Origin: an uncultured bacterium | GTDB taxonomy: Bacteria > Omnitrophota > Omnitrophia > Omnitrophales > Abzuiibacteriaceae | DNA: 64,000 nt | Assembly (NCBI GenBank): GCA_964387845.1 | Contig: CAYLXA010000004.1 | Span: forward strand, 32,001 to 96,000 | Direction of reading: 5' to 3' | In this document: piece by piece, positions 1 to 64,000 of the stretch | Position numbering within the stretch: the first letter of the stretch is position 1 | Layout: each line of letters begins with the position of its first letter | Translations under genes and position numbers: made by a program | Notes under the pieces: model-generated | The model's database searches: none | What the model saw: only the letters and a program-made list of their open reading frames with translations | What the model was told of the DNA's origin: nothing

Positions 1-51
1 TCCGCGTTTATTCTGAATACGCTCTTCTCTCAATTTACGGTCACGCAGCAC

Positions 52-3000
52 TTGAATTTTACCGGTGAAACGCTTGAAGCATTCGCCAAAACAAGCCAGC
101 TTTCCTACAGGATGCAGGAACTCAATCCGGCTGCTGAGGTAGACCGCTTGGCGAAATCCATGAACCTGACGCGTGCCGAAACGCTCAAAATACTCGGCGT
201 TCTGGACAAAATCATGGATGCAACTCTCGATCAGGTATCTGAAATGACCGGTATTGATGTCGCTAAGTTAAACGAAGCCGTTAAGAAGTTGACCGCCACC
301 GCAGAGACAGGAGCCGCGGCGCCGGTTGCCTTTACCGGCGGCGTTAAAGTTTCTCAAATTATCGAGCGGACCGGCAAAACACAAGACGAAGTGCTGGGCG
401 CTCTCGGCATCGGCAAGTTGAGTACATTTCATCTAAATGCAGTTTACGGTATCAGCGCTTCCATTTCAGCATTTGGGATTCAGCTCTCGCATCCTTTCTT
501 TAACATCGCGGACAGTGGAATGAACGTTGCGGAATCGATGGGCATGAGCGCAACCCAGTTTACACAAACGGCGCTGGCGAAACCGGTTTCCGCGATCCGG
601 TTTGGTGAGGTTATGAATCTGAGCCCGGCAGAGCAAGATCAGCTCATGACGCGGATTTTTGGAACGAAATATGCCCAGATCGTTGAGCGGCTTGAATCGC
701 AAGGTGTGAGTCTCAATGAACTTGATTTGTTTGCCGCAGCGCAAGCGCTGGGCTTAAAGAATGTCGAAACCCTGCTCGCGAGACTGCTCAGCCATATCAG
801 CGCTTATGAGTTGATTCTGAATGTTGATTTAATTAAAAACGAGCAAATCCGGAACGCTCTGCAAGCCGTGAAACCCGTTTCCGTCAAAGTGCTCAAAGCA
901 ACTTTTGAAGAAACGGCCCAGCGTACGTTAGAAAATGCCGAAGTGGTGGTTGCCGGCCTAAATGAAGCCATCACGGAACTCCGAGAAGCTGACCGGCGGT
1001 ATTCGCGTCATGCAGGCGTTGCCAAGAGCCGCATCAAAGCAATCGAAGCGAAGATTGCGGAGCTTAGAAATTTAATTCAGTCGGAGCGGGTCTGGACGGA
1101 TGCTTCCGCAGCGTATCATTACGCGGCATTAAATTCACAAATAGCTGCTTTGAATACGCTTCTTTCGAACACAGCCACCAAGCTCGAGCAGGTGGTTGAT
1201 CAGATCAATCCCCACCATCAATATATTTTGAAGGACGTAGCGCGTACCGCATCGCGTAAAACCACGATTTTGGCCGAGCAGGAACGGGATGAAATCTATC
1301 AGGAAATCGTGAAGGGGAAAGCGCTTCAGATTTCTGCGGACGGCGTTGTCACTTATCATCACAACGGCCAGACGGTTGTTCTGACGGAAGCCAATTGGCA
1401 TGAACTTGCTGAGAAGCTTGGCTTTAATCCCAATATCCGTTATCAGGAAGTGGTTCGAACGGTTGCTGACGCCCGCAACAATTCAAGGCAGTATAAAGTG
1501 AACGGCAAAAAATTGGAATTCCGCGGCGATGTATGGATCTCGCTAGAAGCCAATGCGTTGTCAGAAGACCGGCGCGCCTTCAAATATCTGGGCCAATTTG
1601 TTAACGCGATTAATTACGGCAAAGACACAATGATTTTAGGTCTCGGCGCCCTTCAGGATGCAATTCAGGGTCATGGAGGCGTTGGATTCCTCGCATTCCG
1701 CCAGATCGTGCTCCACGAAGCATTCGCGCTTTATGCGTCGTTCAGCAAAGACTTTAAAAATGCGCGCCAAATTCACATGAAAGCCCAAGAGCTTGAGCGC
1801 GAAGACACCGAAAACGCGCTTGAAGAGAAGCGCTTCAGGCAGGCGCTTTTATCACGCGATGATTTGATGATCGGCATCCGGCCTTCCGGTGAAGTCATCC
1901 GCAGCATCCTGGATTGGAGCAATCAGCGCTTTGAGATCGAAGATGAAGATTTGGTTTATGCGCAAGCAGTCGAGGAGGCCTACCAGCAAGCACAGGGCTC
2001 CGCGGAAGGTTTGATCAGTTTCTTTAGACAAATGCACATGCTTGATCTTGTTTGGGCAAAACAGTTTGTCGAACAGGAACTTGAAACCGAATCTGATTTG
2101 GCACGCCGCGATCAATTAAACGCCGAACTCGAGGCGATCAATCAACTGATTGCCGAACGTGAAGCGGCCTCCAAAGTTCATGAGCAGGATGAAAAGGATG
2201 CGCGTAAAAAGGAAACGGAAGATCTCGCAAAAGGCAAAACACCGGAACAATTACGCAAAGAGCACGCCGAAGAGCGCAGTCAAATGGCCTGGAATCAGGA
2301 AGGGTGGGAGCAATCCGCAGTGGTTGAGGTTGATCCATCCATATTACCGGCAGCTCGGTCGGAATTGAAAGCTGAGCCGGAAAAAGAGTTAGCAGCTGCT
2401 GAAGAAGCGGTGTCTACAAGTGACGTTCGTGAAGAATTTGACAAACTTCGGCGCGATGGAGCGGAAGTTAAAATTTACGGGGACGTGGCATACACAGATC
2501 TTGAGCGGGATGATTTAGCGCCCAAACATCGGGCAAAATTTGGCGATGATACTTATTATTTCTCAGATCCGTTCATTGATGCCGGTGGGCGCACTGTGGT
2601 GATCGCGTATGTTTATCATACAGATTCAAAAACGGGCCAGAGGAAAATTTTTGTCAATGCTTATTACAAGAGCAATTCACAAAATGTTTGGCGCGCTGCT
2701 TCGCATAAAGGTTATCGAGGATGGATAGGAAAAGGTTATGGCGAAGCCGGCCAAATGATTCCCATACAGCTTCAGGGTCAATTAAGTGAAATTGCCGAAT
2801 CATTGCGTTCTAGGGGCGAATTACAAGAGAAAGAAAATCGGTTCTACGGCGTTTTGGGAGCAGGTGCACAATTGCCTTTTGACAGCCAAATGGCGTCTGT
2901 TTTTAGGCCGCGGAAGGCAGATGTATTAAATGTGGCGGATGTAGTTGAAGGGTTTGATAATCAGCGCAAACGAACTACCTATGATGCTCGTTTTAAACCA

Positions 3001-6000
3001 GGCTATGAACCTGATTTCGATAACGGGATTACAGGTGTCTTTACGTCTGAAAACCCAGTTTATGGAAAAGTGACCAGCTATGTTGTTCGTTCAAAGAATG
3101 GTGAAGTTCAATACTTGTTTAATGTGGATGAAGAAGGAAGAGTTTGGATTGGCGGCGTTCAAAGTACAAATCAAGAAATTAATAGGCAAGGCATTCTCTT
3201 GGATGGTTTACAAGTGAGCATGCCAGATATTCTGCTTACCCCGGTTTTTGAATATCATGAGCAAATTCCATCTGGGTATAGAGGTAATACAAATCCCAGA
3301 CACTCAAGTTATGCGGATGTAAGCGAGCTTATTGATGGCTTCTCCGTTGTCAAAGAATTCAGAGCGAAAGTTCTCCAGAATGAAACCGTTGCAAATCAAT
3401 TAAAAGCTGAACGAGACGCGGCGATTGACAATGCGGCGAAATTGGATGCAGATATAGATAATGTTATTCAGAGCGGAGATCCCATTAAGATTACGCAAGT
3501 CATCAAACTTTTAGCAGCTGCTGCTGAAAAGTATAACGGCTTGCAACAGCTTGGAGTGCCCTATGCTGAAATTCGTGATAAGCAGAATCAATTAAGAGGG
3601 AAGTATGAAAAAGTAAAGCAAATTTTCTTATCGCAGCAAGCAAAGAAAGAAACAGAAAAAGAAAAACCAATAGAAGAAGCTGTGAAGAAAGAATCAACAG
3701 AAAAACCTCATGCCGCCGAAGGAGCTGTCAAAGCGTGGACATCGTCTCTTACGGCGACGAAGCAACTTCTGAACCGGCTCAATATCCGCTTAGTTGAAGT
3801 CACACCGAATCCGGCTGAGCCGCACAAGACCGTTTTGCGCGCAATGGCGAAAGACGCCAATGATCAAAGCGCGATCACAATTGCCAAAGAAATTAATGCT
3901 GCGCTGGACGATTTCTTTGTGATTAATGGTTTTGACGCAAGCGTCCGCTTTGAAATTCAACAAGTAGAAGCGATTGTGAATATGGCATTCGGAAACGGTA
4001 TGTTCCACTTGCTGACGGCTGGTGTCGGTAAAAACGAAGTGATTTCACTCATTGCAGGCCGTATCGCGGTTAAAATCAGTGAGCAGATATCAGAAAAAAC
4101 CGAAGATGGAGAGATAAACCCTTCGTTTAATGCTTCATTGAAAGAGTTTTTGGAAAGCCGCAATATCAAAATTGGCGACCGATTTATCGTGGTTCTTCAC
4201 AATATTCCGCTCTTTGCGCAGGCTCGCGATGCGGCGACCATCGAGAAAGAAAAGGGCATTAAAGCGTACTTAGATTATTCCGGTGTTTCAATCGGCATAT
4301 TACGCGAAGATGACCTTTACACCATCCGCGAAAGCCCGGAAGCGGTTGACGCTGAAAAAGAATCCAAGAAAGAAAAAGATTCCATTGTTGAAAAAATCCG
4401 GAAATCACGCTTTATTTTGGCACAGGACGTCGCGCTTGATTTCTTGAATAATGATTACCGCGATCGCAAGGACGAAATAGATGATCGGGAATTTCTGCAG
4501 GAAATCGAGGATGAAGCTAAAGCGAATAACCAGGTTCTAGGTTCCGGGATGATCGAATCGCGCCTCAACAGCAAAAAGAAGAGCCAGAAAATGATGCTGG
4601 ACCTGTGGAATTCGCTTTTTGTGAATAACCGCTTTGTGTTTGACGAGGGCGACACTTCGCTTCAAAAAGAAGGCGTTCAAAAGATGACCGGCGGAGAAAA
4701 GCGTCTCAATTCCGTACAGGTGAAGATGCCGAATGTGATTGATACGGCCATCGGAAAGGTTTTGGGCAAATTGCAGCCCACGGAAAGATTGAAGCGTGAA
4801 AGAGAACTTCTGAAACTGGTTGTGAGAAAAACAGACGGTTCTGCACCGACCATCCGTTATAAAGATTGGGCTGCCAAAAAGACGGCCGCGCAAATCCGAA
4901 CGGAAGTTGAGAAGGAGTTGGGAGAGAAAGCGACCGCGCAGGAAATTGACGAAGCCATTCGCGAACGTTTCAAGGACGGTGATGCGCGAGGGACCATTAT
5001 CGATGCGCGGCTCGACCTTCCTTCGCATGAAGATTACACCAATGCTGCTGCCATGGCGATTGCGGCCAAACAAAAGGATACTGATCAATTGCAGGAGCTT
5101 GTGATGAAAACGCTCGGGCCGGCAAAAAATCAGGATCCCCAAATGCAGATGAGAATCATTCAGGCGGGCGTTTCTCAAATTGTAAAAATTGTTTCCCAAA
5201 ATGGAAAAGGGCCCAAAGCCGTCGAGAAAATTCTTGAAGCATTGCTCAACCTTCAGGGCGTGATGAACAATGATTCAGATAGGATGCTCGGATTTAAGAT
5301 CATTCAGGAAATCGCAAGCGCAATTGAAGAGGAGTTCCAAGGCAAGCAGGTAAAGCTCGAATGGTTCTTGATGACGGATGAGCAATTTAAGCAAGATAAA
5401 AGCGAGTTGAATTATGAGTTATGGCAGCAGGTTCATCATGCACGGGCATCACTTGTGGGCCGCGCGAACGCGCTCAAGCAATTTGAGCGTGAGCACATCA
5501 CCATCTATCAGGAAATTGTGGCGAAGAAAGTTCCGGGCAGAGATTATGAAAACGAGCTGATTAAGATGGGTGAGGAAACGAAAGAAAAGGTGCGTCAGCT
5601 TTTGGTGCTTGCTCACCAAAACGGTTTCTCGGAAGCTGAAATCGAACAGCTTGCAAGATCGAGCCGCGAAAGCCAGTTTAGGAAAGTGCCGCGTGCGCTT
5701 CGCGAGAAATTTGGAAAATCAATCAACGAAGCTGAAGCGCTCTGGGAATTTTTGAAGAATGCCGAATGGCTCTCTGAGATTTCTCATTTCACGCTCGAAG
5801 ACACCATCAAAGTCATGGCCGGCAGCGCTGTGGCGCCCCGCCTGCAGCAATCCGATCCTTATCTGGCAGCGCATACGCAGCTCGTGTTTATGCGGGATTA
5901 TGCCGAACAGGATCTGCTCCAGAAAAAGCGGACACATTTATTGATGATCGATGCGCAGGATATGCTGGAAAGGTTGGAGAACGCCGAAAGCCAAATTAAC

Positions 6001-9000
6001 TTTCTCCAGGAAGTGAAGGTGTCGCAGGATTCCATCCGTTCATCGCGCGGCGACATGGTCCGCCAGATTCAGAAAAAATCCGTGATGCATTTGATGTCCG
6101 GCACGGGAACTCACTATGAGAATCCGCTGGGTATCAACTATGGCGTCCGCATCATTCCTTATACCAAAGGTGAACGCGACCGTTTCTTTGATGAAAGTGG
6201 CGCGCGCTTTATTAATGAAGTAGAAACACAATCAAGCGTCGCGGATGCAATTAAATCCATCAAGACGGACACAAAGGCCGGAGCCCGGGAACATCTTTAT
6301 GTGCTGATGGGCATGAAGGGCGTTGATATTACCTTCGAATTGGTGACGCCGCTTATCGAAAAACTGCTCAAAGGCCGAAATCCTGACGGAACTGAAGTGC
6401 CGAAGAGCGCACGCTATAACGAATTAATCGTAAAAGCAGTCGATGAGGGCTGGATGAAGCTGACTTATAACGAAAAAACCGGTGAAGTGATTCGTACCGC
6501 GATTCCATTCCTTTCTGAAAAAGGTGAAAACGTAAAGGAATATCTCAAAGATTACGCGACTCCCGGAAAGCGCACCGCCTTCTTCTTCGATATGGGCGCA
6601 ACGCGCGGCGTGGACGTCACAATGACTGCCAATGCGGAAGTTGTGGCGCTCTTTAATACCGGATCAACCGCGTTTGATGCGATTCAGCTCTTAAGCCGTG
6701 ACCGCGGTGTCAGAGAAGGCCCTGATGGCAAGTTTGTGTATGCCACCAGCAAAGAATTGGCGGATGATTTCCGCGCCGGTAAGATTTCGCCCAAGGAACT
6801 GAAAGAACGTTTGGCCGCAGGTGACGGTTTTACCTATGATGAGACCCGGATGGAAGGTGAGGGTGAAAACAAAAAATTGGCTTGGAATTTCAACGTTTTC
6901 CATCCGACGTCGGTGATTATGGTGGATGCCGCCAGAGCGCCTCCGTTTGGTTATACGGCGCAAGAGTTTGCGGCAACCTTGAAGCGAAATGACGTGCTTT
7001 CAAGCGAAGATCAGTTGTACAAAGCCCTGATTGATGATATTGACGGTAAATTGGTTGATTTGATTGAAGATTTACGCTTTGACGTTGCGCACTCATCCGA
7101 AGAAAAAACACTGCTGCGCGAGCTCAAAACCAAGTTTCAAAATGACCGCAACTTAGCAACCGATCCGAATCTGGGCGGCGCCCAAAAAGGCGTCGAAGGT
7201 TTAGAGGCGGCGCGTGATCGCGTACTCGGCTTCCTGAAAGAACTCGCCGGCAGTCGAGGCCAAAAAGGTTATCCGGAATTCCTCAAACTTTCGGAAAGCG
7301 TCCGAAAAATCATTCTGGATGAAATCAGCACATTAGAAACAACACCGATCGATCTGACGCAAGCTCAGCCCATCGATCGTGATGATTTTGATTCACCTAT
7401 CCAAGGAACCACCACCGCTTCAACGCCTTCCGAAGTGATTCGCCGAATCAATCAGTTGGTCCGCGTCGAAATGCTGCCGACCACGGCGCCGACACCCGGA
7501 GCGTCTGGTTCGCAGGCGCAGCCTACCAGAACGCTTGAAGCAGTCTGGTCTGAAGGCGATCGCTCGACTGTGAAAGAAGGCAAGCGCGCGGCTATGGATA
7601 AGGAGAACTATGAAGAAGGCCGTTTCCGCCCTCTTGAAAGTGAAGCAAAGGAAATGATTGATCAGAAAGGTGAAGAATATGGATTTTTAAAAGAAGGCAA
7701 AGCAACGGATCAACAGGTGAAGTTGATCGATGCGGCCATGTCGTGGATTAACGGTGTCCGCAGAAAAGGTGATGAAAGCGCCAAACTTGCGCGCTGGAAT
7801 CTTGTAACCCTTGGAAAATATTTCCGTGGAATTCATATTCCGGATTCTGATTCCGACGAAGAATGGATGAAGGCGTTTTTCAGTTTGATCGACGCCGGCC
7901 TTATTCCGATGAACATGCTTAATCAGTTGACCTTTGAATTTGTGAATAAAATCGCCGTTCTCCTCGGATCATACGACCGGGATCCGCAGCTTACACAGCC
8001 GGATAAAATTCTGGCCGCGATTCGCTTCCGTGACCCGATTATCGGGTTGGTCGAGTATTTAATGAGAAAATTGGATTCAAGAAGTGCGGAGCACGACATG
8101 CTGAGCAGGCAATACCGTGAGCGTATCCGTCAATACGATGCTTCCGAAAGCGACAATCTCCGTTATCAGCAGAATGAGCGCAGGATGCGCCAAGTCGAAA
8201 ATGAACTTTTGAAAATGCGCCTGGATGGCAAAGACAACCGGCGCCGATTTTTCAGTATTCCGAACGCGCAAAGACTTTTGTTGAAACTGGAGAAAAACTT
8301 TACCAATTCTTACATCAAAATCCGTAACCGGGTTTTGGTGCCTGCTGACATCACCAGCAAATCTTTGGCGGATGAAACTCAGTTCATCATGTCCAGAAAC
8401 TCCGACATTTCGGAACATGATGCACGCCGCTTAGCGCTTCAAAATTTAGACAGCGGCATCAATCCATATGAAGATAAAGATGCTTTTGAAATTTTGGATT
8501 TGGCGATCCGGCACCTGGACAAGACGGTCCGGATGAAGGATTTGAAGCGATTTTTGAAAGCTTTCACGCCGTTAATAGTGACAAAAAACGGCTACAACCA
8601 AGGCAAGCCGCTTTCGGATGATGATTTACGCGAAATTGCTCAATTAGCTCTTCGCATGGCGCTGTTTGGAAAAGATGACAAGGCCTACCGTCCGTTCGAA
8701 GTAAGCGAGCACTCTGTTGAGGCCGGCCGGCGCTTGAGAGATTTTGGAAAACTATTGAGATTTTTCGAGGGCAAATTCTATAACCAATACTTTGTTTCTA
8801 ATGAAAGCCTTGGGTCCGAGGAAAATACGCTCAGTGATTCGGGATCCGTATTTCATAATTTAATCCGTATTTTAATGATGCGCGGATTATCGCATCGGCA
8901 AATTGAAAGGATTATGTCAAAGCTGAGAGAAGAAAAAGAATTCTCGGATGTGGAAAAGCCGTATCTCGATCTCCAAAAGAGAATTTTGGAAAAACGAAAA

Positions 9001-12000
9001 CGCGGTGAAAATGTTAGCGAAACCGATCAGCAGGAGTTGAAAACAGCGTTCGGCAAATACGAAGGCATTTTGTACTCTGAGACCGTCACCAAAATCATTG
9101 AAGACGAACTTCGGACGCAATCTAGCGACTTAGCGGATGAAGTTATGCCTATTTATCGCAAGCAAGTGAACCGGATCAGCGCTTTCAGAATGAAGGATGA
9201 AAGTCAGGCTCATTTTGATCATATGGCAGCAGAAATCGATAAATTGGAATCCAAACTTGCTTCCGAAATTAATGAAGAGAGAAAGAAACAGATCAAAGCT
9301 AACATTACAAGTTTGCGTATGGCGCTCAAGGGTGTAGAGGAAATCGCGACCCGAATTCAAGAAGAAGGCCCGGGGGCCGATACGCCAGCTTTTGTGCGCA
9401 GCGGCATGATGCACTTCGTGCGCCGCTATTTCAAAATGCTGCTCAAACTTTCGCTGTTGGGTAAATTTGGTTCAACTGAGAAGGAAATGAATGAAGCGAT
9501 CACACTCTTTTTCTTGCCCTTGATGCTGCACGAAGTGACGGAACATCAGATTGACCACACCAAGATTGATTACTCAAAAGATCTGAAAAAATATGTCAAA
9601 ACAGAGGGCGCTAACGACCTTGGAAAAATGTTCCGCGACATTCTGGCGGAAGGCACAGCAGCCAGTTTGGTTGCACTTTTGCCTGAAGAAACACGTTTGA
9701 AATTAGCAAAAGTTTACGAAGCAGCCGGTGAAGAGCTTCATCAAGCCGGTATTTATGCGCGCAAAATGGCGGTGTACAACAAAATGGCAGCCAATCCGGA
9801 GCTGGGGCTCGATCTTTTCTCGGCAGATCCGGCACGTCAAGTGAAAGCGGCAGAGCCGATCGTGGATTATTTTAAGACCACCTTCATTAACTATTACTTT
9901 GAAGCCATCGCTGCAATCCGCGCCGGCAATCCTTATTTGGCCAAGGAAATTCTGGAGCAGGTCTATTTCAAGAACCGGAATGAAAAAGGAGATCTCAAGC
10001 CGGAAGCTGATGTCAGCGATTTCGCTTTCGAGGAAGCGATGCGCTATGTGCGTGAAGCGATCCGGCTGCACGGCGATTTAAAACTTTCGCGCGAAGACAG
10101 AGAAAAACAGAGCAAGGATGTTGCCGATGCCATGGATCAACATATTAATACAACGATCAGCCGCTTGTTCCAGGCCTATGCCGGACGGCAGGACTGGGGC
10201 CAGGTAGTTGAAAACACATTGAGCGCCGCTGGTGCACCGGGCCAAGATCAGTCACAGCAGCGCATTCAGGGGGAAGCCGAAATAGTTACAAAAGGCCAGC
10301 GCGAGCTCTTTGAGAAACTAACGGGTCAATCAATTGATGAACAAAATGGACAGCCGCAAGCATTGACCGATGAAGGTTTGGAAGAACTCGCCAATGGATT
10401 TAGGAATTTTAAAAATAACGGCGGCAATCCGGATCCTCAAAAGGTGCGCGCCAAAGACTTCAAAGCAGTCAAAGCCGTTTGGGTCGATCCAGGCAAAAAT
10501 AATGAAATGCTGAAATCGCTCATGGAAAAATTAGGCATGCCATTGACGCCTTTTGTGCGTCTCGTGGTTGATCAAAAGGATTGGCCGGCATTTGAAAAGA
10601 AATTAGGCCACGATGGTTCACAGGCTTTTGCCGAAAACCGGGAGCGATTCCCTGAAAACTCTGTCTTGGGCAGAGCCGGTATTCTGATCACGCAAGCCGG
10701 CAATAGCGAAAGCACGATGATTGTCGTGCTGCACGAATTGACCCACTTATTGGATTATTTAAAAACACAGGCAAATCATGAAGCAAATGCGATCGACGGC
10801 CTTGTCATGACCGAAGCGCTGCGTGAATTTAAGGCCTTTGTTCCGTTGGTGCTAGAACACAAAATGACTTGGCAGGGTGTTTATCAGGAATTTGCCAAAG
10901 AAGATAAGCATGGCTATTTGAATCAATATTATGACCAGGCCGGAATCAAAGACGCGGATGAAAGAAAGAAGTTGAGGGTGCGTCATTTGGCCATCATTTC
11001 CGCCCTCATTCAAATCATGGGGCTTTACACAAAACAGTGGGATGGCAATCCAAAGGTTATCATGAATCTGCTTCAGAGCGTGACAACGCCTCAGGAATTA
11101 TTCAGCCAATTTTTGGCCCTCTTGCCGGAGCTTGATTTGGAGGGAAAATCGATTCAGCCCCTTGTAAAGTCATTCTTTGACGGCTTATTGGATGAAAGGC
11201 CGAAGGCCGTAAACCAGACGCCCGAGAATGAACAGATTTTTAAATCTTATATGGACTTTTCCGGCAGTCTGTTGAGCCATCAGAATCAAGATGTCAGCGA
11301 GGCGGCTTTAACCGCGTTCCTTGATTATCCGGATATGCCTTACCGCAAAACCTATATCGAGGAACATTTACGAGCGGTTCCGAATCAGGTCAACGCAAAG
11401 GCCGTATTGGATGCGACCGAGAAGTTTGTGAGCGACCTTGAAGCCGCAGCTACAGAGGAAGAAAGAAAGCAAGTTGTGGAGTCTGAGAAGCAAGCTGAAG
11501 AACCGTCGCCGATTCTGAACCGTCATTTTGGGAAATTTGTTGTAGAGCTTTCAGGCATGCCGACCGCGGAAGATTTTCAAAGAATGACTGCTTTTGATTA
11601 TGAATTTGCCGTGACCGCCAAGCTGGATGAAAATAAAGAAAAGCATTTTTATATGACCATCGGTACTTTCGATGAAGCGGTGGAAACTTACGGCAAAGAA
11701 AATCTAGCCGGCTTTTATCACACGCATCCGGCGGGTGAAGAAGGAGAGGTTTCAGCAATTCCAAGCGGCATTGCGACCGGAGATGAAATCTACAACTATG
11801 ACGGCATTAATCAAATTTTACCCGGAACTTATGCGCATATTGGTACCGAAAAAACACTAACGCGTTATTTCAAAATTGATGCGAATCAGGCAAAGGCTTT
11901 GGATTTCATGATTGATGCCGGCGAGAAGGTCGCGGATATTGTGGGTGATTTGCGCGAAGTTCGCACGAAAGCCGGTGAATTCTTGAAGGCCGGCAAACTT

Positions 12001-18343: not shown

Positions 18344-18370
18344 GTGTGGGTAGAGTTTTGTCTACCCACA
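18344..18370. promoter_or_regulatory. 9 bp-stem inverted repeat (gtgggtaga gttttg tctacccac) upstream of the RHS gene.
   Basis: Read directly. Function unknown (operator or terminator). Confidence 0.3.
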
Positions 18371-18469
18371 GTAGATAAACCGCACTTTTTTGCTCTCCAA
18401 CATTGATTTTGTTTGACAGAGTGTCTATCTTTTTCTCACGAAGCAAAATTTCTTTCGGGAGGAAAGAAC

Positions 18470-21400
18470 ATGAAGCCAAAATCAAAAGCAGTCCAAAAAA
18501 TTGTCGCAGGAATTCTGATCTTCTTTTTTGCGTTAACCGGCATTTTTGAAAATGCTGTCGGGGTCGATTTAAAGAAAGCTTTTGCGCTTCCGGGTTCATT
18601 TTTACCGGTCGCGGGTGCCCTGGGCGACCTCCAATCCCAGGCTTCCGTTGCCAAACCTTTCCATACGGATCTCTTCACGGGTTCCGCTCAGTTTGCAATT
18701 CCGGTTTTTACGCCTCCCGGCCGCAAGGGGATTGCACCCGAAGTTGCGATTGGTTATTCCTCATCGGGTGGTAACTCGTGGCTTGGGGTTGGCTGGAATT
18801 TGGGAAATGAATATATTCAGCGCAGCACGAAGCGAGGCGTGCCTACCTATCAAGACAATCAAGACACATTTGATTTGATGGTAAAAGGTGTTCAGTCGGA
18901 ACTCGTTAAAATTTCTTCTACCGAATATCACGCGCGATACGAATCCGGCGAGTTCATGAAAATCGTATTTCAGAATGATTTCTGGAAAGTCACGGACAAA
19001 TCCGGCACTCAGTATTTCTTTGGGCAAACCGAACAGGCAAAAGACCGTAACTCGCTTGGTATTTTCTCATGGCAGCTTGAAAAGGTGAGGGACGTGAGTG
19101 GAAACACAATTACTTACACTTATACAAAGGACCAAGGCGAGCTTTATCCATCGCGGATTGATTACAATGGGAATGAAGATGAAAATTTTGCACCCACGCA
19201 CTCGGTTGAATTTGTGACGGAGGCAAAGCCGGATATCACATTTTCTTATATAACAGGCGTCAAGGTTTCGAATGCGCGGCGGCTTAAGGAAATCTTGGTG
19301 AAGGTGAATGGCGCTCTTGCGCGGAAATATCTTTTAACGTACGAGCAGTCGCCGGTGGTTGGCCGCTCGCGCCTCAAGACTGCTAAGGAATGCGGAACGG
19401 ACGGCACAAGCTGCCTTCCGCCTACGACTTTTACCTATCAGGAGCAAACGTTCGGTTTTAAGCCGGGTGTGATCTGGAATCAGCCGAACCTGACCTTGCG
19501 AACAATTGCAAACGGCCTCAATACGGAAACCAGCTCGACGGATGATATCGACGGCGATGGCTTCCCGGATCGTCTTCTCAAATTAGACAGTCTTTGCACC
19601 CAACAGCTTTGCCAATGGCAGGCGTTTAAAAATACGGGTGCAGGATTCGAATTAGCGCCTTCTTTGCGCGGACCCATTCAAGGTTGGGCAGACCAAAGTT
19701 ATGCAGCGATTCGTGGTGATTCGAACGGTACTTCGTCGTATGTCAATTTAATTGATATCAACCGCGACGGAAAATTAGACCGTGTCGTGCAGGGGACTTC
19801 CAACAATGTGGGCGGTGGAAATGGTTGGGCGCTTCAAATCAATAACGGCATCGGATTTGAGAATCAAATTTATTTCGGGCCAACGATGGAAAATACTCAG
19901 CTTCGGACCGGCCAATGGTACCACCCAGATGGTTTTGATCCCGATACTTATCGGGTGCTTTGGGATGCGACGGACATGAACAGCGATGGTTTTGTTGACC
20001 GGCTTGCTACCGTCAATAACAACACCTGGGGCGTTTATTGGGGCTCCGGCACCGGTTTTTCTTCTGTGGTTTATAACTGGAATAACGTTCAAGGAACTCC
20101 GAATTGGAATTCCGTCCGCGATTATGATTCCGATACCGGCCACGGAAGCTCTGATTTAATGGATATTAACGGTGACGATTTGCCGGACCGGATCATCGGC
20201 GGTGGGGTTTGGAATCCGGGCGGATCCACCGGATTTGCAATTCAATACAATAACGGACGCAGCTTCGAAAATTTACAGTATCTCGGGATACTTCCTTCAG
20301 GAACAACCTCAGGCGTCACGATGGACATCGACGGCGGTTCGCACAGTCATCCGAACACGACACACATCCTGCTGGATGTAAATCAAGACGGCCTTCCGGA
20401 TCGTGTTAGAAAGATTTCAAATACGCAGTGGAATGTTCATTTCAATACCGGAAACGGGTTTGTCACGAGCGGTGTTGCGTGGGGGCCGATTGAAGGTTTT
20501 TCAGATTCCGATAAAACGGTCCGCCGCACGGAGGGCGATTCGGTCACGGTTGATTATTTTGACATCGATGCGGACGGGTTTCCGGATCGAATCGTCTCCC
20601 ATCCATCCGAAGCCAAGTGGATGGTCCAGCTTGCGTACGAAACAGTGCCCGATCTTTTACGTCAAGTGAATAACGGCAGGGGTGGTGTAACGACGGTGAC
20701 TTACAAACCGGCGACGCGCTATTACAACGGCGGCGGCGATGGAATCGCGGATTTGTCTTTTCCATTAATGACGGTCGAAAGCGTGACGCAGGATGACGGT
20801 TTCGGCAATCTCATCACAACACAATATGAATATGCGGACGGCAAATACAACGCCGCAGAACGCGAGTTCCGAGGCTTTAACCGGGCGCGCGTAATTGATG
20901 CAGATGGTAATTACACAGACACCTGGTTTTATCAAAGCAATCCCTTAAAAGGCAGGCCTTATCTCACAGAAACCCGCGATGTGGGTCAGAATTTTTATTC
21001 CCAAACTTGGAACGAATGGCAAACCATCGAACCCGCCGGAATGTCGGGTGTTGAATATGCTCGCGTGATCAGTACGACGAATTGGATTTATGACGGCAAT
21101 GAGACTTTCAAATTCGGCCAGATGAATTACTTATATGATCAGTATGGCAATGTCATCGAAACTTTAAACTGGGGCGAAATTGAACCGGACGGCTGGAATC
21201 AGTTTACGGGTGATGAAATCCGCACCAAAATTCAATATGCCTATAACACCGCGCTTTGGATTATGGACAAGCCGAAACATGTGGAAACTTACGACAAGGA
21301 TTGGAACCGGCTACAGGAGAGCTGGCTTTATTATGATTCAAACCTGAACTTTCACACACCGCCCACGAGAGGGCTGTTAACAAAGAAAGAAGAACTCATT

Positions 21401-24400
21401 GCTTTGGGAGGTGCGAAAGTCAAAACCGAGATGACGTATGACCCATTCGGAAATCTCCTTACCGTGAAAGATGCGAAAGGATTTGTGACGACGAATGAAT
21501 ATGACCCAACCTTTAAACTCTATCTCACAAAAGTCACGAACACCTTGGGCCATGCGCAGGAATTTACGTACGATCCTTTGATTGCGCAAATTACGCACGT
21601 CAAAGACCAAAATAATCAAATTTCACGCACGATTTACGATCCGCTCGGGCGGGCCGTGAAAGTGATTTCGCCGCTCGATTCCGATAGCGCGCCGACTCGA
21701 GCAACTTTTTACGATTTATCGGTTTTTCCAAACCGGATGGTAAGTTATGTGAAAATAGATTCCGATGCGCCCGCGCTTTCAATCGACGGCAATCCGCACG
21801 CCGGCTACCTGACCAGTTATTCATTCTCAGACGGCTTGGGGCGCGAAATCCAAAAGCGCAGCCCGGCTGAAGCTTCGAATCAACAAGTGGTTTCGGGGCT
21901 TGTTACGTATGATTCGCGCGGGCAGGTGAAGCGGCAGTATGTGCCGTATTACGCCGATTTCCGGACGACTTACGCCACACCGCCCACGAATTTTCCGTAT
22001 GCCGAGTTTGATTACGATGCGGTGGGCCGCAGAATTAAAACCACTTATCCCGACGGCGCATTCGCCACAATTCAATTTGATGATTTCACAAAAGTTCTCA
22101 CGGATCCAAACGGCCACGAAAAGCGCTACACGCAGGATGCTTACGGAAATCTAATCAAGGTCGAGGAGTTCAATCAGAGTCAAACTTACACGACGCGTTA
22201 TGAATATGACCGCTTGAATCGATTAATCAAAACCACGGATCACTACGGCCACGTCACCGAAGTCGAATATGACATGCTGGGCCGCAAGACAGCGATGGCC
22301 GATCCCAATATGGGCATTTGGGCTTACACGTATGACGCTAATAACAATTTGCTTACACAAACGGATGCCAAAAGCCAAACGATCACGTTTCAATATGATA
22401 ATTTAAACCGCTTAACTCGCAAAACCTATCCTGACGGTACGCATATTGACTACACGTATGATTTTTGCCCGCTTGAAGCTTGCGGCTGGCAGCCTGAATC
22501 AAACGTTTCTGTTGGTAAATTAGTCAAAGTCTCTGACCAATCAGGCATTCAAACTTTCCGGTACGACCAGCTCGGCAGAGTCATTCAAGACAAGAAATCC
22601 CTGGATAACGGTGAAGATTACACCTTCACCCGAATCTATGATCCGCAGGGAAGAGTGACTTCCTTAGAATATCCGGATCAAGATATTTTAAATCTTACTT
22701 TCAATAATATGGGCGAAGCTGAAACCTTAACCCTTATCCCTTACTCCTTACCTCTTGTGTCCATTATCCAAAACGTCAACTACAACCCAAGCGGCCAAAT
22801 CACGAAGATTGAATTCGGAAACGGTGTCGTGTCAGACTATACGTATAATCTCCAGACGCTTCGGTTAGAACGTCTCTTAACCCAGAACCAAGCGCAGGTT
22901 ACACTCCAAGATTTCACTTACGAGTTCGACAACGCAGGAAACGTCCAGTCCATCACGGATGCCGTCAACACCAACACGCAATCCTTTCTGTATGATGATC
23001 TAGACCGTCTCACGCAAGCCACGGGAAACTACGGCACCCATATCTTTGAATATAACGCCATCGGCAACATGACCCGTAAACACAATGCCTATTTAAATTA
23101 CACAGACCCTGCACATCCCCACGCTGTCACGCGTTATCAAAAAGGCGCTGAAGTGATTCAATATCAATACGATGCCAACGGTAATATGACCAAGCGCGGC
23201 AGTGATACCATTCTCTATGACTTTGACAACCGGCCCATCCGGATGGACCGTACCACAACCACAGGCGGCTGCGATGTCTATCCCGTGCCGATGGATTATT
23301 ATCAGACAACGCAATCACCCGGAACTGGTGATGACGGCAATGCGCTTCAAGCGCCAAGCCCACAGCCTGTAGCCGGCAGCCCGGGGCTTGTAGCCCGTAG
23401 CCAGCAGCCTGAAGCCGAAAGCGTGGCGCAAGGTAATCGGTCGACTCAAATCATGTATCCTTGTCCCAACCCCGGCCAAACCACCACCCACATGTTCGCC
23501 CAGTATGTCTATGACGCCTCGGGCCAGCGTGTGAAGAAAATCACGGACAACAAAATCGAATATTATCTTGGCAAGGATTATGAACTTAACTATACTAGCG
23601 ACCCGGTAGGAATGGGTTCTTTCTCAACCCGAAAAGCCTTCTTCTTGGGTGAGGCGCGCATCGCGGAATTTGAACAAATCCAAAATGCGGAAGGCGTGCC
23701 CCCGCATATTCGTTTCTTCCACGGCGATCACCTAGGTTCCACCAACATCATCACCAACGAACAGGGCAATCAAACCCTGCTCATGGAATATTTGCCGTAT
23801 GGTGAAGTGAAACTCCGCGTCGGAACAGATCCGGTCCAAAATACTTTCACAGGCCAAAAGGAAGACCTAGAATCCGGGCTCATGTACTACAACGCCCGCT
23901 ACTATGACCCGAAGATCGGTAGGTTCATTCAAGCTGATTCCATCGTTCCAAACGCGACGGATCCTCAAGAGTTTAATCGTTACAGCTACGTCAACAACAA
24001 CCCCATCAAATTCACCGACCCAACGGGACATAAGAAGAAGAAATGGTGGAAGAAGTTATTTAAACGTAAATCCACAAAAGGCGGCTTATTTGGAGCTATC
24101 ATTGGTGGAATTGTTGGTTCGATTGTGCCCGGAATTGGCACTGTCGCAGGAGCAAGTATTGGTGGTGCAATTGGTGGCGGAATTGGCGGCGGAATTGATG
24201 CCGCACAAGCTGGAGGTAATTTTGGTCAAATAGTACGAGGTGTTGTGTCAGGTGCCGTTGAAGGGTATCTGATTGGGCAAGTTATTGGTAATGTTACTGT
24301 CGGGGTCGGGCAATGGCTGGCTGCGATGAAGAATCCCGCAGCAGGTTTTGGGCATTATGGGATAAATGCCAACGATGTGCTCGCGAAATATGGAGGCAGA

Positions 24401-24916
24401 GTCCATATTAACGGAATGGGTGTTCCATACGAACAAGCACTTGCCGATGCAAATAGTCTTGATGCTGCTCTGTTTTATAACCCATCGAATGGCTTTATTG
24501 CAGATTTAACAGAATCAGCTCTACAGAAATTTACCGGGACAAGTTCGTTAGGCAGAGGTTTGCGACATGCGCTTGGCCCTTACGTTGCGCGTGGCGGTGA
24601 AGCAACAATCTTTGCACATAGCCAAGGAGCCTTGATTGCATCAAATGCAGTTACAAGTTCTTTGTTGGGCGGATCGTCGCTTCGCGGCGTAGCTATTGAA
24701 TCTTTGGGTGGAGCTGCCAATTCGTTTACGGCAAAGTTATTTGCTAGAGCTGCCGGAGCCACTTTTAATTCAATAAGTACCCCTAATGATATTGTTGCCG
24801 CATTAGCTCAGCCGGAATTAAATCCAATTAAATTTACCAGAGCCATGGTAGGAGGCATTGCAAGCGGCGGAAGAGATCATGATTTTCGTCATTATCTGGA
24901 GATTAAACGAGGATGA
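18470..24916 (+). CDS. RHS/YD-repeat polymorphic toxin with N-terminal signal/TM, FG-GAP-like repeats (DxDGDGxPDR), YD repeats and a DPxGH RHS core. The C-terminal domain has a Lys-rich segment, a glycine zipper and an A-H-S-Q-G hydrolase-like motif.
   Basis: The start was chosen at the ATG at 18470, which follows a GGAGG site. YD repeats include YTYDANNNLLTQTD and RYEYDRLNRL. The core reads RYYDPKIGRFIQADSIVPN ... NNNPIKFTDPTGH. The tail reads KKKKWWKKLFKRK, GAIIGGIVGSIVPGIGTVAGASIGGAIGGGIGGGI and IFAHSQGALIA. Confidence 0.85.
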   Translation: MKPKSKAVQKIVAGILIFFFALTGIFENAVGVDLKKAFALPGSFLPVAGALGDLQSQASVAKPFHTDLFTGSAQFAIPVFTPPGRKGIAPEVAIGYSSSGGNSWLGVGWNLGNEYIQRSTKRGVPTYQDNQDTFDLMVKGVQSELVKISSTEYHARYESGEFMKIVFQNDFWKVTDKSGTQYFFGQTEQAKDRNSLGIFSWQLEKVRDVSGNTITYTYTKDQGELYPSRIDYNGNEDENFAPTHSVEFVTEAKPDITFSYITGVKVSNARRLKEILVKVNGALARKYLLTYEQSPVVGRSRLKTAKECGTDGTSCLPPTTFTYQEQTFGFKPGVIWNQPNLTLRTIANGLNTETSSTDDIDGDGFPDRLLKLDSLCTQQLCQWQAFKNTGAGFELAPSLRGPIQGWADQSYAAIRGDSNGTSSYVNLIDINRDGKLDRVVQGTSNNVGGGNGWALQINNGIGFENQIYFGPTMENTQLRTGQWYHPDGFDPDTYRVLWDATDMNSDGFVDRLATVNNNTWGVYWGSGTGFSSVVYNWNNVQGTPNWNSVRDYDSDTGHGSSDLMDINGDDLPDRIIGGGVWNPGGSTGFAIQYNNGRSFENLQYLGILPSGTTSGVTMDIDGGSHSHPNTTHILLDVNQDGLPDRVRKISNTQWNVHFNTGNGFVTSGVAWGPIEGFSDSDKTVRRTEGDSVTVDYFDIDADGFPDRIVSHPSEAKWMVQLAYETVPDLLRQVNNGRGGVTTVTYKPATRYYNGGGDGIADLSFPLMTVESVTQDDGFGNLITTQYEYADGKYNAAEREFRGFNRARVIDADGNYTDTWFYQSNPLKGRPYLTETRDVGQNFYSQTWNEWQTIEPAGMSGVEYARVISTTNWIYDGNETFKFGQMNYLYDQYGNVIETLNWGEIEPDGWNQFTGDEIRTKIQYAYNTALWIMDKPKHVETYDKDWNRLQESWLYYDSNLNFHTPPTRGLLTKKEELIALGGAKVKTEMTYDPFGNLLTVKDAKGFVTTNEYDPTFKLYLTKVTNTLGHAQEFTYDPLIAQITHVKDQNNQISRTIYDPLGRAVKVISPLDSDSAPTRATFYDLSVFPNRMVSYVKIDSDAPALSIDGNPHAGYLTSYSFSDGLGREIQKRSPAEASNQQVVSGLVTYDSRGQVKRQYVPYYADFRTTYATPPTNFPYAEFDYDAVGRRIKTTYPDGAFATIQFDDFTKVLTDPNGHEKRYTQDAYGNLIKVEEFNQSQTYTTRYEYDRLNRLIKTTDHYGHVTEVEYDMLGRKTAMADPNMGIWAYTYDANNNLLTQTDAKSQTITFQYDNLNRLTRKTYPDGTHIDYTYDFCPLEACGWQPESNVSVGKLVKVSDQSGIQTFRYDQLGRVIQDKKSLDNGEDYTFTRIYDPQGRVTSLEYPDQDILNLTFNNMGEAETLTLIPYSLPLVSIIQNVNYNPSGQITKIEFGNGVVSDYTYNLQTLRLERLLTQNQAQVTLQDFTYEFDNAGNVQSITDAVNTNTQSFLYDDLDRLTQATGNYGTHIFEYNAIGNMTRKHNAYLNYTDPAHPHAVTRYQKGAEVIQYQYDANGNMTKRGSDTILYDFDNRPIRMDRTTTTGGCDVYPVPMDYYQTTQSPGTGDDGNALQAPSPQPVAGSPGLVARSQQPEAESVAQGNRSTQIMYPCPNPGQTTTHMFAQYVYDASGQRVKKITDNKIEYYLGKDYELNYTSDPVGMGSFSTRKAFFLGEARIAEFEQIQNAEGVPPHIRFFHGDHLGSTNIITNEQGNQTLLMEYLPYGEVKLRVGTDPVQNTFTGQKEDLESGLMYYNARYYDPKIGRFIQADSIVPNATDPQEFNRYSYVNNNPIKFTDPTGHKKKKWWKKLFKRKSTKGGLFGAIIGGIVGSIVPGIGTVAGASIGGAIGGGIGGGIDAAQAGGNFGQIVRGVVSGAVEGYLIGQVIGNVTVGVGQWLAAMKNPAAGFGHYGINANDVLAKYGGRVHINGMGVPYEQALADANSLDAALFYNPSNGFIADLTESALQKFTGTSSLGRGLRHALGPYVARGGEATIFAHSQGALIASNAVTSSLLGGSSLRGVAIESLGGAANSFTAKLFARAAGATFNSISTPNDIVAALAQPELNPIKFTRAMVGGIASGGRDHDFRHYLEIKRG
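23356..23425. repeat. GC heptad array (gtagccN / gcagccN, about 9 units), in-frame inside the RHS gene. It encodes an APSPQPVAGSPGLVARSQQPEAES linker.
   Basis: Units: cacagcct gtagccg gcagccc ggggctt gtagccc gtagcca gcagcct gaagccg. Confidence 0.6.
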
Positions 24917-25260
24917 GAATATACCTAATTGCAACAATTGCTGTTCTAAGTTTGTTAACGCATGGCTGTAGTACAATTTCTTTGTTTATGCCCGCTGATC
25001 GGGAGGAATTGCATCGGTATGCTTTATGGAGGAAACAACAATTAGCTCTATTTGATCCTTATCTAGGAAAGACATCTAAAGAAATTGAGCTCATTTTTGG
25101 AAAACCTAAAAGAGTGGGCAAAACAATGCCTGGCACTTTTGAGCTCCCATATGATTTTGTGTGGGAGTATGAGTTATTGCCAATAGGAGAATCTAAAACG
25201 TATAAATTTTTCTTCAAAGGAGATCGGCTATCGTGGGTGGAAGTGCTTGGTCAGCGGTGA
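24913..25260 (+). CDS. Small lipoprotein-like protein, candidate immunity protein for the RHS C-terminal toxin.
   Basis: Overlaps the RHS stop (ATGA). N-terminal signal with LLTHGCS. Immunity role is suggested by position only. Confidence 0.45.
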   Translation: MRIYLIATIAVLSLLTHGCSTISLFMPADREELHRYALWRKQQLALFDPYLGKTSKEIELIFGKPKRVGKTMPGTFELPYDFVWEYELLPIGESKTYKFFFKGDRLSWVEVLGQR

Positions 25261-25372
25261 ATATATTTCCGAAGAGACGCGTGCCAGGCGCCAAAAGGGT
25301 TAGGTTAACTACAAATGCCTCATAAGGCAGAAACTCATTTCTATTTGACGGTAATAACCGAGAGGAAATTTC

Positions 25373-25840
25373 GTGAAACCAAAATACCTATTTCTATTTA
25401 GCATATTTTTATTAGTAGCCGGATGCGCTAGTTCTAAACAATATGTTCCATTAGCTGATTTATCTCGCCCTGTAGATAATTCGCAAAGCCGGATTATTAT
25501 AGTTCGACCAACCATTTTTGGATCGGCTATACGCATGAAAGTTCGTGAAGGTATCCGCGCCATTGGTGTGACAGGCCCTAATAGTTTTCTTGCGTGGGAC
25601 CGGGAGCCCGGGCGCGCATCAATTGTGAGTAATGCTGAAAATGATGATGTGTTGGATCTCGAATTGGAAAAAGGGCAAACCTATTATGTTCAGCAGCATA
25701 TTCGGATGGGGATTGTTACGGCGCGCAATCAGCTTGAATTGTTGCCTGAAGAAAAAGGAAAGAATTTCTTAAAAAAGTGTAAACCTCCGAAAGTTGAATT
25801 GAAAGAAGCATTAAAAGACGATTTTGTTTCGGTTCACTGA
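25373..25840 (+). CDS. Lipoprotein, hypothetical
   Basis: GTG start. Lipobox LLVAGCASS. Confidence 0.5.
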   Translation: MKPKYLFLFSIFLLVAGCASSKQYVPLADLSRPVDNSQSRIIIVRPTIFGSAIRMKVREGIRAIGVTGPNSFLAWDREPGRASIVSNAENDDVLDLELEKGQTYYVQQHIRMGIVTARNQLELLPEEKGKNFLKKCKPPKVELKEALKDDFVSVH

Positions 25841-25863
25841 CGAGTCTAAAAGGAGAGTGAAGA

Positions 25864-26289
25864 ATGTATAGTTCTAAAATGCGGTTTATGAGTTTGTTTT
25901 TGTGCTGCACCATGCTGAGCGGTTGCGCCACCATGTTTGGAAGGCAACATGACGAACAAGCCGTCACGTTTGATTCTAACGTTCAAGGCGTGGATGTGAA
26001 TTGTTCCGGGAAGCGCACCGTAACTCCAGGAAACATTCCCCTTATGCAGAGCAAAAATCATTCGTGTACTGCAGAAAAATCCGGATATGAGAAGAAGGCT
26101 TTTCAAATCAAATCAGGAACTTCATGGGCTGGTTTTGGTTATTCAACAGCAATCAATGGAGCTCTTTGGGGTTGGTGGACTCTTGGGATCGGAGTCGGGA
26201 TTGGCTGGCTGATTGATTGGCCTTCCGGCGCCATGAGAGATTTTAAGGAGGATAGTCTTTATATTGAAATGAAGCCTGTAAAGATATAG
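25864..26289 (+). CDS. Lipoprotein with a C-terminal Gly/Trp-rich membrane segment, hypothetical.
   Basis: Lipobox MLSGCAT. Motifs GWWTLGIGVGIGW. Confidence 0.5.
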   Translation: MYSSKMRFMSLFLCCTMLSGCATMFGRQHDEQAVTFDSNVQGVDVNCSGKRTVTPGNIPLMQSKNHSCTAEKSGYEKKAFQIKSGTSWAGFGYSTAINGALWGWWTLGIGVGIGWLIDWPSGAMRDFKEDSLYIEMKPVKI

Positions 26290-26364
26290 CGATCGGCTCT
26301 ATTGACCCTCCCACACACCTAATCCCCCCTTCATTTTTATCTGGAAGTGACGATAACTTAATAC

Positions 26365-26470
26365 AATTTCAAAATTCAAATTTCAAATCTCAAAACACTG
26401 TAAATATTGAGCATGCCTTGAGTTGGGCAGTTCTTGAATTTTGATATTTGAGATTTGAATTTATTCTGTT
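26365..26470. repeat. AT-rich inverted heptad-repeat element, copy 2 of 4.
   Basis: aatttcaaaattcaaatttcaaatctcaaaa ... ttttgatatttgagatttgaattt. Confidence 0.6.
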
Positions 26471-26494
26471 ACCATATTTCACCGCGGGGTTCTC

Positions 26495-26881
26495 ATGAAA
26501 AAGCTTCTGATCGTGGACGACGAAGAGGATATTGTTGATTTCCTGAGGGAATTTTTCGAAAGCCGCCCCGAAAAGTACGAAATCAAAACCGCCCACAACG
26601 GCCCCGATGCGCTCAAGATTTACCAGTCGTTCATGCCCGACTGCATGCTCCTCGACATCAAGATGCAGCAGGCGAAGGGCAAAATGAACGGCCTCGACGT
26701 CCTCCGCAAGGTCCGCCAGACCGACGCCAAAACCAAAATCATCATGGTCACCGCGATGGACAGCCGCGAAATGATCGGCGAAGCCATCCAGGCCGGCGCC
26801 AACGACTACATTGTGAAACCGCTCTACCTTGACTACCTGGAAAAGACCGTCCTCGCCAAGCTCGCCGAACCGGGGAAATGA
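26495..26881 (+). CDS. Response regulator, receiver domain only (CheY-like).
   Basis: LIVDDEEDI, LLDIKM, KPL receiver signature. Confidence 0.8.
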   Translation: MKKLLIVDDEEDIVDFLREFFESRPEKYEIKTAHNGPDALKIYQSFMPDCMLLDIKMQQAKGKMNGLDVLRKVRQTDAKTKIIMVTAMDSREMIGEAIQAGANDYIVKPLYLDYLEKTVLAKLAEPGK

Positions 26882-28305
26882 TCTACGCGATCGGATCTTT
26901 TGCGATTACGGTTTTTAATTTCATTCTTTGGTTCCTAACCTTTTTTGGCCGCAAGTTAAGCGACCTTGCGCGCGCCTATTTTTGGTGGTCATTTTTTATC
27001 GCAATTTGGGCGTTCGGTTACGGCATTACGCTCGCCGGGTTTTTTGATTACGGCACAACGCTTGCCTGGAACCGGTTTTGCCAGTCGATGGCAATGCTAG
27101 TAGCGCCTTTCTTCTTTAAATATTGCGCGGTTTTGATTGACGAATATCCGAAATACGAAAAAATATTTCTTTCATATCTGACGCTCTCGGTCCTGATCGC
27201 CGCGGGCATTTTCGCAACGCCGCATTTTATCAGCGACCTTTGGTCATTCGGCATTTACCGGTATCAACCACTGGCCGGCCCATTTTATTTCCTGTATGTC
27301 AGCTTGTTTGCGCTTTGTGCGTTGCATGGATTCGCGCTTGTTTTGTCGCGATATAAGCAATTCGATGGCATTAAGAGAAGTCAAGCGCGGCTTTTTTTGA
27401 TTGCGACAGGAACATCTTATTTTGGTGGTTTTACACTTTTCATTCAGGCGCTCAGGATCCCACTTGATTCTTTTGGTATTTTTCTCGGCTTGACTTACGT
27501 GCTAATTACCGGCTACGCGATTCACAAATATCAATTTCTGGATTTTCCATCACTATTACGCACCAAAGAAGTCGTCGCGATCCACAATGAAAAACTCATG
27601 CTGCTCGGATTATTCTCTTCCAGTATTAATCATGAGCTCAAAAATCCTTTGTTTATGCTCCGCGAATTTGCGAAACGCCTTTTGACGATTGAAGCCGTCG
27701 CAAAGGGCGGCGAAGCGTCCGATATTGTCCGCAAGATGTCTGCTCAGATCAACCGGATTTCGGAGCTTGTGGAGCGTTCGCGCGATTTCATCCGGCCTGG
27801 CGGCGAAAATGCAATTGAGGATATTGACCTCGGGCAAGTGGTGGAAAACGCTTTGTTTTTTGCATCGACGGAGATGAAGTATCAAAATATCGAAGTCAAA
27901 ATTGATATTCCCGAAGGTCTGCCGGTCTTGCGCGGCGACAAAAGCCAGTTTGAAGTCATTTTTTTGAATTTGATTGTGAACGCCTATCACTCTATGCCGA
28001 ATGGCGGGAAATTGACGATTGAAGCACGAAGCGTCCCTCACCCTTTATCCCTCTCCCTCAGGGAGAGGGAGGAGCGAAGCGAGGGTGAGGGTGGTATTGA
28101 AGTAATCATTTCCGATTCCGGAACCGGTATCTCAAAAGAAAACCTCAAAAATATCTTCAAACCCTTCTACTCCACCAAAGGCAAACAAGGGACGGGCCTT
28201 GGCCTCCATATTGTGAAAACCTTGGTCGAACAGAATGGCGGCAAAATCTCAGTCGCAAGCGAAGTCGGGAAGGGCACACAATTCAAATTGGAATTTAAGG
28301 CATGA
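26878..28305 (+). CDS. Membrane sensor histidine kinase, paralog 1 of 4. Carries an in-frame REP-like insert in the HATPase loop.
   Basis: Multi-TM N-terminus. H box HELKNPL. N box NAYHSM, G1 SDSGTGI, G2 GTGLGL. Insert at 28035-28091. Confidence 0.8.
   Translation: MIYAIGSFAITVFNFILWFLTFFGRKLSDLARAYFWWSFFIAIWAFGYGITLAGFFDYGTTLAWNRFCQSMAMLVAPFFFKYCAVLIDEYPKYEKIFLSYLTLSVLIAAGIFATPHFISDLWSFGIYRYQPLAGPFYFLYVSLFALCALHGFALVLSRYKQFDGIKRSQARLFLIATGTSYFGGFTLFIQALRIPLDSFGIFLGLTYVLITGYAIHKYQFLDFPSLLRTKEVVAIHNEKLMLLGLFSSSINHELKNPLFMLREFAKRLLTIEAVAKGGEASDIVRKMSAQINRISELVERSRDFIRPGGENAIEDIDLGQVVENALFFASTEMKYQNIEVKIDIPEGLPVLRGDKSQFEVIFLNLIVNAYHSMPNGGKLTIEARSVPHPLSLSLREREERSEGEGGIEVIISDSGTGISKENLKNIFKPFYSTKGKQGTGLGLHIVKTLVEQNGGKISVASEVGKGTQFKLEFKA
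28035..28091. repeat. REP-like GC palindrome, in-frame in HK1. Encodes PHPLSLSLREREERSEGEGG.
   Basis: ccctcaccc tttat ccctctccc tca gggagaggg ... gggtgaggg. Confidence 0.8.
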
Positions 28306-29735
28306 ACATTGAAGAATTTTGCAGATTAACAGGACTGGTCAATTTTGTTTGTTGTTTGTTATTTGCAATATTCATTTTTTCAAAGAATCCGCGAGAAAGA
28401 ACCCATCAGATTTTTGCTTTGTTTTCATTTTTTGTTGCGCTGTGGTCATTCGGCTATTTTTGTTTTCATTCTTATAATGCCGACTACGAATCCGCAGATT
28501 TTTGGATCCGGTTCTTAACACTCGGTTGCTGTCCCATTCCGGCTGTTTTTCTGCATTTCGTGGTAACGCTTTTACAATTAAATGATCGCCCTCTCTATAA
28601 ATGGCTTGTTGGCTTTGCCTATATTTTCTTTTTCTCGTTGATTTTATTCTCACCAACTTCGTTAATGGTCGCAAGTCTTGAACCTAAACATTGGTACCGT
28701 TTATGGCCTAATCCGGGTTTTTTGTGGCATTTCTATACTGCAGGATTTTTTATCACCGTATTATTTTCTCATTACCTTTTATTTAGAGCCGCGTTTCACT
28801 CTACAGGAGTTCGTCGAAAGCAACTAATGCTGGTTGCCGTGGGAACTTTGATTACGTTTTCCGGCGGTTCTACCAATTTTTTTCTTTGGTATGATATCAC
28901 AATCGCTCCCGTGTTAAATGGGTTTGGAATTCTTTACATTATTATTGTTTTCTATGCGGTTCTGAATTATCAATTTTTACAGGTGGAAGATGTCCTGGCG
29001 ATTCATAGAGATAAACTGATGCTGCTAGGGCTTATGTCATCGAGTTTGACGCATGAAATCAAAAATCCTTTGTTTCTAGTCAAAGGCTATACGGATAAAA
29101 TTACGGCGTTGGCGCAAAAGAAAAACGACACCGAAATCGCAGATGCCCTCCGCCATCTTTCAAGCCAAGTTTCCCGAATGAGCACGCTTGTTACGCGGCT
29201 TAGCGATTTCGGAAAGCCAAATCCTAACCCGGGCAAACAGGAAGATGTGGATGTGGCCCAAGCACTCGAGGATGCCTTATTTTTTGCAGAGCAAGAACTC
29301 AAGCATCACAACATTGAAGTTGTAAAGAAAATCGAGCTCAATCTGCCAAAATTGAAGGGTGATAAGAGTCAATTTGAGGAAATATTCTTGAATTTAATTA
29401 TGAATGCATTCCATTCTATGAAGAATGGCGGGAAATTAACCATTGAAGCAAAAATCCCTCACCCACGCTCCGCGTTACCCTCTCCCTCAGGGAGAGGGGA
29501 GGGTGAGGGCGGTATTGAAGTAATTATTTCCGATTCCGGAACCGGAATATCGAAAGAAAACCTCAAAAATATCTTCAAACCCTTTTACTCAACGAAAGGC
29601 AAACAAGGGACGGGCCTCGGCCTTCACATCGTCAAAACTCTCGTCGAACAGAATAGTGGCAAGATCTCAGTCGAAAGCGAAGTGGGTAAGGGAACAAGAT
29701 TTAAACTTTTATTCAACGCAGAACTCAGAGTATGA
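28302..29735 (+). CDS. Membrane sensor histidine kinase, paralog 2 of 4. Carries an in-frame REP-like insert.
   Basis: HEIKNPLF H box. Same HATPase motifs as HK1. Insert at 29456-29509. Confidence 0.8.
   Translation: MNIEEFCRLTGLVNFVCCLLFAIFIFSKNPRERTHQIFALFSFFVALWSFGYFCFHSYNADYESADFWIRFLTLGCCPIPAVFLHFVVTLLQLNDRPLYKWLVGFAYIFFFSLILFSPTSLMVASLEPKHWYRLWPNPGFLWHFYTAGFFITVLFSHYLLFRAAFHSTGVRRKQLMLVAVGTLITFSGGSTNFFLWYDITIAPVLNGFGILYIIIVFYAVLNYQFLQVEDVLAIHRDKLMLLGLMSSSLTHEIKNPLFLVKGYTDKITALAQKKNDTEIADALRHLSSQVSRMSTLVTRLSDFGKPNPNPGKQEDVDVAQALEDALFFAEQELKHHNIEVVKKIELNLPKLKGDKSQFEEIFLNLIMNAFHSMKNGGKLTIEAKIPHPRSALPSPSGRGEGEGGIEVIISDSGTGISKENLKNIFKPFYSTKGKQGTGLGLHIVKTLVEQNSGKISVESEVGKGTRFKLLFNAELRV
29456..29509. 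repeat. REP-like GC palindrome, in-frame in HK2. Encodes PHPRSALPSPSGRGEGEGG.
   Basis: ccctcaccc ... ccctctccc tca gggagagggg a gggtgaggg. Confidence 0.8.
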
Positions 29736-31081
29736 ACGCGTACAATTTATCCGTCTTATTTTTTGCTTACAGCGCCTTTCTCCTAAGCTTGCTGCTACTT
29801 GTTAAGAATAATGATCCCCTCAATCGCAGTTTTTTTATATTTAATATTTTTGTTTGCATGTGGGGATTTAACATATCCTGGATGCTGAATAGTTCAATTT
29901 CTTATGAAGAAGCCATGCTTGCGTCGCGTCTAGCAAACTTGGGAGCACTCTTTATTCCCCCGAGCTGGCTGGGATTTGTGTGTGCTTTTCTCGAAATAAA
30001 AGAAGAAAAATCGAGAATCATTAAGTTGATTTATATATTGAGCGCCTGCGTCGCTTTATTTAGCTTTAGCCCGCTTTATGTTTCTTCAGTAAAATCGTTT
30101 TCAGACTTCAAGTATTACACTGTAGCTGGCCCGGTCTATCATTTATTTACAATCGAATTTACACTTGTTGTCATGTATGGCTTTTATCATTTATTTAAAG
30201 CGCTCAAGGGGAAAACCGGTGTCAAAAGAACCCAACATATCGTATTCACATGCGCCATCGGTTTCGGTTTTGTTGGTGGCTCGCTGACATTTTTGCCGGT
30301 TTACAACATCCCGCTTCCTCAGTATGGATTATTTTTACTGCCGCTCTATCCGTTCTTAATGACATTTGCAATTATGAGGCATGGATTCTTGGATCAAGAT
30401 GATATTCTTGCCATCCATAAGGACAAGCTCGCGCTTTTGGGGCTCATTTCATCCAGCCTCAATCATGAAATCAAGAATCCTTTATTCTTGCTCAAAGGTT
30501 ACGTTCAGAAGATGGAATTAAGCACGAAAGATCCTTCTTTACCCAAAATGTCGGAACAAATCAGCCGGATGAGCAACTTGGTGGAGCGCCTGGGTGAATT
30601 CGCGAAGCCGGGCTCCGGGGCCAAAGAAGAGGTATATCTCGAAAAAGCTATTGATAACGCTCTGTTTTTTGCGATGCAAGAACTCAAATATCAAAATATC
30701 GAGGTGAAAACCGATATTCAGAAGCCGCTTCCCAATCCCATCGGCAATCGCGGCCAGTTTGAGGAAATTTTCCTCAATCTAATTGTGAATGCGTTTCATG
30801 CGATGTCGCCGGGCGGAGGCAAATTAACGATATCCGCTATATCCGAAATCCGAAATTCGAAATCCGAAATAATAATCACGATTTCCGACTCAGGATGTGG
30901 AATCCCCAAAGACCGCCTCAAGCGCGTATTTGAACCCTTTTATACCACCAAAACCGGCCGCGGCACCGGCCTCGGCCTTCACATCGTGAAAACCTTGGTC
31001 GAACAGAATGACGGCAAAATCTCGGTCGAAAGCGAAGTGGGCAAAGGCACGAAATTCAAATTGGAATTCAGCACAAAATGA
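29732..31081 (+). CDS. Membrane sensor histidine kinase, paralog 3 of 4.
   Basis: HEIKNPLF. NAFHAM. SDSGCGI. GTGLGL. A tccgaaa heptad x4 lies at 30833-30871, in the same loop position as the HK1/HK2 insert. Confidence 0.8.
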   Translation: MNAYNLSVLFFAYSAFLLSLLLLVKNNDPLNRSFFIFNIFVCMWGFNISWMLNSSISYEEAMLASRLANLGALFIPPSWLGFVCAFLEIKEEKSRIIKLIYILSACVALFSFSPLYVSSVKSFSDFKYYTVAGPVYHLFTIEFTLVVMYGFYHLFKALKGKTGVKRTQHIVFTCAIGFGFVGGSLTFLPVYNIPLPQYGLFLLPLYPFLMTFAIMRHGFLDQDDILAIHKDKLALLGLISSSLNHEIKNPLFLLKGYVQKMELSTKDPSLPKMSEQISRMSNLVERLGEFAKPGSGAKEEVYLEKAIDNALFFAMQELKYQNIEVKTDIQKPLPNPIGNRGQFEEIFLNLIVNAFHAMSPGGGKLTISAISEIRNSKSEIIITISDSGCGIPKDRLKRVFEPFYTTKTGRGTGLGLHIVKTLVEQNDGKISVESEVGKGTKFKLEFSTK

Positions 31082-32430
31082 ATCCATTTAGTCTCGCATT
31101 ATTGTTTTTCGCTTTTTGTTCGATTCTTATCGGTTTATTTGTTTTTTTAAAGCGTGATGATTACACCGGAAAGCTTTTTTTCTTCTGGAATATTTTAATC
31201 GCGGGCTGGGGAATTCCTGCTTCAATTGCATTCACTAACGAGGTAAGTTATCAAACCGCCTTATATGGAACTCGAATCGCTCATTTTTCATCTGTTCTAA
31301 TACCCGCAGCATGGCTTCATTTCGTTTTAGTATTTGTAGGAAAATTTGAACAAAAGAAAACATTGGTTCTATTTTTCTATTTCTATAGTTTGATTATAGA
31401 TTGCTTTGTTTTTACACCTTTTTTTATTCCTCATTCAGAACCCATGGTGGGATTTCGGTATTATCCAATGGGAGGAGTAGCCTATCACTTTTTTTCAATC
31501 GAATTCTTTACGGCAGTGCTTTTGGCATTTTATGAATTAGTAAGAGCCTATCAAGCTAGCTTTGGGGAAAAGAAAAAGCGCCTGGGTGTTTTAACATTAG
31601 CCACTTTTCTTGCTTACCTCGGTGGTTCTTTAACGTTTCTTCCTTTGTATCATATCCCATTTCCACAATATGGTTTATTCTTAATGCCGATTTATCCATT
31701 TATGATGGCATATGCAATGATTCGCCATGGCTTGCTTGACTCCGAAGAAATTCTTGCTATTCAAAAAGATAAACTGGCTCTACTTGGTCTTATGACTTCA
31801 AGTTTAAATCACGAAATCAAAAATCCACTGTTTTTGTTGCGCGGCTATGTTCAAAAGGCCAGAGGCGGAGAAGTTCAGTCGATTGATAAAATGACGGAAC
31901 AGATCGACCGGATCGGCAAGCTGACCGAGCGTTTAAGCGAATTCTCACGGTCAGGATCTGCTGTGGCACAAAAAGAAGAAGTCGATATCGCTCAAGCAAT
32001 CGAAAATGCACTGTTTTTTGCCAATCACGAACTGAAATATCATAATATTGAGATCAAAAAGGAAATCGATCCCAACCTACCCAAAGTTCTCGGCGACAAA
32101 GGCCAATTCGAGCAAATTTTCCTTAACCTAATTATGAACGCTTTCCACGCGATGTCGGGCGGAGGGCGATTGACGATCTCTGCTAAATCCGCACTCCGCA
32201 CTCCACACTCCGCAATTGAAATAAGCATCTCCGACTCTGGATGTGGTATTCCAAAAGAACAGCTTAAAAATATCTTTAAACCGTTCTATACTACGAAGGG
32301 CAAATCCGGCACCGGCTTGGGCCTGCATATTGTTAAAACCTTGGTCGAGCAGAATGGAGGAAAAATATCGGTTCAGAGCGAGGAGGGAAAAGGTACTGCT
32401 TTTTTGTTAAGTTTCTTAATTAACAGCTGA
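31078..32430 (+). CDS. Membrane sensor histidine kinase, paralog 4 of 4.
   Basis: HEIKNPLF. NAFHAM. SDSGCGI. An actccgc heptad x4 lies at 32188-32214, in the same loop position. Confidence 0.8.
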   Translation: MNPFSLALLFFAFCSILIGLFVFLKRDDYTGKLFFFWNILIAGWGIPASIAFTNEVSYQTALYGTRIAHFSSVLIPAAWLHFVLVFVGKFEQKKTLVLFFYFYSLIIDCFVFTPFFIPHSEPMVGFRYYPMGGVAYHFFSIEFFTAVLLAFYELVRAYQASFGEKKKRLGVLTLATFLAYLGGSLTFLPLYHIPFPQYGLFLMPIYPFMMAYAMIRHGLLDSEEILAIQKDKLALLGLMTSSLNHEIKNPLFLLRGYVQKARGGEVQSIDKMTEQIDRIGKLTERLSEFSRSGSAVAQKEEVDIAQAIENALFFANHELKYHNIEIKKEIDPNLPKVLGDKGQFEQIFLNLIMNAFHAMSGGGRLTISAKSALRTPHSAIEISISDSGCGIPKEQLKNIFKPFYTTKGKSGTGLGLHIVKTLVEQNGGKISVQSEEGKGTAFLLSFLINS

Positions 32431-32505
32431 TTATAAGGTGATCAATAGTATTAAGAATTTTGACGATATATTATCAGTCAAAGCAACCCTTAAACCAAGG
32501 TTTAT

Positions 32506-32868
32506 ATGCAACGCATCCTCTTAATTGACGATGATCTATTGATTTTAAAATCGACCGGTCGATTGCTGGAGAAAGCGGGGTATCAAGTAATCTCGGTCTC
32601 CAATTCTTCAAAAGCTTTTGACGCAATTCAGAACAGTGATTTTGATCTCATATTATCTGATATCCGAATGCCGGGCAAGAATGGTGTTCAAACCGTCAGC
32701 GAAATTCAGGATAATTTAATCAAAGCAGGCAAGAAAGATTTGCCTATTATTTTCATAACCGGTTTCGCAGAATTTGGAGACGAACTCCAAGCTAACTTTC
32801 AGGGAGAAGTCTTGTATAAGCCGGTTGATAACGACAAATTAATAGCGACTATCCGGGATTATTTATGA
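32506..32868 (+). CDS. Response regulator, receiver domain only.
   Basis: LLIDDD, LILSDIRMPG, KP receiver motifs. Confidence 0.8.
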   Translation: MQRILLIDDDLLILKSTGRLLEKAGYQVISVSNSSKAFDAIQNSDFDLILSDIRMPGKNGVQTVSEIQDNLIKAGKKDLPIIFITGFAEFGDELQANFQGEVLYKPVDNDKLIATIRDYL

Positions 32869-34100
32869 AAAGACGCATAGCCGTCACTGGTTTGGGGGCT
32901 GTAACGCCCATCGGGATCGGTGTTGAGAATTTTTGGAATGCAGCCATTGCCGGCAAATGTGGAACGGCTGAAGTAACCTTATTTGATGCTAGTAATTACG
33001 AAACAAAGCTTGCGGCAGAAGTTAAGAATTTTAATCCCACCGATTTTATGCTTCCGGAAGTTTATCGAAAAACCGATCGTTTTGCTCAGATGGGTGTCGC
33101 CGCCGCTAAGTTAGCGATCGAGGACGCCGGAATACTATCGCTCATCACCGCAGACAATAACATTCCGGTGATTATCGGTTCCGGGCTGGGCGGCTCACTA
33201 TTTCATGAGGAACAGATTTTTAAATTAATGGATGGTAAGGACCCCAGAAGAGTTCTTTCGAGTTCGGTTCCAAAGATTGCTCCGAATGCAGTGTCTGCAT
33301 TTATCGCGTTGCAATTCAAATTGAAGGGCCCGAATTTTGCAATTTCTACAGCTTGCTCATCCGGTGGAAATGCAATCGCAACAGCGGCTCAATTAATTAA
33401 AAGTGGAATTTCCGATATCGCCGTGACCGGCGGCGTGGAATGTCCTATTACTCCGTTTACATATGCAGCTTACCAATCGCTTCACGTGCTTTCGAGAGGG
33501 CCTAAAGGTTCGGCAACGCCGCGGCCATTTGATAAAGATAGGGACGGATTTGTTTTGGGAGAGGCGGCTGGCATTTTGATTCTTGAAAACATGGCCAAGG
33601 CAAAGGCGCGAGGGGCTAAAATTTATGGTGAATTGGTCGGTTATGCCAGTAACTGCGGTGTTTATCACATGGTGACACCCAATCCAACCGGTGAAGATGC
33701 CGCAGAAGCCATGCAAATGGCTTTAAAATCAGCAAACATTCAACCGGAAGAAGTCGATTATATTAATGCGCATGGAACCGCCACAAAAACGAACGATGTT
33801 TGTGAAAGCAGCGCCATTAATAGGGTTTTTACAAACCGAAAACAACCGTATGTCAGCAGCACCAAGTCCGTGACAGGCCATACCATTGGAGCGGCAGGCG
33901 CTATTGAAGCTATTCTCACTGTTTTATCGACAAAATATGGTGTTGTTCCACCAAATGTCAATTGCGATAATGTTGATGAAGCTTGTAAGGTGAATGTTGC
34001 TAGAAATCAGGCAGTTTGGACTAAAGTTGAACATGCCATGTCCAATTCATTTGGGTTTGGTTCAAACAACTCAGTTTTAATTTTTAGGAAATTAAATTAG
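32865..34100 (+). CDS. Beta-ketoacyl-ACP synthase (KAS I/II, FabF-like).
   Basis: Cys-His-His triad context: ISTACSSG, HGTATKTND, GHTIGAAG. Overlaps the response regulator (ATGA). Confidence 0.85.
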   Translation: MKRRIAVTGLGAVTPIGIGVENFWNAAIAGKCGTAEVTLFDASNYETKLAAEVKNFNPTDFMLPEVYRKTDRFAQMGVAAAKLAIEDAGILSLITADNNIPVIIGSGLGGSLFHEEQIFKLMDGKDPRRVLSSSVPKIAPNAVSAFIALQFKLKGPNFAISTACSSGGNAIATAAQLIKSGISDIAVTGGVECPITPFTYAAYQSLHVLSRGPKGSATPRPFDKDRDGFVLGEAAGILILENMAKAKARGAKIYGELVGYASNCGVYHMVTPNPTGEDAAEAMQMALKSANIQPEEVDYINAHGTATKTNDVCESSAINRVFTNRKQPYVSSTKSVTGHTIGAAGAIEAILTVLSTKYGVVPPNVNCDNVDEACKVNVARNQAVWTKVEHAMSNSFGFGSNNSVLIFRKLN

Positions 34101-34116
34101 ATTTACTCGGGATACA

Positions 34117-34371
34117 ATGACACCAGATCAAATATTTCAAGATTTGAAAAATATTATGGCTAAGTTATTAAAAATCACAGTAACAGAAATAAACGAGCTT
34201 GCTACCATGGAATCCGATCTCTCAGAGATTGGTATTGACTCCGTTGAAAGTCTAGATTTGCTTCACGAGCTTGAGGATCACTTTTCAATAAAAATTCCGG
34301 ATTCGGAAGCCAGTTCTTTGGTGAAAGTGGCGGACGTTGTTCAGCTGGTCTTAGACAAGCAATCTGGCTAA
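34117..34371 (+). CDS. Acyl carrier protein
   Basis: 84 aa. GIDSVESLDL phosphopantetheine-attachment Ser motif. Confidence 0.8.
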   Translation: MTPDQIFQDLKNIMAKLLKITVTEINELATMESDLSEIGIDSVESLDLLHELEDHFSIKIPDSEASSLVKVADVVQLVLDKQSG

Positions 34372-34376
34372 ATTTT

Positions 34377-35618
34377 ATGGACAAAGAATACTATTCGCGC
34401 GGCCGAAAAAGGGTTAATATTTTAAATTTATGTCGTGACATATTTATCGCAGCCCTCCCTCAAGGGTTAAGACCCTTATCGATTAGATTAATACCGTATA
34501 GACCTGATTTTATATTTTTGACACACCCAAGAAACGAAGATGATATTTGGGCGACCATTCCGGTCGCTAAATTTTTCTCTCGAATATCAAGAAGACTTGT
34601 AAAATTAATACTTAATCTTTCGCCATGTTATATTGTTGCGAATGTCAAAGCTCCCGATGAAAAGAAGGGATATGTTATTAGTGTTACCGAACTACCTGAA
34701 GATTTGTTTTCTAAAAGGGAATTGGTCACGACTCTAGCAAAAAGATTAATCTCATTTTTCAGCAAAATTAGTGACCATAAAACATATGTAGGTTTAGCTG
34801 CCTGGTGGCCTATAGTTACAAATTCGGGTCAATTGTTTAATAAATATGCTCAGAAAAATAATATGGTTGAAATAACAAGTGGTCATACCACCACGCTATT
34901 ATCATTATATCTTTCGATTAATAAATTAGCCGAAGCAACACAAAAACATTTAACAAACTCGAGCGTGCTTATTTTGGGAGTAGGAAAAATCGGTGGTTCG
35001 CTGGCGGTTCTGCTTGCGAACAAGGTAAAAAAGATTGGTCTGCTAGATAAGAGTTATATTCGGCTAAAATCAATCCAAAAGATTCTCAACGAAAAGCATC
35101 TTAACACTACGATCGAACTTATTCATGTTACTGATTCTAATGCTGAAGAAATTATTTTGAGAAAAATCCAAGAGTATGATTTAACAAGTTGTACGACGTC
35201 AAACGTGGGGTTGCTAATTGACGATCAAGCCAAACTCTCAAATTGTTTGATCCTAGACGATTCTCGTCCCGAGGCTTTTCCTCGAATCTTCTCTCGAGAA
35301 AAACATGCAATAATTCTTGAGGGTGGATTGATGAAAATTAATGGAGTTTCATTAGATTCTAACTTTGGTTTCGGAAAGGAGAACAATATTTTCGGTTGCT
35401 TGGCCGAAGCGATTATTTTAGCGCTTGATACTAGTAACAAATTGAAGCCTAATACAGGAGAGATAGATTTTCAAAATTTTAATGCTTTTGTTGAATTTTG
35501 TCATAGGCGAGGGATTGTTGCGGGTGACTTCAAGTGTGGAGAAAAATTTTTAACAGAAGATGAAATACGCAAGATCGCGAGAATGGAAAACAGGGATGCT
35601 ATCAGTAACAAGATTTAA
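34377..35618 (+). CDS. Long-chain acyl-ACP reductase (AAR)-like NAD(P)-binding protein.
   Basis: Rossmann motif LILGVGKIGGSLAVLLA. The C-terminal half matches my recollection of cyanobacterial AAR motifs: TSGHTTT, CLILDDSRP, ILEGGLMKINGVSLD, NIFGCLAEAIILALD. Confidence 0.5.
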   Translation: MDKEYYSRGRKRVNILNLCRDIFIAALPQGLRPLSIRLIPYRPDFIFLTHPRNEDDIWATIPVAKFFSRISRRLVKLILNLSPCYIVANVKAPDEKKGYVISVTELPEDLFSKRELVTTLAKRLISFFSKISDHKTYVGLAAWWPIVTNSGQLFNKYAQKNNMVEITSGHTTTLLSLYLSINKLAEATQKHLTNSSVLILGVGKIGGSLAVLLANKVKKIGLLDKSYIRLKSIQKILNEKHLNTTIELIHVTDSNAEEIILRKIQEYDLTSCTTSNVGLLIDDQAKLSNCLILDDSRPEAFPRIFSREKHAIILEGGLMKINGVSLDSNFGFGKENNIFGCLAEAIILALDTSNKLKPNTGEIDFQNFNAFVEFCHRRGIVAGDFKCGEKFLTEDEIRKIARMENRDAISNKI

Positions 35619-35640
35619 TCTACTTTAACCCGGGGGCTAT

Positions 35641-36729
35641 ATGAGTCAAATGGATTTTGACCACAAAACGTCATTTAAATTTATGGAATATGAAAATCAG
35701 AAAATTTGCATCCGTTGCATACTACCAGAGTCAATTCCAGGTATAAATTTTGATACAGCTGGAGTTTGTAATTTTTGTTTGAATTATGACAGGGAGGAAA
35801 AGAAACAGAAGCCAGATTATGAAACTCTCGAGTCACGTATGATAAAAGTGTTGCGCGAAGATCCGAAGAAACATCCGTATGACTGCTTATGTTTGTATAG
35901 TGGCGGTAAAGACAGTACGTATATGCTTGATCAACTGGTTAATAAGCATAATTTGAGAGTATTAGCATTTACTTTTGATAATTGGTTTATTCCAAGAGAA
36001 ACATATGAAAATATTAATCGTGTGTCCATGAAGGTGGAATGTGATTACATCAACTTTAGACCTTCTTGGAAATTGAATAAAAATATGTTCCAGATGGGAT
36101 TTAATGAAGCATGGCGCATTGAGGAGTCGAGGCAATTGGCCTATCTTATTGGCCATGCGTGTTGGCCGTGTTTTGTTCAAATAGCCATGCATGCTATTAA
36201 GTTTGCTGTGGACAAAAATATTCCAAATATCGTTGTAGGAACAACGCCAGGTCAAATTCGCCAGAAAAAATTAGACCTCACTTCTAAGTTCGGCGATCTT
36301 TCCGATGTGTACAAAAGTATGATTTTGCCAATGATCAAGCTACTAAAGCTAACCAAACAAGATCAAGTGTTGCAAGCCTTAGATATGCCATTTTGGAGCA
36401 AAATAAAAGTGTTGGGTTTAAAATTAATCCCATTTTATGAATATGCACATTACAACGAAGAACATGTTATAAACACCGTTGAAAATAAATTTGGCTGGAA
36501 ACGACCTGGAAATGTTGATTCATGCTCTTCAAACTGTCAGTTGAATTCACTAGGTATAGAAGTGCATAAGAAGACGTATGGTTTAAGTCCATACGTCATA
36601 CCGCTAGCGCGAGATGTTCGAGAGGGATTGGTCAATAGAGAGGAGGCGTTAAAGGCTGTGCGCGGGAAATTAAACACAAATCTCGTGAAGCATATAGCCG
36701 AGAAATTTGATGTCAAATTGACTTCATAA
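35641..36729 (+). CDS. PP-loop ATP pyrophosphatase of the N-acetyl sugar amidotransferase family (WbuX-like).
   Basis: N-terminal CxxC..CxxC ribbon (CIRCIL ... CNFCLNYD) followed by the SGGKDS PP-loop. Confidence 0.65.
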   Translation: MSQMDFDHKTSFKFMEYENQKICIRCILPESIPGINFDTAGVCNFCLNYDREEKKQKPDYETLESRMIKVLREDPKKHPYDCLCLYSGGKDSTYMLDQLVNKHNLRVLAFTFDNWFIPRETYENINRVSMKVECDYINFRPSWKLNKNMFQMGFNEAWRIEESRQLAYLIGHACWPCFVQIAMHAIKFAVDKNIPNIVVGTTPGQIRQKKLDLTSKFGDLSDVYKSMILPMIKLLKLTKQDQVLQALDMPFWSKIKVLGLKLIPFYEYAHYNEEHVINTVENKFGWKRPGNVDSCSSNCQLNSLGIEVHKKTYGLSPYVIPLARDVREGLVNREEALKAVRGKLNTNLVKHIAEKFDVKLTS

Positions 36730-36755
36730 TATCTCTATAGGGGGCTAATTTAAGC

Positions 36756-39197
36756 ATGCTTCAACAGTACTTCATAGCACTTTTCATATCCGGACTTTCT
36801 CATACCCTTCTTGCAACTTTTGTCTATTTGAATAGTAAGTCAAAGTCATCAAATATCACTTATGTGGGCTATTCATATTCGATTGCTTTTTGGAGTTGCG
36901 GTCAAGCATTTGCCATAATCCAGCATCAATATCAAGCTGGACTATATTTATGGCGGATAAGCCATATCGGAGTAATATTCATACCCGTTTTCTTTGTGCA
37001 TTTCGTAATGAGCCTGTTCCCCTCCGAACGACAGACTAAGCAGCAGTTCGTTTTATTTCTCTCTTATTGTTTTGGTATATTCTTCTTTATATTAAATTTT
37101 CTTGGGTACCTAATATCCGACGTAAGCCCTAAAGGTCACTTTAGGTTTGCGATGGAACCGGGCCCTTTATACTTGATGTTTGTTTTAGTCTGGGTAATAT
37201 GGGTTTCGTATGGTTTGTTGAAATTATTTAAGCTATATCAGATTTCGAATGAAAGCAGAAGAAAGCAGCTGCAATATTTTTCTGTTTCCATGTTTTTTGC
37301 GTACGTAGGTGGTGCACCAAATTTCTTGCCAGCGTTTCGTATAGAAGTACCAATTCTTATGCCATATGGTACTTACGCTATAGCGATTTATGCTTTTTTT
37401 ACAGCATTTGCAATTGTAGAGCATCGTCTTTTTGATATCGAAGTCATTATCAAGAAAACGCTTGTGTTTGCGGGACTGACGTCATTCGTGTTCGGCGTTT
37501 TTGCGGGCATTACGTTCCTGGCGCGGGAGATTTTGAGCACGTATGTGCAGGTCCCGAGCGCGGTGGCGAACATCCTGAGTATTGCAATTGTCGTGCTTTG
37601 CTATGATCCGCTCCGGAATTTCCTTGTGAATGTGACGGACCGCTTTCTGTCTCAGAAAAAATTCAATTACGCGAAAGTCCTCAGAGAAACGAGCAAAGAC
37701 ATCGCGCTTGTGACGAGCCTGACGGAACTGACGCGGCGGATTATCGCGGTGTTGATCCGAAAAGCCCGCACCAAGAACACGGCGATTTTTATCCGCAACG
37801 TGAAGGACGATCATTTGGAACTCAAGGGCTGTTACGGCTACGGCCGCAAAAACCGGCCCGACATAGTTCTGCAATCTGAAAGCACGATCGTGAAATTTCT
37901 CGATGAACACCAGCAGCCCTTTACGCGCCAGCAGCTCGAAGAAGAGAAGACGAGAGTCACGGACCCTGAAAGACGCGACCGCATCAGCATTATTCTGCAG
38001 CTTATGAATATTCTCAAAGCGCAAGTCGTGGTGCCGAGTTTCCTCGGAGGTGCGGCGGAAATCACCGGCAATCAAAAATCAGGCACAAGTTTGCGGAGTC
38101 TCCTGATTCTGGGCGAGAAAAAGTCTGATGAGGATTATTACGAAGAAGATCTCGACATGCTTGCCACGCTTGCGCAAGAACACGCCATTGCGTTTGAAAA
38201 CGCACGGCTCTTCGATGAAGCGCTCGAACGTTCCAAAGAACTTCAGCAAATGAACACCGAACTTGTGAAAGTGCAAGCCGACCTTTTAAATTCGCTGAAT
38301 GAAACCGAGCTCGCGAGCCGGAAACTCCACGAAGCGCAGGCCGCACTGATCGTTGCCGAAAAGAACGCCACCATGGTCGGCATGGCAAAGGCCATCGGCC
38401 ACGAGGTCAACAATCCGCTTTCGACCGTCGCGGGCCGCGCGATGTTCATCCAAAAAACCCGGCTTCCGAAAGTAAAAGACATTATCGAGCGCTACAAAGG
38501 AAAAATCACGGCGGAAGAATATGAGCTGGCGAGGACGAGCTTTGAAAAAATAGACGACGACAGCACGCGCATCGCGACCTGCGCCAAGCGGATCGAAATC
38601 GTCGTCAAAACCCTCACCGGCATCATGAAAGAATCCACCGGCGAATTACAGCCGCTCAGTTTTCTCGTCTTGTGGAAGGAAGCCGCCGAAGCCGTGCGCT
38701 TTAATACCTACGAGGAGAACCTTTCAAGCTGCCAGATCATCGAAGGCATTGCGGCGAATTTGATTGTGCAGGGAAACCTTGAGCAGCTGATTCAAGTCTT
38801 CCTCAATCTGATCAAAAATTCCTACGAGGCGATGATGAATCAGGCGGAGAAATGCATCACGGTCAAAGCCGATGTGGACCCGGATGACCCGCGCTATGCG
38901 CTCATTGTCGTCTCCGATAACGGCCCGGGGATTCCGCCGGATATTCTGCCCAAAATTTGGGGCCAAGGGTTCAGCACTAAAAAGAAAACCAGTTCCGATA
39001 TCGGCGCGGTCGGGCAAGGGCAGGGGCTTTATATCGTCAAACATATGGTCGAGTCGGTCCATAAGGGCACGATCATTGCCGAAAGCATGCCGGGCCACGG
39101 GACTTCCTTCATTATCCGCCTTCCGATTGCGGAGGAGCATGTGGTGATGCGGACGAATGACCAATCAAATAAGACAGAAGTAGCGGATAGCGGGTAG
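36756..39197 (+). CDS. Large membrane sensor histidine kinase with a 7TM-type N-terminus, a GAF-like/coiled-coil middle and HisKA + HATPase_c.
   Basis: H box GHEVNNPLS. N/G boxes NLIKNSYEAM, SDNGPGIP, GQGLYI. Confidence 0.8.
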   Translation: MLQQYFIALFISGLSHTLLATFVYLNSKSKSSNITYVGYSYSIAFWSCGQAFAIIQHQYQAGLYLWRISHIGVIFIPVFFVHFVMSLFPSERQTKQQFVLFLSYCFGIFFFILNFLGYLISDVSPKGHFRFAMEPGPLYLMFVLVWVIWVSYGLLKLFKLYQISNESRRKQLQYFSVSMFFAYVGGAPNFLPAFRIEVPILMPYGTYAIAIYAFFTAFAIVEHRLFDIEVIIKKTLVFAGLTSFVFGVFAGITFLAREILSTYVQVPSAVANILSIAIVVLCYDPLRNFLVNVTDRFLSQKKFNYAKVLRETSKDIALVTSLTELTRRIIAVLIRKARTKNTAIFIRNVKDDHLELKGCYGYGRKNRPDIVLQSESTIVKFLDEHQQPFTRQQLEEEKTRVTDPERRDRISIILQLMNILKAQVVVPSFLGGAAEITGNQKSGTSLRSLLILGEKKSDEDYYEEDLDMLATLAQEHAIAFENARLFDEALERSKELQQMNTELVKVQADLLNSLNETELASRKLHEAQAALIVAEKNATMVGMAKAIGHEVNNPLSTVAGRAMFIQKTRLPKVKDIIERYKGKITAEEYELARTSFEKIDDDSTRIATCAKRIEIVVKTLTGIMKESTGELQPLSFLVLWKEAAEAVRFNTYEENLSSCQIIEGIAANLIVQGNLEQLIQVFLNLIKNSYEAMMNQAEKCITVKADVDPDDPRYALIVVSDNGPGIPPDILPKIWGQGFSTKKKTSSDIGAVGQGQGLYIVKHMVESVHKGTIIAESMPGHGTSFIIRLPIAEEHVVMRTNDQSNKTEVADSG

Positions 39198-39219
39198 CGT
39201 TTAGCGTATAGAAATAAAA

Positions 39220-39576
39220 ATGAGTACAAAAACTCGAAGTTTCAGAGATTTGATTGTATGGCAGAAATCGTATCAGTTGGTAATAGAAATCTATCAAATA
39301 ACAAAAGGCTTCCCAAAAGAGGAGTTGTACGGCTTAGTACAACAAATTCGCCGTTCAGCGGTTTCAATTCCCTCAAACATTGCGGAAGGTTATGGACGGC
39401 AGTTTCAAAAGGAATACAAGCAATTTTTATCAATTTCTTACGGCTCTCTTTGCGAATTGGAAACACAATATTTGATTGCAGTGGATTTGAAATATATTCA
39501 GAGAGTTCCATCATTGGAAGATTTAATGAAAGAAGTAGGAGCCATTCTTTATCGGATGATCAATCCTATCCGCTAA
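39220..39576 (+). CDS. Four-helix-bundle protein (23S rRNA intervening-sequence protein family, TIGR02436).
   Basis: DLIVWQKSYQL ... FPKEELYGLVQQIRRSAVSIPSNIAEGYGR signature. Confidence 0.8.
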   Translation: MSTKTRSFRDLIVWQKSYQLVIEIYQITKGFPKEELYGLVQQIRRSAVSIPSNIAEGYGRQFQKEYKQFLSISYGSLCELETQYLIAVDLKYIQRVPSLEDLMKEVGAILYRMINPIR

Positions 39577-39598
39577 ACGCTATGCGCTGTACGCTATT

Positions 39599-39970
39599 AT
39601 GAAACGTATACTTATTTGCGACGACGAAGAAGAGATTTGCGAATTTCTCAAAGAGACGCTTGTCTCGGAAGGTTTTGAGGCCGTATCTTTCATTGCCGGC
39701 GAAAAAGCCATGGAAGCTTCGGCAAAACAGAGCTTCGATTTGGCGATTGTAGACTTGAAGCTCCAAACCGCCGTGAGCGGACTTGACCTGGTCCAATTTT
39801 TGCGCCACCGCCAGCCGCATATTAAAATCATCGTGATTACGGGCTACATCGACGCCGGGCTCAAATACGCAGCTGAATCCGCCGGCATCAGCGCTTTCGC
39901 CGAAAAGCCCCACGCCGTCCGGCCTGACGTGATTTTGCCGCTTGTCAAGCAAGCGTTGGGGATGCGGTAG
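39599..39970 (+). CDS. Response regulator, receiver domain only.
   Basis: ILICDDEEEI, DLAIVDLKL, KP receiver motifs. Confidence 0.8.
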   Translation: MKRILICDDEEEICEFLKETLVSEGFEAVSFIAGEKAMEASAKQSFDLAIVDLKLQTAVSGLDLVQFLRHRQPHIKIIVITGYIDAGLKYAAESAGISAFAEKPHAVRPDVILPLVKQALGMR

Positions 39971-40107
39971 TGCGCTGCAAGCTTCAAGCCGCAGGCCTCA
40001 TGCTGCAGCCACAAGCCACAAGCTTCAGGCTACATGCTACAGGCGATAAGTTTAAAGCTTGAGGCTTGCAGCTTGTAGCCTGAAGCGTGCAGCATGAAGC
40101 TTGAAGC
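39971..40107. repeat. 137 bp inverted array of GC heptad repeats. The left arm is about 8 caagcc-type heptads and the right arm is the reverse complement (aagcttg / aggcttg-type). It is intergenic.
   Basis: Left: gcaagct tcaagcc gcaggcc tcatgct gcagcca caagcca caagctt. Right: aaagctt gaggctt gcagctt gtagcct gaagcgt gcagcat gaagctt. Confidence 0.7.
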
Positions 40108-40181
40108 TAAATAGTCATTGCCCATCTGTAAAATCTTCATTAAAATCAAGCCATTTAACCATTGAGAAAGCGAGTTATGAC

Positions 40182-40343
40182 ATGAGCATGCCGGGACCTT
40201 TCGAGTTAGTCATTATCTTTCTTGTCATTCTGCTTCTTTTCGGAGGCAAAAAGCTGCCCGAAATCGGCAAAGCCATCGGTGAAGGCATCCGCGAATTTAA
40301 GCGGGCGATGGGCGACGGGGATAAGAAGGACGAGAAGAAATAA
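40182..40343 (+). CDS. tatA: Sec-independent translocase component TatA/E.
   Basis: MSMPGPFELVIIFLVILLLFGGKKLPEIGKAIGEGIREFKRAM. The start was moved to the internal ATG, which follows a GAGAAAG ribosome-binding site. Confidence 0.8.
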   Translation: MSMPGPFELVIIFLVILLLFGGKKLPEIGKAIGEGIREFKRAMGDGDKKDEKK

Positions 40344-40446
40344 ATTCAAATTTCAAAATTTAAATTTCAAAACAAATTCTAAATCCAAAATATTTCAAAT
40401 TTGAAATTTTAGCATTGTTTTGAATTTTGATATTTGAATTTGATAA
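40344..40446. repeat. AT-rich inverted heptad-repeat element, copy 3 of 4, between tatA and tRNA-Arg.
   Basis: aattcaaatttcaaaatttaaatttcaaaa ... ttttgaattttgatatttgaatttga. Confidence 0.6.
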
Positions 40447-40452
40447 AGAAAT

Positions 40453-40526
40453 CGTGCCTGGAGGGAATCGAACCCCCGACCCTGGGATTAGAAATCCCAT
40501 GCTCTATCCAACTGAGCTACAGGCAC
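40453..40526 (-). tRNA. tRNA-Arg (anticodon TCT)
   Basis: Reverse complement GTGCCTG-TA-GCTC-AGTTGGATA-GAGC-A-TGGGA-TTTCTAA-TCCCA-GGGTC-GGGGG-TTCGATT-CCCTC-CAGGCAC-G. A cloverleaf fold was done by hand. CCA is not encoded. Confidence 0.8.
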
Positions 40527-40592
40527 ATGGAATGGCAGACTTCTTAAAAATATAACTGATAAAAATCATAAGTAAAGCAAAGTTTTAAACCA

Positions 40593-41465
40593 ATGACACA
40601 ACCCACCCATAAAGGCCGAGTCATTCTGTGGTCGATCGCGACAGCCGGGTTTTTGACCGTGCTGAAGCTCGGCGTCGGGTTTTTTGTACAATCCATGGCG
40701 ATTGCGGCATCTGCCATCGATTCGCTCATGGACGTGCTGGTTTCGACCGTCAATTACATTTCGCTCCGCGAAGCCGAAAAACCTGCGGATGACGACCATG
40801 CCTACGGCCACGGCAAAATAGAAAGCCTGGCAGGACTTTTTCAAAGTCTTGTGATCAGCGCCTCCGGCCTTTACCTCATTTATGAATCTGCGCGGCGCTG
40901 GATTGCCGGCGAGACTTTGGCGAACACCGACATCGGCATCCTGGTGATGGTGATTTCAATGGTGCTCACGTTTTTTCTTGTGCGCCGCCTGAAATCGGTT
41001 GCGGATCATACCGGTTCCGTGATCGTCGGGACCGAGTCGCTCCATTTTACGATCGATTTCCTCACCAACGGCGGCGTGATTTTAGCGCTCGTCCTGGCCA
41101 GGTTTACGGGCCAGACTTTCTGGGATTTTATGGTCGCGATTTTAATCGCGCTCTTCATCCTGAAAGAATCATTCGGAATTATGCGAAACGCCATCGACGA
41201 ACTGATTGACCGCGCACTTCCGGAAGAAATTCAAAAGGAAATCGGCAATTTAATTTTAAATCACGACAGCCGGATCCTGGGTTTTCACAACCTCAGGACG
41301 CGGAAAATCGGCGAGACCAAAGTGATCGAGTTTCACATGGAGCTTGAGAAAAATCTCGCGTTTGAAGAAGCGCACAATCTGACGGAAGCTGTCATTGCCA
41401 AAATCCGCGACAAGTTCCCGGGCTCTGATGTGAACGTGCACTTTGACCCGGAAGGGGGCGTCTGA
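40593..41465 (+). CDS. Cation diffusion facilitator (CDF) family metal efflux transporter.
   Basis: Six TM helices. SLMDVLVS and HAYGHGKIESLAG motifs. C-terminal cytoplasmic domain. Confidence 0.8.
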   Translation: MTQPTHKGRVILWSIATAGFLTVLKLGVGFFVQSMAIAASAIDSLMDVLVSTVNYISLREAEKPADDDHAYGHGKIESLAGLFQSLVISASGLYLIYESARRWIAGETLANTDIGILVMVISMVLTFFLVRRLKSVADHTGSVIVGTESLHFTIDFLTNGGVILALVLARFTGQTFWDFMVAILIALFILKESFGIMRNAIDELIDRALPEEIQKEIGNLILNHDSRILGFHNLRTRKIGETKVIEFHMELEKNLAFEEAHNLTEAVIAKIRDKFPGSDVNVHFDPEGGV

Positions 41466-41479
41466 TCAAGTTATAAGTG

Positions 41480-41532
41480 GTAAGTGATAAGTGTTAAGCC
41501 GATCAACTACTTACCACTTACCACTTACCACT
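41480..41532. terminator. Inverted heptad array (taagtgN x3 / ccactta x3) between the convergent CDF and exbD genes. Probable bidirectional terminator.
   Basis: taagtgg taagtga taagtgt taagcc gatcaa ctactta ccactta ccactta ccactta cg. Confidence 0.5.
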
Positions 41533-41948
41533 TACGACTGAACGCGCGTTTGGAGGACGACGTTCTTCGCGCCGCTGTCGCGCACAACCTGAAGAATGTT
41601 CACGAGCGCCTGCACCGAAGCCTGCTTGTCAGAGCGCAACACCACGCGCTCGTTTTGAATGGTTTCATCCTTGAGTTTCGCCTCCAGCGCACTCATCTCA
41701 ATCGGTTCGTTATTCCAAAGCAGGTTGCCTTTCCGGGTGAGCATGATTTCGTGCTCGGTCCGGACGAGGTCTACTTTTCCGGATGTGACGCGCGGAAGGT
41801 CAACTTTGAGCGGCGAGAGTTTTTCCTGGCCGAAAGTGGCGATCAGGCTGAAGGTGATAAAGAAAAAGAGAAACAAATTCATGACGATATCAGTCAGCGC
41901 AATGGACTCCAGCGTGACGTGATTCTTGCCGCGGGGTTTAAATCGCAT
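41532..41948 (-). CDS. exbD: ExbD/TolR biopolymer transport protein.
   Basis: Single N-terminal TM helix plus a periplasmic domain. Typical ExbD length and profile. Confidence 0.75.
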   Translation of the reverse strand: MRFKPRGKNHVTLESIALTDIVMNLFLFFFITFSLIATFGQEKLSPLKVDLPRVTSGKVDLVRTEHEIMLTRKGNLLWNNEPIEMSALEAKLKDETIQNERVVLRSDKQASVQALVNILQVVRDSGAKNVVLQTRVQS

Positions 41949-42663
41949 GGAATTTTCTGCCCGGGATTTGCGCGGACGGTTTTTCGATTTCGACGCTGCG
42001 GGCTTCTTCTGCTATGACGGCTTGCCGGATTTTCGAAATGAATTCGGTTGTGTAATGGGAGAGTTGTAACGCACGGGCTTCCAGGCGCGCCAAAAACCAA
42101 TGATGAATCAAAAAGTATGGGATGGCCAAAATCAGCCCCGCGGCCGTTGTGATCATGGCGGCGTACATACCACCCGAAAGCTGGGCCACGGTGACGGAAG
42201 TGCCGAGCGCTTGCCACTCCTGAAAAGCGCCGATTAGGCCGATAATCGTTCCCAAGAAACCGAGGAGCGGCAGGACGGTTACGAGGGCGCCGAGGAGCTT
42301 GATTCCGGATTCCAGGCGGAAGATAATTTCATCGCCCGTTAATTTAACCGCTTCTTCGACGGCGTGCAGGTCGGTTAAAGATTTTCCGATTTCGGCGAAT
42401 CCTGCGCTGAAAATTTCGGAAATCGGGTGCTTAAAATTTCGGCAAATAATTTGCGCTTGCGGCCAGTCGCGCCGCCGGATGGATTCGGAAATGCCGGCCA
42501 AAAACATCGGCGACACATTCGAGAGCCGGGCGAGCGAGAAAAGTTTTTCGACGACAATCGACAGCGCAATGAGTGAGACGATCCCGATCGGGATCATCAC
42601 CGGGCCGCCAAGAATAATGTAATGGAGCATGGGTAATATCTTAACAAAATGGACGAGAAACAT
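41938..42663 (-). CDS. exbB: MotA/TolQ/ExbB proton-channel family protein.
   Basis: Three TM helices. LGTIIGLIGAF motif. Overlaps exbD. Confidence 0.75.
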   Translation of the reverse strand: MFLVHFVKILPMLHYIILGGPVMIPIGIVSLIALSIVVEKLFSLARLSNVSPMFLAGISESIRRRDWPQAQIICRNFKHPISEIFSAGFAEIGKSLTDLHAVEEAVKLTGDEIIFRLESGIKLLGALVTVLPLLGFLGTIIGLIGAFQEWQALGTSVTVAQLSGGMYAAMITTAAGLILAIPYFLIHHWFLARLEARALQLSHYTTEFISKIRQAVIAEEARSVEIEKPSAQIPGRKFHAI

Positions 42664-44232
42664 AAACTGTTAAAATCGGTCGGGAAGGTAGGTGCGCTGA
42701 CGACCTTGAGCCGGATTCTGGGTTACGGCCGTGACGCAGTGCTGGCGGCGGTTTTGGGCGCGGGGCTTGGTATGGATGCCTTCGCGATCGCATTCCGTAT
42801 CGCAAACCTCTTCCGGCGTCTCTTGGGCGAAGGCGCAATGACAGCCGCTTTTGTGCCGGTGCTTACGCAATACCGCGAAGAGCATACCAACGAAGAAACC
42901 TGGGACTTTGTTTCCAAATTTTTCTACACGCTTGCTTTGATGTTGGCGGGGTTGGTCGTACTGCAGATCATCTTTGCGCCCTGGATTGTCCGGATCATGT
43001 CGCCCGGTTTCGGCGAAATTGAGGGGAAGTGGGCGCTTACGACATTCCTCAACCGGATGATGGCGCCTTATTTGTTTTTTGTGGGCTTGGCCGCGCTTTT
43101 GATGGCAATTCTAAATTCACTCAGAAGCTACGCCGTTTCGGCGGCAAACCCGATTTTCTTCAATCTGGCGGTGATTGCATCCGCTTTCACGATTTCGCAA
43201 TTGTTCAGCGAGCCTGCTGTCGGTATTTCGCTCGGGGTTTTATTCGGCGGATTTCTGCAGATGGCGGTCCAAATCCCCGAAGCACGCAAAAAGGGAATGA
43301 TTTTTAAACCCGCCGTTTCTTTTTCACATCCCGAAATCCGAAAAATCGCATCGCTCATGGGCCCCGGCGTTGTCGGCATCGGCATTTATCAACTGAATTT
43401 GTTTGTCGACTCCATCGTGGGGTCTCTGCTTGTGGAGGGAAGCGTTTCGGCACTTTATTATTCAAACCGCGTTGTGGAGCTTGTGCAGGGAATCTTTGTC
43501 ATTTCATTTGCGACCGTTATTTTGACCGAAATGTCAAAACATGCGGCCGAGAAAAATCACGACGCGATGCGCGAGACGCTTTCGTTTTCACTCCGCATGT
43601 CCGCATTCGTGACGATCCCGGCATCGTTCGGTTTGATGGTGCTCGCATATCCGATTACACAGATTTTATTTGAGCGCGGTGAATTTACAGCGGAAGATAC
43701 CGCGCGTTCTGCGTTTGCGCTCATGTTTTACGCCGTCGGAATTTGTTTTGTTGCAGGTGCACGCATTATGGTGCAGGCGTTTTATGCCGTTCAGGACACC
43801 AAAACACCCGTCAAAGCAGCGTTTGTTTCTTTGATTGTCAATGTCATCGGCAACATTCTTTTGATCGGACTTTTGGCGCAGGGCGGTATCGCACTTGCGA
43901 CCTCGATCGCAGCAGCAGTTAATTTTTTCCAGCTTCTCATGATTTACGAAAAGCGCTTCGGCAAACTGGACTGGGCTCCACTTCGGGAAAGTTTGGTCAA
44001 GATCTTGAGCCAGACGGCCGCCATGGTGCTTGCATGCTTTCTGTTTTTGAATCTGCTTCGGTACTCGAAAGACGGCCTATTTTTCACGAATACCGTGGCG
44101 TTATTCGTCACGATTTTTCTGGGTTTAGCAATTTATTTGGGTGCCGCACTACTTCTCAATTCACAGGAATTAGCAGCGATTAGGAGGGGAAAACGTCCAC
44201 CTATGCCCCCGCCGGCTTCTGAATCGCACTAG
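42649..44232 (+). CDS. murJ: Lipid II flippase MurJ (MviN).
   Basis: N-terminal LSRILGYGRDAVLAAVLGAG ... DAFAIAFRIANLFRRLLGEGA signature. 14 TM helices. Confidence 0.85.
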   Translation: MDEKHKLLKSVGKVGALTTLSRILGYGRDAVLAAVLGAGLGMDAFAIAFRIANLFRRLLGEGAMTAAFVPVLTQYREEHTNEETWDFVSKFFYTLALMLAGLVVLQIIFAPWIVRIMSPGFGEIEGKWALTTFLNRMMAPYLFFVGLAALLMAILNSLRSYAVSAANPIFFNLAVIASAFTISQLFSEPAVGISLGVLFGGFLQMAVQIPEARKKGMIFKPAVSFSHPEIRKIASLMGPGVVGIGIYQLNLFVDSIVGSLLVEGSVSALYYSNRVVELVQGIFVISFATVILTEMSKHAAEKNHDAMRETLSFSLRMSAFVTIPASFGLMVLAYPITQILFERGEFTAEDTARSAFALMFYAVGICFVAGARIMVQAFYAVQDTKTPVKAAFVSLIVNVIGNILLIGLLAQGGIALATSIAAAVNFFQLLMIYEKRFGKLDWAPLRESLVKILSQTAAMVLACFLFLNLLRYSKDGLFFTNTVALFVTIFLGLAIYLGAALLLNSQELAAIRRGKRPPMPPPASESH

Positions 44233-44289
44233 CCGATCAATTTCCGTCATTGGCTTTTTAGTTCTATTATCGTAAAATAGCGGTTTCGC

Positions 44290-44404
44290 GGTGACCGTAG
44301 CTTCCGCCACAAATCGTGGCGGACCCGCCGCGCAGTATGGCGGGCAATCTGGTCGTCATCAAAGATGACGACTCGATTTCGCTGCGCACAAGTCGAATGA
44401 TTAT
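44290..44404 (+). other. Duplicated 5' fragment of tRNA-His (ggtgaccgtagct) followed by three tandem perfect hairpins, immediately upstream of the intact tRNA-His.
   Basis: The 13 nt at 44290-44302 are identical to the tRNA 5' end at 44405-44417. Hairpins: tccgccacaaatcgtggcgga, cccgcc..ggcggg, tcgtcatcaaagatgacga. Confidence 0.5.
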
Positions 44405-44483
44405 GGTGACCGTAGCTCAATCTGGTTAGAGCACAAGATTGTGGATCTTGGGGTTGCGGGTTCAATTCCCGTCGGTCACCCCA
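44405..44483 (+). tRNA. tRNA-His (anticodon GTG) with G-1 and encoded CCA.
   Basis: G-GTGACCG-TA-GCTC-AATCTGGTTA-GAGC-A-CAAGA-TTGTGGA-TCTTG-GGGTT-GCGGG-TTCAATT-CCCGT-CGGTCAC-C-CCA. Confidence 0.85.
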
Positions 44484-44806
44484 TTTGCCTTGAGCTCGAT
44501 TTGGTGCCAATCTCAAGGCAAATGGTGCTATCGCATTAAAAATCAAAAACAATTTTGGGAGGCGATTGCCCCCACACTCCGGACCCCGCCCCACGTTTTT
44601 AAAGTTGTTTGATCCTCTTAGAAAAGGCGAGAATTGGCTCCAGAAGGAGCAAAACAACGACGCGGGCAAATAAAAAGCATACCTCAGCCTGGAAACGGGG
44701 TTGCTTGGCTTTGCCAAGACTGCCATCAATTCTCGTCTGCCTCAGATAATCCCATTTCAATACAGATAAAATCCACTCTTTTTAAGAGAATAATTTGAAA
44801 AAATCA

Positions 44807-44851
44807 TTGACAGAGGGTAGCTTTTACTTATAATCCTACAAGTCCTATAGG
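44807..44851 (+). promoter_or_regulatory. Sigma-70-like promoter (TTGACA-16 bp-TATAAT) plus a 10 bp palindrome (tcctatagga), upstream of the Rrf2-sbp-cysTWA operon.
   Basis: TTGACA at 44807-44812, TATAAT at 44829-44834, palindrome at about 44842-44851. Confidence 0.5.
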
Positions 44852-44862
44852 AGATATATGAT

Positions 44863-45321
44863 ATGAAAATAACGAAGCGCGGCGAATATGCGTTCAAAAT
44901 CATGATGTCGCTTGCAAAAGATCAGATGCTTGATCGGCCTTTGACGCTCCGCGAAATCTCCGCGGGCGAAAAATTGCCGCTCAAATTCTTGGAGCAAATC
45001 ATGATTCTGCTTCGACGCGCCGAGCTCGTGGAAAGCTCAATGGGCAGTCACGGCGGCTACAAGCTTGCTAGGCCTGCAAACGAAATCACACTGGGTGAAA
45101 TTATCCGTTCAGTAGACGGCCCGCTTGCGCCGGTGATGAATGCCCGGGAAATTAAGCGTAAAATCGATCGAAGGGATAGGCATTCCGGGCTTTACTTGGT
45201 GTTGATGGATGTGCGGAACGCTATTGCGGAAATTTTAGACAAAAAAACTTTGGCGGATGTTCTTGAGAGATCTATGGAAGCGCAGTGGTCTGATCCGGCC
45301 AGTTCAATGTATTACATTTAA
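44863..45321 (+). CDS. Rrf2-family transcriptional regulator (CymR/IscR-like).
   Basis: N-terminal winged helix [14 protein letters not shown] ... LTLREIS. Sits upstream of the sulfate transporter genes. Confidence 0.75.
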
Positions 45322-45323
45322 TC

Positions 45324-46328
45324 ATGAAATTATCCAAATTTTTATCTATTACGATTGCGGCTTTGGTTCTCTTTCAAACGCCGCTGCAAGCAAAGGGCAA
45401 AGTAGAGCTTTTGAATGTCTCTTACGATCCGACGCGTGAGTTTTATCAAGATGTTAATCGAGCTTTTGTTCAATTTTGGGAAGCCAAAACAGGGCAGAGC
45501 GTTACCATCCGGCAATCACACGGCGGAAGCGGAAAGCAGGCGCGTTCGGTGATCGACGGACTTGAGGCCGATGTCGTCACATTAGCGCTTGCCTATGATA
45601 TTGATTCTATTGCGGAAAGAGGGAACTTGATTCCGAAGGATTGGCAGTCGCGGCTTCCAAATAACAGCTCGCCGTATACGTCGACAATCGTTTTCCTGGT
45701 CCGAAAAGGAAATCCGAAGGGCATTCGTGACTGGGATGATCTGGCAAGGCCGGGCGTTTCCGTTATCACGCCAAATCCAAAAACATCAGGCGGTGCGCGG
45801 TGGAATTACTTAGCGGCTTGGGGCTATGCACTTCAAGAATGGAAAAATGATGAGGCAAAGGCCGAGGAATTTGTGAGAGCGGTTTACAAGAATGTTCCCG
45901 TTTTGGATTCCGGTGCGCGCGGAGCGACGACAACATTCATTGAGCGCAATATCGGCGATGTTTTAATCTCATGGGAAAGTGAAGCGTATTTGGCGATTAA
46001 GAAAGTGGGTGACGGAAACTTGGAAATTGTAATGCCTTCCGCCAGCATTTTAGCGGAACCGCCTGTTACTGTGGTTGATTCTGTCGTGAGCAAGCACGGA
46101 ACCAAGGAAGTAGCGGCGGCCTATCTCGAGTTTCTTTATACGGAAGAAGCGCAGAAAATTACGGCGCAGCATTTTTTCCGACCGCGTTTAGAATCTACCC
46201 TGAAAAAATTTGGTTCATTCTTTGCGGAAATCGAAATGTTTACGATTGACGATCTCGGCGGGTGGCAAGCCGTGCAAGCAAAACATTTTTCCGACGGCGG
46301 TATTTTCGATAGGATTTACGAATCATGA
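45324..46328 (+). CDS. sbp: Sulfate/thiosulfate ABC transporter substrate-binding protein.
   Basis: [12 protein letters not shown] ... [29 protein letters not shown] is near-identical to the Sbp/CysP signature. Confidence 0.9.
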
Positions 46329-47149
46329 AGCAAAAGAATATCTTGCCCGGCTTTGGGCTTTCGATGGGGTTTACGGTTCTTTATCTTTCGCTGATTGTGT
46401 TGATTCCGCTTTCGATGCTTTTTATTAAGACCGCTACGCTTAACTGGGAAACTTTTTGGCAGGTGATTTCGGCGAAGCGGGTCTTGGCGTCCTATCAATT
46501 AAGTTTCGCCACGGCTTTTGCGGCGGCGCTGCTCAATTCGGTATTTGGTTTTCTGGTCGCTTGGGCTCTGGTTCGGTATTCATTTCCCGGAAAAGATATG
46601 ATCGATGCGCTGGTGGATTTGCCGTTTGCGCTTCCGACGGCCGTAGCCGGCATTTCACTCACGACGGCATATGCGAGCAACGGATGGATCGGAAGGTTCT
46701 TGGAGCCGTTTGGGATCGAAGGCGCTTTTTCCCCGTTTGGGATCGTGATCGCGCTTACCTTCATCAGCCTTCCGTTTGTGGTCCGGACGGTTCAGCCGGT
46801 TCTGCAGGATTTGGATAAAGAGGTAGAGGAGGCGGCCGTGAGTTTGGGCGCTAACCGGTGGCAGATATTGACCAAGATTATTCTACCAACGGTTGTGCCT
46901 GCGCTTTTAACGGGATTTGCCATGGCATTTGCGCGCTCGCTCGGCGAATACGGTTCCGTTGTTTTTATTTCCGGGAACATGCCGTTTAAAACGGAAATTG
47001 CACCGCTTTTAATCATGACCAAACTCGAACAATACGATTATGCGGGCGCTACGGCGATTGCGGTCGTGATGCTTTTGATTTCATTTATTTTGCTGCTGAT
47101 CATTAATTTGCTCCAATGGCAGACGAGAAAGCGATACGGATTGAACTAA
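46325..47149 (+). CDS. cysT: Sulfate ABC transporter permease CysT.
   Basis: Six TM helices. ABC permease EAA-like loop. Operon context. Confidence 0.85.
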
Positions 47150-48033
47150 TGGCACACGTTTTACATGCGCGTCCTTCTCAAGTTTCGAATCATGCGATCA
47201 GCGAACCGCCGGCCGTGCGGTTTATGCTGACTGCAATCGTGTTGCTTTTTCTTGCGCTTTTTTTAGCGGTTCCGCTTGCGGTTGTTTTGGCCTATGCTTT
47301 TCAAAAGGGAATCGGGCTGTATGCGCAATCAATTTTGGAGCCCGATACTTTGAGTGCAATCCGCTTAACGCTTTTAGTAGCCCTGATCAGCGTTCCGATT
47401 AATACAGTTTTTGGTGTTGCGGCGGCCTGGGCAATTGCCAAGTTTGATTTTAGGGGGAAAAATATTCTGCTCACATTGATTGATTTGCCGTTTTCCGTAT
47501 CGCCTGTTATTGCCGGCATGATCTATGCGTTGCTTTTCGGAACGCATAGCTGGCTTGGAAGCTGGCTTTTGGCGCACAATATAAAAATTATCTTCGCAAT
47601 ACCGGGAATTGTGCTGTCGACGCTCTTTGTTACATTTCCGTTTGTCGCGCGCGAGCTGATTCCGCTCATGCAGGCGCAGGGCAATGAAGATGAGGAAGCT
47701 GCGCTGACGCTGGGCGCAAGCGGACTCCAGACATTTTTCCGGATTACGCTTCCGAATATTAAGTGGGGCCTCATTTATGGCGTCATTTTATGCAATGCGC
47801 GTGCGATGGGTGAATTCGGCGCCGTTTCGGTTGTTTCCGGCCATATCCGGGGGCTTACGAATACGATGCCGCTCCATATCGAGATTCTCTACAACGAGTA
47901 TAACTTTACAGCTGCTTTCGCCGTATCATCCTTATTGGTCGCGCTGGCGGTTGTGACTTTGGTGATTAAGCGGCTTGTCGAATGGAAGGCCGTAAAGGAC
48001 GTGAAAGTATCGGGAGAGATTTATGAGTATTGA
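47116..48033 (+). CDS. cysW: Sulfate ABC transporter permease CysW. The true start is probably downstream of the ORF-track start.
   Basis: Permease fold. Operon context. Confidence 0.8.
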
Positions 48034-49087
48034 AATTAAAAATGTAACGAGGGCTTTCGGTGATTTTAAAGCCGTGCGGGATGTGAGTCTTCATATTCCG
48101 ACCGGAGAGCTCGTGGCGCTGATGGGACCCTCGGGATCCGGAAAAACGACCTTGCTCCGGATGATCGCAGGGCTTGAAACGCCGGATTCCGGCAGTGTTT
48201 TATTCCAGGGCAAAGACGCGACGGATCGCCATGTACGGGACCGCAACGTAGGTTTTGTTTTTCAGCATTACGCGCTCTTTAAACATATGACTGTTTTCGA
48301 AAACGTAGCGTTCGGCCTTCGCGTGCGCCCTAAAAAAGTCCGCCCGTCAGATGCCGAGATTAAGAAAAAGGTCGACGAACTTTTAAAGCTCGTGCTGTTG
48401 GAACGCATGGCAAACCGGTATCCGTCACAGCTTTCGGGCGGGCAGCGCCAGCGTGTCGCTTTGGCCCGGGCGCTTGCCGTGGAGCCGAATGTTTTACTGC
48501 TGGATGAGCCGTTTGGCGCGCTGGATGCAAAAGTCCGCAAAGAGCTCAGGCGATGGCTGAGGCGGTTGCACGACAACCTTCACGTGACGAGTGTTTTTGT
48601 GACGCACGATCAGGAAGAAGCGCTTGAAGTGGCGGACCGAGTTGTTGTTATGAATGAAGGGAAAATTGAACAGACCGGTACGCCGGATGACGTGTATCAC
48701 CATCCGGCCAATTCGTTTGTGTATCATTTCTTGGGCCACGTCAATTTATTCCACGGCCGCGTGGAGGGCAATAAGGCTTACGTCGGCGATATGCCGATTG
48801 AACTTCCGAAAAACGCGAAGCCCGATGTCAAATCTGCCAATATTTATGTCCGCCCGCACGAACTGGATATTGATAAGAATCCGGGCCCGAGCAGTTTTCG
48901 GGCCAAGATTGTCTATCTCAATACAGCCGGCAGCGCCGTACAGGTAGAGCTGACGAGCGATGCCGCAGAATCACTGAGCGTGATTATTTCGCACGAACGT
49001 TACCGAGAACTCGCGATCAAAAAAGGCGACGAGGTCTTCATCCGCCCCAAAGACATCAAAACCTTCCCCGAAGATTTCTCTATCTAA
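48023..49087 (+). CDS. cysA: Sulfate ABC transporter ATP-binding protein CysA.
   Basis: Walker [26 protein letters not shown]-terminal TOBE domain. Confidence 0.9.
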
Positions 49088-49253
49088 GCTTTGAAGAAGC
49101 CCTCCGCTCAATGGATTCACCGTGAGAAATCTATTCACTCCGGCATTGGAACACCTTCCGCTCAAAACGTCGCAGTCATCGGCTTTCCAATGCCTCCGCA
49201 CATGATTTCTCTCTCGCGAATCCAATTCGCCTCGGCGCTTCTTCAAGGCTTTT
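49086..49253. mobile_element. MITE-like element, copy 2 (about 168 bp). Same terminal inverted repeats as copy 1, with an internal deletion.
   Basis: aagctttgaagaagc ... gcttcttcaaggcttt. Immediately after the cysA stop. Confidence 0.7.
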
Positions 49254-49278
49254 GGAAATACGGGAAGAACCTCCTATT

Positions 49279-49420
49279 GCGAGAGCGGCGTCGAGAGAAC
49301 GAGCTTCAGGTCGAAGCGAGTGAACGAGCCGCAGTGAGCACGGCAATTTTTGCTTAGCCGGTTGGGCTAAAAATTGTCGGGCGGAACGTAGCGACGCAAT
49401 GGGAGGTTCTGACCGGTGAT
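49279..49420 (+). ncRNA. Copy C of the three-copy structured intergenic module.
   Basis: gagagcggcgtcgagagaacgag ... gagtgaacgagccgcagtgagcacg ... hairpin caatttttgcttagcc..gggctaaaaattg ... cgtagcgacgcaa. Confidence 0.4.
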
Positions 49421-49487
49421 TTTCTGACAATAATTAGCACAGGTTACAATGACGGAAGGCGCTTGACAGGTTTGTTATACTGACGGC

Positions 49488-49766
49488 ATGAAACTAAGTA
49501 CCAAGAAAATAGCGATGGTTTTGATTGCCTGCCTGGTTTTGGCCGGTTTTGGGCTTTCATTTTTCCACCACCATGAAGACGGCGGCGAGCATCACGATTG
49601 CGTTGTTTGCTATTTTACACAAGCCGTCCGAGCCCTTTCTGTTTTGACGGCTGTTTTCCTGATCGGGCTTGTGTTTGCTTATTTTCTTTCTTTTGAGAAA
49701 CAGTCTTTCACACAAACTCTTCTACCATCATCACTTCTTGCACGCGCTCCTCCGGTTCTCTCCTAA
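49488..49766 (+). CDS. Small His/Cys-rich membrane protein (FHHHEDGGEHHDCVVC), possibly metal-binding.
   Basis: One TM helix, a His-rich motif, a second TM helix. Upstream of the metal ABC genes. Confidence 0.4.
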   Translation: MKLSTKKIAMVLIACLVLAGFGLSFFHHHEDGGEHHDCVVCYFTQAVRALSVLTAVFLIGLVFAYFLSFEKQSFTQTLLPSSLLARAPPVLS

Positions 49767-49809
49767 TTAAAATTTCTCACTAAAATTTTTAATTCAGGAG
49801 GATTTTGTC

Positions 49810-51138
49810 ATGCGGAAACTATCCGCTCTTATTATGGTTGTATTCTGTTTTTTCTGCTTTGCAAAATGTAAAGAAGCCCGTGCAAGCGAAGCGCTTCTCA
49901 CAGCGCTTCAGGAACAGGTGACGGGCTTGAGCGATTTGGTCAAGTCGCTTCAAACTACCGTTCAAAGTCAAAGTAAGCTCATCGAATCTCAAGGAGCCAA
50001 AATTGTTTATTTGGAGGGATCTCTTGAGAAAGGTGCTGCGCTTCCGAAACCTGCTTCTGAACCTGCCGGAGCGCCCAAAATGAGCGGCCTGTCGCAGGGG
50101 CTGAATCCTGAGATCGGCCTTGTGGCATCGATTCAGGCCAATTCGACCGAAAGCACCGAAGACGGCGAAGGAAACGATACCATTGCGCTCAAAGAGGCCG
50201 AGCTGTCAATTTCGCAGTACGTTGACCCCTTTTCCCGTTTGGACGGCATTATTGCGTTTAACGACAATTTAGAAGAGCAAAATGTCGATGTGGAAGAGCT
50301 TTATTACACGCACTGGGGGATTCCGCTCGGGTTTCGCGGGCAAATCGGAAAATTCCGGTCCAAAATCGGAAAGACCAATTTGCTGCATTCTCACCAACTC
50401 GATACCGTGGATTATCCGCTCGTGATCCGTGATTTCTTCGGTGAACATGGTTTGTCATCATCTGGCGCGCGGCTTCAGAACATGATTCCGAATCCGTTCG
50501 ACATTCCGATCGAAGTGACAGGCGAAATTCTGCGCGGCAATAACGGCACAAGCTTCTCAGGTGTTTCACGCCGGCCGATTTTTAATTCTCATGTCAGTAC
50601 GTTCTTCCAAACCTCCGAGAATACGAACCTCGAAGTTGGCGGAACGGCGATCTTCGGCGATGAAAATCCCGCCGTTATCGAGTATGACGGAGAATCGGAT
50701 GTGCTTTTGGATCCCGAGATTCCGGAAGCCGGGAGCGATAAGTACGGTGTCCGGGTATTCGGCGCCGATGCGACTTTTAAATGGGATTTGCCCGAAGGAA
50801 GGTCTATTAAGTGGCAGAATGAAATTTATTTTCAAAACCGGGGTTCGAATACGCGCCATGCAAATTTGTTTCCGTGGGGATTTTATTCTTTAATCGATCA
50901 CCGGCTGTCAAAGCGTTTTAGTGTTGGATTGCGGGTTGATTATGTAGAGCCGCTTGATTTTGTCGATCATGACACTGTTGGCGTCTCGCCCTACATTACA
51001 TTTTGGCAAAGTGAATTTGCGAATTTTCGGCTTCAATATTCGTACACCAAACCAGCAGACGGAGCTTTGGAGCCTAATAACGAAGTGTTTTTAAAGGCAA
51101 ACGTCTTGATTGGCGCACATCGGCATCCGGTGCAGTAA
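49810..51138 (+). CDS. Putative outer-membrane beta-barrel / porin-like protein with an N-terminal coiled-coil.
   Basis: Signal peptide. Coiled-coil LTALQEQVTGLSDLVKSLQ. Alternating beta-strand pattern. Same architecture as the 57619-59151 porin. Confidence 0.45.
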   Translation: MRKLSALIMVVFCFFCFAKCKEARASEALLTALQEQVTGLSDLVKSLQTTVQSQSKLIESQGAKIVYLEGSLEKGAALPKPASEPAGAPKMSGLSQGLNPEIGLVASIQANSTESTEDGEGNDTIALKEAELSISQYVDPFSRLDGIIAFNDNLEEQNVDVEELYYTHWGIPLGFRGQIGKFRSKIGKTNLLHSHQLDTVDYPLVIRDFFGEHGLSSSGARLQNMIPNPFDIPIEVTGEILRGNNGTSFSGVSRRPIFNSHVSTFFQTSENTNLEVGGTAIFGDENPAVIEYDGESDVLLDPEIPEAGSDKYGVRVFGADATFKWDLPEGRSIKWQNEIYFQNRGSNTRHANLFPWGFYSLIDHRLSKRFSVGLRVDYVEPLDFVDHDTVGVSPYITFWQSEFANFRLQYSYTKPADGALEPNNEVFLKANVLIGAHRHPVQ

Positions 51139-51232
51139 TATCAAATTTCAAATATCAAATATCAAAATTCTGAATTTGAGATTGAGTATTGGAATTTGTT
51201 TTATATTTTGATATTTGGATTTTGATATTAAA
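51139..51232. repeat. AT-rich inverted heptad-repeat element, copy 4 of 4.
   Basis: atatcaaatttcaaatatcaaatatcaaaattc ... ttttatattttgatatttggattttgatatt. Confidence 0.6.
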
Positions 51233-51245
51233 CTTTGGAGAGAGT

Positions 51246-52184
51246 ATGGTATTCAAAAAAAGCGCTGTAGTTGCAATGATTCTTGTATGCTGCGTGTTTC
51301 AGCCAAAATCGGTTGCTGCTGCCGATAAAATTCGGATTGTCGCGACCACCAGCACGATCGCGAGCCTCGCGCAAGAAATTACGGGCGGCTTGGCGGATAT
51401 CCACTATGTGGCATCCGCCAAGCGCGATGTTCATTTTGCGGCGCCCAATCCAAAAGATGTCTTGAAGGTCAAAAAGGCCGATGTGTTTATCCACGGAGGC
51501 CTTGATCTAGAGGTTTGGCGCCAGCCGCTTCTGGATGCGGCGGGCAATCCGGCGTTTTTGGGCAATCAAGAAAGAGCCATTGATGTATCGAGGGGAATTC
51601 GGCTTTTGGAAGTTCCCGAAACTCTTTCGAGGGCCGAAGGCGATATCCATGTTTTCGGAAATCCGCATTATTGGCTCGATCCACACAATGCCAAAATCAT
51701 GGCGGACAATATCGCCGAGAAATTATCGCAGATTTTTCCCCAACATCAGGATCGGTTTCGGGAAAATCTCGGGCAATTTCATAACAGGCTTGATGAAAAG
51801 CTGCGCAGTTGGAAGGCGCGTATGGCACCGTTTCAGAACACGACTGTGATCGTATATCACAAGAGCTGGCCCTACTTTGCTGATCGTTACGGATTGACAA
51901 TTATTGGTGAAATCGAGCCAAAGCCCGGCATTCCGCCTAGCGCCAAGCACATCGGCATGCTTCTGAAAATGATTCCTCAAGAGCGTGTACAGTTGATTAT
52001 CACAGAATCGTTCCGCGACAGCAGTGTGACTAAGAAAATTTCAAAAGAAACCGGCATTCCGGTCGTCACTCTCGCCCAAGCGGTAGGAGAGAATGAGCGA
52101 TCAAGTGATTATTTGACTATGATGGAGCATAACATTTGGTTGGTTGAAGAAGCGTTAACGCGACAAGGAGACCGTCATGCTTGA
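51246..52184 (+). CDS. Metal (Zn/Mn) ABC transporter substrate-binding protein, ZnuA/TroA family.
   Basis: The start was moved to the ATG after GGAGAG. Signal peptide. DIHVFGNPHYWLDPHNAK metal-site motif. Confidence 0.75.
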   Translation: MVFKKSAVVAMILVCCVFQPKSVAAADKIRIVATTSTIASLAQEITGGLADIHYVASAKRDVHFAAPNPKDVLKVKKADVFIHGGLDLEVWRQPLLDAAGNPAFLGNQERAIDVSRGIRLLEVPETLSRAEGDIHVFGNPHYWLDPHNAKIMADNIAEKLSQIFPQHQDRFRENLGQFHNRLDEKLRSWKARMAPFQNTTVIVYHKSWPYFADRYGLTIIGEIEPKPGIPPSAKHIGMLLKMIPQERVQLIITESFRDSSVTKKISKETGIPVVTLAQAVGENERSSDYLTMMEHNIWLVEEALTRQGDRHA

Positions 52185-52992
52185 TTTTTTACTGCTCATG
52201 TGGAAGCCGTTTTTGGCTTGCCTAATCTTGACGGGAATTCATGCCTATCTCGGCATTCATGTGATTGAGCGTAAAATCATTTTTGTAGATTTATCGCTTG
52301 CACAAATTGCAGCGCTCGGCGCTACGGTTGCGATTTTATTCGGATTTGATTTGCACGGAATCGCTGTTTATGGGTTTTCACTGGCTGCTACTTTCATCGG
52401 AGCGATTGTATTTGCTTTGACGCGGACTCGTAAAGAGAAAATTCCGCAGGAAGCGATTATCGGTATTGTATACGCCGTTTCGGCCGCGCTTGCGATTTTA
52501 ATTTTAAGCCATGCCCCGGAAGGCGATGAACACATCCGCCATATGCTGGTCGGAAATATTTTACTAGTCACTTCGCCGGAAATTCTGAAGATGTTGATTT
52601 TATATAGCGCAGTCGGGATTTTACATTGGAAGTTTCGTGAAAGATTTTTATTAATTTCAACCCGGCCGGAAGAAGCCTATCGGCAAAAAATTCCGGTTAA
52701 GCTGTGGGACCTTCTGTTTTACCTCAGCTTCGGCCTTGTTGTAACAAGTTCCGTACAAATCGCCGGAGTGTTGCTGGTATTTTCATTTTTGATAGTGCCG
52801 GCTGTCATTGCGATGTTATTTTCAGATCAGGTTGCCAAACGGTTGTGGATTGGCTGGCTGGCGGGAGCTTTCACGAGTCTTGCGGGAATCGCGTTGTCTT
52901 ACTTTGCTGATTTGCCAACGGGCGCGACCGTGGTTTGCGCTTTTGGAGCCGTTCTTTTGGCCGCCTCACTGATCAAGACGATAAAATTTTAA
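52177..52992 (+). CDS. Metal ABC transporter permease, ZnuB-like.
   Basis: Eight TM helices. Operon with the substrate-binding protein. No adjacent ATPase. Confidence 0.75.
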   Translation: MLDFLLLMWKPFLACLILTGIHAYLGIHVIERKIIFVDLSLAQIAALGATVAILFGFDLHGIAVYGFSLAATFIGAIVFALTRTRKEKIPQEAIIGIVYAVSAALAILILSHAPEGDEHIRHMLVGNILLVTSPEILKMLILYSAVGILHWKFRERFLLISTRPEEAYRQKIPVKLWDLLFYLSFGLVVTSSVQIAGVLLVFSFLIVPAVIAMLFSDQVAKRLWIGWLAGAFTSLAGIALSYFADLPTGATVVCAFGAVLLAASLIKTIKF

Positions 52993-53651
52993 ACTTCTTC
53001 GATATGGTGGCGGACTTCTTTGCCTTGTTTGATGTAGATCACATCTTCGGCAATATTGTTGGCAAGGTCGGCGATGCGCTCTAAATTATGGCCGATCATG
53101 ATCAGACTCGTTCCGGTCTTGATCACGGACGCATCCTTCTCCATCAAACGCTCAACCTGAACATACAAGCCGTCATTGTAGGCATCCACTTCGTCATCGC
53201 GTTTCAAAACACTCCGAGCGAGCTGGGCATCGCCGTTTACAAATGAATCAAGCGCGTCTTTCACCATTTTTTGCGCGGCGCTGGCCATTTCCGGAAGGTG
53301 AATGTTCATGCGGATCGGCGGCTCTTTAATCATCATCAAAACGCGTTCTGCGATATTGACCGCATGATCGCCCATGCGTTCCAAATCGGTGTTAATTTTG
53401 AGAACCATCGTAATCATACGAAGATCAACCGCCATCGGCTGGCCGAGGGCTAAAAGGCTGTGGCCCTTGTCATCAATATCAATTTCGAGCTGGTTGATTA
53501 TTTTTTCCTCCTCGAAAACCAACTCTGCTAATTCGCCGTTTCGGTTCAAAAGGGAATTGATGGCTTTATCGATTGCGGATTCCACGCGAAGCCCCATCTT
53601 GAGAAGCATTTGCCGAAGGTCTTTTAACTCTTCATGAAAATGTCGTTCCAT
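52989..53651 (-). CDS. phoU: Phosphate transport system regulator PhoU.
   Basis: Two PhoU repeats (DxxxD...E motifs). Downstream of pstB. Confidence 0.85.
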   Translation of the reverse strand: MERHFHEELKDLRQMLLKMGLRVESAIDKAINSLLNRNGELAELVFEEEKIINQLEIDIDDKGHSLLALGQPMAVDLRMITMVLKINTDLERMGDHAVNIAERVLMMIKEPPIRMNIHLPEMASAAQKMVKDALDSFVNGDAQLARSVLKRDDEVDAYNDGLYVQVERLMEKDASVIKTGTSLIMIGHNLERIADLANNIAEDVIYIKQGKEVRHHIEEV

Positions 53652-53752
53652 GACGTTCCTTTCTTTAAGGTAGCCCCGCGCTCATCCAACGACTTTGAAA
53701 TTAGATTCGCTGGGGCGGGTGATGAGAGAGCATATTAAAATTATGGTTCTCA

Positions 53753-54631
53753 TCACCCGAACCTGCCGGTAATGTAATCTTCAGTTTCTTTTCGGCCGGG
53801 CGCCGTAAATATAATTTTGGTCTCGTTATATTCAATCAGCTTGCCAAGATACAAATAAGCCGTCTGGTCGCTGACGCGCGCCGCTTGCTGCATATTATGC
53901 GTTACAATCACGATTGTATACTGCTTTTTGAGTTCCTGAATGAGTTCCTCAATTTTCGCAGTCGAAATCGGATCCAAAGCGGAGCACGGCTCGTCCATCA
54001 AAAGAATCTCCGGTTCGACGGCGAGTGCGCGTGCAATGCAAAGCCGCTGCTGCTGGCCGCCCGATAGTCCGGTGCCGGCTTTTGTGAGATTATCCTTCAC
54101 CTCATCCCAAAGTGCAGTTCTGCGCAGGCAGCTCTCGACAATTTCATCAAACTGTGATTTTTTACCGCTTCGGTTGAGCTTTAAGCCCGCGATGACATTG
54201 TCATAAACCGACATGGTGGGGAATGGATTCGGCTTTTGAAATACCATGCCGATTTTGCGGCGGATGATCACGGGATCCGCGCCGGGCCTATAAATATCTT
54301 TTCCATCGACGATAATTTTTCCCTCTACGCGGGCGCCCGGAATGGTTTCGTGCATCCGGTTGATACAGCGGATAAACGTTGATTTGCCGCAGCCCGATGG
54401 GCCTATTAAAGCGGTAACCGAAAAGGGCGGCATATCCATTGAAATACCGTGGACTGCCTGCGTTTGCCCGTAATACGCGTTCAGATTTTTAACCTGAACC
54501 GCAGGCGGTTGATCGGACGCTGGCGAATGCCTATCTCGGGCGTCAATTGCAGGTAATTTCAAGTTATCTCCGATTGCTTTTGTTTCAGAAGTTGCAGGCT
54601 GTTCCATTATTTTTTCATGAACGGTTACCAT
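53753..54631 (-). CDS. pstB: Phosphate ABC transporter ATP-binding protein PstB.
   Basis: Walker [26 protein letters not shown]-terminal extension of about 40 aa. Confidence 0.9.
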
Positions 54632-54763
54632 TTTACATGACCACTTTCTAATTTCAAGGTTTACTAAAATACGGCATCTTCCGAGGAACGAAGGGAGGCG
54701 ACGTTCCCCGGGAAGATGGCCGATCTGGAAAGAGTGTCAAAAGGCCAACACCCTTCCGCCGTC

Positions 54764-55615
54764 TCATTTCGAGACAGCAAATTTCTTGGCAATGACCAGT
54801 CTTGCTAAAATATTGGTTAAAAAAACAAGGGAAATCAAAACCAGCGCGCCTGCCCACGCCTGTCGGTGCCAATCATCAAAAGGTGAAATGGCGTATGTGA
54901 ACACCTGCAACGGCAAAGCCGCAATGGGTTCCAAAAGGCCGCGGTTCCAATAATGATTGCCGAGCGCCGTGAACAGAAGAGGCGCGGTTTCACCCGCCAC
55001 GCGCGAAAGCGACACAATAACGCCGGTCAAAACGCCGGAGGCCGCGGTTTTGAGTACAATGCTTAAAGTGGTTCTCCATTTTGGAATTCCGAGCGCCAGC
55101 GCCGCTTCTCGCAGTGAATTTGGAACCAAACGCAGAACTTCTTCGGTGGCGCGAACGATGACAGGGATCATCATGACGCCAAGCGCAATTCCGCCTGCCA
55201 ACGCTGAGAAGGTTTTCATACGCGCCACAATCAATATGTAAACAAAAATTCCGTAAACGATGGATGGAATTCCGCTCATAATGTCGGTAATGAAACGAAT
55301 GACCCACGCAAATTGTTTGTTGCTGTATTCCGATAAATAAATCCCGGTTCCGATTCCGATCGGAAGCCCGATACAAGAAGCAATCCCCACTAAAATCAGC
55401 GTTCCGACAATCGCATTTGCCATGCCGCCGCCGGGTTCGCCGACCGGTTTCGGCAAATGCGTAAAGAAATCAAGATTCACCGAGGACAATCCTTGAGAAA
55501 GAAGCTGAGCCAAAATACTGAACAAGGGCACCAGAACGATAGCCGCCGTTGCAATAAATGTAACGCCGAGTACCAGACTTTTGATTTTTCTGATTTGGTA
55601 GCTTTTCTCACGCAT
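54764..55615 (-). CDS. pstA: Phosphate ABC transporter permease PstA. The start was placed at the internal ATG adjacent to the pstC stop.
   Basis: Permease fold. Operon context. Confidence 0.8.
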   Translation of the reverse strand: MREKSYQIRKIKSLVLGVTFIATAAIVLVPLFSILAQLLSQGLSSVNLDFFTHLPKPVGEPGGGMANAIVGTLILVGIASCIGLPIGIGTGIYLSEYSNKQFAWVIRFITDIMSGIPSIVYGIFVYILIVARMKTFSALAGGIALGVMMIPVIVRATEEVLRLVPNSLREAALALGIPKWRTTLSIVLKTAASGVLTGVIVSLSRVAGETAPLLFTALGNHYWNRGLLEPIAALPLQVFTYAISPFDDWHRQAWAGALVLISLVFLTNILARLVIAKKFAVSK

Positions 55616-55617
55616 AT

Positions 55618-64000: not shown

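Follow-up and report, generated by a model that had tools for sequence, protein, structure and literature searches.

Gene organization and start site

The 64-kb window, the whole stretch of DNA analyzed here, encodes an RHS toxin precursor whose stop codon overlaps a lipoprotein gene, followed by two further lipoprotein genes. The features are listed below.

18470..24916, + strand: RHS toxin precursor gene, single-chain TcB/TcC-type (2148 aa, ATG start, stop included)
18470..18562, + strand: predicted Sec signal peptide or signal anchor, residues 1-31, MKPKSKAVQKIVAGILIFFFALTGIFENAVG (read from sequence)
18677..19147, + strand: SpvB/TcB N-terminal domain, residues 70-226 (Pfam PF03534)
20375..20932, + strand: FG-GAP-like β-propeller repeats and TcdB middle/N-terminal region (PF13517, PF12256)
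21986..23788, + strand: RHS/YD-repeat shell, about residues 1173-1773 (PF05593, six stretches)
23789..24031, + strand: Rhs-associated core with aspartyl autoprotease motif, residues 1774-1854 (TIGR03696)
24032..24070, + strand: polybasic/aromatic stretch KKKKWWKKLFKRK, residues 1855-1867, start of the cargo (sequence)
24071..24310, + strand: glycine-zipper, membrane-like segment, residues 1868-1947 (composition, shuffles)
24356..24913, + strand: minimal α/β-hydrolase toxin domain, residues 1963-2148 (family without an existing model)
24620..24622, + strand: Ser2051 codon, predicted nucleophile in A-H-S-Q-G (alignment A1, structure model)
24788..24790, + strand: Asp2107 codon, predicted triad acid (alignment A1, structure model)
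24878..24880, + strand: His2137 codon, predicted triad base (alignment A1, structure model)
24913..25260, + strand: candidate cognate immunity gene, 115-aa lipoprotein (ATGA overlap with the toxin stop)
25373-25840, + strand: further lipoprotein gene (lipobox LVAGC; DUF2846, E = 6.6e-6, below cut-off)
25864-26289, + strand: further lipoprotein gene (lipobox LSGC)

In the list of open reading frames, the toxin gene begins at a TTG codon (18413..24916, 2167 aa). The ATG at 18470, which is preceded by a gggagg ribosome-binding site, is the likely start, and public gene calls contain the exact 2148-aa product (P0137; locus L019). Residues are numbered here from the ATG and are therefore 19 lower than in an earlier sequence-only reading, which counted from the TTG (1880-2167 for the C-terminal region).

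A predicted single-chain RHS cocoon

By sequence similarity, the 2148-aa protein is a single-chain TcB-TcC-type RHS cocoon and a sound fresh example of an already familiar weapon type, its best PDB sequence match being TcdB2-TccC3 (E = 3.6e-31). The sequence-only reading had called it an RHS polymorphic toxin with an N-terminal half like that of Tc-toxin B subunits, and both claims held. The first is supported by this match, by RHS_repeat (E = 3.8e-41) and by TIGR03696, aligned end to end (1-76 of 76, E = 1.7e-22); the second by SpvB (E = 2e-24) and TcdB_toxin_midN (residues 687-821, E = 8.5e-22), with FG-GAP_3 (residues 636-708) sub-threshold at E = 7.7e-5. Residues 71-134 have PDB matches to TcdB1 and SpvB, and a YenB alignment covers residues 708-825. 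The shell also matches NCBIfam YD_repeat_2x and RHS_core and aligns with the PDB shells of TccC3, Tse5, RhsA and teneurin-like proteins. Within residues 1-31, a basic n-region, a 16-residue hydrophobic core and A-V-G ahead of a putative cut could be discerned by eye, and signal peptides are also found at the start of toxin relatives.

The Rhs-associated core aligns with YenC2, TccC3, Tse5 and an Rhs-family protein, and the PDB chains deposited for these stop at the aligned DPxG position. Its putative catalytic residues are Asp1823 (RFIQAD) and Asp1850 (DPTGH), and cleavage is predicted to occur after His1854 (nt 24031/24032; DPTGH/KKKK). The C-terminus reads ...NNNPIKFTDPTGH/KKKKWWKKLFKRK, the same letters as those given in the earlier reading.

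The cargo ends in a predicted minimal hydrolase domain

The cargo (residues 1855-2148; 294 aa, 29.7 kDa, pI 9.99) is composed of a K/W-rich stretch, a glycine zipper and a 186-aa domain. TcC hypervariable regions span 201-400 aa (PMC7861908), and the rules for cocoon cargo and TcA translocation call for at least 20 kDa and a pI of at least 8 (PMC6868009); the cargo thus lies within the TcC size range and satisfies the cocoon cargo rules.

The 186-aa domain has five strands. Its IFAHSQGALIA motif (residues 2047-2057, nt 24608-24640) contains Ser2051, which is invariant in alignment A1 and, in the structure model, comes after strand 83-88 and before helix 90-104, the position of a nucleophile elbow. 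Asp2107 and His2137, likewise invariant, are modeled in the loop after strand 136-140 and in the loop joining the last two helices, respectively, and a YNPSxG loop and an IADxTE helix are further invariant features. Structurally, cutinase/CE5 enzymes and phospholipase A1 come closest, and esterases acting on thioesters, cutin, acetyl-xylan and mycolyl-arabinogalactan are among the neighbors, as are lipases. Structure prediction had been proposed earlier as a check on the hydrolase-like motif, and the modeled elbow and hydrolase-type neighbors agree with that assignment. The prediction for the domain is a small serine esterase or lipase of an unnamed family.

This family has 108 representatives when cut at E ≤ 1e-3 (17 at E ≤ 1e-10), nearly all carrying the hydrolase at the extreme C-terminus. 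Of the 82 members with enough sequence to assess, 56 have an NPxxxxDPxG[HYF] motif at most 250 aa upstream, and in most cases a K/W/F-rich start and segments of hydrophobic or Gly-rich character come next; starts like KKKKWWKKLFKRK come after DPxG[HYF] in many members. P0004, P0012 and P0003, all long members, share the TcdB_midN/FG-GAP/RHS architecture of the 2148-aa toxin, with SpvB also present in P0004 and P0012.

The description "Tle-like" in the sequence-only reading stands as a functional analogy, not as sequence membership: no Tle Pfam model tested matches the hydrolase domain, membership of any tested Tle family was rejected, and Tle3 matches among relatives (11 of 46) are sub-threshold and partial (best E = 8.6e-4). 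By analogy with T6SS Tle1-4/Tli pairs, a predicted envelope-acting GxSxG serine hydrolase is adjacent to a small exported lipoprotein; Tli immunity proteins are periplasmic or lipoproteins, as Russell et al. reportedly described in 2013. Unlike Tle1-4, the domain is much smaller, and no T6SS, VgrG or PAAR genes were found among the scanned window neighbors. It differs from Cutinase/CE5 (PF01083) in its identity of just 11-14%, its family's invariant YNPSxG and IADxTE elements and its use as a polymorphic-toxin C-terminus; Pfam Cutinase matches 2 of 46 family members, below threshold. The Tox-ABhydrolase-1/-2/-3 domains are likewise α/β-hydrolases that form the C-terminal ends of classical polymorphic toxins, with predicted lipid attack (PMC3482391). 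Tox-ABhydrolase-1 (DUF2235/Tle1) does not match the domain, and the immunity families described for Tox-ABhydrolase-2/-3 (SUKH, Imm66 and Imm69; PMC3482391) differ from the BLIP/BamE-like lipoprotein predicted here.

A conserved lipoprotein gene accompanies the toxin domain

The signal sequence of the 115-aa lipoprotein ends in LLTHG-C, an atypical lipobox with His at -2, whose Gly-Cys is invariant among homologues. Such homologues are encoded immediately 3' of the toxin domain at six other loci (L009, L014, L013, L010, L017 and L018), two of which were found starting from the lipoprotein; alignment A2 and its HMM recover the family at this position in L009, L014, L013 and L010. Compared with the gene that follows the nearest homologue of the toxin, the lipoprotein shows 36% identity (E = 1e-18), and reciprocal searches from the homologues P0135 and P0124 found the hydrolase domain upstream in both (E about 1e-51). 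The family also accompanies the toxin domain in orphan C-terminal cassettes. In a second toxin subgroup (L012, L016) a different lipoprotein family, whose two members are mutually homologous, occupies the same position. The proposal that the overlapping lipoprotein is the immunity protein gains from this conserved pairing and the two agreeing reciprocal look-ups, and the 115-aa lipoprotein is probably the antidote of the RHS toxin. Signal peptides on toxin relatives would fit a requirement for protection in the periplasm.

BLIP proteins block a serine hydrolase by filling its active site. A Pfam search with the immunity-candidate family matched no family. The A2 profile matches 60 residues of PDB 3d4e, a "putative beta-lactamase inhibitor protein" (E = 3.9e-5), and the family may have a fold and binding mode like those of BLIP/BamE (SmpA_OmlA) proteins. 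The two further lipoproteins noted earlier are present with canonical lipoboxes, but no homologues of their products were found at the other toxin loci, making them neighbors and not demonstrated partners.

A proposed mechanism of envelope attack

We consider it fairly likely that the gene product is a Sec-exported, single-chain TcB-TcC-type RHS cocoon whose zipper-hydrolase cargo cuts envelope lipid esters and is countered by the lipoprotein. This reading builds on the observed domain architecture, the hydrolase family with its fold and invariant residues, and the conserved pairing of toxin and lipoprotein genes. The aspartyl autoprotease (Asp1823, Asp1850) would cut after His1854, so that the 294-aa, 29.7-kDa, pI 10 cargo stays enclosed by the shell. 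This cargo would represent a conserved three-part module: a basic/aromatic amphipathic stretch, a glycine-zipper or hydrophobic segment and a minimal cutinase-like α/β-hydrolase with a Ser2051-Asp2107-His2137 triad. Once released at the target envelope, the zipper segment may insert or anchor in the membrane, where the hydrolase would cleave envelope lipid esters (phospholipid or lipoprotein acyl) and so damage the membrane. The translationally coupled periplasmic lipoprotein, with its putative BamE/BLIP-like fold, would protect the producer by binding and blocking the hydrolase.

The same scheme with a non-lipid envelope ester or amide as the target is unlikely. Peptidoglycan or polysaccharide O-acetyl groups and peptidoglycan-linked lipids, as for CE5 esterases or LysB, are the candidates, but the membrane-seeking linker and the lipase and phospholipase A1 structural neighbors may point to lipids.

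It is also quite unlikely that the glycine zipper is the true toxin, a pore-forming or depolarizing peptide in an RHS shell (compare Tse5-CT, EsxX and CdzC/D), with the hydrolase accessory or receptor-binding. The zipper, noted already in the sequence-only reading, is statistically real: Gly makes up 34% of residues 1868-1947, and in 2000 composition-preserving shuffles its 15 GxxxG motifs (8.4 ± 2.0 expected) were reached in three and its 21 small-xxx-small-xxx-small motifs (7.8 ± 2.6 expected) in none. GxxxG density is 18.8 per 100 aa, as opposed to 0.7 in the rest of the protein; one 19-residue window has a Kyte-Doolittle mean of 1.79, and the Pfam match to Gly-zipper_Omp falls below threshold (E = 0.043). 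Linkers of hydrophobic or Gly-rich character turn up repeatedly in the family, and the literature describes glycine-zipper toxins and translocation motifs (PMC12744356, PMC10240207, PMC5380434). In Tse5 (P. aeruginosa RhsP1), the shell chaperones a membrane-inserting cargo, acting as carrier for a protein that, left free, would aggregate or insert (PMC10684867). Tse5 aligns with the shell and core of the RHS toxin and likewise has an autoproteolytic shell (cleavage being predicted here) around a cargo with hydrophobic/membrane-active segments, but it is T6SS/PAAR-linked, lacks the TcB half and carries a 16-kDa pore-former without an enzyme domain. Conservation, however, sits in the hydrolase with its invariant Ser, Asp and His, whereas the linker differs widely between members in its sequence, its Gly content (0.04-0.30) and how many hydrophobic segments it has. 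Because these segments are slight or absent in some members, a membrane anchor cannot cover the whole family, and stand-alone Archangium homologues keep the hydrolase without the zipper. A soluble-domain, BLIP-like lipoprotein partner also fits an enzyme inhibitor better than a membrane-embedded antidote.

Very unlikely is that the protein forms the B-C portion of a classical Tc toxin acting on eukaryotic cells, with TcA encoded elsewhere and the lipoprotein not an immunity protein: the top PDB matches are TcdB2-TccC3 and YenB/YenC2, the cargo satisfies the TcA translocation rules and natural B-C fusion genes exist (PMC7861908), but no TcA-type domain (nor T6SS delivery gene) was found in the scanned neighboring proteins of the window, including a 4412-aa ORF, Tc loci are reported without immunity genes (PMC7861908) whereas a lipoprotein family accompanies this toxin domain, and Sec signal peptides are predicted on the toxin and its relatives, as opposed to the cell lysis described as releasing at least one classical Tc toxin (PMC10847048). 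The favored Sec-exported cocoon shares with TcdB2-TccC3 and YenB-YenC2 the SpvB N-terminus, FG-GAP-type propeller, TcdB_midN, RHS/YD shell and aspartyl-protease core ending in DPxG, and with Tc TcB-TcC a basic cargo of about 30 kDa. Unlike Tc TcB-TcC, it is one polypeptide with a predicted Sec signal peptide, has no TcA gene among the scanned neighbors in the 64-kb window, is followed by a conserved immunity-like lipoprotein gene, and carries a hydrolase with a membrane segment in place of an ADP-ribosyltransferase-type enzyme.

A single-chain B-C cocoon encoded by the toxin gene

The toxin gene and the three lipoprotein genes that follow it occupy these positions:

18413-24916, plus strand: the single very long frame of the ORF list
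18470-24916, plus strand: toxin gene within that frame, 2148 aa
24913-25260, plus strand: first lipoprotein, 115 aa
25373-25840: second lipoprotein, 155 aa
25864-26289, plus strand: third lipoprotein, 141 aa

The likely toxin start, judged from its position 7 nt 3' of a gggagg sequence, is the ATG at 18470. An identical 2148-aa product is present in public gene calls (P0137), and the four genes are arranged identically in a public assembly (L019). The 115-aa product is likewise in the protein collection, although an exact look-up of it led to no contig. The C-terminal text given in a sequence-only reading of this DNA agrees with the translation, which ends with NNNPIKFTDPTGH KKKKWWKKLFKRK, a Gly-rich stretch, and then IFAHSQGALIA and a terminal HYLEIKRG. 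The residue numbers in that reading were counted from a TTG start and are 19 too high relative to the ATG numbering used here, although the sequence they were attached to was right.

The same reading described an RHS polymorphic toxin with a Tc-B-like N-terminal half, and the domain searches bear this out. Pfam places SpvB at residues 70-226 (E=2e-24), TcdB_toxin_midN at residues 687-821 (E=8.5e-22), and RHS_repeat PF05593 in six stretches (E=3.8e-41), with a sub-threshold match to FG-GAP_3. NCBIfam adds YD repeats (TIGR01643, E=3.7e-26) and, over the whole length of its model, the Rhs-associated core (TIGR03696, residues 1774-1854, model positions 1-76 of 76, E=1.7e-22). The top PDB sequence matches are TcdB2-TccC3 fusion constructs (E=3.6e-31); the propeller/midN region aligns with YenB and the core with YenC2, and several T6SS Rhs shells and 'teneurin-like proteins' are also among the matches. 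The protein therefore combines multiple RHS/YD repeats and alignments to several RHS shells, as in RHS toxins, with a TcB-type half (SpvB, propeller, TcdB_midN) fused to a TcC-type RHS half, as in Tc toxins. When the Rhs core is searched alone (23447-24100, plus strand), the salivary gland surface proteins SGS1 (E=2.9e-13) and SGS4 (E=1.9e-12) come ahead of the bacterial Tc/Rhs structures.

The autoproteolysis motif PxxxxDPxG is present in the core, as are the two catalytic aspartates, Asp1823 and Asp1850. In the core alignment, NNNPIKFTDPTGH and RFIQAD match up with YenC2, TccC3, and Tse5, and RYYDPKIGRFIQAD and NNNPIKFTDPTGH sit opposite the equivalent YenC2 motifs. For the cleaved proteins 4igl_B, 8h8a, 4o9x, and 8cp6_B, the deposited chains stop where they align with DPxG. 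Homology to these proteins predicts that Asp1823 and Asp1850 are the autoprotease aspartates and that the cut falls after His1854; TcC proteins with a basic residue at P-1 are known among natural variants (PMC7861908). Together, the Pfam, NCBIfam, and PDB matches and the core motifs indicate that the gene encodes a single-chain B-C cocoon, and residues 1-31 resemble a Sec signal peptide or anchor.

SpvB/RHS carriers are an already known kind. Compared with RHS toxins, the carrier has the shell, the core, and the variable C-terminus, the toxin domain being found on different RHS carriers, in an orphan array (L017), and as a remnant (L013). Compared with Tc toxins, it has the B-C half, whereas within the 64 kb it lacks the TcA linkage and is followed by a candidate immunity gene, which Tc loci are reported not to have.

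The C-terminal domain is very probably a serine hydrolase

Searched against Pfam, the hydrolase domain (residues 1963-2148) gave only sub-threshold matches to Ysc84, Abhydrolase_6, and Abhydrolase_8, and the Ysc84 match was taken as chance (E about 3e-4, below the family's own cut-off). No match was found in NCBIfam or, using phmmer, among PDB sequences. A word-indexed search of 5.8 billion proteins returned nothing for the single sequence and just 10 proteins for a profile. Exhaustive phmmer against 1.84 billion cluster representatives recovered 108 proteins at E<=1e-3 (17 at E<=1e-10), the top relative being 42% identical, and in nearly all 108 the match reaches to within a few residues of the C-terminus. 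Two relatives (P0004 and P0012) have the same SpvB/FG-GAP/TcdB_midN/RHS architecture, as does a third (P0003) minus the SpvB match; others are RHS proteins decorated with Laminin_G_3, fn3, or CBM60.

An alignment of 46 sequences of the domain (A1) has five invariant columns, corresponding to Asp2012, Ser2051, Gly2053, Asp2107, and His2137, and conservation is 90% or more at Gly1982, Asn2004, Glu2015, Gln2052, and Pro2119. Ser2051, Asp2107, and His2137 run along the sequence in the nucleophile, acid, histidine order of alpha/beta-hydrolases and form the predicted triad. AlphaFold gave a pLDDT of 39 without an alignment and, with A1 as input, a mean pLDDT of 86.6 and a pTM of 0.84. The A1-based model has five strands alternating with helices, a beta-alpha-beta core with the strand-turn-helix nucleophile elbow characteristic of alpha/beta-hydrolases. 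Ser2051 lies between model strand 83-88 and helix 90-104, at the elbow position (small-x-Nu-x-small), with Asp2107 after the last strand and His2137 in the last loop. A non-catalytic fold, the outcome that the sequence-only reading had set against its own proposal, is not what this model shows.

Structures compared with the hydrolase domain, with scores
Obc1 hydrolase domain (160 residues aligned): 12.4
Cutinases: 11.9 and 11.6
Hornet phospholipase A1: 10.3
Rumen lipase: 10.3
Acetyl xylan esterase: 9.9
Mycobacteriophage LysB: 9.9

Foldseek against the PDB gave no significant match (best E=0.014), which suggests that the family is a divergent, minimal branch of the alpha/beta-hydrolase fold. 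The A1 profile matches CE5 acetyl xylan esterase (E=9e-4) and cutinase (E=1.4e-3) at a G-Y-S-Q-G elbow, and single A1 members have sub-threshold matches to DUF676, Tle3, DUF900, and Abhydrolase_6. Cutinase/CE5 (PF01083) is structurally nearest, a likeness at the level of fold and elbow motif and not of membership: two of the 46 members match PF01083 (best E=0.024), none above the gathering score. The domain had also been called 'Tle-like', and as a statement of sequence membership this does not stand. The effector may work like those of Tle/Tli pairs, but the window domain matches no Tle model, lies outside every Tle family tested, and has no T6SS linkage; partial matches to Tle3 (PF24322) occur in 11 of the 46 relatives (best E 8.6e-4), and the 25 families listed as matched by A1 members do not include DUF2235 (Tle1). 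Polymorphic toxins with Tox-ABhydrolase-1, -2, and -3 domains have been described (Zhang et al. 2012, PMC3482391); the immunity families given in the text descriptions of Tox-ABhydrolase-2 and -3 differ from the window's candidate family. The literature search found no specific report on an HSQG motif or on 'cutinase-like' polymorphic toxins.

In our judgement the domain is very probably a serine hydrolase with the alpha/beta-hydrolase fold. Its substrate has about an even chance of being a membrane lipid; the structures compared include a phospholipase and a lipase as well as an acetyl xylan esterase, and a non-lipid envelope ester is an unlikely substrate.

A basic start and a glycine zipper precede the hydrolase domain

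The cargo 3' of the predicted cut comprises 294 residues (29.7 kDa, pI 9.99, zero cysteine) in three parts:

Residues 1855-1867: KKKKWWKKLFKRK
Residues 1868-1947: glycine zipper, 34% Gly
Residues 1963-2148: 186-aa hydrolase domain

Its length falls inside the 201-400 aa spanned by TcC hypervariable regions (PMC7861908), and it satisfies both rules measured for TcB-TcC cocoon cargo, a size of at least about 20 kDa and a pI of at least about 8 (PMC6868009). The glycine zipper seen in the sequence-only reading exceeds expectation in composition-preserving shuffles, with 15 GxxxG motifs against 8.4 +/- 2.0 (15 was reached in 3 of 2000) and 21 small-xxx-small-xxx-small motifs against 7.8 +/- 2.6 (reached in 0 of 2000).

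A NPxxxxDPxG[HYF] motif lies within 250 aa upstream of the domain in 56 of the 82 relatives long enough to judge. The linker after it is typically 100-150 aa and usually starts with a K/W/F-rich amphipathic stretch, such as HSWKSFWKKW, HFWKKLFNSIGNF, or GFFFKKLFKKIGKF, and then carries hydrophobic or Gly-rich segments (Gly content 0.04 to 0.30). This recurrence makes the three-part cargo a family trait. Glycine zippers serve in toxin translocation or as depolarising toxins in Tde1, EsxX, and CdzC/D (PMC12744356, PMC10240207, PMC5380434), which is a precedent for the proposed membrane role of the zipper and also for regarding the zipper itself as the toxin, a pore-former. Some family members are without any hydrophobic segment in the linker, the hydrolase columns are invariant across A1, and the pore-former alternative is quite unlikely.

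A lipoprotein gene accompanies the toxin domain

The small lipoprotein reported as overlapping the toxin stop begins in an ATGA overlap with the stop codon, and the gene pair is conserved in six other loci, two of them found by reciprocal look-up. Lipoboxes were scored as a signal peptide followed by [LVI][ASTVI][GAS]C. The window signal sequence ends LLTHG-C, and the His at -2 of L-T-H-G-C is outside the usual lipobox set, but canonical boxes are found in its homologues, among them LMLSGC, LSSSGC, and LLFMGC. Downstream of the closest toxin homologue (L009), the next gene encodes a lipoprotein 36% identical to that of the window (E=1e-18). HMM searches with an alignment of this lipoprotein family (A2) located homologues 3' of the toxin domain in three more loci (L014, L013, and L010). 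In the reciprocal direction, the contigs of two A2 matches (L017 and L018) were inspected, and on each of them the gene upstream of the lipoprotein has the hydrolase domain at its end (A1 HMM, E about 1e-51). A second toxin subgroup (L012 and L016) has a different lipoprotein of about 205 aa that likewise overlaps the stop codon, and the lipoproteins of these two loci are homologues (E=3.7e-10). Counting these pairs with the window, L009, L014, L013, L010, L017, and L018, an exported lipoprotein gene is present wherever downstream sequence is available, and the lipoprotein family tracks the toxin subgroup.

A2 invariants are the Gly-Cys, Trp39, Gly52, a G-x-P motif, and a W-x-Y motif. While the family matched nothing in Pfam, the A2 profile matches a 'putative beta-lactamase inhibitor protein' in the PDB (3d4e, E=3.9e-5). 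BLIP acts by active-site occlusion, and a BLIP-like partner suggests a simple mechanism for inhibition of a serine hydrolase. The 115-aa lipoprotein is likely to be the cognate immunity protein of the hydrolase domain.

The second and third lipoproteins, which the sequence-only reading also listed, have no homologues in any other toxin locus and were excluded from the system. The third has a Gly/Trp-rich hydrophobic tail, GTSWAGFGYSTAINGALWGWWTLGIGVGIGWLIDW, and a weak NCBIfam match to the Leptospira family LEPBI_I2678 (E=0.009).

In L017 (1-9378), a polymorphic-toxin array is headed by a 2857-aa SpvB/TcdB/RHS gene that ends in another C-terminus and has a small gene of its own after it. An orphan RHS C-terminal gene comes next, accompanied by a DUF6188 gene, and last come a hydrolase-domain orphan and two tandem A2-family lipoproteins. 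An orphan RHS C-terminal/immunity cassette behind a main gene is classical polymorphic-toxin behaviour. Four loci encode 'mini-Rhs' proteins of 414-466 aa (L009 6001-7245, L014 606-1883, L015 4001-5401, and L017 7251-8609), each with a signal peptide of its own, no more of the Rhs core than its final part (FHxDHLGS...DPxGH), a linker, and the hydrolase domain, and without a shell able to enclose a toxin. An A2-type lipoprotein gene then follows in L009, L014, and L017; the L015 contig stops at the toxin gene.

Genomic neighbourhood and proposed mechanism

Upstream, the toxin gene is neighboured by a very large uncharacterised ORF, def, a peroxiredoxin, a UPF0047 gene, and a TPR protein, and downstream by a response regulator and then a run of HisKA_7TM kinases:

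1-13290, plus strand: the very large ORF, at least 4412 aa; its frame is open to the window's first base, so the gene is longer
26495-32430, plus strand: response regulator, then four tandem HisKA_7TM histidine kinases (about 450-477 aa)
36756-39197, plus strand: fifth kinase, 813 aa, adjoining a ketoacyl synthase

The kinase/synthase/regulator neighbourhood also flanks the closest toxin homologue, in L009, and the shared part (ketoacyl synthase beside a HisKA_7TM kinase) is only 33-45% identical. The toxin domain has no second copy and no orphan cassette elsewhere in the 64-kb window, and a promoter/terminator scan of 17700-26600 found sites no commoner than in shuffled sequence. Genes for a T6SS, VgrG, or PAAR were found neither among the window neighbours scanned nor in the related loci listed. 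The 4412-aa ORF was considered as a TcA-like partner and rejected; it has no Pfam match at E<=0.001 and is charged and Ala/Glu/Leu/Lys-rich.

The explanation that we favour overall, with fair though not strong confidence, is a Sec-exported B-C cocoon with an envelope-ester hydrolase as cargo and a lipoprotein as immunity protein. The precursor would be exported by Sec and cleave itself after His1854, and the shell would retain the cargo until its release at the target envelope. There the K/W stretch and zipper would insert into or anchor at the membrane, and the Ser-Asp-His domain would hydrolyse esters of envelope lipids. The lipoprotein would protect the producer in the periplasm, possibly by a BLIP-like occlusion of the active site. 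Tse5 provides a precedent for an RHS shell that chaperones membrane-active cargo (PMC10684867). A classical TcA-dependent, anti-eukaryotic Tc toxin would account for the B-C half but is very unlikely, as no TcA-type Pfam domain was found in the window neighbour proteins scanned (64 kb) and a conserved lipoprotein partner gene is present, whereas Tc loci are reported to be without immunity genes (Song et al., PMC7861908).

A fuller version of the favoured explanation is doubtful when all its parts are taken jointly. It posits a self-inserting membrane lipase module (K/W-rich amphipathic start, glycine zipper, minimal cutinase-like hydrolase) that an Omnitrophota-like lineage would release at its surface, without TcA or T6SS, from a Sec-exported B-C cocoon or a shell-less 'mini-Rhs', against neighbouring or prey/host bacteria, with a BLIP-fold lipoprotein plugging the active site. 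If true, a Tc-type cocoon would serve in conflict between bacteria independently of TcA, and both the toxin family and the immunity family would be new.

The observation made from the sequence is thus confirmed and its interpretation supported, with corrections on Tle membership and on the two further lipoproteins; this is a well-defined new toxin/immunity family within a known kind of system. The toxin-domain family has at least 108 cluster representatives and a clear predicted triad, with no Pfam or NCBIfam model, and the small-lipoprotein family is defined as candidate immunity proteins; models from both could name many 'hypothetical' C-termini of RHS proteins. Here a B-C cocoon has a predicted Sec signal and is followed by an immunity-like gene, whereas surveys of Tc loci report no immunity genes; the locus thus offers a tractable case for asking whether such cocoons act between bacteria without TcA. 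The main interest lies in this test case for TcA-independent B-C cocoons and in annotation. Since the relatives come from metagenomes and one lipoprotein (L010) is labelled 'Candidatus Omnitrophota bacterium' by NCBI, an Omnitrophota-like lineage is plausible for the window, and the family may also bear on the cell interactions of these uncultured small bacteria.

Stand-alone homologues and a cassette remnant

A genome contig scan with the hydrolase domain returned only distant stand-alone homologues in Archangium and Vitiosangium (L001-L008; about 9617-10564 in L003). These are 315-aa proteins with LFAHSQGALV, in which both the RHS part and the glycine zipper are absent, and the ORF 3' of them has no lipobox and no Pfam match. 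Their layout suggests that myxobacteria may deploy the same enzyme differently. In L013, the gene for the immunity-type lipoprotein is directly followed by a 53-aa ORF (13699-13860). This ORF matches the hydrolase domain at its C-terminal end only (A1 HMM positions 138-164, E=5e-8) and is probably the displaced remnant of an earlier toxin cassette.

Follow-up and report, generated by a model that had tools for sequence, protein, structure and literature searches.

Four tandem sensor kinases of an uncultured Omnitrophota carry repetitive sequence at one and the same loop, and we conclude that these inserts are probably selfish or slippage-born repeats that are tolerated at a permissive site and reshuffled between paralogs, and that they very probably do not act as an on/off switch. 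All positions refer to the window, that is, the whole stretch of 64,000 nucleotides of this metagenome-assembled genome that was analyzed.

Results

Four tandem kinases carry repeats at one loop

The window encodes four paralogous kinases in head-to-tail orientation, each consisting of a HisKA_7TM, a HisKA and a HATPase_c domain (ORF list, Pfam):

26878..28305, + strand: HK1, sensor kinase, 475 aa (ORF list, Pfam; AlphaFold2 mean pLDDT 82.7)
28302..29735, + strand: HK2, paralogous kinase, 477 aa (ORF list, Pfam)
29732..31081, + strand: HK3, paralogous kinase, 449 aa (ORF list, Pfam; identical in an independent assembly, L001)
31078..32430, + strand: HK4, paralogous kinase, 450 aa (ORF list, Pfam)

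In all four, additional sequence separates the strand LTI(E/S)A, located after the N box, from the strand I(E/I)(V/I)xISDSGxGI, of which the G1 box is part; their reading frames and, at the level of the sequence, their catalytic motifs are intact. The initial annotation had described repeats at one loop position in the four kinases, and this was borne out, with palindromes in HK1 and HK2 and heptad arrays in HK3 and HK4, the latter at coordinates with which Tandem Repeats Finder agrees within a few bases. Its description of four different repetitive sequences stands insofar as all four kinases carry repeats but not as to their number, because a single palindrome family accounts for HK1 and HK2, and a single unit type for HK3 and HK4.

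The loop is a predicted β-hairpin tip and carries inserts across the family

The insertion site is predicted to lie at the tip of the β-hairpin that joins the N and G1 boxes in the HATPase_c (ATP-binding) domain. In the AlphaFold2 model of HK1, residues 387-405 lie between strands 377-386 and 406-413, the pLDDT drops to about 59 and below 50, and there is no confident structure for the insert; the solved kinases ZraS (9jfj) and KinB (3d36) have a gap of 17-18 residues exactly at this insert. With low confidence, the model places the loop at a hairpin tip, which would be solvent-exposed and structurally permissive.

Solved kinases and outgroup (non-Omnitrophota) kinases have a short turn at this position. 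Among the outgroup kinases, the span from the N box to the following strand is exactly 16 residues in 64 of 80 (the modal value), and the loop is therefore not simply of low complexity in all homologs. In the Omnitrophota kinase family, this span is at least 28 residues in 25 of the 67 members, corresponding to inserts of 12-60 residues of at least six unrelated sequence types; the insert sequences are extremely diverse, and many members have no insert at all. The N box-G1 loop is also the only site in the family with recurrent insertions of at least 10 residues (15/53 aligned members). Together with the unrelated repeat families found here and the different inserts in flank-matched kinases of sister genomes (see below), this upholds the proposal of a repeat hotspot. 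Many of the paralogs show strong conservation of the DNA around the loop.

The loop contents of individual family members vary in kind, and several can be shown to be copies of dispersed palindromes or of heptad arrays. The insert of the L004 kinase L4_a belongs to a GTCATTGCGAG..CTCGCAATGAC family, of which L004 has three further copies, within 600 nt, at another location. Kinase P0006 has about 9 heptads, P0013 a palindrome plus 6 heptads, and L086 an inverted-arm repeat with a period of 7-8. The loop type common to P0003, P0011 and P0012 shows no significant fold (z -0.75) and is possibly not a repeat.

HK1 and HK2 share a dispersed G-rich palindrome

A pattern search identified five copies of the G-rich palindrome in the window, three of which are inside genes:

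28035..28091, + strand: G-rich composite palindrome in HK1 (DNA fold -21.2 kcal/mol, z -5.2)
29456..29509, + strand: member of the same family in HK2, flipped relative to the HK1 copy (DNA fold -23.1 kcal/mol, z -5.7)
15270..15309, + strand: copy with the inner hairpin and GGGTGAGGG, directly upstream of the DUF559 gene (sequence, pattern search)
15312-15686: ORF of the DUF559 gene (Pfam)
15646..15680, + strand: copy at the DUF559 gene's 3' end, comprising CCCTCACCC and the inner hairpin (sequence, pattern search)
16203..16294, + strand: copy with two inner hairpins, in frame in a TPR/membrane protein gene at 15686-17800 (fold -31.3 kcal/mol, z -6.2)

The HK1 palindrome has outer arms CCCTCACCC/GGGTGAGGG and an inner hairpin CCCTCTCCC-TCA-GGGAGAGGG, and is translated as ..PHPLSLSLREREERSEGEG..; over 43 nt, the HK2 palindrome is 84% complementary to it. 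The two palindromes have an identical 21-nt core, CCCTCTCCCTCAGGGAGAGGG, for which no matches are expected from shuffles of the window. This core is read in different frames, as SLSLRERE in HK1 vs PSPSGRGE in HK2 (..PSPSGRGEGEG..), suggesting that the peptide sequence of the insert is immaterial. The palindrome is also present in the distant kinase P0052, and the L004 ortholog of the TPR gene lacks it, leaving a 29-residue gap (BLASTP).

Folding of the palindrome inserts reveals inverted termini. None of the inspected G-rich copies has a GTAG or CGTC tetranucleotide head; they start with CCCTCACCC or CCCTCTCCC. The inserts in HK1 and HK2 are bordered by a 9-nt direct repeat, ATTGAAGCA/ATTGAAGTA. 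A MITE would combine inverted termini with a target-site duplication, but this pair is accounted for by native I-E codons of both β-strands, is present too in kinases without the G-rich palindrome, and is therefore probably no such duplication.

Identity profiles suggest exchange of inserts between paralogs

The identity profile of HK1 and HK2 is discontinuous and contains the following segment:

27990..28302, + strand: HK1 3' segment near-identical to HK2 29414-29720, with the palindrome inside; putative gene-conversion tract (identity profile)

In the 180 nt preceding the loop segment, the two genes are 62% identical, compared with 86% in the 200 nt that follow it, where the profile peaks at 91-96%; the proteins are 51% identical up to the loop and 93% identical beyond it. 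The tract begins about 40 nt upstream of the palindrome and not at the palindrome. We infer that HK1 and HK2 came to share the palindrome via this conversion tract and that a flip followed.

Across two related genomes, kinases with matching flanks have different inserts: HK1 vs P0034, HK2 vs P0021/P0038, HK3 vs P0003, and HK4 vs P0011 all differ in their inserts despite a pre-loop match of 84-95%. HK4 and P0011 are 70-95% identical in nucleotide sequence along most of the gene and 37-53% identical across about 60-100 nt at the loop, and the edges of identity blocks are close to the loop. These profiles indicate gene conversion among the paralogs, over both short and long tracts. Because inserts would be carried along in such events, the history of the loop cassette would differ from that of the rest of the gene.

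HK3 and HK4 carry short heptad arrays of one unit type

30839..30870, + strand: HK3 heptad array (A/T)ATCCG-AAATCCG-AAATTCG-AAATCCG-AA.., translated ISEIRNSKSE; unstructured (fold z +0.5)
32185..32214, + strand: HK4 heptad array AAATCCGC-ACTCCGC-ACTCCAC-ACTCCGC-A, translated KSALRTPHSA; unstructured (fold z +1.1)

Tandem Repeats Finder reports the HK3 array as ATCCGAA (period 7, 4.3 copies, 91% matches, 30841-30870) and the HK4 array as TCCGCAC (period 7, 3.9 copies, 32188-32214), with match rates of 90-91% at 3.9-4.3 units. When placed in register, the two arrays reduce to a single unit type, xTCCGxA, in which the two x positions are A in all HK3 units and C in nearly all HK4 units. The 64-kb window contains no further arrays of either unit, and from the sequence local slippage would be as possible an origin as insertion of a mobile element. 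We infer that both arrays derive from one ancestral array that was re-homogenized by occasional slippage limited to frame-preserving unit numbers.

In the L002 ortholog (77% identical), the HK3-type array has 4 units and equal length, and 27 of 30 bases are identical, the remainder being 3 point substitutions. The HK4-type array is carried by four genes in three genomes (window HK4, one L002 gene and two L004 genes) and has the same length in three of them (window HK4 and one gene each of L002 and L004), while the second L004 gene has an additional 6 nt that keep the frame. At the protein level, the HK4-type loop of P0122 is shorter by exactly 7 residues, corresponding to 3 units.

The HK4 array is identical at 29 of 30 positions to that of an L004 kinase with flanks that are 66-79% identical; for the cassette as a whole, 44 of 45 nt are identical, vs 32-50% at third codon positions of the flanks. 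More generally, the heptad cassette and the next 15 nt are 83-97% conserved across genomes, synonymous positions included, while the flanks are saturated. At the nucleotide level, conservation of the heptad cassettes thus exceeds that of the neighboring codons of the catalytic domain, which counts against a purely neutral passenger. Moreover, the LRTPxSA-type peptide L(R/H)TP(H/Q)SA is kept in all four genes with the HK4-type array in three genomes, so some loop function is possible.

We therefore considered that the peptides, at least those of the HK3 and HK4 type, or the motifs encoding them are under selection as a docking surface, a recombination signal for domain exchange, or a 7-nt-periodic RNA- or DNA-binding site. 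The conservation of cassette and peptide and the boundaries of identity blocks near the loop agree with such a role, which we nonetheless regard as unlikely: the inserts differ extremely across a family in which many members have none, HK1 and HK2 read the palindrome core in different frames, the HK1 insert has no confident predicted structure, the HK1/HK2 tract does not start at the palindrome, and the multiplexed codon constraint of a 7-nt repeat may account for the synonymous conservation.

Similar repeats occur elsewhere in the window and in L004

Period-7 arrays are not special to the kinase genes. The window contains 14 of them, the remaining periods in the range 4-15 have 0-3 arrays each, and shuffles give none; 28 of 54 Tandem Repeats Finder rows have a period of 7, 14 or 21. 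Within the 64 kb, there are at least six different heptad units and no single favored one. Most of these arrays are intergenic, several are in frame inside genes, and some are inverted pairs able to form stem-loops, for example:

16402..16475, + strand: heptad-armed hairpin, (CAAGCYN)n/(NAGCCTG)n, within the TPR gene and in its frame (TRF; fold z -2.4)

The orthologous L004 site has a different length. The TPR gene hence carries in-frame insertions of both the palindrome and the heptad-hairpin kind that are absent or of other length in the L004 ortholog.

Small nuclease-like or 23S_rRNA_IVP genes are found next to or inside some of the palindromes and heptad repeats. In the window as in L004, the DUF559 gene has halves of the G-rich palindrome on its two sides, and its position differs between the genomes; in L004 a GIY-YIG gene lies inside a palindrome of the L4_a insert family with ORF-less copies alongside. 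These arrangements, together with the conserved DNA around the loop in many paralogs, a would-be multi-copy target, led us to consider targeted insertion, in which palindromes traveling with DUF559 or GIY-YIG genes home to conserved kinase DNA in the manner of homing endonuclease elements. We consider this improbable, because at least six unrelated insert types at one loop are difficult to reconcile with a common target specificity, the same elements are also found in the unrelated TPR gene and between genes, and the direct repeat at the HK1 and HK2 inserts is accounted for by native codons and is probably not a target-site duplication.

Heptad number is stable in relatives and the observed length variants preserve the frame

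The initial annotation had also suggested that heptad slippage might cause phase variation or diversification at this site. In Haemophilus, Neisseria and Helicobacter, contingency loci with simple sequence repeats (SSR) have long, perfect, usually 5'-proximal tracts in surface or restriction-modification genes, and their unit number varies from strain to strain and also inside a culture. The arrays of HK3 and HK4 resemble such loci in having a tandem unit that is not a multiple of three inside a coding region, and differ from them in being short, imperfect, near the 3' end, and constant in orthologs and assemblies. Specifically, they comprise about four imperfect units located about 80% into the gene, in the catalytic domain of a cytoplasmic signaling enzyme and not in a surface or restriction gene, whereas frequent slippage needs a long, near-perfect tract. 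In relatives at 60-95% identity, the unit number is constant and differences are point substitutions; comparison of orthologs across genomes revealed no frame-shifting length polymorphism, only the +6 nt (DNA) and -7 residue (protein) variants, both frame-preserving. Independent assemblies are identical at the arrays at the assembly level, and no truncated or frame-shifted homologs or alleles were found among 120 + 24 database matches.

The unit homogeneity (A in HK3, C in HK4) implies slippage or re-expansion at least once since the paralogs split, and the P0122 loop, shorter by the equivalent of exactly three units, also speaks for slippage. Rare slippage variants within the population are possible, the constancy observed here being that of assemblies and orthologs. 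However, the data do not support a contingency locus at which a population would turn HK3 and HK4 on and off, or diversify them, through slippage during replication, and we regard this as very unlikely. Finally, mis-joining of repeats during metagenome assembly can practically be dismissed: the NCBI assembly is the only source of HK1 plus HK2 and an independent Logan contig ends within the near-identical 3' end of HK2, but this contig agrees with the window base for base over 7,527 nt, the two heptad arrays among them, the architecture recurs at related loci in other samples, and HK1 and HK2 differ in the palindrome and at scattered bases and are therefore not a collapsed duplicate.

Discussion

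Tolerance of repeats at a permissive loop offers the following explanation for these observations. The exposed hairpin tip would tolerate almost any stop-free extra peptide. In a genome rich in two kinds of small repeats, hairpin-forming palindromes and heptanucleotide arrays, copies that land or expand in coding DNA would persist at permissive sites alone, of which this large kinase family would have essentially just one, the hairpin tip. The inserts would then be carried along by frequent gene conversion between tandem paralogs. On this explanation, the inserts would be near-neutral passengers.

In Rickettsia and enterobacteria, conserved genes are known to have taken up palindromic elements in frame, with a neutral or slight effect (PMC2229807). 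As in the fusions of Rickettsia palindromic elements (RPE), ERIC, Correia and YPAL, the repeats reported here are small dispersed hairpin repeats in frame (in kinase and TPR genes, of the G-rich and GTCATTGCGAG types). As with RPE, the inserts belong to dispersed hairpin-forming families of their own genome (five window copies, z -5 to -6; the L004 insert plus three nearby copies), keep the frame, and are absent from homologs (the gap in solved kinases, other inserts in flank-matched kinases, the L004 TPR ortholog). The elements here are about 55-95 nt vs 105-170 nt for RPE, unrelated to them in sequence, and reside in an Omnitrophota host. In contrast to RPE, several unrelated families occupy one homologous loop of paralogs and would then have been exchanged by gene conversion, and some of their members border or surround a small DUF559 or GIY-YIG gene, an arrangement not described for RPE.

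Classical REPs are extragenic, mobilized by RAYT transposases, and have a GTAG or CGTC head (PMC3733652). The G-rich elements share with REP/BIME the imperfect, multi-copy palindromes of a few tens of nt with strong predicted hairpins, but three of five window copies are intragenic and a GTAG/CGTC head is not visible. Heptameric repeats are over-represented in bacteria, with four units being commonest in Xanthomonas and some occurring as inverted pairs (PMC4692102); known families, including GGGAATC in Xanthomonas, heptamers in Nostoc/Calothrix and TAACTGA in Beggiatoaceae, are mostly intergenic (PMC4692102, PMC4679880). The window resembles this class in its period-7 excess, arrays of ~4 units, some inverted stem-loop pairs, and mostly intergenic location; unlike those families, which are under-represented in coding DNA, it has no single unit, several arrays are in frame in genes, and some inverted arms flank small ORFs.

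On a more speculative level, the loop repeats could be selected cis-acting nucleic-acid cassettes, serving as recombination or conversion signals or as 7-nt-periodic protein-binding sites, and part of a wider Omnitrophota system in which small DUF559, GIY-YIG or 23S_rRNA_IVP proteins move heptad-armed and palindromic elements. We give this little chance of being correct; if true, cis-acting loop cassettes would let tandem sensor kinases swap catalytic modules.

Repeats occupy one homologous loop in four tandem kinases

The kinase operon consists of four paralogous HisKA_7TM histidine kinase genes:

26878-28305, + strand, HK1 ORF
28302-29735, + strand, HK2 ORF
29732-31081, + strand, HK3 ORF
31078-32430, + strand, HK4 ORF

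The ORFs lie head-to-tail with 4-nt overlaps between neighbours, and the set is flanked on both sides by a single-domain response regulator (26495-26881 and 32506-32868). Each protein has an N-terminal HisKA_7TM membrane domain followed by HisKA and HATPase_c, and overall identity among the four is 42-44%. A giant ORF (18413-24916, 2,167 aa) lies between a TPR gene and the operon and is without counterpart at that position in L004, a locus from a relative; a second giant ORF in the window (52-13290) encodes 4,412 aa.

In a protein alignment, all four kinases have extra residues between the 'LTI(E/S)A' strand, which follows the N box, and the G1-box strand. The initial annotation had placed repeats at the same position in all four, and the protein alignment together with the palindrome and TRF coordinates confirmed this placement:

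28035-28091, in HK1, G-rich composite palindrome (outer arms CCCTCACCC/GGGTGAGGG plus an inner hairpin)
29456-29509, in HK2, G-rich composite palindrome of the same composition
30841-30870, in HK3, heptad array, ATCCGAA x4.3 (TRF)
32188-32214, in HK4, heptad array, TCCGCAC x3.9 (TRF)

The HK1 and HK2 inserts belong to one element family: the 21-nt core of the inner hairpin is identical in both (chance expectation in the window, none), and the HK2 palindrome is a flipped version of that in HK1, 43 nt of it being 84% complementary to the HK1 copy. Folded as single-stranded DNA, the palindromes reach -21.2 kcal/mol (z = -5.2) in HK1 and -23.1 kcal/mol (z = -5.7) in HK2, and the heptad arrays are unstructured (z of +0.5 in HK3 and +1.1 in HK4). 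The two arrays align in register, codon by codon, as a single unit type, xTCCGxA, with A at the variable positions in all HK3 units and C in nearly all HK4 units; a search of the 64 kb found no copies of these units elsewhere beyond two-unit near-matches. The annotation's further proposal of four different repeat sequences thus holds insofar as every paralog carries a repeat, but the sequences reduce to one palindrome family and one unit type.

We also considered how the inserts are bounded. The ATTGAAGCA/ATTGAAGTA pair flanking the HK1 and HK2 palindromes consists of native strand codons and is not a target-site duplication; the left spacer in HK2 is the flipped counterpart of the right spacer in HK1, ruling it out as an ACTCCGC-array remnant; and the spacing of the I-S-A codons preceding the heptad arrays, 9 nt and not 7, gave no support to their having seeded the arrays in register. 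In an AlphaFold2 model of HK1 (mean pLDDT 82.7), the insert lies between strands 377-386 and 406-413 and confidence there drops to about 59 and below 50; the model marks it as a predicted excursion at a beta-hairpin tip.

The loop is an insertion hotspot across the family

As loop length we took the number of residues separating the N box and the G1 strand, and we compared it across several kinase sets. Non-Omnitrophota kinases fetched with the same peptide patterns served solely as a loop-length control; among the matches listed, 64 of 80 had a loop of exactly 16 residues, and the four long-loop cases fall in a conserved structural subfamily. A conserved 30-residue structural hairpin in another kinase subfamily proved not to be a repeat. 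By contrast, 25 of 67 members of the Omnitrophota HisKA_7TM family have at least 28 residues at the loop (at least 20 in 35/67), and in an alignment of 53 sequences the loop is the only position with recurrent insertions of at least 10 residues (15 sequences). Relative to HK1, the solved structures of ZraS and KinB have a gap of 17-18 residues exactly at the palindrome. The hotspot recognized in the four kinases is real, well-defined, and family-wide.

The inserts are mutually unrelated across the family, and several are clear repeats at the DNA level. A GTCATTGCGAG..CTCGCAATGAC palindrome (z -6.6) occupies the loop of an L004 kinase, with three more copies elsewhere in that locus, and its family recurs in the kinase P0013 and the locus L085; the G-rich palindrome is present in the distant kinase P0052. 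The P0006 loop holds about nine heptads, that of P0013 six heptads continuing into strand codons, and that of locus L086 an inverted-arm repeat of period 7-8. Some other family inserts presumably resemble translated palindromes. L085 and L086 were recovered with a post-loop alignment scan of metagenome contigs, in which the matches listed were mostly generic kinases and did not include the known relative in sample 3300028648; a four-kinase alignment scan of genome contigs gave mostly Acidobacteriota and just two Omnitrophota loci among the matches listed. A separate observation concerns L004 8182-8340, where the kinase P0022 has another insertion, of about 56 residues, immediately behind the N box and ahead of the usual loop; this secondary site is also filled in P0042/P0057 and P0045.

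Inserts turn over within mosaic kinases

For the syntenic relatives L002/L003 (Logan runs SRR18669184 and SRR18669186) and L004 (JGI 3300028648), we computed identity in three separate segments: the 7TM domain, the stretch from HisKA to the N box, and the part following the loop. The nearest relative of one gene changes among these segments. Between paralogs (window 26878-32430 with L002 and L004), the 7TM sensor domains are 19-31% identical and the post-loop catalytic ends 64-94%, which indicates that the catalytic end is probably under concerted evolution alongside diversifying sensors.

Kinases matching at 84-95% before the loop carry differing inserts:

HK1, G-rich palindrome; P0034, GTCATTGCGAG palindrome
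HK2, G-rich palindrome; P0021 and P0038, ACTCCGC heptads
HK3, ATCCGAA heptads; P0003, a third insert type
HK4, ACTCCGC heptads; P0011, the same third type as P0003

Nucleotide identity between HK4 and P0011 is 70-95% over most of the gene and just 37-53% over about 60-100 nt at the loop, a dip that indicates short-tract replacement. Between the HK1 and HK2 proteins, identity rises from 51% ahead of the loop to 93% beyond it; the high-identity tract starts some 40 nt before the palindrome and reaches the 3' end. The palindrome inside this tract is flipped, with a core that translates as SLSLRERE in HK1 and PSPSGRGE in HK2; because the core is flipped and read in another frame, the peptide itself is not what is kept.

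Heptad arrays are unlikely to mediate phase variation

The initial annotation had also suggested that heptad slippage would shift the reading frame and that the site could serve phase variation or diversification. The HK3 array is unchanged in length in the ortholog P0002 (77% identical), which differs from it by point substitution at three of 30 nt. Among four genes from three genomes with the HK4-type array, three are of equal length and one is longer by 6 nt. A protein search with the C-terminal 151 residues of HK4, which matched short fragments only, returned P0122, a fragmentary protein with an HK4-type loop lacking, at the protein level, exactly seven residues, or three units. Assemblies made independently from the same populations show no differences, and frame is preserved in every length state observed. 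Moreover, each array consists of about four imperfect units and lies about 80% into a gene for a cytoplasmic enzyme. The stable unit number, frame-preserving lengths, imperfect units, and late position argue against the suggestion, and on these sequence comparisons a phase-variation role is unlikely. A weaker form of the suggestion stands: the concerted A/C difference between the HK3 units and the HK4 units points to homogenisation or re-expansion of the arrays at least once after the paralog split, implying that slippage has probably acted over evolutionary time, under frame constraint.

Both repeat types are a property of the genome

The 64 kb contain 14 period-7 arrays; every other period in the range 4-15 has 0-3, and shuffles of matched composition have none. 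Of 54 TRF rows, 28 have period 7, 14, or 21. Three further occurrences of the G-rich palindrome lie outside HK1/HK2. Both repeat types are, therefore, a property of the genome and not of the kinases. Most period-7 arrays are inverted pairs folding into long intergenic hairpins:

14253-14345, intergenic heptad hairpin, AT-rich
26365-26465, intergenic heptad hairpin, AT-rich
39975-40110, intergenic heptad hairpin
40342-40445, intergenic heptad hairpin, AT-rich
41463-41540, intergenic heptad hairpin
51137-51232, intergenic heptad hairpin, AT-rich

The AT-rich hairpins share the design (AAWTTCA)n ... (TGAAWTT)n, and three of the four (14253-14345, 40342-40445, and 51137-51232) start at or just past a stop codon; these hairpins may act as terminators or represent a dispersed family of elements. 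A tRNA-Arg(TCT) gene (40452-40527, - strand) directly adjoins one of them. A 23S_rRNA_IVP/bAvd-like four-helix-bundle gene (39181-39597, 118 aa) lies between inverted heptad arrays, with (TAGCGNN)n on the upstream side and the reverse complement of that array on the downstream side.

Other repeats surround small nuclease-like genes. A DUF559 gene (15312-15686) is flanked by two partial copies of the G-rich palindrome, and DUF559 (PD-(D/E)XK-like) is likewise flanked by palindrome halves in two genomes (window 15270-15686, L004 360-760) with differing neighbours (YjbQ and TPR in the window, AhpC and YjbQ in L004), which suggests that gene and flanks may form a mobile unit. Searching the literature for DUF559 in association with palindromes gave nothing relevant. 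In L004, a GIY-YIG gene (16196-16885) lies inside a GTCATTGCGAG..CTCGCAATGAC palindrome with ORF-less palindrome copies on either side, the cluster as a whole being bracketed by inverted heptad arrays; by its layout, it looks like a putative autonomous element with non-autonomous derivatives.

Repeats are also translated outside the kinases. The TPR/membrane protein gene (15686-17800) has an in-frame double G-rich palindrome (16203-16294) absent from its L004 ortholog and an in-frame heptad-arm hairpin (16402-16475) whose orthologous L004 site differs in length. ORF 18413-24916 contains in-frame period-7 arrays at 22715-22756 and 23364-23417, translating as ..ETLTLIPYSLPL.. and ..PQPVAGSPGLVARSQQPEAE...

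Probable mechanism: permissive loop, repeat load, and gene conversion

The mechanism is most likely a combination of a permissive loop, repeat load, and gene conversion. In a large paralog family with a permissive surface loop, and in a genome rich in stop-free palindromes and heptameric repeats, copies arising or landing elsewhere in the kinase genes would be purged by selection while those at the hairpin tip would persist; gene conversion between the tandem paralogs would then duplicate or replace the persisting copies. The inserts in the TPR gene, missing or of different length in the L004 ortholog, support the generality of this mechanism.

One observation does not fit with near-neutral passengers tolerated at the loop: nucleotide conservation is higher in the heptad cassettes than in the surrounding catalytic codons. 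Between HK4 and an L004 kinase, 44 of 45 nt are identical in the cassette, and identity is 66-79% in the flanks and 32-50% at the third codon positions of the flanks. Multiplexed codon constraint plus homogenisation is a possible explanation, given that any one unit position falls on each of the three codon positions in turn from unit to unit. Very short conversion tracts are also possible, as is selection at the nucleic-acid level; if the conservation proves selective, it would suggest a role, as yet undescribed, for DNA or RNA with 7-nt periodicity, a question that the heptamer repeats in cyanobacteria, Xanthomonas, and Beggiatoaceae also pose. Two puzzles remain: this nucleotide conservation and the heptad-armed elements around small ORFs.

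Relation to known systems

Under the preferred combination of permissive loop, repeat load, and gene conversion, the hotspot mechanism is ordinary and a variant of a known phenomenon. Its closest precedent is provided by Rickettsia palindromic elements (RPE) and the ERIC, Correia, and YPAL elements, whose in-frame insertions in conserved genes are neutral (PMC2229807). The period-7 excess, the about four units per array, and the inverted pairs resemble the heptameric repeats of Xanthomonas and Nostoc (PMC4692102) and the TAACTGA repeats of Beggiatoaceae (PMC4679880), and the palindromes lack the sequence signature of classical REPs (PMC3733652). Unlike in these precedents, a single homologous loop hosts several unrelated repeat families, tandem paralogs exchange cassettes, and heptads are read in frame within genes.

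In practice, such inserts affect annotation and the modelling of protein families, since they give spurious 'low-complexity' regions and can break assemblies. They also provide a natural map of insertion tolerance in the histidine kinase ATP-binding domain that is useful for engineering. More broadly, candidate-phylum genomes can bear heavy loads of tiny repeats translated within conserved enzymes, and the four kinases, with divergent sensor domains and homogenised catalytic ends, represent a clean case of mosaic evolution in tandem sensor kinases.

Follow-up and report, generated by a model that had tools for sequence, protein, structure and literature searches.

A heptanucleotide tandem-repeat hairpin between a response-regulator gene and tatA in an Omnitrophota-like bacterium

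Background

What is the long inverted array of 7-nt units that separates a response-regulator gene from tatA in this DNA, and is the process behind it peculiar to one genome? The element occupies positions 39974-40108 of the window, by which we mean the whole 64-kb stretch of DNA that was analyzed. A sequence-only reading of the window had described it as a large GC-rich hairpin made of about 8 plus about 8 heptads. The same reading had pointed to related arrays inside two genes and near 41.5 kb, and had attributed all of them to a genome-specific repeat-generating process.

Heptanucleotide tandem repeats were described in cyanobacteria in 1990. Cyanobacterial STRR can form hairpins between co-transcribed genes, e.g., hupS-hupL, and have been proposed to act in transcript stability or termination. 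In 2007 it was reported that no long SSR of prokaryotes is more strongly over-represented than heptamers, and an origin by polymerase slippage was proposed for them. Heptanucleotide long SSRs include GGGAATC/GGGGAYT of Xanthomonas and Nostoc, TAACTGA of Beggiatoaceae, and GGGACCG of Geobacter. Tandem heptamers (GACAGAT) also occur in the stem of the Coxiella IVS, and RNase III cuts within this stem; the number of units differs between Coxiella strains (two or three).

Methods

The census of short-period arrays covered the 64-kb window and 41 kb of a sister species whose MurJ protein is 78% identical. The nearest named relatives by MurJ are Candidatus Omnitrophica. The controls amount to 1.15 Mb from other phyla, namely 80 loci from distant phyla that were among the matches listed in a MurJ alignment search of genome contigs; a genome-contig search with a single MurJ protein gave no matches. 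A metagenome search with the unit skeleton of the element was also made. The matches listed were very heterogeneous, including many perfect SSRs from unrelated organisms, and they do not represent a clean census of a family.

Results

Structure of the element and its surroundings

The element and the neighboring features are as follows.

39599..39970, + strand, response-regulator receiver gene (PF00072); its stop codon TAG (39968-39970) abuts the hairpin
39974..40050, + strand, forward hairpin arm, made of 10 CA-N-GC-N-N heptads, one of them 6 nt long, and of degenerate apex units
40052..40108, + strand, reverse arm of the hairpin: 8 N-AGC-N-TG heptads, the reverse complement of CA-N-GC-N-N
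40118..40146, + strand, sigma-70-like tatA promoter TTGCCC-17-TAAAAT, directly 3' of the hairpin
40182..40343, + strand, tatA (PF02416), the gene downstream of the hairpin

The forward arm begins 4 nt past the stop codon of the receiver gene. Its units, from 39978, are CAAGCTT, CAAGCCG, CAGGCCT, CATGCTG, CAGCCA (6 nt), CAAGCCA, CAAGCTT, CAGGCTA, CATGCTA, and CAGGCGA. An apex of about 10 nt follows, and the units of the reverse arm (40055-40108) are AAGCTTG, AGGCTTG, CAGCTTG, TAGCCTG, AAGCGTG, CAGCATG, AAGCTTG, and AAGCT. Direct reading thus gives about 18 heptads, so the inverted layout described earlier holds with a count of 10 forward and then 8 reverse-complement units. TRF calls period 7 at 40007-40041 and 40055-40108. 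A degenerate pattern of five units has 16 matches in the window, compared with none in 100 shuffles.

The terminal inverted repeats form an extended stem, which is long and interrupted by mismatches at intervals. Its minimum free energy (MFE) is -71.4 kcal/mol, while shuffled sequences give -53.7 +/- 4.2 (z = -4.25); the large hairpin past the receiver gene is therefore confirmed. Its GC-richness proved to be mild only, with 54% G+C in the element versus 47% in the window. We looked for a unique mirror-image order of units between the arms and found about equal complementarity (0.66-0.76) in registers shifted by 7 nt. Moreover, the MFE structure represents only 5% of the folding ensemble. These two results give no indication that one defined structure has been selected for.

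The hairpin fills the gap from the response-regulator stop codon to the -35 box of the tatA promoter, and its end is 10 nt from this promoter. The promoter is kept in the sister species as TTGCCT-17-TAGAAT. The element sits between protein genes, in a window without rRNA. The apex contains no ORF, and an Rfam search of the window detected no family at the element, two tRNAs being the sole matches. There is no T-run after 40108. A terminator scan of the intergenic gaps between 26 and 46 kb found no site with a stem and a T-run; every match was intragenic.

In sum, 39974-40108 is a heptanucleotide tandem-repeat hairpin without an ORF. It is not a CRISPR array, in which direct repeats of 25-40 nt alternate with unique spacers of similar length; a 7-nt period without spacers is seen here.

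Excess of period-7 arrays

A stringent census of the window found 11 arrays of period 7 and none of periods 4-6 and 8-11; Markov shuffles of the window gave no stringent arrays at periods 4-6 and 8-11. The stringent density is 17.2 per 100 kb in the window versus 0.7 in the controls. According to TRF, the density of period 7 per 100 kb is 28.1 in the window, 19.4 in the sister species, 5.2 in distant Omnitrophota, and 3.9 in the controls, and each of the other periods in the window has at most 9.4. No stringent arrays occur in 77 kb from four Omnitrophota loci that are more distant (MurJ 51-69%). Hence the excess over other periods, which the earlier reading had proposed to look for, is present both in the 64-kb window and in the 41 kb of the sister species. 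It is confined to the lineage of the window, sister species included, and the process cannot be called genome-specific, as multi-flavor heptads are known in cyanobacteria, Xanthomonas, Beggiatoaceae, and Geobacter.

Intergenic DNA makes up about 5% of the window, yet it holds seven of the 11 stringent arrays. The intergenic arrays are all inverted pairs, and their folding z-scores range from -3.2 to -6.7. Stop codons lie within a few nucleotides of the array starts at 14253, 39180, 39566, 39974, 40342, 41466, and 51135. Apart from the arrays around the PF05635 gene, which are described below, further arrays of the window include the following.

14253..14350, + strand, hairpin of the AT-rich family that fills the def-ahpC gap
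16402..16473, + strand, in-frame CA-N-GC-N-N hairpin in a variable loop of a TMTC-like glycosyltransferase/TPR gene
22716..22752, + strand, in-frame CCTTAAC-type array in an RHS gene
23356..23425, + strand, direct-only N-AGC-C-N-G array, in-frame in the RHS gene, weaker
26364..26462, + strand, hairpin of the AT-rich family upstream of an RR/HK operon
30836..30872, + strand, in-frame TCCGAAA array within HATPase_c, in a beta-hairpin loop of this domain in a 7TM histidine kinase
32183..32217, + strand, in-frame TCCGCAC array in the same HATPase_c loop of the next HK paralogue
40342..40447, + strand, AT-rich heptad hairpin (NTTCAAA x4, loop, TTTGAAN x4) from the tatA stop codon to tRNA-Arg(-)
41466..41545, + strand, heptad hairpin of TAAGTGG / CCACTTA units in the gap where the CDF-transporter and exbD genes converge (z -6.7)
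51135..51229, + strand, hairpin of the AT-rich family that starts from the stop codon of gene 49810-51138

The array of the TMTC-like gene does belong to the same unit family and lies in-frame, as had been suggested. Its units are not all in direct orientation: six forward units are followed by four reverse ones, with -41 kcal/mol and z -3.1. The RHS array at 23356-23425 is in-frame and direct, in agreement with its first description, and is weaker (67% matches); it consists of reverse-type units only and forms no hairpin when folded (z +0.9). The third flavor near 41.5 kb is real and extends over 41466-41545 rather than 41480-41532. When genes are called, heptad arrays give rise to low-complexity peptides and to spurious extensions at the N and C termini.

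Variation within units

The period-7 signal was correctly recognized in both coding and non-coding DNA and in several flavors. There are more flavors than had been listed, at least six in 64 kb; the additional ones are the AT-rich NTTCAAA (four copies), TAGCGNN, TCCGCAN/TCCGAAA, and CCTTAAC. Each flavor has an invariant core and two or three free positions. In the 26 units of the CA-N-GC-N-N family, only positions 3, 6, and 7 vary, the remaining four (1, 2, 4, and 5) being invariant. Palindromic covariation between positions 3 and 6 of the AAGCTT-like hexamer, inspected by eye, was inconsistent. Such unit variation is not predicted by slippage plus neutral decay. Its non-uniformity hints at a partner that reads the sequence or at a special generating mechanism.

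Comparison with the sister species and other assemblies

The convergent gap between the CDF-transporter and exbD genes contains a heptad hairpin in both species, built of TTAATGT / ACATTAA in the sister species and of TAAGTGG / CCACTTA here. Between def and ahpC the sister species has no gap and no hairpin. The orthologue of the TMTC-like gene carries a diverged copy of the array. The HK-loop array 32183..32217 is nearly identical in the sister species (locus L089, 17142-17177). This near-identity across two species marks some of the arrays as old and stable.

The one other assembly of this organism, Logan SRR15237813, shows no difference over 16.5 kb (100% identity), and three assemblies of the sister species are identical at their array. 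A change in unit number was found in a related array elsewhere, where strains with an identical neighboring gene have 4 versus 13 units.

A PF05635 cassette upstream of the hairpin

About 380 nt upstream of the hairpin there is a cassette (39181-39596) that does carry an ORF in its loop.

39181..39211, + strand, left heptad array of the cassette: TAGCGGA, TAGCGGG, TAGCGTT, TAGCGTA
39220..39576, + strand, PF05635 gene (S23p or 23S rRNA intervening-sequence protein; Avd-like), enclosed as a loop by the inverted heptad arrays
39566..39596, + strand, right heptad array of the cassette: TCCGCTA, AACGCTA, TGCGCTG, TACGCTA

The left array overlaps the last codons and the stop of a histidine-kinase gene. 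The right array is 84% complementary to the left one. The final codons of the PF05635 gene, stop included, fall within it, and the ATG of the receiver gene comes 2 nt after its end. PF05635 proteins are relatives of the DGR accessory protein Avd. To our knowledge, PF05635 genes have been without a known function since 1993.

Short-period arrays bracket the PF05635 gene at all 18 independent loci examined, across phyla. Inverted period-7 arrays were found at 13 of the 18, one of them a genuine 23S rRNA IVS; the stem of the Azospirillum IVS (L248) is built of inverted heptads. The sampled contexts include a true 23S rRNA IVS and pabB-pabC, atp, yajC-secD, and cas operons. Where a locus is annotated on both sides, the PF05635 gene is co-oriented with both neighbors, with one exception. 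Plasmid-borne PF05635 genes come overwhelmingly from Nostocales, the classic hosts of STRR. A literature search for a link between PF05635 and heptamer repeats returned a single case only, the Coxiella description.

Discussion

Relation to known heptanucleotide repeats

Multi-flavor heptanucleotide arrays are a known and phylogenetically scattered phenomenon. With the STRR of heterocystous cyanobacteria the arrays of the window share tandem 7-nt units, several unit sequences per genome, dispersal, and mostly intergenic positions. The same multi-flavor density is seen at an STRR-like metagenomic locus (L116) with the classic units CCCCAGT and CAACAGT. STRR reportedly occur inside the RNase P RNA gene as well. 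Nevertheless, the element is not an STRR in the strict sense: the host is Omnitrophota-like and no heterocystous cyanobacterium, and the units differ from CCCCAGT, TTGGTCA, and CAACAGT. Unlike in STRR, nearly every intergenic array here is an inverted pair at a stop codon, and protein loops contain several of the arrays in-frame.

Heptanucleotide long SSRs are similar in the over-representation of period 7, in mostly intergenic location with some inverted pairs between convergent genes, and in the differences of length and sequence among close relatives at the same site. They have one dominant unit per genome, whereas there are at least six flavors in 64 kb here. In contrast to long SSRs, the arrays of the window have no G-quadruplex potential, and in contrast to TAACTGA of Beggiatoaceae they show no preference for positions just upstream of start codons.

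A probable duplex at an operon boundary

We hold with moderate confidence that the element is one of the period-7 arrays enriched in this lineage, of the STRR or long-SSR kind, and that it forms a duplex at an operon boundary without being a canonical terminator. The arrays would arise, and would change their length by single 7-nt units, via slipped-strand or template-switch events. Changes in unit number are shown for related arrays and would be expected for 39974-40108. As the folding shows, the inverted arms give a long duplex in the transcript and in ssDNA, with a mismatch about every 7 nt and many nearly equivalent registers. This duplex could act as a 3'-end barrier and/or as an RNase III processing site that parts the upstream PKS/HK/RR transcript from tatA.

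The likely role of the element is that of a stem, in RNA or ssDNA, with such a function at the operon boundary. We infer it from the position, from the absence of further terminators, and from the precedent of RNase III cleavage in the Coxiella IVS. Termination or 3' protection would need a far shorter hairpin, which speaks against a boundary function. In its favor we count the CDF/exbD gap, where the structure was retained while the unit sequence was replaced.

Alternative explanations

A neutral origin is possible, although we consider it rather improbable. In this case the heptad hairpins, with their identity unchanged, would have no function and would result from a bias of replication or repair peculiar to the lineage, being tolerated after stop codons and in surface loops of proteins. 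The in-frame arrays fit this well, being located in variable protein loops where a role as an RNA boundary makes no sense, as do the absence of the def-ahpC hairpin from the sister species, the lack of a unique pairing register, and the occurrence of direct-only arrays. What neutral slippage does not predict is that the intergenic arrays are all inverted pairs. The invariance of four of the seven unit positions and the orthologous convergent gap that keeps a hairpin with a completely different unit also argue against it.

The second alternative, about which we are doubtful, puts STRR-type heptad hairpins and ORF-containing 23S rRNA IVS into one class. Its members would have a stem of inverted 7-nt arrays and, in the complete form, a PF05635 gene in the loop; they would insert co-directionally into transcription units (rRNA, housekeeping, and cas operons) and be released from RNA by RNase III. 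ORF-less hairpins such as 39974-40108 would be non-autonomous or decayed derivatives, and S23p might act on the arrays at about one unit per subunit. The 23S rRNA IVS with an S23p ORF of Coxiella and Leptospira do share with our element a long stem formed by terminal inverted repeats. The nearby complete cassette, the arrays at 18 of 18 PF05635 loci (inverted and of period 7 at 13), the co-orientation of PF05635 genes with their neighbors (one exception), the heptamers in the RNase III-cleaved Coxiella stem, and the concentration of plasmid PF05635 genes in Nostocales are all consistent with such a class. Nonetheless, IVS are located in helix 25 or 45 of 23S rRNA, and our element lies outside rRNA and has no ORF in its loop. 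Its flavor, CA-N-GC-N-N, differs from the TAGCGNN that flanks the only PF05635 gene of the window. This single gene is accompanied by at least 10 ORF-less arrays, the 41 kb of the sister species contain eight arrays and no PF05635 gene, and neither target-site duplications nor a transposition enzyme were identified.

It is quite unlikely that the arrays are binding sites for a protein that recognizes a core of 4-5 nt, repeated at 7-nt intervals, on a single strand of RNA or ssDNA. Such a protein might be an OB-fold protein of the cold-shock type, a HutP-like ring, or the pentameric S23p. The invariant core with two or three free positions in every flavor and the many arms of 4-5 units would suit such a reader; CspB is described as occupying heptamer repeats with one protein per unit, and S23p is described as a homopentameric toroid. 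However, the cores are wholly different among flavors, which excludes a single sequence-specific reader for all of them. In addition, array lengths vary from 3 to 17 units, and the arrays have no specific association with any candidate binding gene.

An element of the REP/REPIN type mobilized by a RAYT (Y1 transposase) is very improbable. REP, BIME, and REPIN elements, for which a role in mRNA 3' stabilization has been hypothesized, are likewise intergenic, often intercistronic, two-armed hairpins of about 100 nt with many dispersed copies, and the sister species has a Y1_Tnp gene. Yet the arms here are tandem heptads and not palindromic REPs with a GTAG/CGTC head, the window has no Y1_Tnp gene, and that of the sister species is flanked by a different palindrome, GGGGACNGTCCCC. 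We therefore rejected this identity, as both defining features (arms that are imperfect palindromes of 20-40 nt and a RAYT gene with the same flanking repeats) fail.

Two further identities, a Rho-independent terminator of the canonical kind and an SSR for phase variation (contingency), are scarcely credible: the position directly past a stop codon and ahead of a promoter is shared with terminators, which also occur at operon ends and between convergent genes, and SSRs are able to drive phase variation, but the stem of about 135 nt is 5-10 times longer than in terminators, whose short G+C-rich stems have loops of 3-8 nt and a T-run behind them, and it has regular mismatches and no U-tract, and the array lies outside the promoter spacer and the 5' coding region, is identical in two assemblies, and has in-gene counterparts conserved between species.

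Conclusions

The element extends the known and unexplained phenomenon of heptanucleotide repeats to a new uncultivated phylum. The mechanism is constrained by the invariant core with two or three free positions and by the replacement of the unit at an orthologous site with the hairpin retained. The larger value may lie in the observation that PF05635 genes are bracketed by arrays at every sampled locus. If this link holds genome-wide, it would tie the origin and role of STRR to the nature of IVS elements and S23p, and both puzzles would become directly testable.

Anatomy of the heptad hairpin

The element between the receiver gene and tatA (39974-40108) is a genuine intergenic inverted array of 7-nt units, as the sequence-only reading had described it. 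Its parts and surroundings are as follows.

39968-39970: TAG stop codon of the receiver gene (PF00072)
From 39978, + strand: forward arm of ten units, CAAGCTT CAAGCCG CAGGCCT CATGCTG CAGCCA CAAGCCA CAAGCTT CAGGCTA CATGCTA CAGGCGA, then a short apex
From 40055: reverse-complement arm of eight units, AAGCTTG AGGCTTG CAGCTTG TAGCCTG AAGCGTG CAGCATG AAGCTTG AAGCT
10 nt 3' of the hairpin: sigma-70-like promoter TTGCCC-17-TAAAAT, also conserved ahead of the sister-species tatA

The hairpin folds as a single long stem with a 1x1 mismatch every ~7 nt. Its minimum free energy (MFE) is -71.4 kcal/mol, compared with -53.7 +/- 4.2 for shuffles (z = -4.25), and the MFE structure accounts for only 5% of the ensemble. 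Arm complementarity (0.66-0.76) is about equal in registers offset by multiples of 7; thus the arms pair through the common unit consensus and not through one retained mirror-image order. The G+C content is 54% versus 47% for the window. A degenerate five-unit pattern has 16 matches in the window versus none in 100 shuffles, and within the window these are confined to the hairpin and to 16396-16473.

We compared the 26 units of the CA-N-GC-N-N family, i.e., both arms of the hairpin and both arms of the array in the TMTC-like gene. Positions 1, 2, 4, and 5 are invariant, and variation is confined to positions 3, 6, and 7. The remaining flavours (families of unit sequence) likewise have an invariant core of 4-5 nt with 2-3 free positions. 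This pattern is not predicted by slippage followed by neutral decay.

Period-7 arrays across the window

By a stringent lag-match criterion the window contains 11 arrays of period 7 and none of periods 4-6 or 8-11; Markov shuffles gave no arrays by the same criterion. Tandem Repeats Finder (TRF) reports 18 separate period-7 arrays.

Flavours of the period-7 arrays in the window
CA-N-GC-N-N: 39974-40108 and 16402-16473; weaker relative at 23356-23425
AT-rich NTTCAAA family, four alignable copies: 14253-14350, 26364-26462, 40342-40447, 51135-51229
TAAGTGG: 41466-41545
TAGCGNN: 39181-39211 and 39566-39596
TCCGAAA and TCCGCAC: 30836-30872 and 32183-32217
CCTTAAC: 22716-22752

Seven of the 11 stringent arrays lie in intergenic DNA, which makes up ~5% of the window. 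All intergenic arrays are inverted pairs that fold significantly better than shuffles (z from -3.2 to -6.7). Each begins a few nucleotides from a stop codon and extends to the promoter, ribosome-binding site, or convergent stop of the next gene. From 26 to 46 kb, a terminator scan found no stem-plus-T-run terminator in the gaps between genes.

Several gene calls and other repeats deserve mention. The mechanical start of the ORF at 51189-52184 falls within the right arm of an AT-rich hairpin; a likelier start is the ATG preceded by GGAG near 51236. The 160-aa ORF at 44247-44729 (-) overlaps tRNA-His at 44406-44483 (+), lacks a Pfam match, and is unlikely to be a real gene. The giant ORF at 1-13290 continues past the window start (>4,429 aa inside the window), and its counterpart in the sister species (L089, 1-7292) has a gene call of 17,398 aa. 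Two 400-nt intergenic gaps (13291-13690 and 49088-49487) have in common a long GC-rich, strongly structured repeat (MFE about -150 to -160 kcal/mol) without an Rfam match, and one hairpin of this repeat (GATGATTTTTAGCC...GGCTAGGCAAAAATCATCG) is also present in a third gap (18130-18412). The short motif GTCATTGCGAG appears repeatedly between genes (15250, 17807).

The sister species and the lineage

The nearest named relatives of the MurJ protein, encoded 2.5 kb downstream, are Candidatus Omnitrophica. Another assembly of this organism is 100% identical over 16.5 kb. In the sister species (JGI 3300028648; MurJ 78% identical) synteny is kept in tatA-CDF-exbD-exbB-murJ and, elsewhere, in def-ahpC-...-TMTC-RR-HKs. 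The period-7 excess is present there too (19.4 per 100 kb by TRF). It is confined to this lineage: the window has 17.2 stringent arrays per 100 kb versus 0.7 in 80 loci of other phyla (1.15 Mb), and four other Omnitrophota loci (77 kb, MurJ 51-69% identical) have none versus ~13 expected at the density of the window. In the 64 kb of the window and 41 kb of the sister species, the excess of period 7 suspected from the sequence is borne out.

Individual arrays differ in their fate. The convergent CDF/exbD gap contains an inverted heptad hairpin in both species, with TAAGTGG units in the window and TTAATGT units in the sister; at this orthologous site the unit sequence was swapped and the hairpin kept. 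The def-ahpC hairpin is missing from the sister species, where def-ahpC has no gap. The TCCGCAC array is near-identical in both species, which means that some of the arrays are ancient and change little.

Arrays inside genes

The TMTC-like gene does contain related units in frame, as the sequence-only reading held, but they are not all in direct orientation: six forward and four reverse units pair into a hairpin within the reading frame (-41 kcal/mol, z -3.1). The loop carrying them differs in length among homologues. In the sister species a diverged copy of the array occupies the same loop, with a different palindromic repeat (GGGGACCGTCCCC) nested at its apex. In-gene arrays with direct units only show no folding signal relative to shuffles.

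Among four tandem 7TM histidine-kinase paralogues (27928-28305, 29352-29735, 30746-31081, and 32086-32430), a single beta-hairpin loop in the ATPase domain varies. Two of the paralogues have heptad arrays there, including the TCCGCAC array, and the other two have an unrelated palindromic CCCTC...GGGAG insertion (translated into peptides such as PHPLSLSLREREERSEGEGG). The loop is one permissive site struck by different repeat types.

Other palindromes were observed in and around these genes. The CCCTCTCCC...GGGAGAGGGTAGGGTGAGGG element is found at 15270-15308, at about 16200-16293, and in locus L001 (5160-5210). It occurs between genes and also in frame in the TMTC-like gene (NPHPNPLPQVGEGIKEVFPRPVGERGRVRG); the sister orthologue lacks this in-frame copy. 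A Y1_Tnp (RAYT-like) gene of the sister species (L089, 7292-8090) is flanked by inverted GGGGACNGTCCCC palindromes, which are also found in frame at the heptad-hairpin apex of the sister TMTC-like gene (10755-10799). The stretch called as the N-terminus of that gene (10001-10073) is really intergenic and forms an inverted heptad hairpin (TGCGGAA / TCCGCAC).

Short-period arrays flank the sampled PF05635 genes

The gene at 39220-39576, between a histidine kinase and the receiver, encodes a PF05635 "23S rRNA intervening-sequence protein" (IVP). It is bracketed by two 31-nt heptad arrays, 84% complementary, one overlapping the kinase stop and the other the last codons and stop of the PF05635 gene itself. 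Among the initial comparison loci the only other homologue came from L133, a high-GC metagenome contig that is unrelated. There the gene follows an upstream gene and is followed by an atpD-like gene; one of its flanks carries (GCAACAG/GCAACAA)x17 and the opposite flank the reverse complement. We extended the sample with three close homologues, each from 8-10 samples (pabB-IVP-pabC, atpC-IVP, and yajC-IVP-secD), and with thirteen plasmid-borne genes.

Short-period arrays stand at the ORF ends in all 18 independent loci, which come from several phyla (including 39181-39596 of the window, L133, and L210-L250).

Arrangement of arrays at the 18 PF05635 loci
Inverted, period 7: 13
Inverted, period about 8: 2
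Direct heptads on both sides: 2
Non-complementary heptads: 1

Stringent arrays number 4.0 per kb in the 130 nt adjoining the ORF ends, versus 0.72 per kb in the flanks farther out. The right array usually codes the final residues and stop codon of the protein (NPIR* = AATCCTATACGCTAA). Among loci annotated on both sides, the gene is co-oriented with both neighbours across gaps of ~17-135 nt, with the sole exception of Stanieria.

Among the 13 loci with inverted period-7 arrays, that on Azospirillum lipoferum 4B plasmid AZO_p2 (13998-15130) is a genuine 23S rRNA intervening sequence (IVS; LSU_rRNA model, 492 bits) with a PF05635 ORF and a stem of inverted GGACGGA / TGACAGA-type heptads. Its rRNA is unannotated in the PLSDB gene table because RNA genes are omitted there. 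Several cassettes lie within cas operons (cas6-IVP-cas4 twice, cas10-IVP-cmr3) on plasmids of Anabaena sp. 90, Pseudanabaena galeata, and Picosynechococcus, each flanked by short-period arrays; those of Pseudanabaena are direct (AAAGCTA x14 and AAAGCCA x10). Cyanobacteria account for 26 of the 30 plasmid matches, and 24 of these 26 are Nostocales, the classic hosts of short tandemly repeated repetitive sequences (STRR).

Copy number changes unit by unit in related arrays. At pabB-IVP-pabC (10 samples, identical PF05635 protein) eight samples have a left array of 13 nAGCGnn units, the other two (L213 and L216) have one of 4 units, and the right array is invariant. In the published case of the Coxiella burnetii IVS, the stem contains tandem GACAGAT heptamers, 2 or 3 according to strain, and RNase III cleaves inside this stem; the protein, S23p, is a homopentameric toroid. 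Our literature search found no paper extending the Coxiella case to PF05635 genes generally.

Discussion

Heptanucleotide repeats are described as the most over-represented class of long simple sequence repeats in many prokaryotes, with polymerase slippage as their proposed origin. Known cases include cyanobacterial STRR, Xanthomonas/Nostoc G-rich heptamers, Beggiatoaceae TAACTGA, and Geobacter GGGACCG. The G-rich heptamers include inverted pairs between convergent genes, and their length and sequence turn over between close relatives. STRR with 7-bp units form hairpins between genes such as hupS-hupL, and transcript stabilisation or transcription termination has been proposed as their role. 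Since the hairpin matches these repeats, it is an already known kind of repeat in a host phylum for which our literature search found no published account.

Among the metagenome matches listed, a Nostocales-like contig (L116) has 11 arrays within 13.8 kb, built from several classic STRR units, and L157 and L109 have the window's own unit flavours. These two unrelated contigs carry CAAGCCN/GGCTTGA as well as AATCCGC/AATCCGA arrays, the latter in L109 (4622-4661 and 5383-5420) resembling those of the kinase loop. Many low-GC marine metagenome contigs (GC 0.37-0.47) have several CAAGCNN arrays in which CAAGC is fixed and NN changes in nearly every unit (L091, L093, L095, L098, L101, L102, L104, L105, L119, L128, L129, L138, L164, L165, and L169). 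In the three inspected for ORF context (L098, L102, and L138) the arrays are mostly in short intergenic gaps.

We suggest that the arrays lengthen by unit-wise slippage and that the stem may mark an operon boundary in the transcript, working as a 3' barrier or as an RNase III site. There are two main alternatives. That the hairpin is instead neutral seems rather unlikely to us. We are a little more doubtful that it is an ORF-less derivative of a PF05635/IVS cassette, an origin that would be compatible with an operon-boundary role. Its unit flavour is unlike the flanks of the single PF05635 gene of the window, ORF-less arrays far outnumber PF05635 genes, and 41 kb of the sister species contain 8 arrays and no such gene. 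The hairpin lacks defining features of REP/RAYT elements, canonical terminators, CRISPR arrays, and phase-variation repeats.

The sequence-only reading was largely correct. As a heptad-repeat hairpin the element is moderately interesting and of a kind already known; the association of PF05635 genes with heptad arrays is what deserves to be pursued.

Follow-up and report, generated by a model that had tools for sequence, protein, structure and literature searches.

What is a fragment of a tRNA doing directly in front of the intact gene? In the window, by which we mean the whole 64-kb stretch of DNA analysed here, the first nucleotides of a tRNA-His gene recur upstream of it, and hairpins lie between the two copies. 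The original prediction, made from this DNA alone, offered three readings of the arrangement: the scar of an integration or excision event, a leader structure that affects tRNA processing, or a tRNA-like fragment. We give a little better than an even chance to the reading that 44290-44404 is a transcribed and structured 5'-leader module of the tRNA-His precursor, which originated by partial duplication, belongs to an Omnitrophota-clade family of 'self-mimicking' leaders, and locks or insulates the folding of the tRNA. The family of self-mimicking tRNA leader modules is clade-specific and previously undescribed, and literature searches returned no account of leaders of this kind.

In bacteria, the leaders of pre-tRNAs tend to be regarded as short disposable spacers. 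A conserved modular leader, in some genomes repeated in tandem, that copies the 5' end of its tRNA, including the His-specific G-1, and whose copy changes along with that tRNA would be a new kind of cis element for tRNA maturation, and it would add at least one RNA family that is missing from Rfam.

A copy of the tRNA-His 5' end between a candidate promoter and the gene

The locus contains the following features.

42649-44232, upstream of the unit: murJ (Pfam MurJ, E = 4e-122)
44250-44278, plus strand: candidate sigma-70-like promoter, TTGGCT, 17-nt spacer, TAAAAT, with 9/12 consensus matches
44290-44302, plus strand: block 1 of the pseudo 5' end, GGTGACCGTAGCT, an exact copy of tRNA-His G-1 to U12
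44345-44353, plus strand: block 2 of the pseudo 5' end, CAATCTGGT, a copy of tRNA D-loop positions 13-20 found by the repeat finder
44405-44483, plus strand: intact tRNA-His(GTG), with G-1 (44405), C73 (44480) and CCA (44481-83) all encoded

The tRNA-His(GTG) gene was called by ARAGORN at 44405/44406-44483 and scored 67.6 bits with the Rfam tRNA model, and its G-1:C73 pair is encoded. As the original prediction had reported, the 13 nt GGTGACCGTAGCT repeat the 5' end of this gene; the 64-kb window contains them at two places and no others, 44290-44302 and 44405-44417 (tRNA-His positions -1 to 12). The possibility, raised at the same time, that such a 13-mer might be frequent by chance was not borne out, with 0.02 matches in shuffles when one mismatch was allowed.

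The 9 nt that come next in the tRNA (44418-44426) are repeated collinearly at 44345-44353 as CAATCTGGT. This D-loop block had been overlooked, and it extends the upstream copy beyond 13 nt. The copy thus covers tRNA positions -1 to 20 (the first 22 bases), interrupted between positions 12 and 13 by a 42-nt insert that consists of the hairpins hp1 and hp2. The hairpin-rich leader unit is about 115 nt long (44290-44404), and 102 nt without an ORF separate the two repeats. A minus-strand ORF called over the region (44247-44729, 160 codons), which the original prediction had already distrusted, spans the whole tRNA and has no Pfam match. A 7-mer, GCACAAG, common to 44386-92 and 44431-37 was set aside as a probable chance match; it overlaps the 3' strand of the closing helix P1 described below and is absent in the related locus L018.

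The promoter-like site, a candidate by consensus match only, ends 11 nt before the pseudo copy, which places the 115-nt unit in the pre-tRNA leader. In relatives, murJ is followed by the promoter-like TTGATTTTT..TATAAT, to which the window's site corresponds. By reading, L001, L022, L035 and L005 have a TATAAT hexamer at a distance of about 20-27 nt from the G-1, real or pseudo, that comes after it, and L001, L022 and L035 a TTGATT-like -35 element ahead of it (no tool call). In L005 the G-1 that comes after this murJ-proximal TATAAT is the pseudo one; in L001, L022 and L035 it is the real one. Promoter-like sites also precede the arrays of L018 (15 nt before the first unit) and L025, and promoter scans of L007, L012 and L020 gave no convincing promoter ahead of the arrays. 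Downstream of tRNA-His in the window are genes for an Rrf2 regulator and a sulfate ABC transporter.

Predicted fold of the leader

The three hairpins of the original prediction were confirmed, and two further parts of the leader could be assigned.

44303-44323, plus strand: hp1, TCCGCCAC-aaatc-GTGGCGGA, 8 bp and a 5-nt loop
44324-44344, plus strand: hp2, CCCGCC-gcgcagtat-GGCGGG, 6 perfect bp
44352-44372 (44351-44373 with the closing G.U pair), plus strand: hp3, 9 perfect bp and the 3-nt loop AAA
44381-44389, plus strand: 3' strand of the closing helix P1, GCTGCG + CAC
44390-44404, plus strand: A/T-rich leader tail, which ends in TTAT directly before the RNase P site

Hairpin hp3 can be extended by pairing of AATC (44346-49) with GATT (44375-78). 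The P1 3' strand GCTGCG-CAC has its partners in the pseudo copy, CGTAGC (44296-44301) and GTG (44291-44293), a pairing that had been overlooked, and P1 closes hp1-hp3 into a four-way junction. Since this strand is complementary to the pseudo copy, it is also complementary to the real 5' strand of the tRNA, and we refer to it as the anti-5' segment. The fold of the leader (44285-44404) has a predicted energy of -57.5 kcal/mol, compared with -37.9 +/- 3.6 kcal/mol for shuffles (z = -5.4).

The notion of a tRNA-like fragment holds in part. The leader does carry a copy of tRNA positions -1 to 20, but it is not a cloverleaf: neither ARAGORN nor the Rfam tRNA model found one in 44290-44404, even at E <= 10. 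Separately encoded 5' portions of tRNAs are known from the split tRNA genes and tRNA halves of Nanoarchaeum equitans (PMC3491384). The present case shares that feature and differs in that an intact tRNA-His follows at once, trans-splicing helices are absent and the host is a bacterium. A bulge-helix-bulge or intron reading, with 115 nt removed and the copy joined to the tRNA body, was ruled out by the presence of the intact tRNA; besides, bacteria to our knowledge lack the splicing endonuclease of bulge-helix-bulge introns.

Known RNA classes gave no match. A search of Rfam 15, including its self-cleaving ribozymes, reported only tRNA for the window leader and the L020 leader at E <= 10, and at the gathering threshold only tRNA was found across 11 loci. 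Hammerhead, HDV-like, twister and hatchet cores and topologies were compared by eye with the type A and type B units introduced below, and none fits. No terminator-like site (a GC-rich hairpin followed by a U tract) was found within 44285-44404.

Units at tRNA-His loci of other Omnitrophota

A scan with the 47-nt tRNA-His core, using one genome per species, gave 21 Omnitrophota loci. Together with those derived from MurJ these made 24 distinct loci, and a last MurJ lookup added two more, among them L037, to give 26 distinct tRNA-His loci. The best MurJ relatives and all genomes with a match to the tRNA core were Omnitrophota/Omnitrophica metagenome-assembled genomes. Units, one to three at each locus, were present at 8 of the 26.

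As a measure of the copying, the 310 nt upstream of the tRNA at 7 of the 24 loci contained, in all, 12 exact copies of the locus's own G-1 to G7 8-mer, where chance would give about 0.2 (our own arithmetic, 24 x 600 / 4^8). At 7 of the 8 unit-bearing loci, all units but one begin with an exact copy of the 5' strand of their own tRNA. The eighth, L037, carries a near copy, in which block 1 differs at 2 of 13 positions. The window unit begins with a copy of G-1 to G7 of its own tRNA and lies between promoter and tRNA. The units could be sorted into four types.

Type A: L012 (two units), L020 (two units), L018 (distal unit)
Type B: window, L018 (proximal unit), L005, L037
Type C: L007 (two units), a diverged type A according to the type-A covariance model
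Type D: L025, 3.2 copies of a 96-nt repeat with 97% identity (TRF)

Type A units consist of GGTGAGCG, the hairpin hpA, AAGCAG, the hairpin hpB, and then GCTCA, which pairs back to TGAGC. L018 stacks both types, with A distal and B proximal. L005, whose MurJ is 66% identical to that of the window, has the window's layout: GGTGACTGTAGCT, two hairpins, CAATTTGGTT, a tail, and an intact tRNA that starts with GGTGACTGTAGCTCAATTTGGTT, the copy bearing L005's own tRNA variants. The type-B model R2 gave 117 bits for the window, 121 for L018 and 76 for L005, scores to be read with the fact that it was built from these same three sequences.

The units differ in elaboration. Two additional helices, homologous between L012 and L020, are nested within the hpA loop of their distal type-A units, and the distal unit of L020 carries others in the hpB loop and at a junction. 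The distal unit seems to have grown by accretion of helices at loops, the proximal 85-nt unit having stayed minimal. The units of L005 and L037 are without hp3 and P1, and together with the two mismatches in block 1 of L037 this suggests decay.

Some relatives have no unit at all. In L001, the closest relative with DNA available (MurJ 78% identical), murJ is followed by TTGATT..TATAAT, about 20 nt, and the real tRNA-His; L022 and L035 show the same layout. To judge from these three close relatives, the unit is dispensable. A metagenome scan with the type-B pattern re-found only the L018 and L005 sequences, and a search for close relatives with MurJ in genome contigs gave no matches.

Conservation of the fold and agreement of the copy with its own tRNA

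The order murJ-tRNA-His is syntenic in the window, L005, L012, L018 and L020, where the MurJ proteins are 52-66% identical. Type-A units are 79-91% identical between genomes, whereas the 120-nt flanks of the array or tRNA are at the level of shuffled sequence (0.57-0.62). For type B, the window and L018 units are identical at 0.73, compared with 0.58 when shuffled. The changes within the units largely respect the predicted stems.

Type A: 97.7% of cells paired; 3 pairs changed in both partners; level reached by 10 of 500 shuffles
Type B: 98.6% of cells paired; 6 pairs changed in both partners; level reached by 2 of 500 shuffles

These figures come from a small sample (four type B units, and five type A units from three genomes), the structures tested were derived from the same alignments, and the shuffle controls are not to be read as probabilities. 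Slid controls gave 26-57% paired cells. The double-changed pairs of type A include a C-G, U.G, U-A series. In type B, hp3 of the window is replaced in L018 by CGCCGC-aggat-GCGGCG, with four double compensatory pairs; the positional homologue of hp1 has a different stem sequence in L018, L005 and L037, that of hp2 in L037 is CCCGCCAtgctgtgTGGCGGG, and GCTACG stands at the position of the P1 3' strand in L018. G.U pairs made up 7 of 70 cells in type B and 9 of 130 in type A. On the opposite strand these would be A.C mismatches, indicating that the folded strand is the tRNA-sense transcript.

The copy also keeps in step with its own tRNA. The following variants are the same in tRNA and unit at each locus.

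Window: acceptor positions 4-6 ACC; D-loop CT
L005: acceptor positions 4-6 ACT; D-loop TT
L018: acceptor positions 4-6 AGC; D-loop CT
L037: acceptor positions 4-6 GGC; D-loop one base shorter

Block 1 is identical to the own tRNA in L005 and L018, and in L037 it agrees at the variable positions 4-6. The D-loop copy of L037, CAATTGGTT, reproduces the D-loop of the L037 tRNA, which is 1 nt shorter. In L025 the most distal copy alone is out of step (GGTGAGCG vs GGTGGGCG). Unequal recombination or array turnover could homogenise the 5' block, and the L025 pattern agrees with this. The 9-nt D-loop block, with non-homologous sequence on both sides, is not readily accounted for in this way. It is mainly because that block tracks its own tRNA despite such flanks that we infer that the match matters at the level of RNA.

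Similar mimicry in tRNA-Arg leaders and free-standing folds

Leaders that mimic their tRNA were also found before tRNA-Arg(TCT).

L005, about 735-792: tRNA-Arg(TCT) leader mimic
L004, about 477-644: tRNA-Arg(TCT) leader mimics, two units
L020, 1632-1759: tRNA-Arg(TCT) leader mimic

Each of them has the first 7 nt of the tRNA, a hairpin, and a near copy of the 3' acceptor strand, and these parts form an acceptor-stem minihelix in which pair 6:67 is mismatched in every case. They resemble the acceptor/T-arm minihelix and tRNA-like structures in having both acceptor strands, a 7-bp helix and a hairpin cap. They differ in that the Arg units are without CCA, lie in a leader and have the mismatched 6:67 pair; the window's His unit, for its part, has no copy of the 3' strand. 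In L020 the Arg minihelix is preceded by a type-A-like core of hpA' and hpB (E about 5e-7), and the hpB hairpin CAGTACTCGCGCAT.AGCGCGAGTG is common to the His and Arg leaders of that genome. The window's own tRNA-Arg (40452-40527, minus strand) has no unit.

In L023, free-standing type-A three-way-junction folds occur on the minus strand at 1698-1786 and 1838-1922, with 29 and 20 bits by model R1. Their P1 is not a copy of a tRNA. Terminator-like hairpins stand on either side of them, in the region past the gene that comes next after tRNA-His. They are possibly an independent small RNA, and a type-A-like fold without a tRNA copy implies that fold and mimicry may be separable.

Alternative explanations for the leader unit

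The main rival reading holds that the unit is a neutral by-product: slippage or unequal recombination duplicated the leader and the tRNA 5' end, palindromes grew in the dead copy, and the result is transcribed junk that stays matched to the tRNA solely through turnover by duplication and deletion among direct repeats. Near-identical tandem units within the L007 and L025 arrays (97% by TRF in L025) do point to recent amplification that may be neutral, the L025 exception affects only the most distal copy, as array turnover predicts, and the absence of the unit in L001, L022 and L035 and the partly decayed look of the L005 and L037 units fit it too. We nevertheless regard this reading as rather unlikely. 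Type-A units retain their 79-91% identity, and type B its layout, despite randomised flanks and MurJ identities of 52-66%; the stems show compensatory changes and strand-specific G.U pairs; and slippage is a poor explanation for a 9-nt D-loop block with non-homologous flanks that tracks its own tRNA, including an indel.

A non-autonomous mobile module would account for several of the same facts in another way. Here a structured element would insert into the 5' part of the tRNA and bring a replacement leader and 5' end at its 3' side, so that the tRNA survives and repeated insertion into the intact proximal copy builds arrays. The stacking of A and B units in L018 would follow, as would the extra helices of the distal units in L012 and L020 if distal is read as older. 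The hairpin CAGTACTCGCGCAT.AGCGCGAGTG in both the His and the Arg leaders of L020, the type-A-like fold elsewhere in L023 and a Y1 (IS200-like) transposase gene after murJ in L034 also speak for mobility. The units, however, have no terminal inverted repeats, ordinary target duplication or linked transposase or reverse transcriptase, neither the 64-kb window nor about 250 kb of sequence from relatives shows dispersed copies of their hairpins, and the units occupy the orthologous position across deep divergence, which makes this reading decidedly improbable.

A scar left at tRNA-His by the integration or excision of a mobile element, in the manner of an attL/attR remnant, was the first suggestion of the original prediction, and we now consider it very improbable. 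The arrangement resembles att sites in that a partial tRNA copy stands as a direct repeat beside the intact gene and its presence varies among relatives. Known att repeats at tRNA genes duplicate the 3' part of the tRNA and bracket kilobases of element DNA with an integrase. Here the repeat is G-1 to U12 plus positions 13-20, the 5' end, and the interval is 102 nt of hairpins without a credible ORF, set between promoter and tRNA and showing RNA-type covariation. An inserted island was looked for, and in all 8 unit-bearing genomes the interval from copy to tRNA is free of elements and ORFs. The comparison with relatives that had been proposed as a check gave a mixed result, with the arrangement conserved over deep divergence in L005, L018 and L037, and empty sites in L001, L022 and L035. 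The locus is indeed an integration hot spot in relatives, with a serine recombinase in L001 and recombinase-like genes in L005 and L035, and the tRNA-His of L008 is truncated at position 8. But L001 has the recombinase without the unit, and the window has the unit without a recombinase among the neighbouring genes. Furthermore, the unit had no blastn match among phages and plasmids, and a scan of viral contigs for the tRNA core gave 0 matches.

The slightest chance of all is that REP/BIME-type palindromes landed beside the tRNA by accident: the tandem GC-rich perfect hairpins, a GTAG just 5' of hp1 and a REP-like family with five copies in the window invite the comparison, but hp1-hp3 are single-copy in the 64-kb window, unlike that dispersed family, and the 13+9-nt tRNA copy and its tracking of its own tRNA would be left unexplained. 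The leader hairpins likewise differ from RAYT/Y1-mobilised REP/BIME elements, which share the tandem GC-rich intergenic hairpins, in having no family sequence, in being strand-specific through their G.U pairs and in being tied to a tRNA copy. The REP-like family consists of perfect hairpins of the form (T)CCCTCTCCC-loop-GGGAGAGGG(A), and its motif is also present in the tRNA-Arg leader of L001.

15272-15296: REP-like hairpin
15656-15678: REP-like hairpin
16216-16239: REP-like hairpin
28048-28070: REP-like hairpin
29478-29498: REP-like hairpin

Proposed mechanism and possible role of the leader module

In the self-mimicking leader module that we favour, each unit opens with a copy of the 5' acceptor strand of its own tRNA, including G-1, and in type B with a copy of the whole of positions -1 to 20. 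It would have arisen by partial tandem duplication of the leader and the 5' part of the tRNA, and units would be gained, contracted or lost through recombination between short direct repeats. The unit is predicted to fold into a compact multi-hairpin junction whose P1 uses part of the copy. The leader would be co-transcribed with the tRNA and removed by an RNase P cut at 44404/44405.

Four segments are then of interest: the pseudo 5' strand (1), the anti-5' strand (2), the real 5' strand (3) and the 3' strand of the acceptor (4). Pairing of 1 with 2 and of 3 with 4 would give a locked leader domain and a normal cloverleaf, and pairing of 1 with 4 and of 2 with 3 the alternative state. By holding segment 1 during transcription, the hairpin junction may insulate or time the folding and processing of the tRNA. 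An alternative-pairing switch or an insulator that acts on maturation by RNase P is a plausible role. The original suggestion of a leader structure that affects tRNA processing is favoured as to location and structure, and such a structure may also have an effect on processing.

Folding calculations place the two states close together. For 44285-44483 the minimum free energy structure is the 1:2 + 3:4 state (-88.3 kcal/mol), and for a transcript that starts at 44290 it is the 1:4 + 2:3 state (-87.7 kcal/mol), so that the states are near isoenergetic. In the ensemble the pseudo copy is the likelier partner of the acceptor 3' strand (probability 0.54, against 0.36 for the real strand), and the distal copy was favoured at 0.79-0.98 in 5 of 6 relatives tested (all but L025), in thermodynamic models that take no account of co-transcriptional order or of tRNA tertiary structure, each of which favours the native state.

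A more far-reaching version supposes that the precursor is bistable. The pseudo 5' end would stay matched to its tRNA because it is a pairing partner of the acceptor 3' strand, as the D-loop copy would be of the T-loop. RNase P would release normal tRNA-His from one state; in the other the upstream copy would close a giant tRNA-like fold, with the effect that maturation is delayed or gated, or that a long tRNA-like RNA with its own role is formed. We consider a bistable precursor of this kind unlikely, and it is similarly unlikely that the alternative state is used to gate tRNA maturation. Were the precursor bistable in this way, tRNA biogenesis would have its first natural 'anti-anti-acceptor' switch encoded in a leader, tandem units would act as graded competitors, and the principle would extend to tRNA-Arg.

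Several known systems offer partial parallels. Synthetic RNase P riboswitches hide or expose the pre-tRNA leader (PMC7897497), and pairing of the leader with the 3' RCCA inhibits bacterial RNase P (PMC9433436). As in attenuators of the trp/his type and in RNase P riboswitches, alternative pairings of a 5' leader could decide whether a downstream helix, here the acceptor stem, is formed and processed; in contrast to them, the present leader has no ligand, leader peptide or terminator. It also departs from four-segment switches in that segments 1 and 3 are identical and the states are symmetric, and switching is a thermodynamic prediction. The 199-nt transcript together with RNase P would make a cheap test system for whether nature uses alternative acceptor-stem pairing for tRNA supply. 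For annotators, the locus is a warning against taking every 5' tRNA fragment next to a tRNA gene for an att scar.

Other features of the tRNA-His locus in the window and in relatives

In relatives, integration at this locus is on the 3' side of the tRNA, and the window has no such element. The 3' side of tRNA-His looks like an integration hot spot in these genomes, with the following genes.

L001, 4720-6507, and L002, 3978-5765, minus strand: large serine recombinase (Resolvase + Recombinase + Zn_ribbon_recom, 595 aa), abutting or overlapping the tRNA-His 3' end
L035, 3092-3925, minus strand: 277-aa gene with a weak Zn_ribbon_recom match, overlapping the tRNA call
L005, 4815-5123, minus strand: unannotated 102-aa gene at the contig end, abutting or overlapping the tRNA-His 3' end

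L001 and L005 have a common 3' flank (..CTTTTRACCCG..GCGAACACTG..), and their tRNAs are without an encoded CCA. In L034, a gene for a 195-aa Y1 (IS200-like, PF01797) transposase (3196-3783) lies directly after murJ, in the place that tRNA-His has in the window, and no tRNA was found on that contig end.

In L008 (1060-1200, minus strand), identity to tRNA-His begins only at position 8 (TAGCTCAAT...), and the 5' acceptor strand is replaced by TTTTCATGG+ATGGCAC... By reading, this truncated tRNA-His is downstream of an apparent small ORF of the CopG/antitoxin type. It is possibly a displaced att fragment or a disrupted gene.

The 3' trailer of the window's tRNA-His also contains a hairpin.

44481-44525, plus strand: 3' trailer hairpin, CCATTTGCCTTGAG / CTCAAGGCAAATGG, 14 perfect bp, a 17-nt loop and no U tract

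This hairpin starts exactly at the CCA of the tRNA and would sequester it in the precursor, and the window trailer shares GCCTTGAGC and GATTTGGTGCCA with the trailer of L008.
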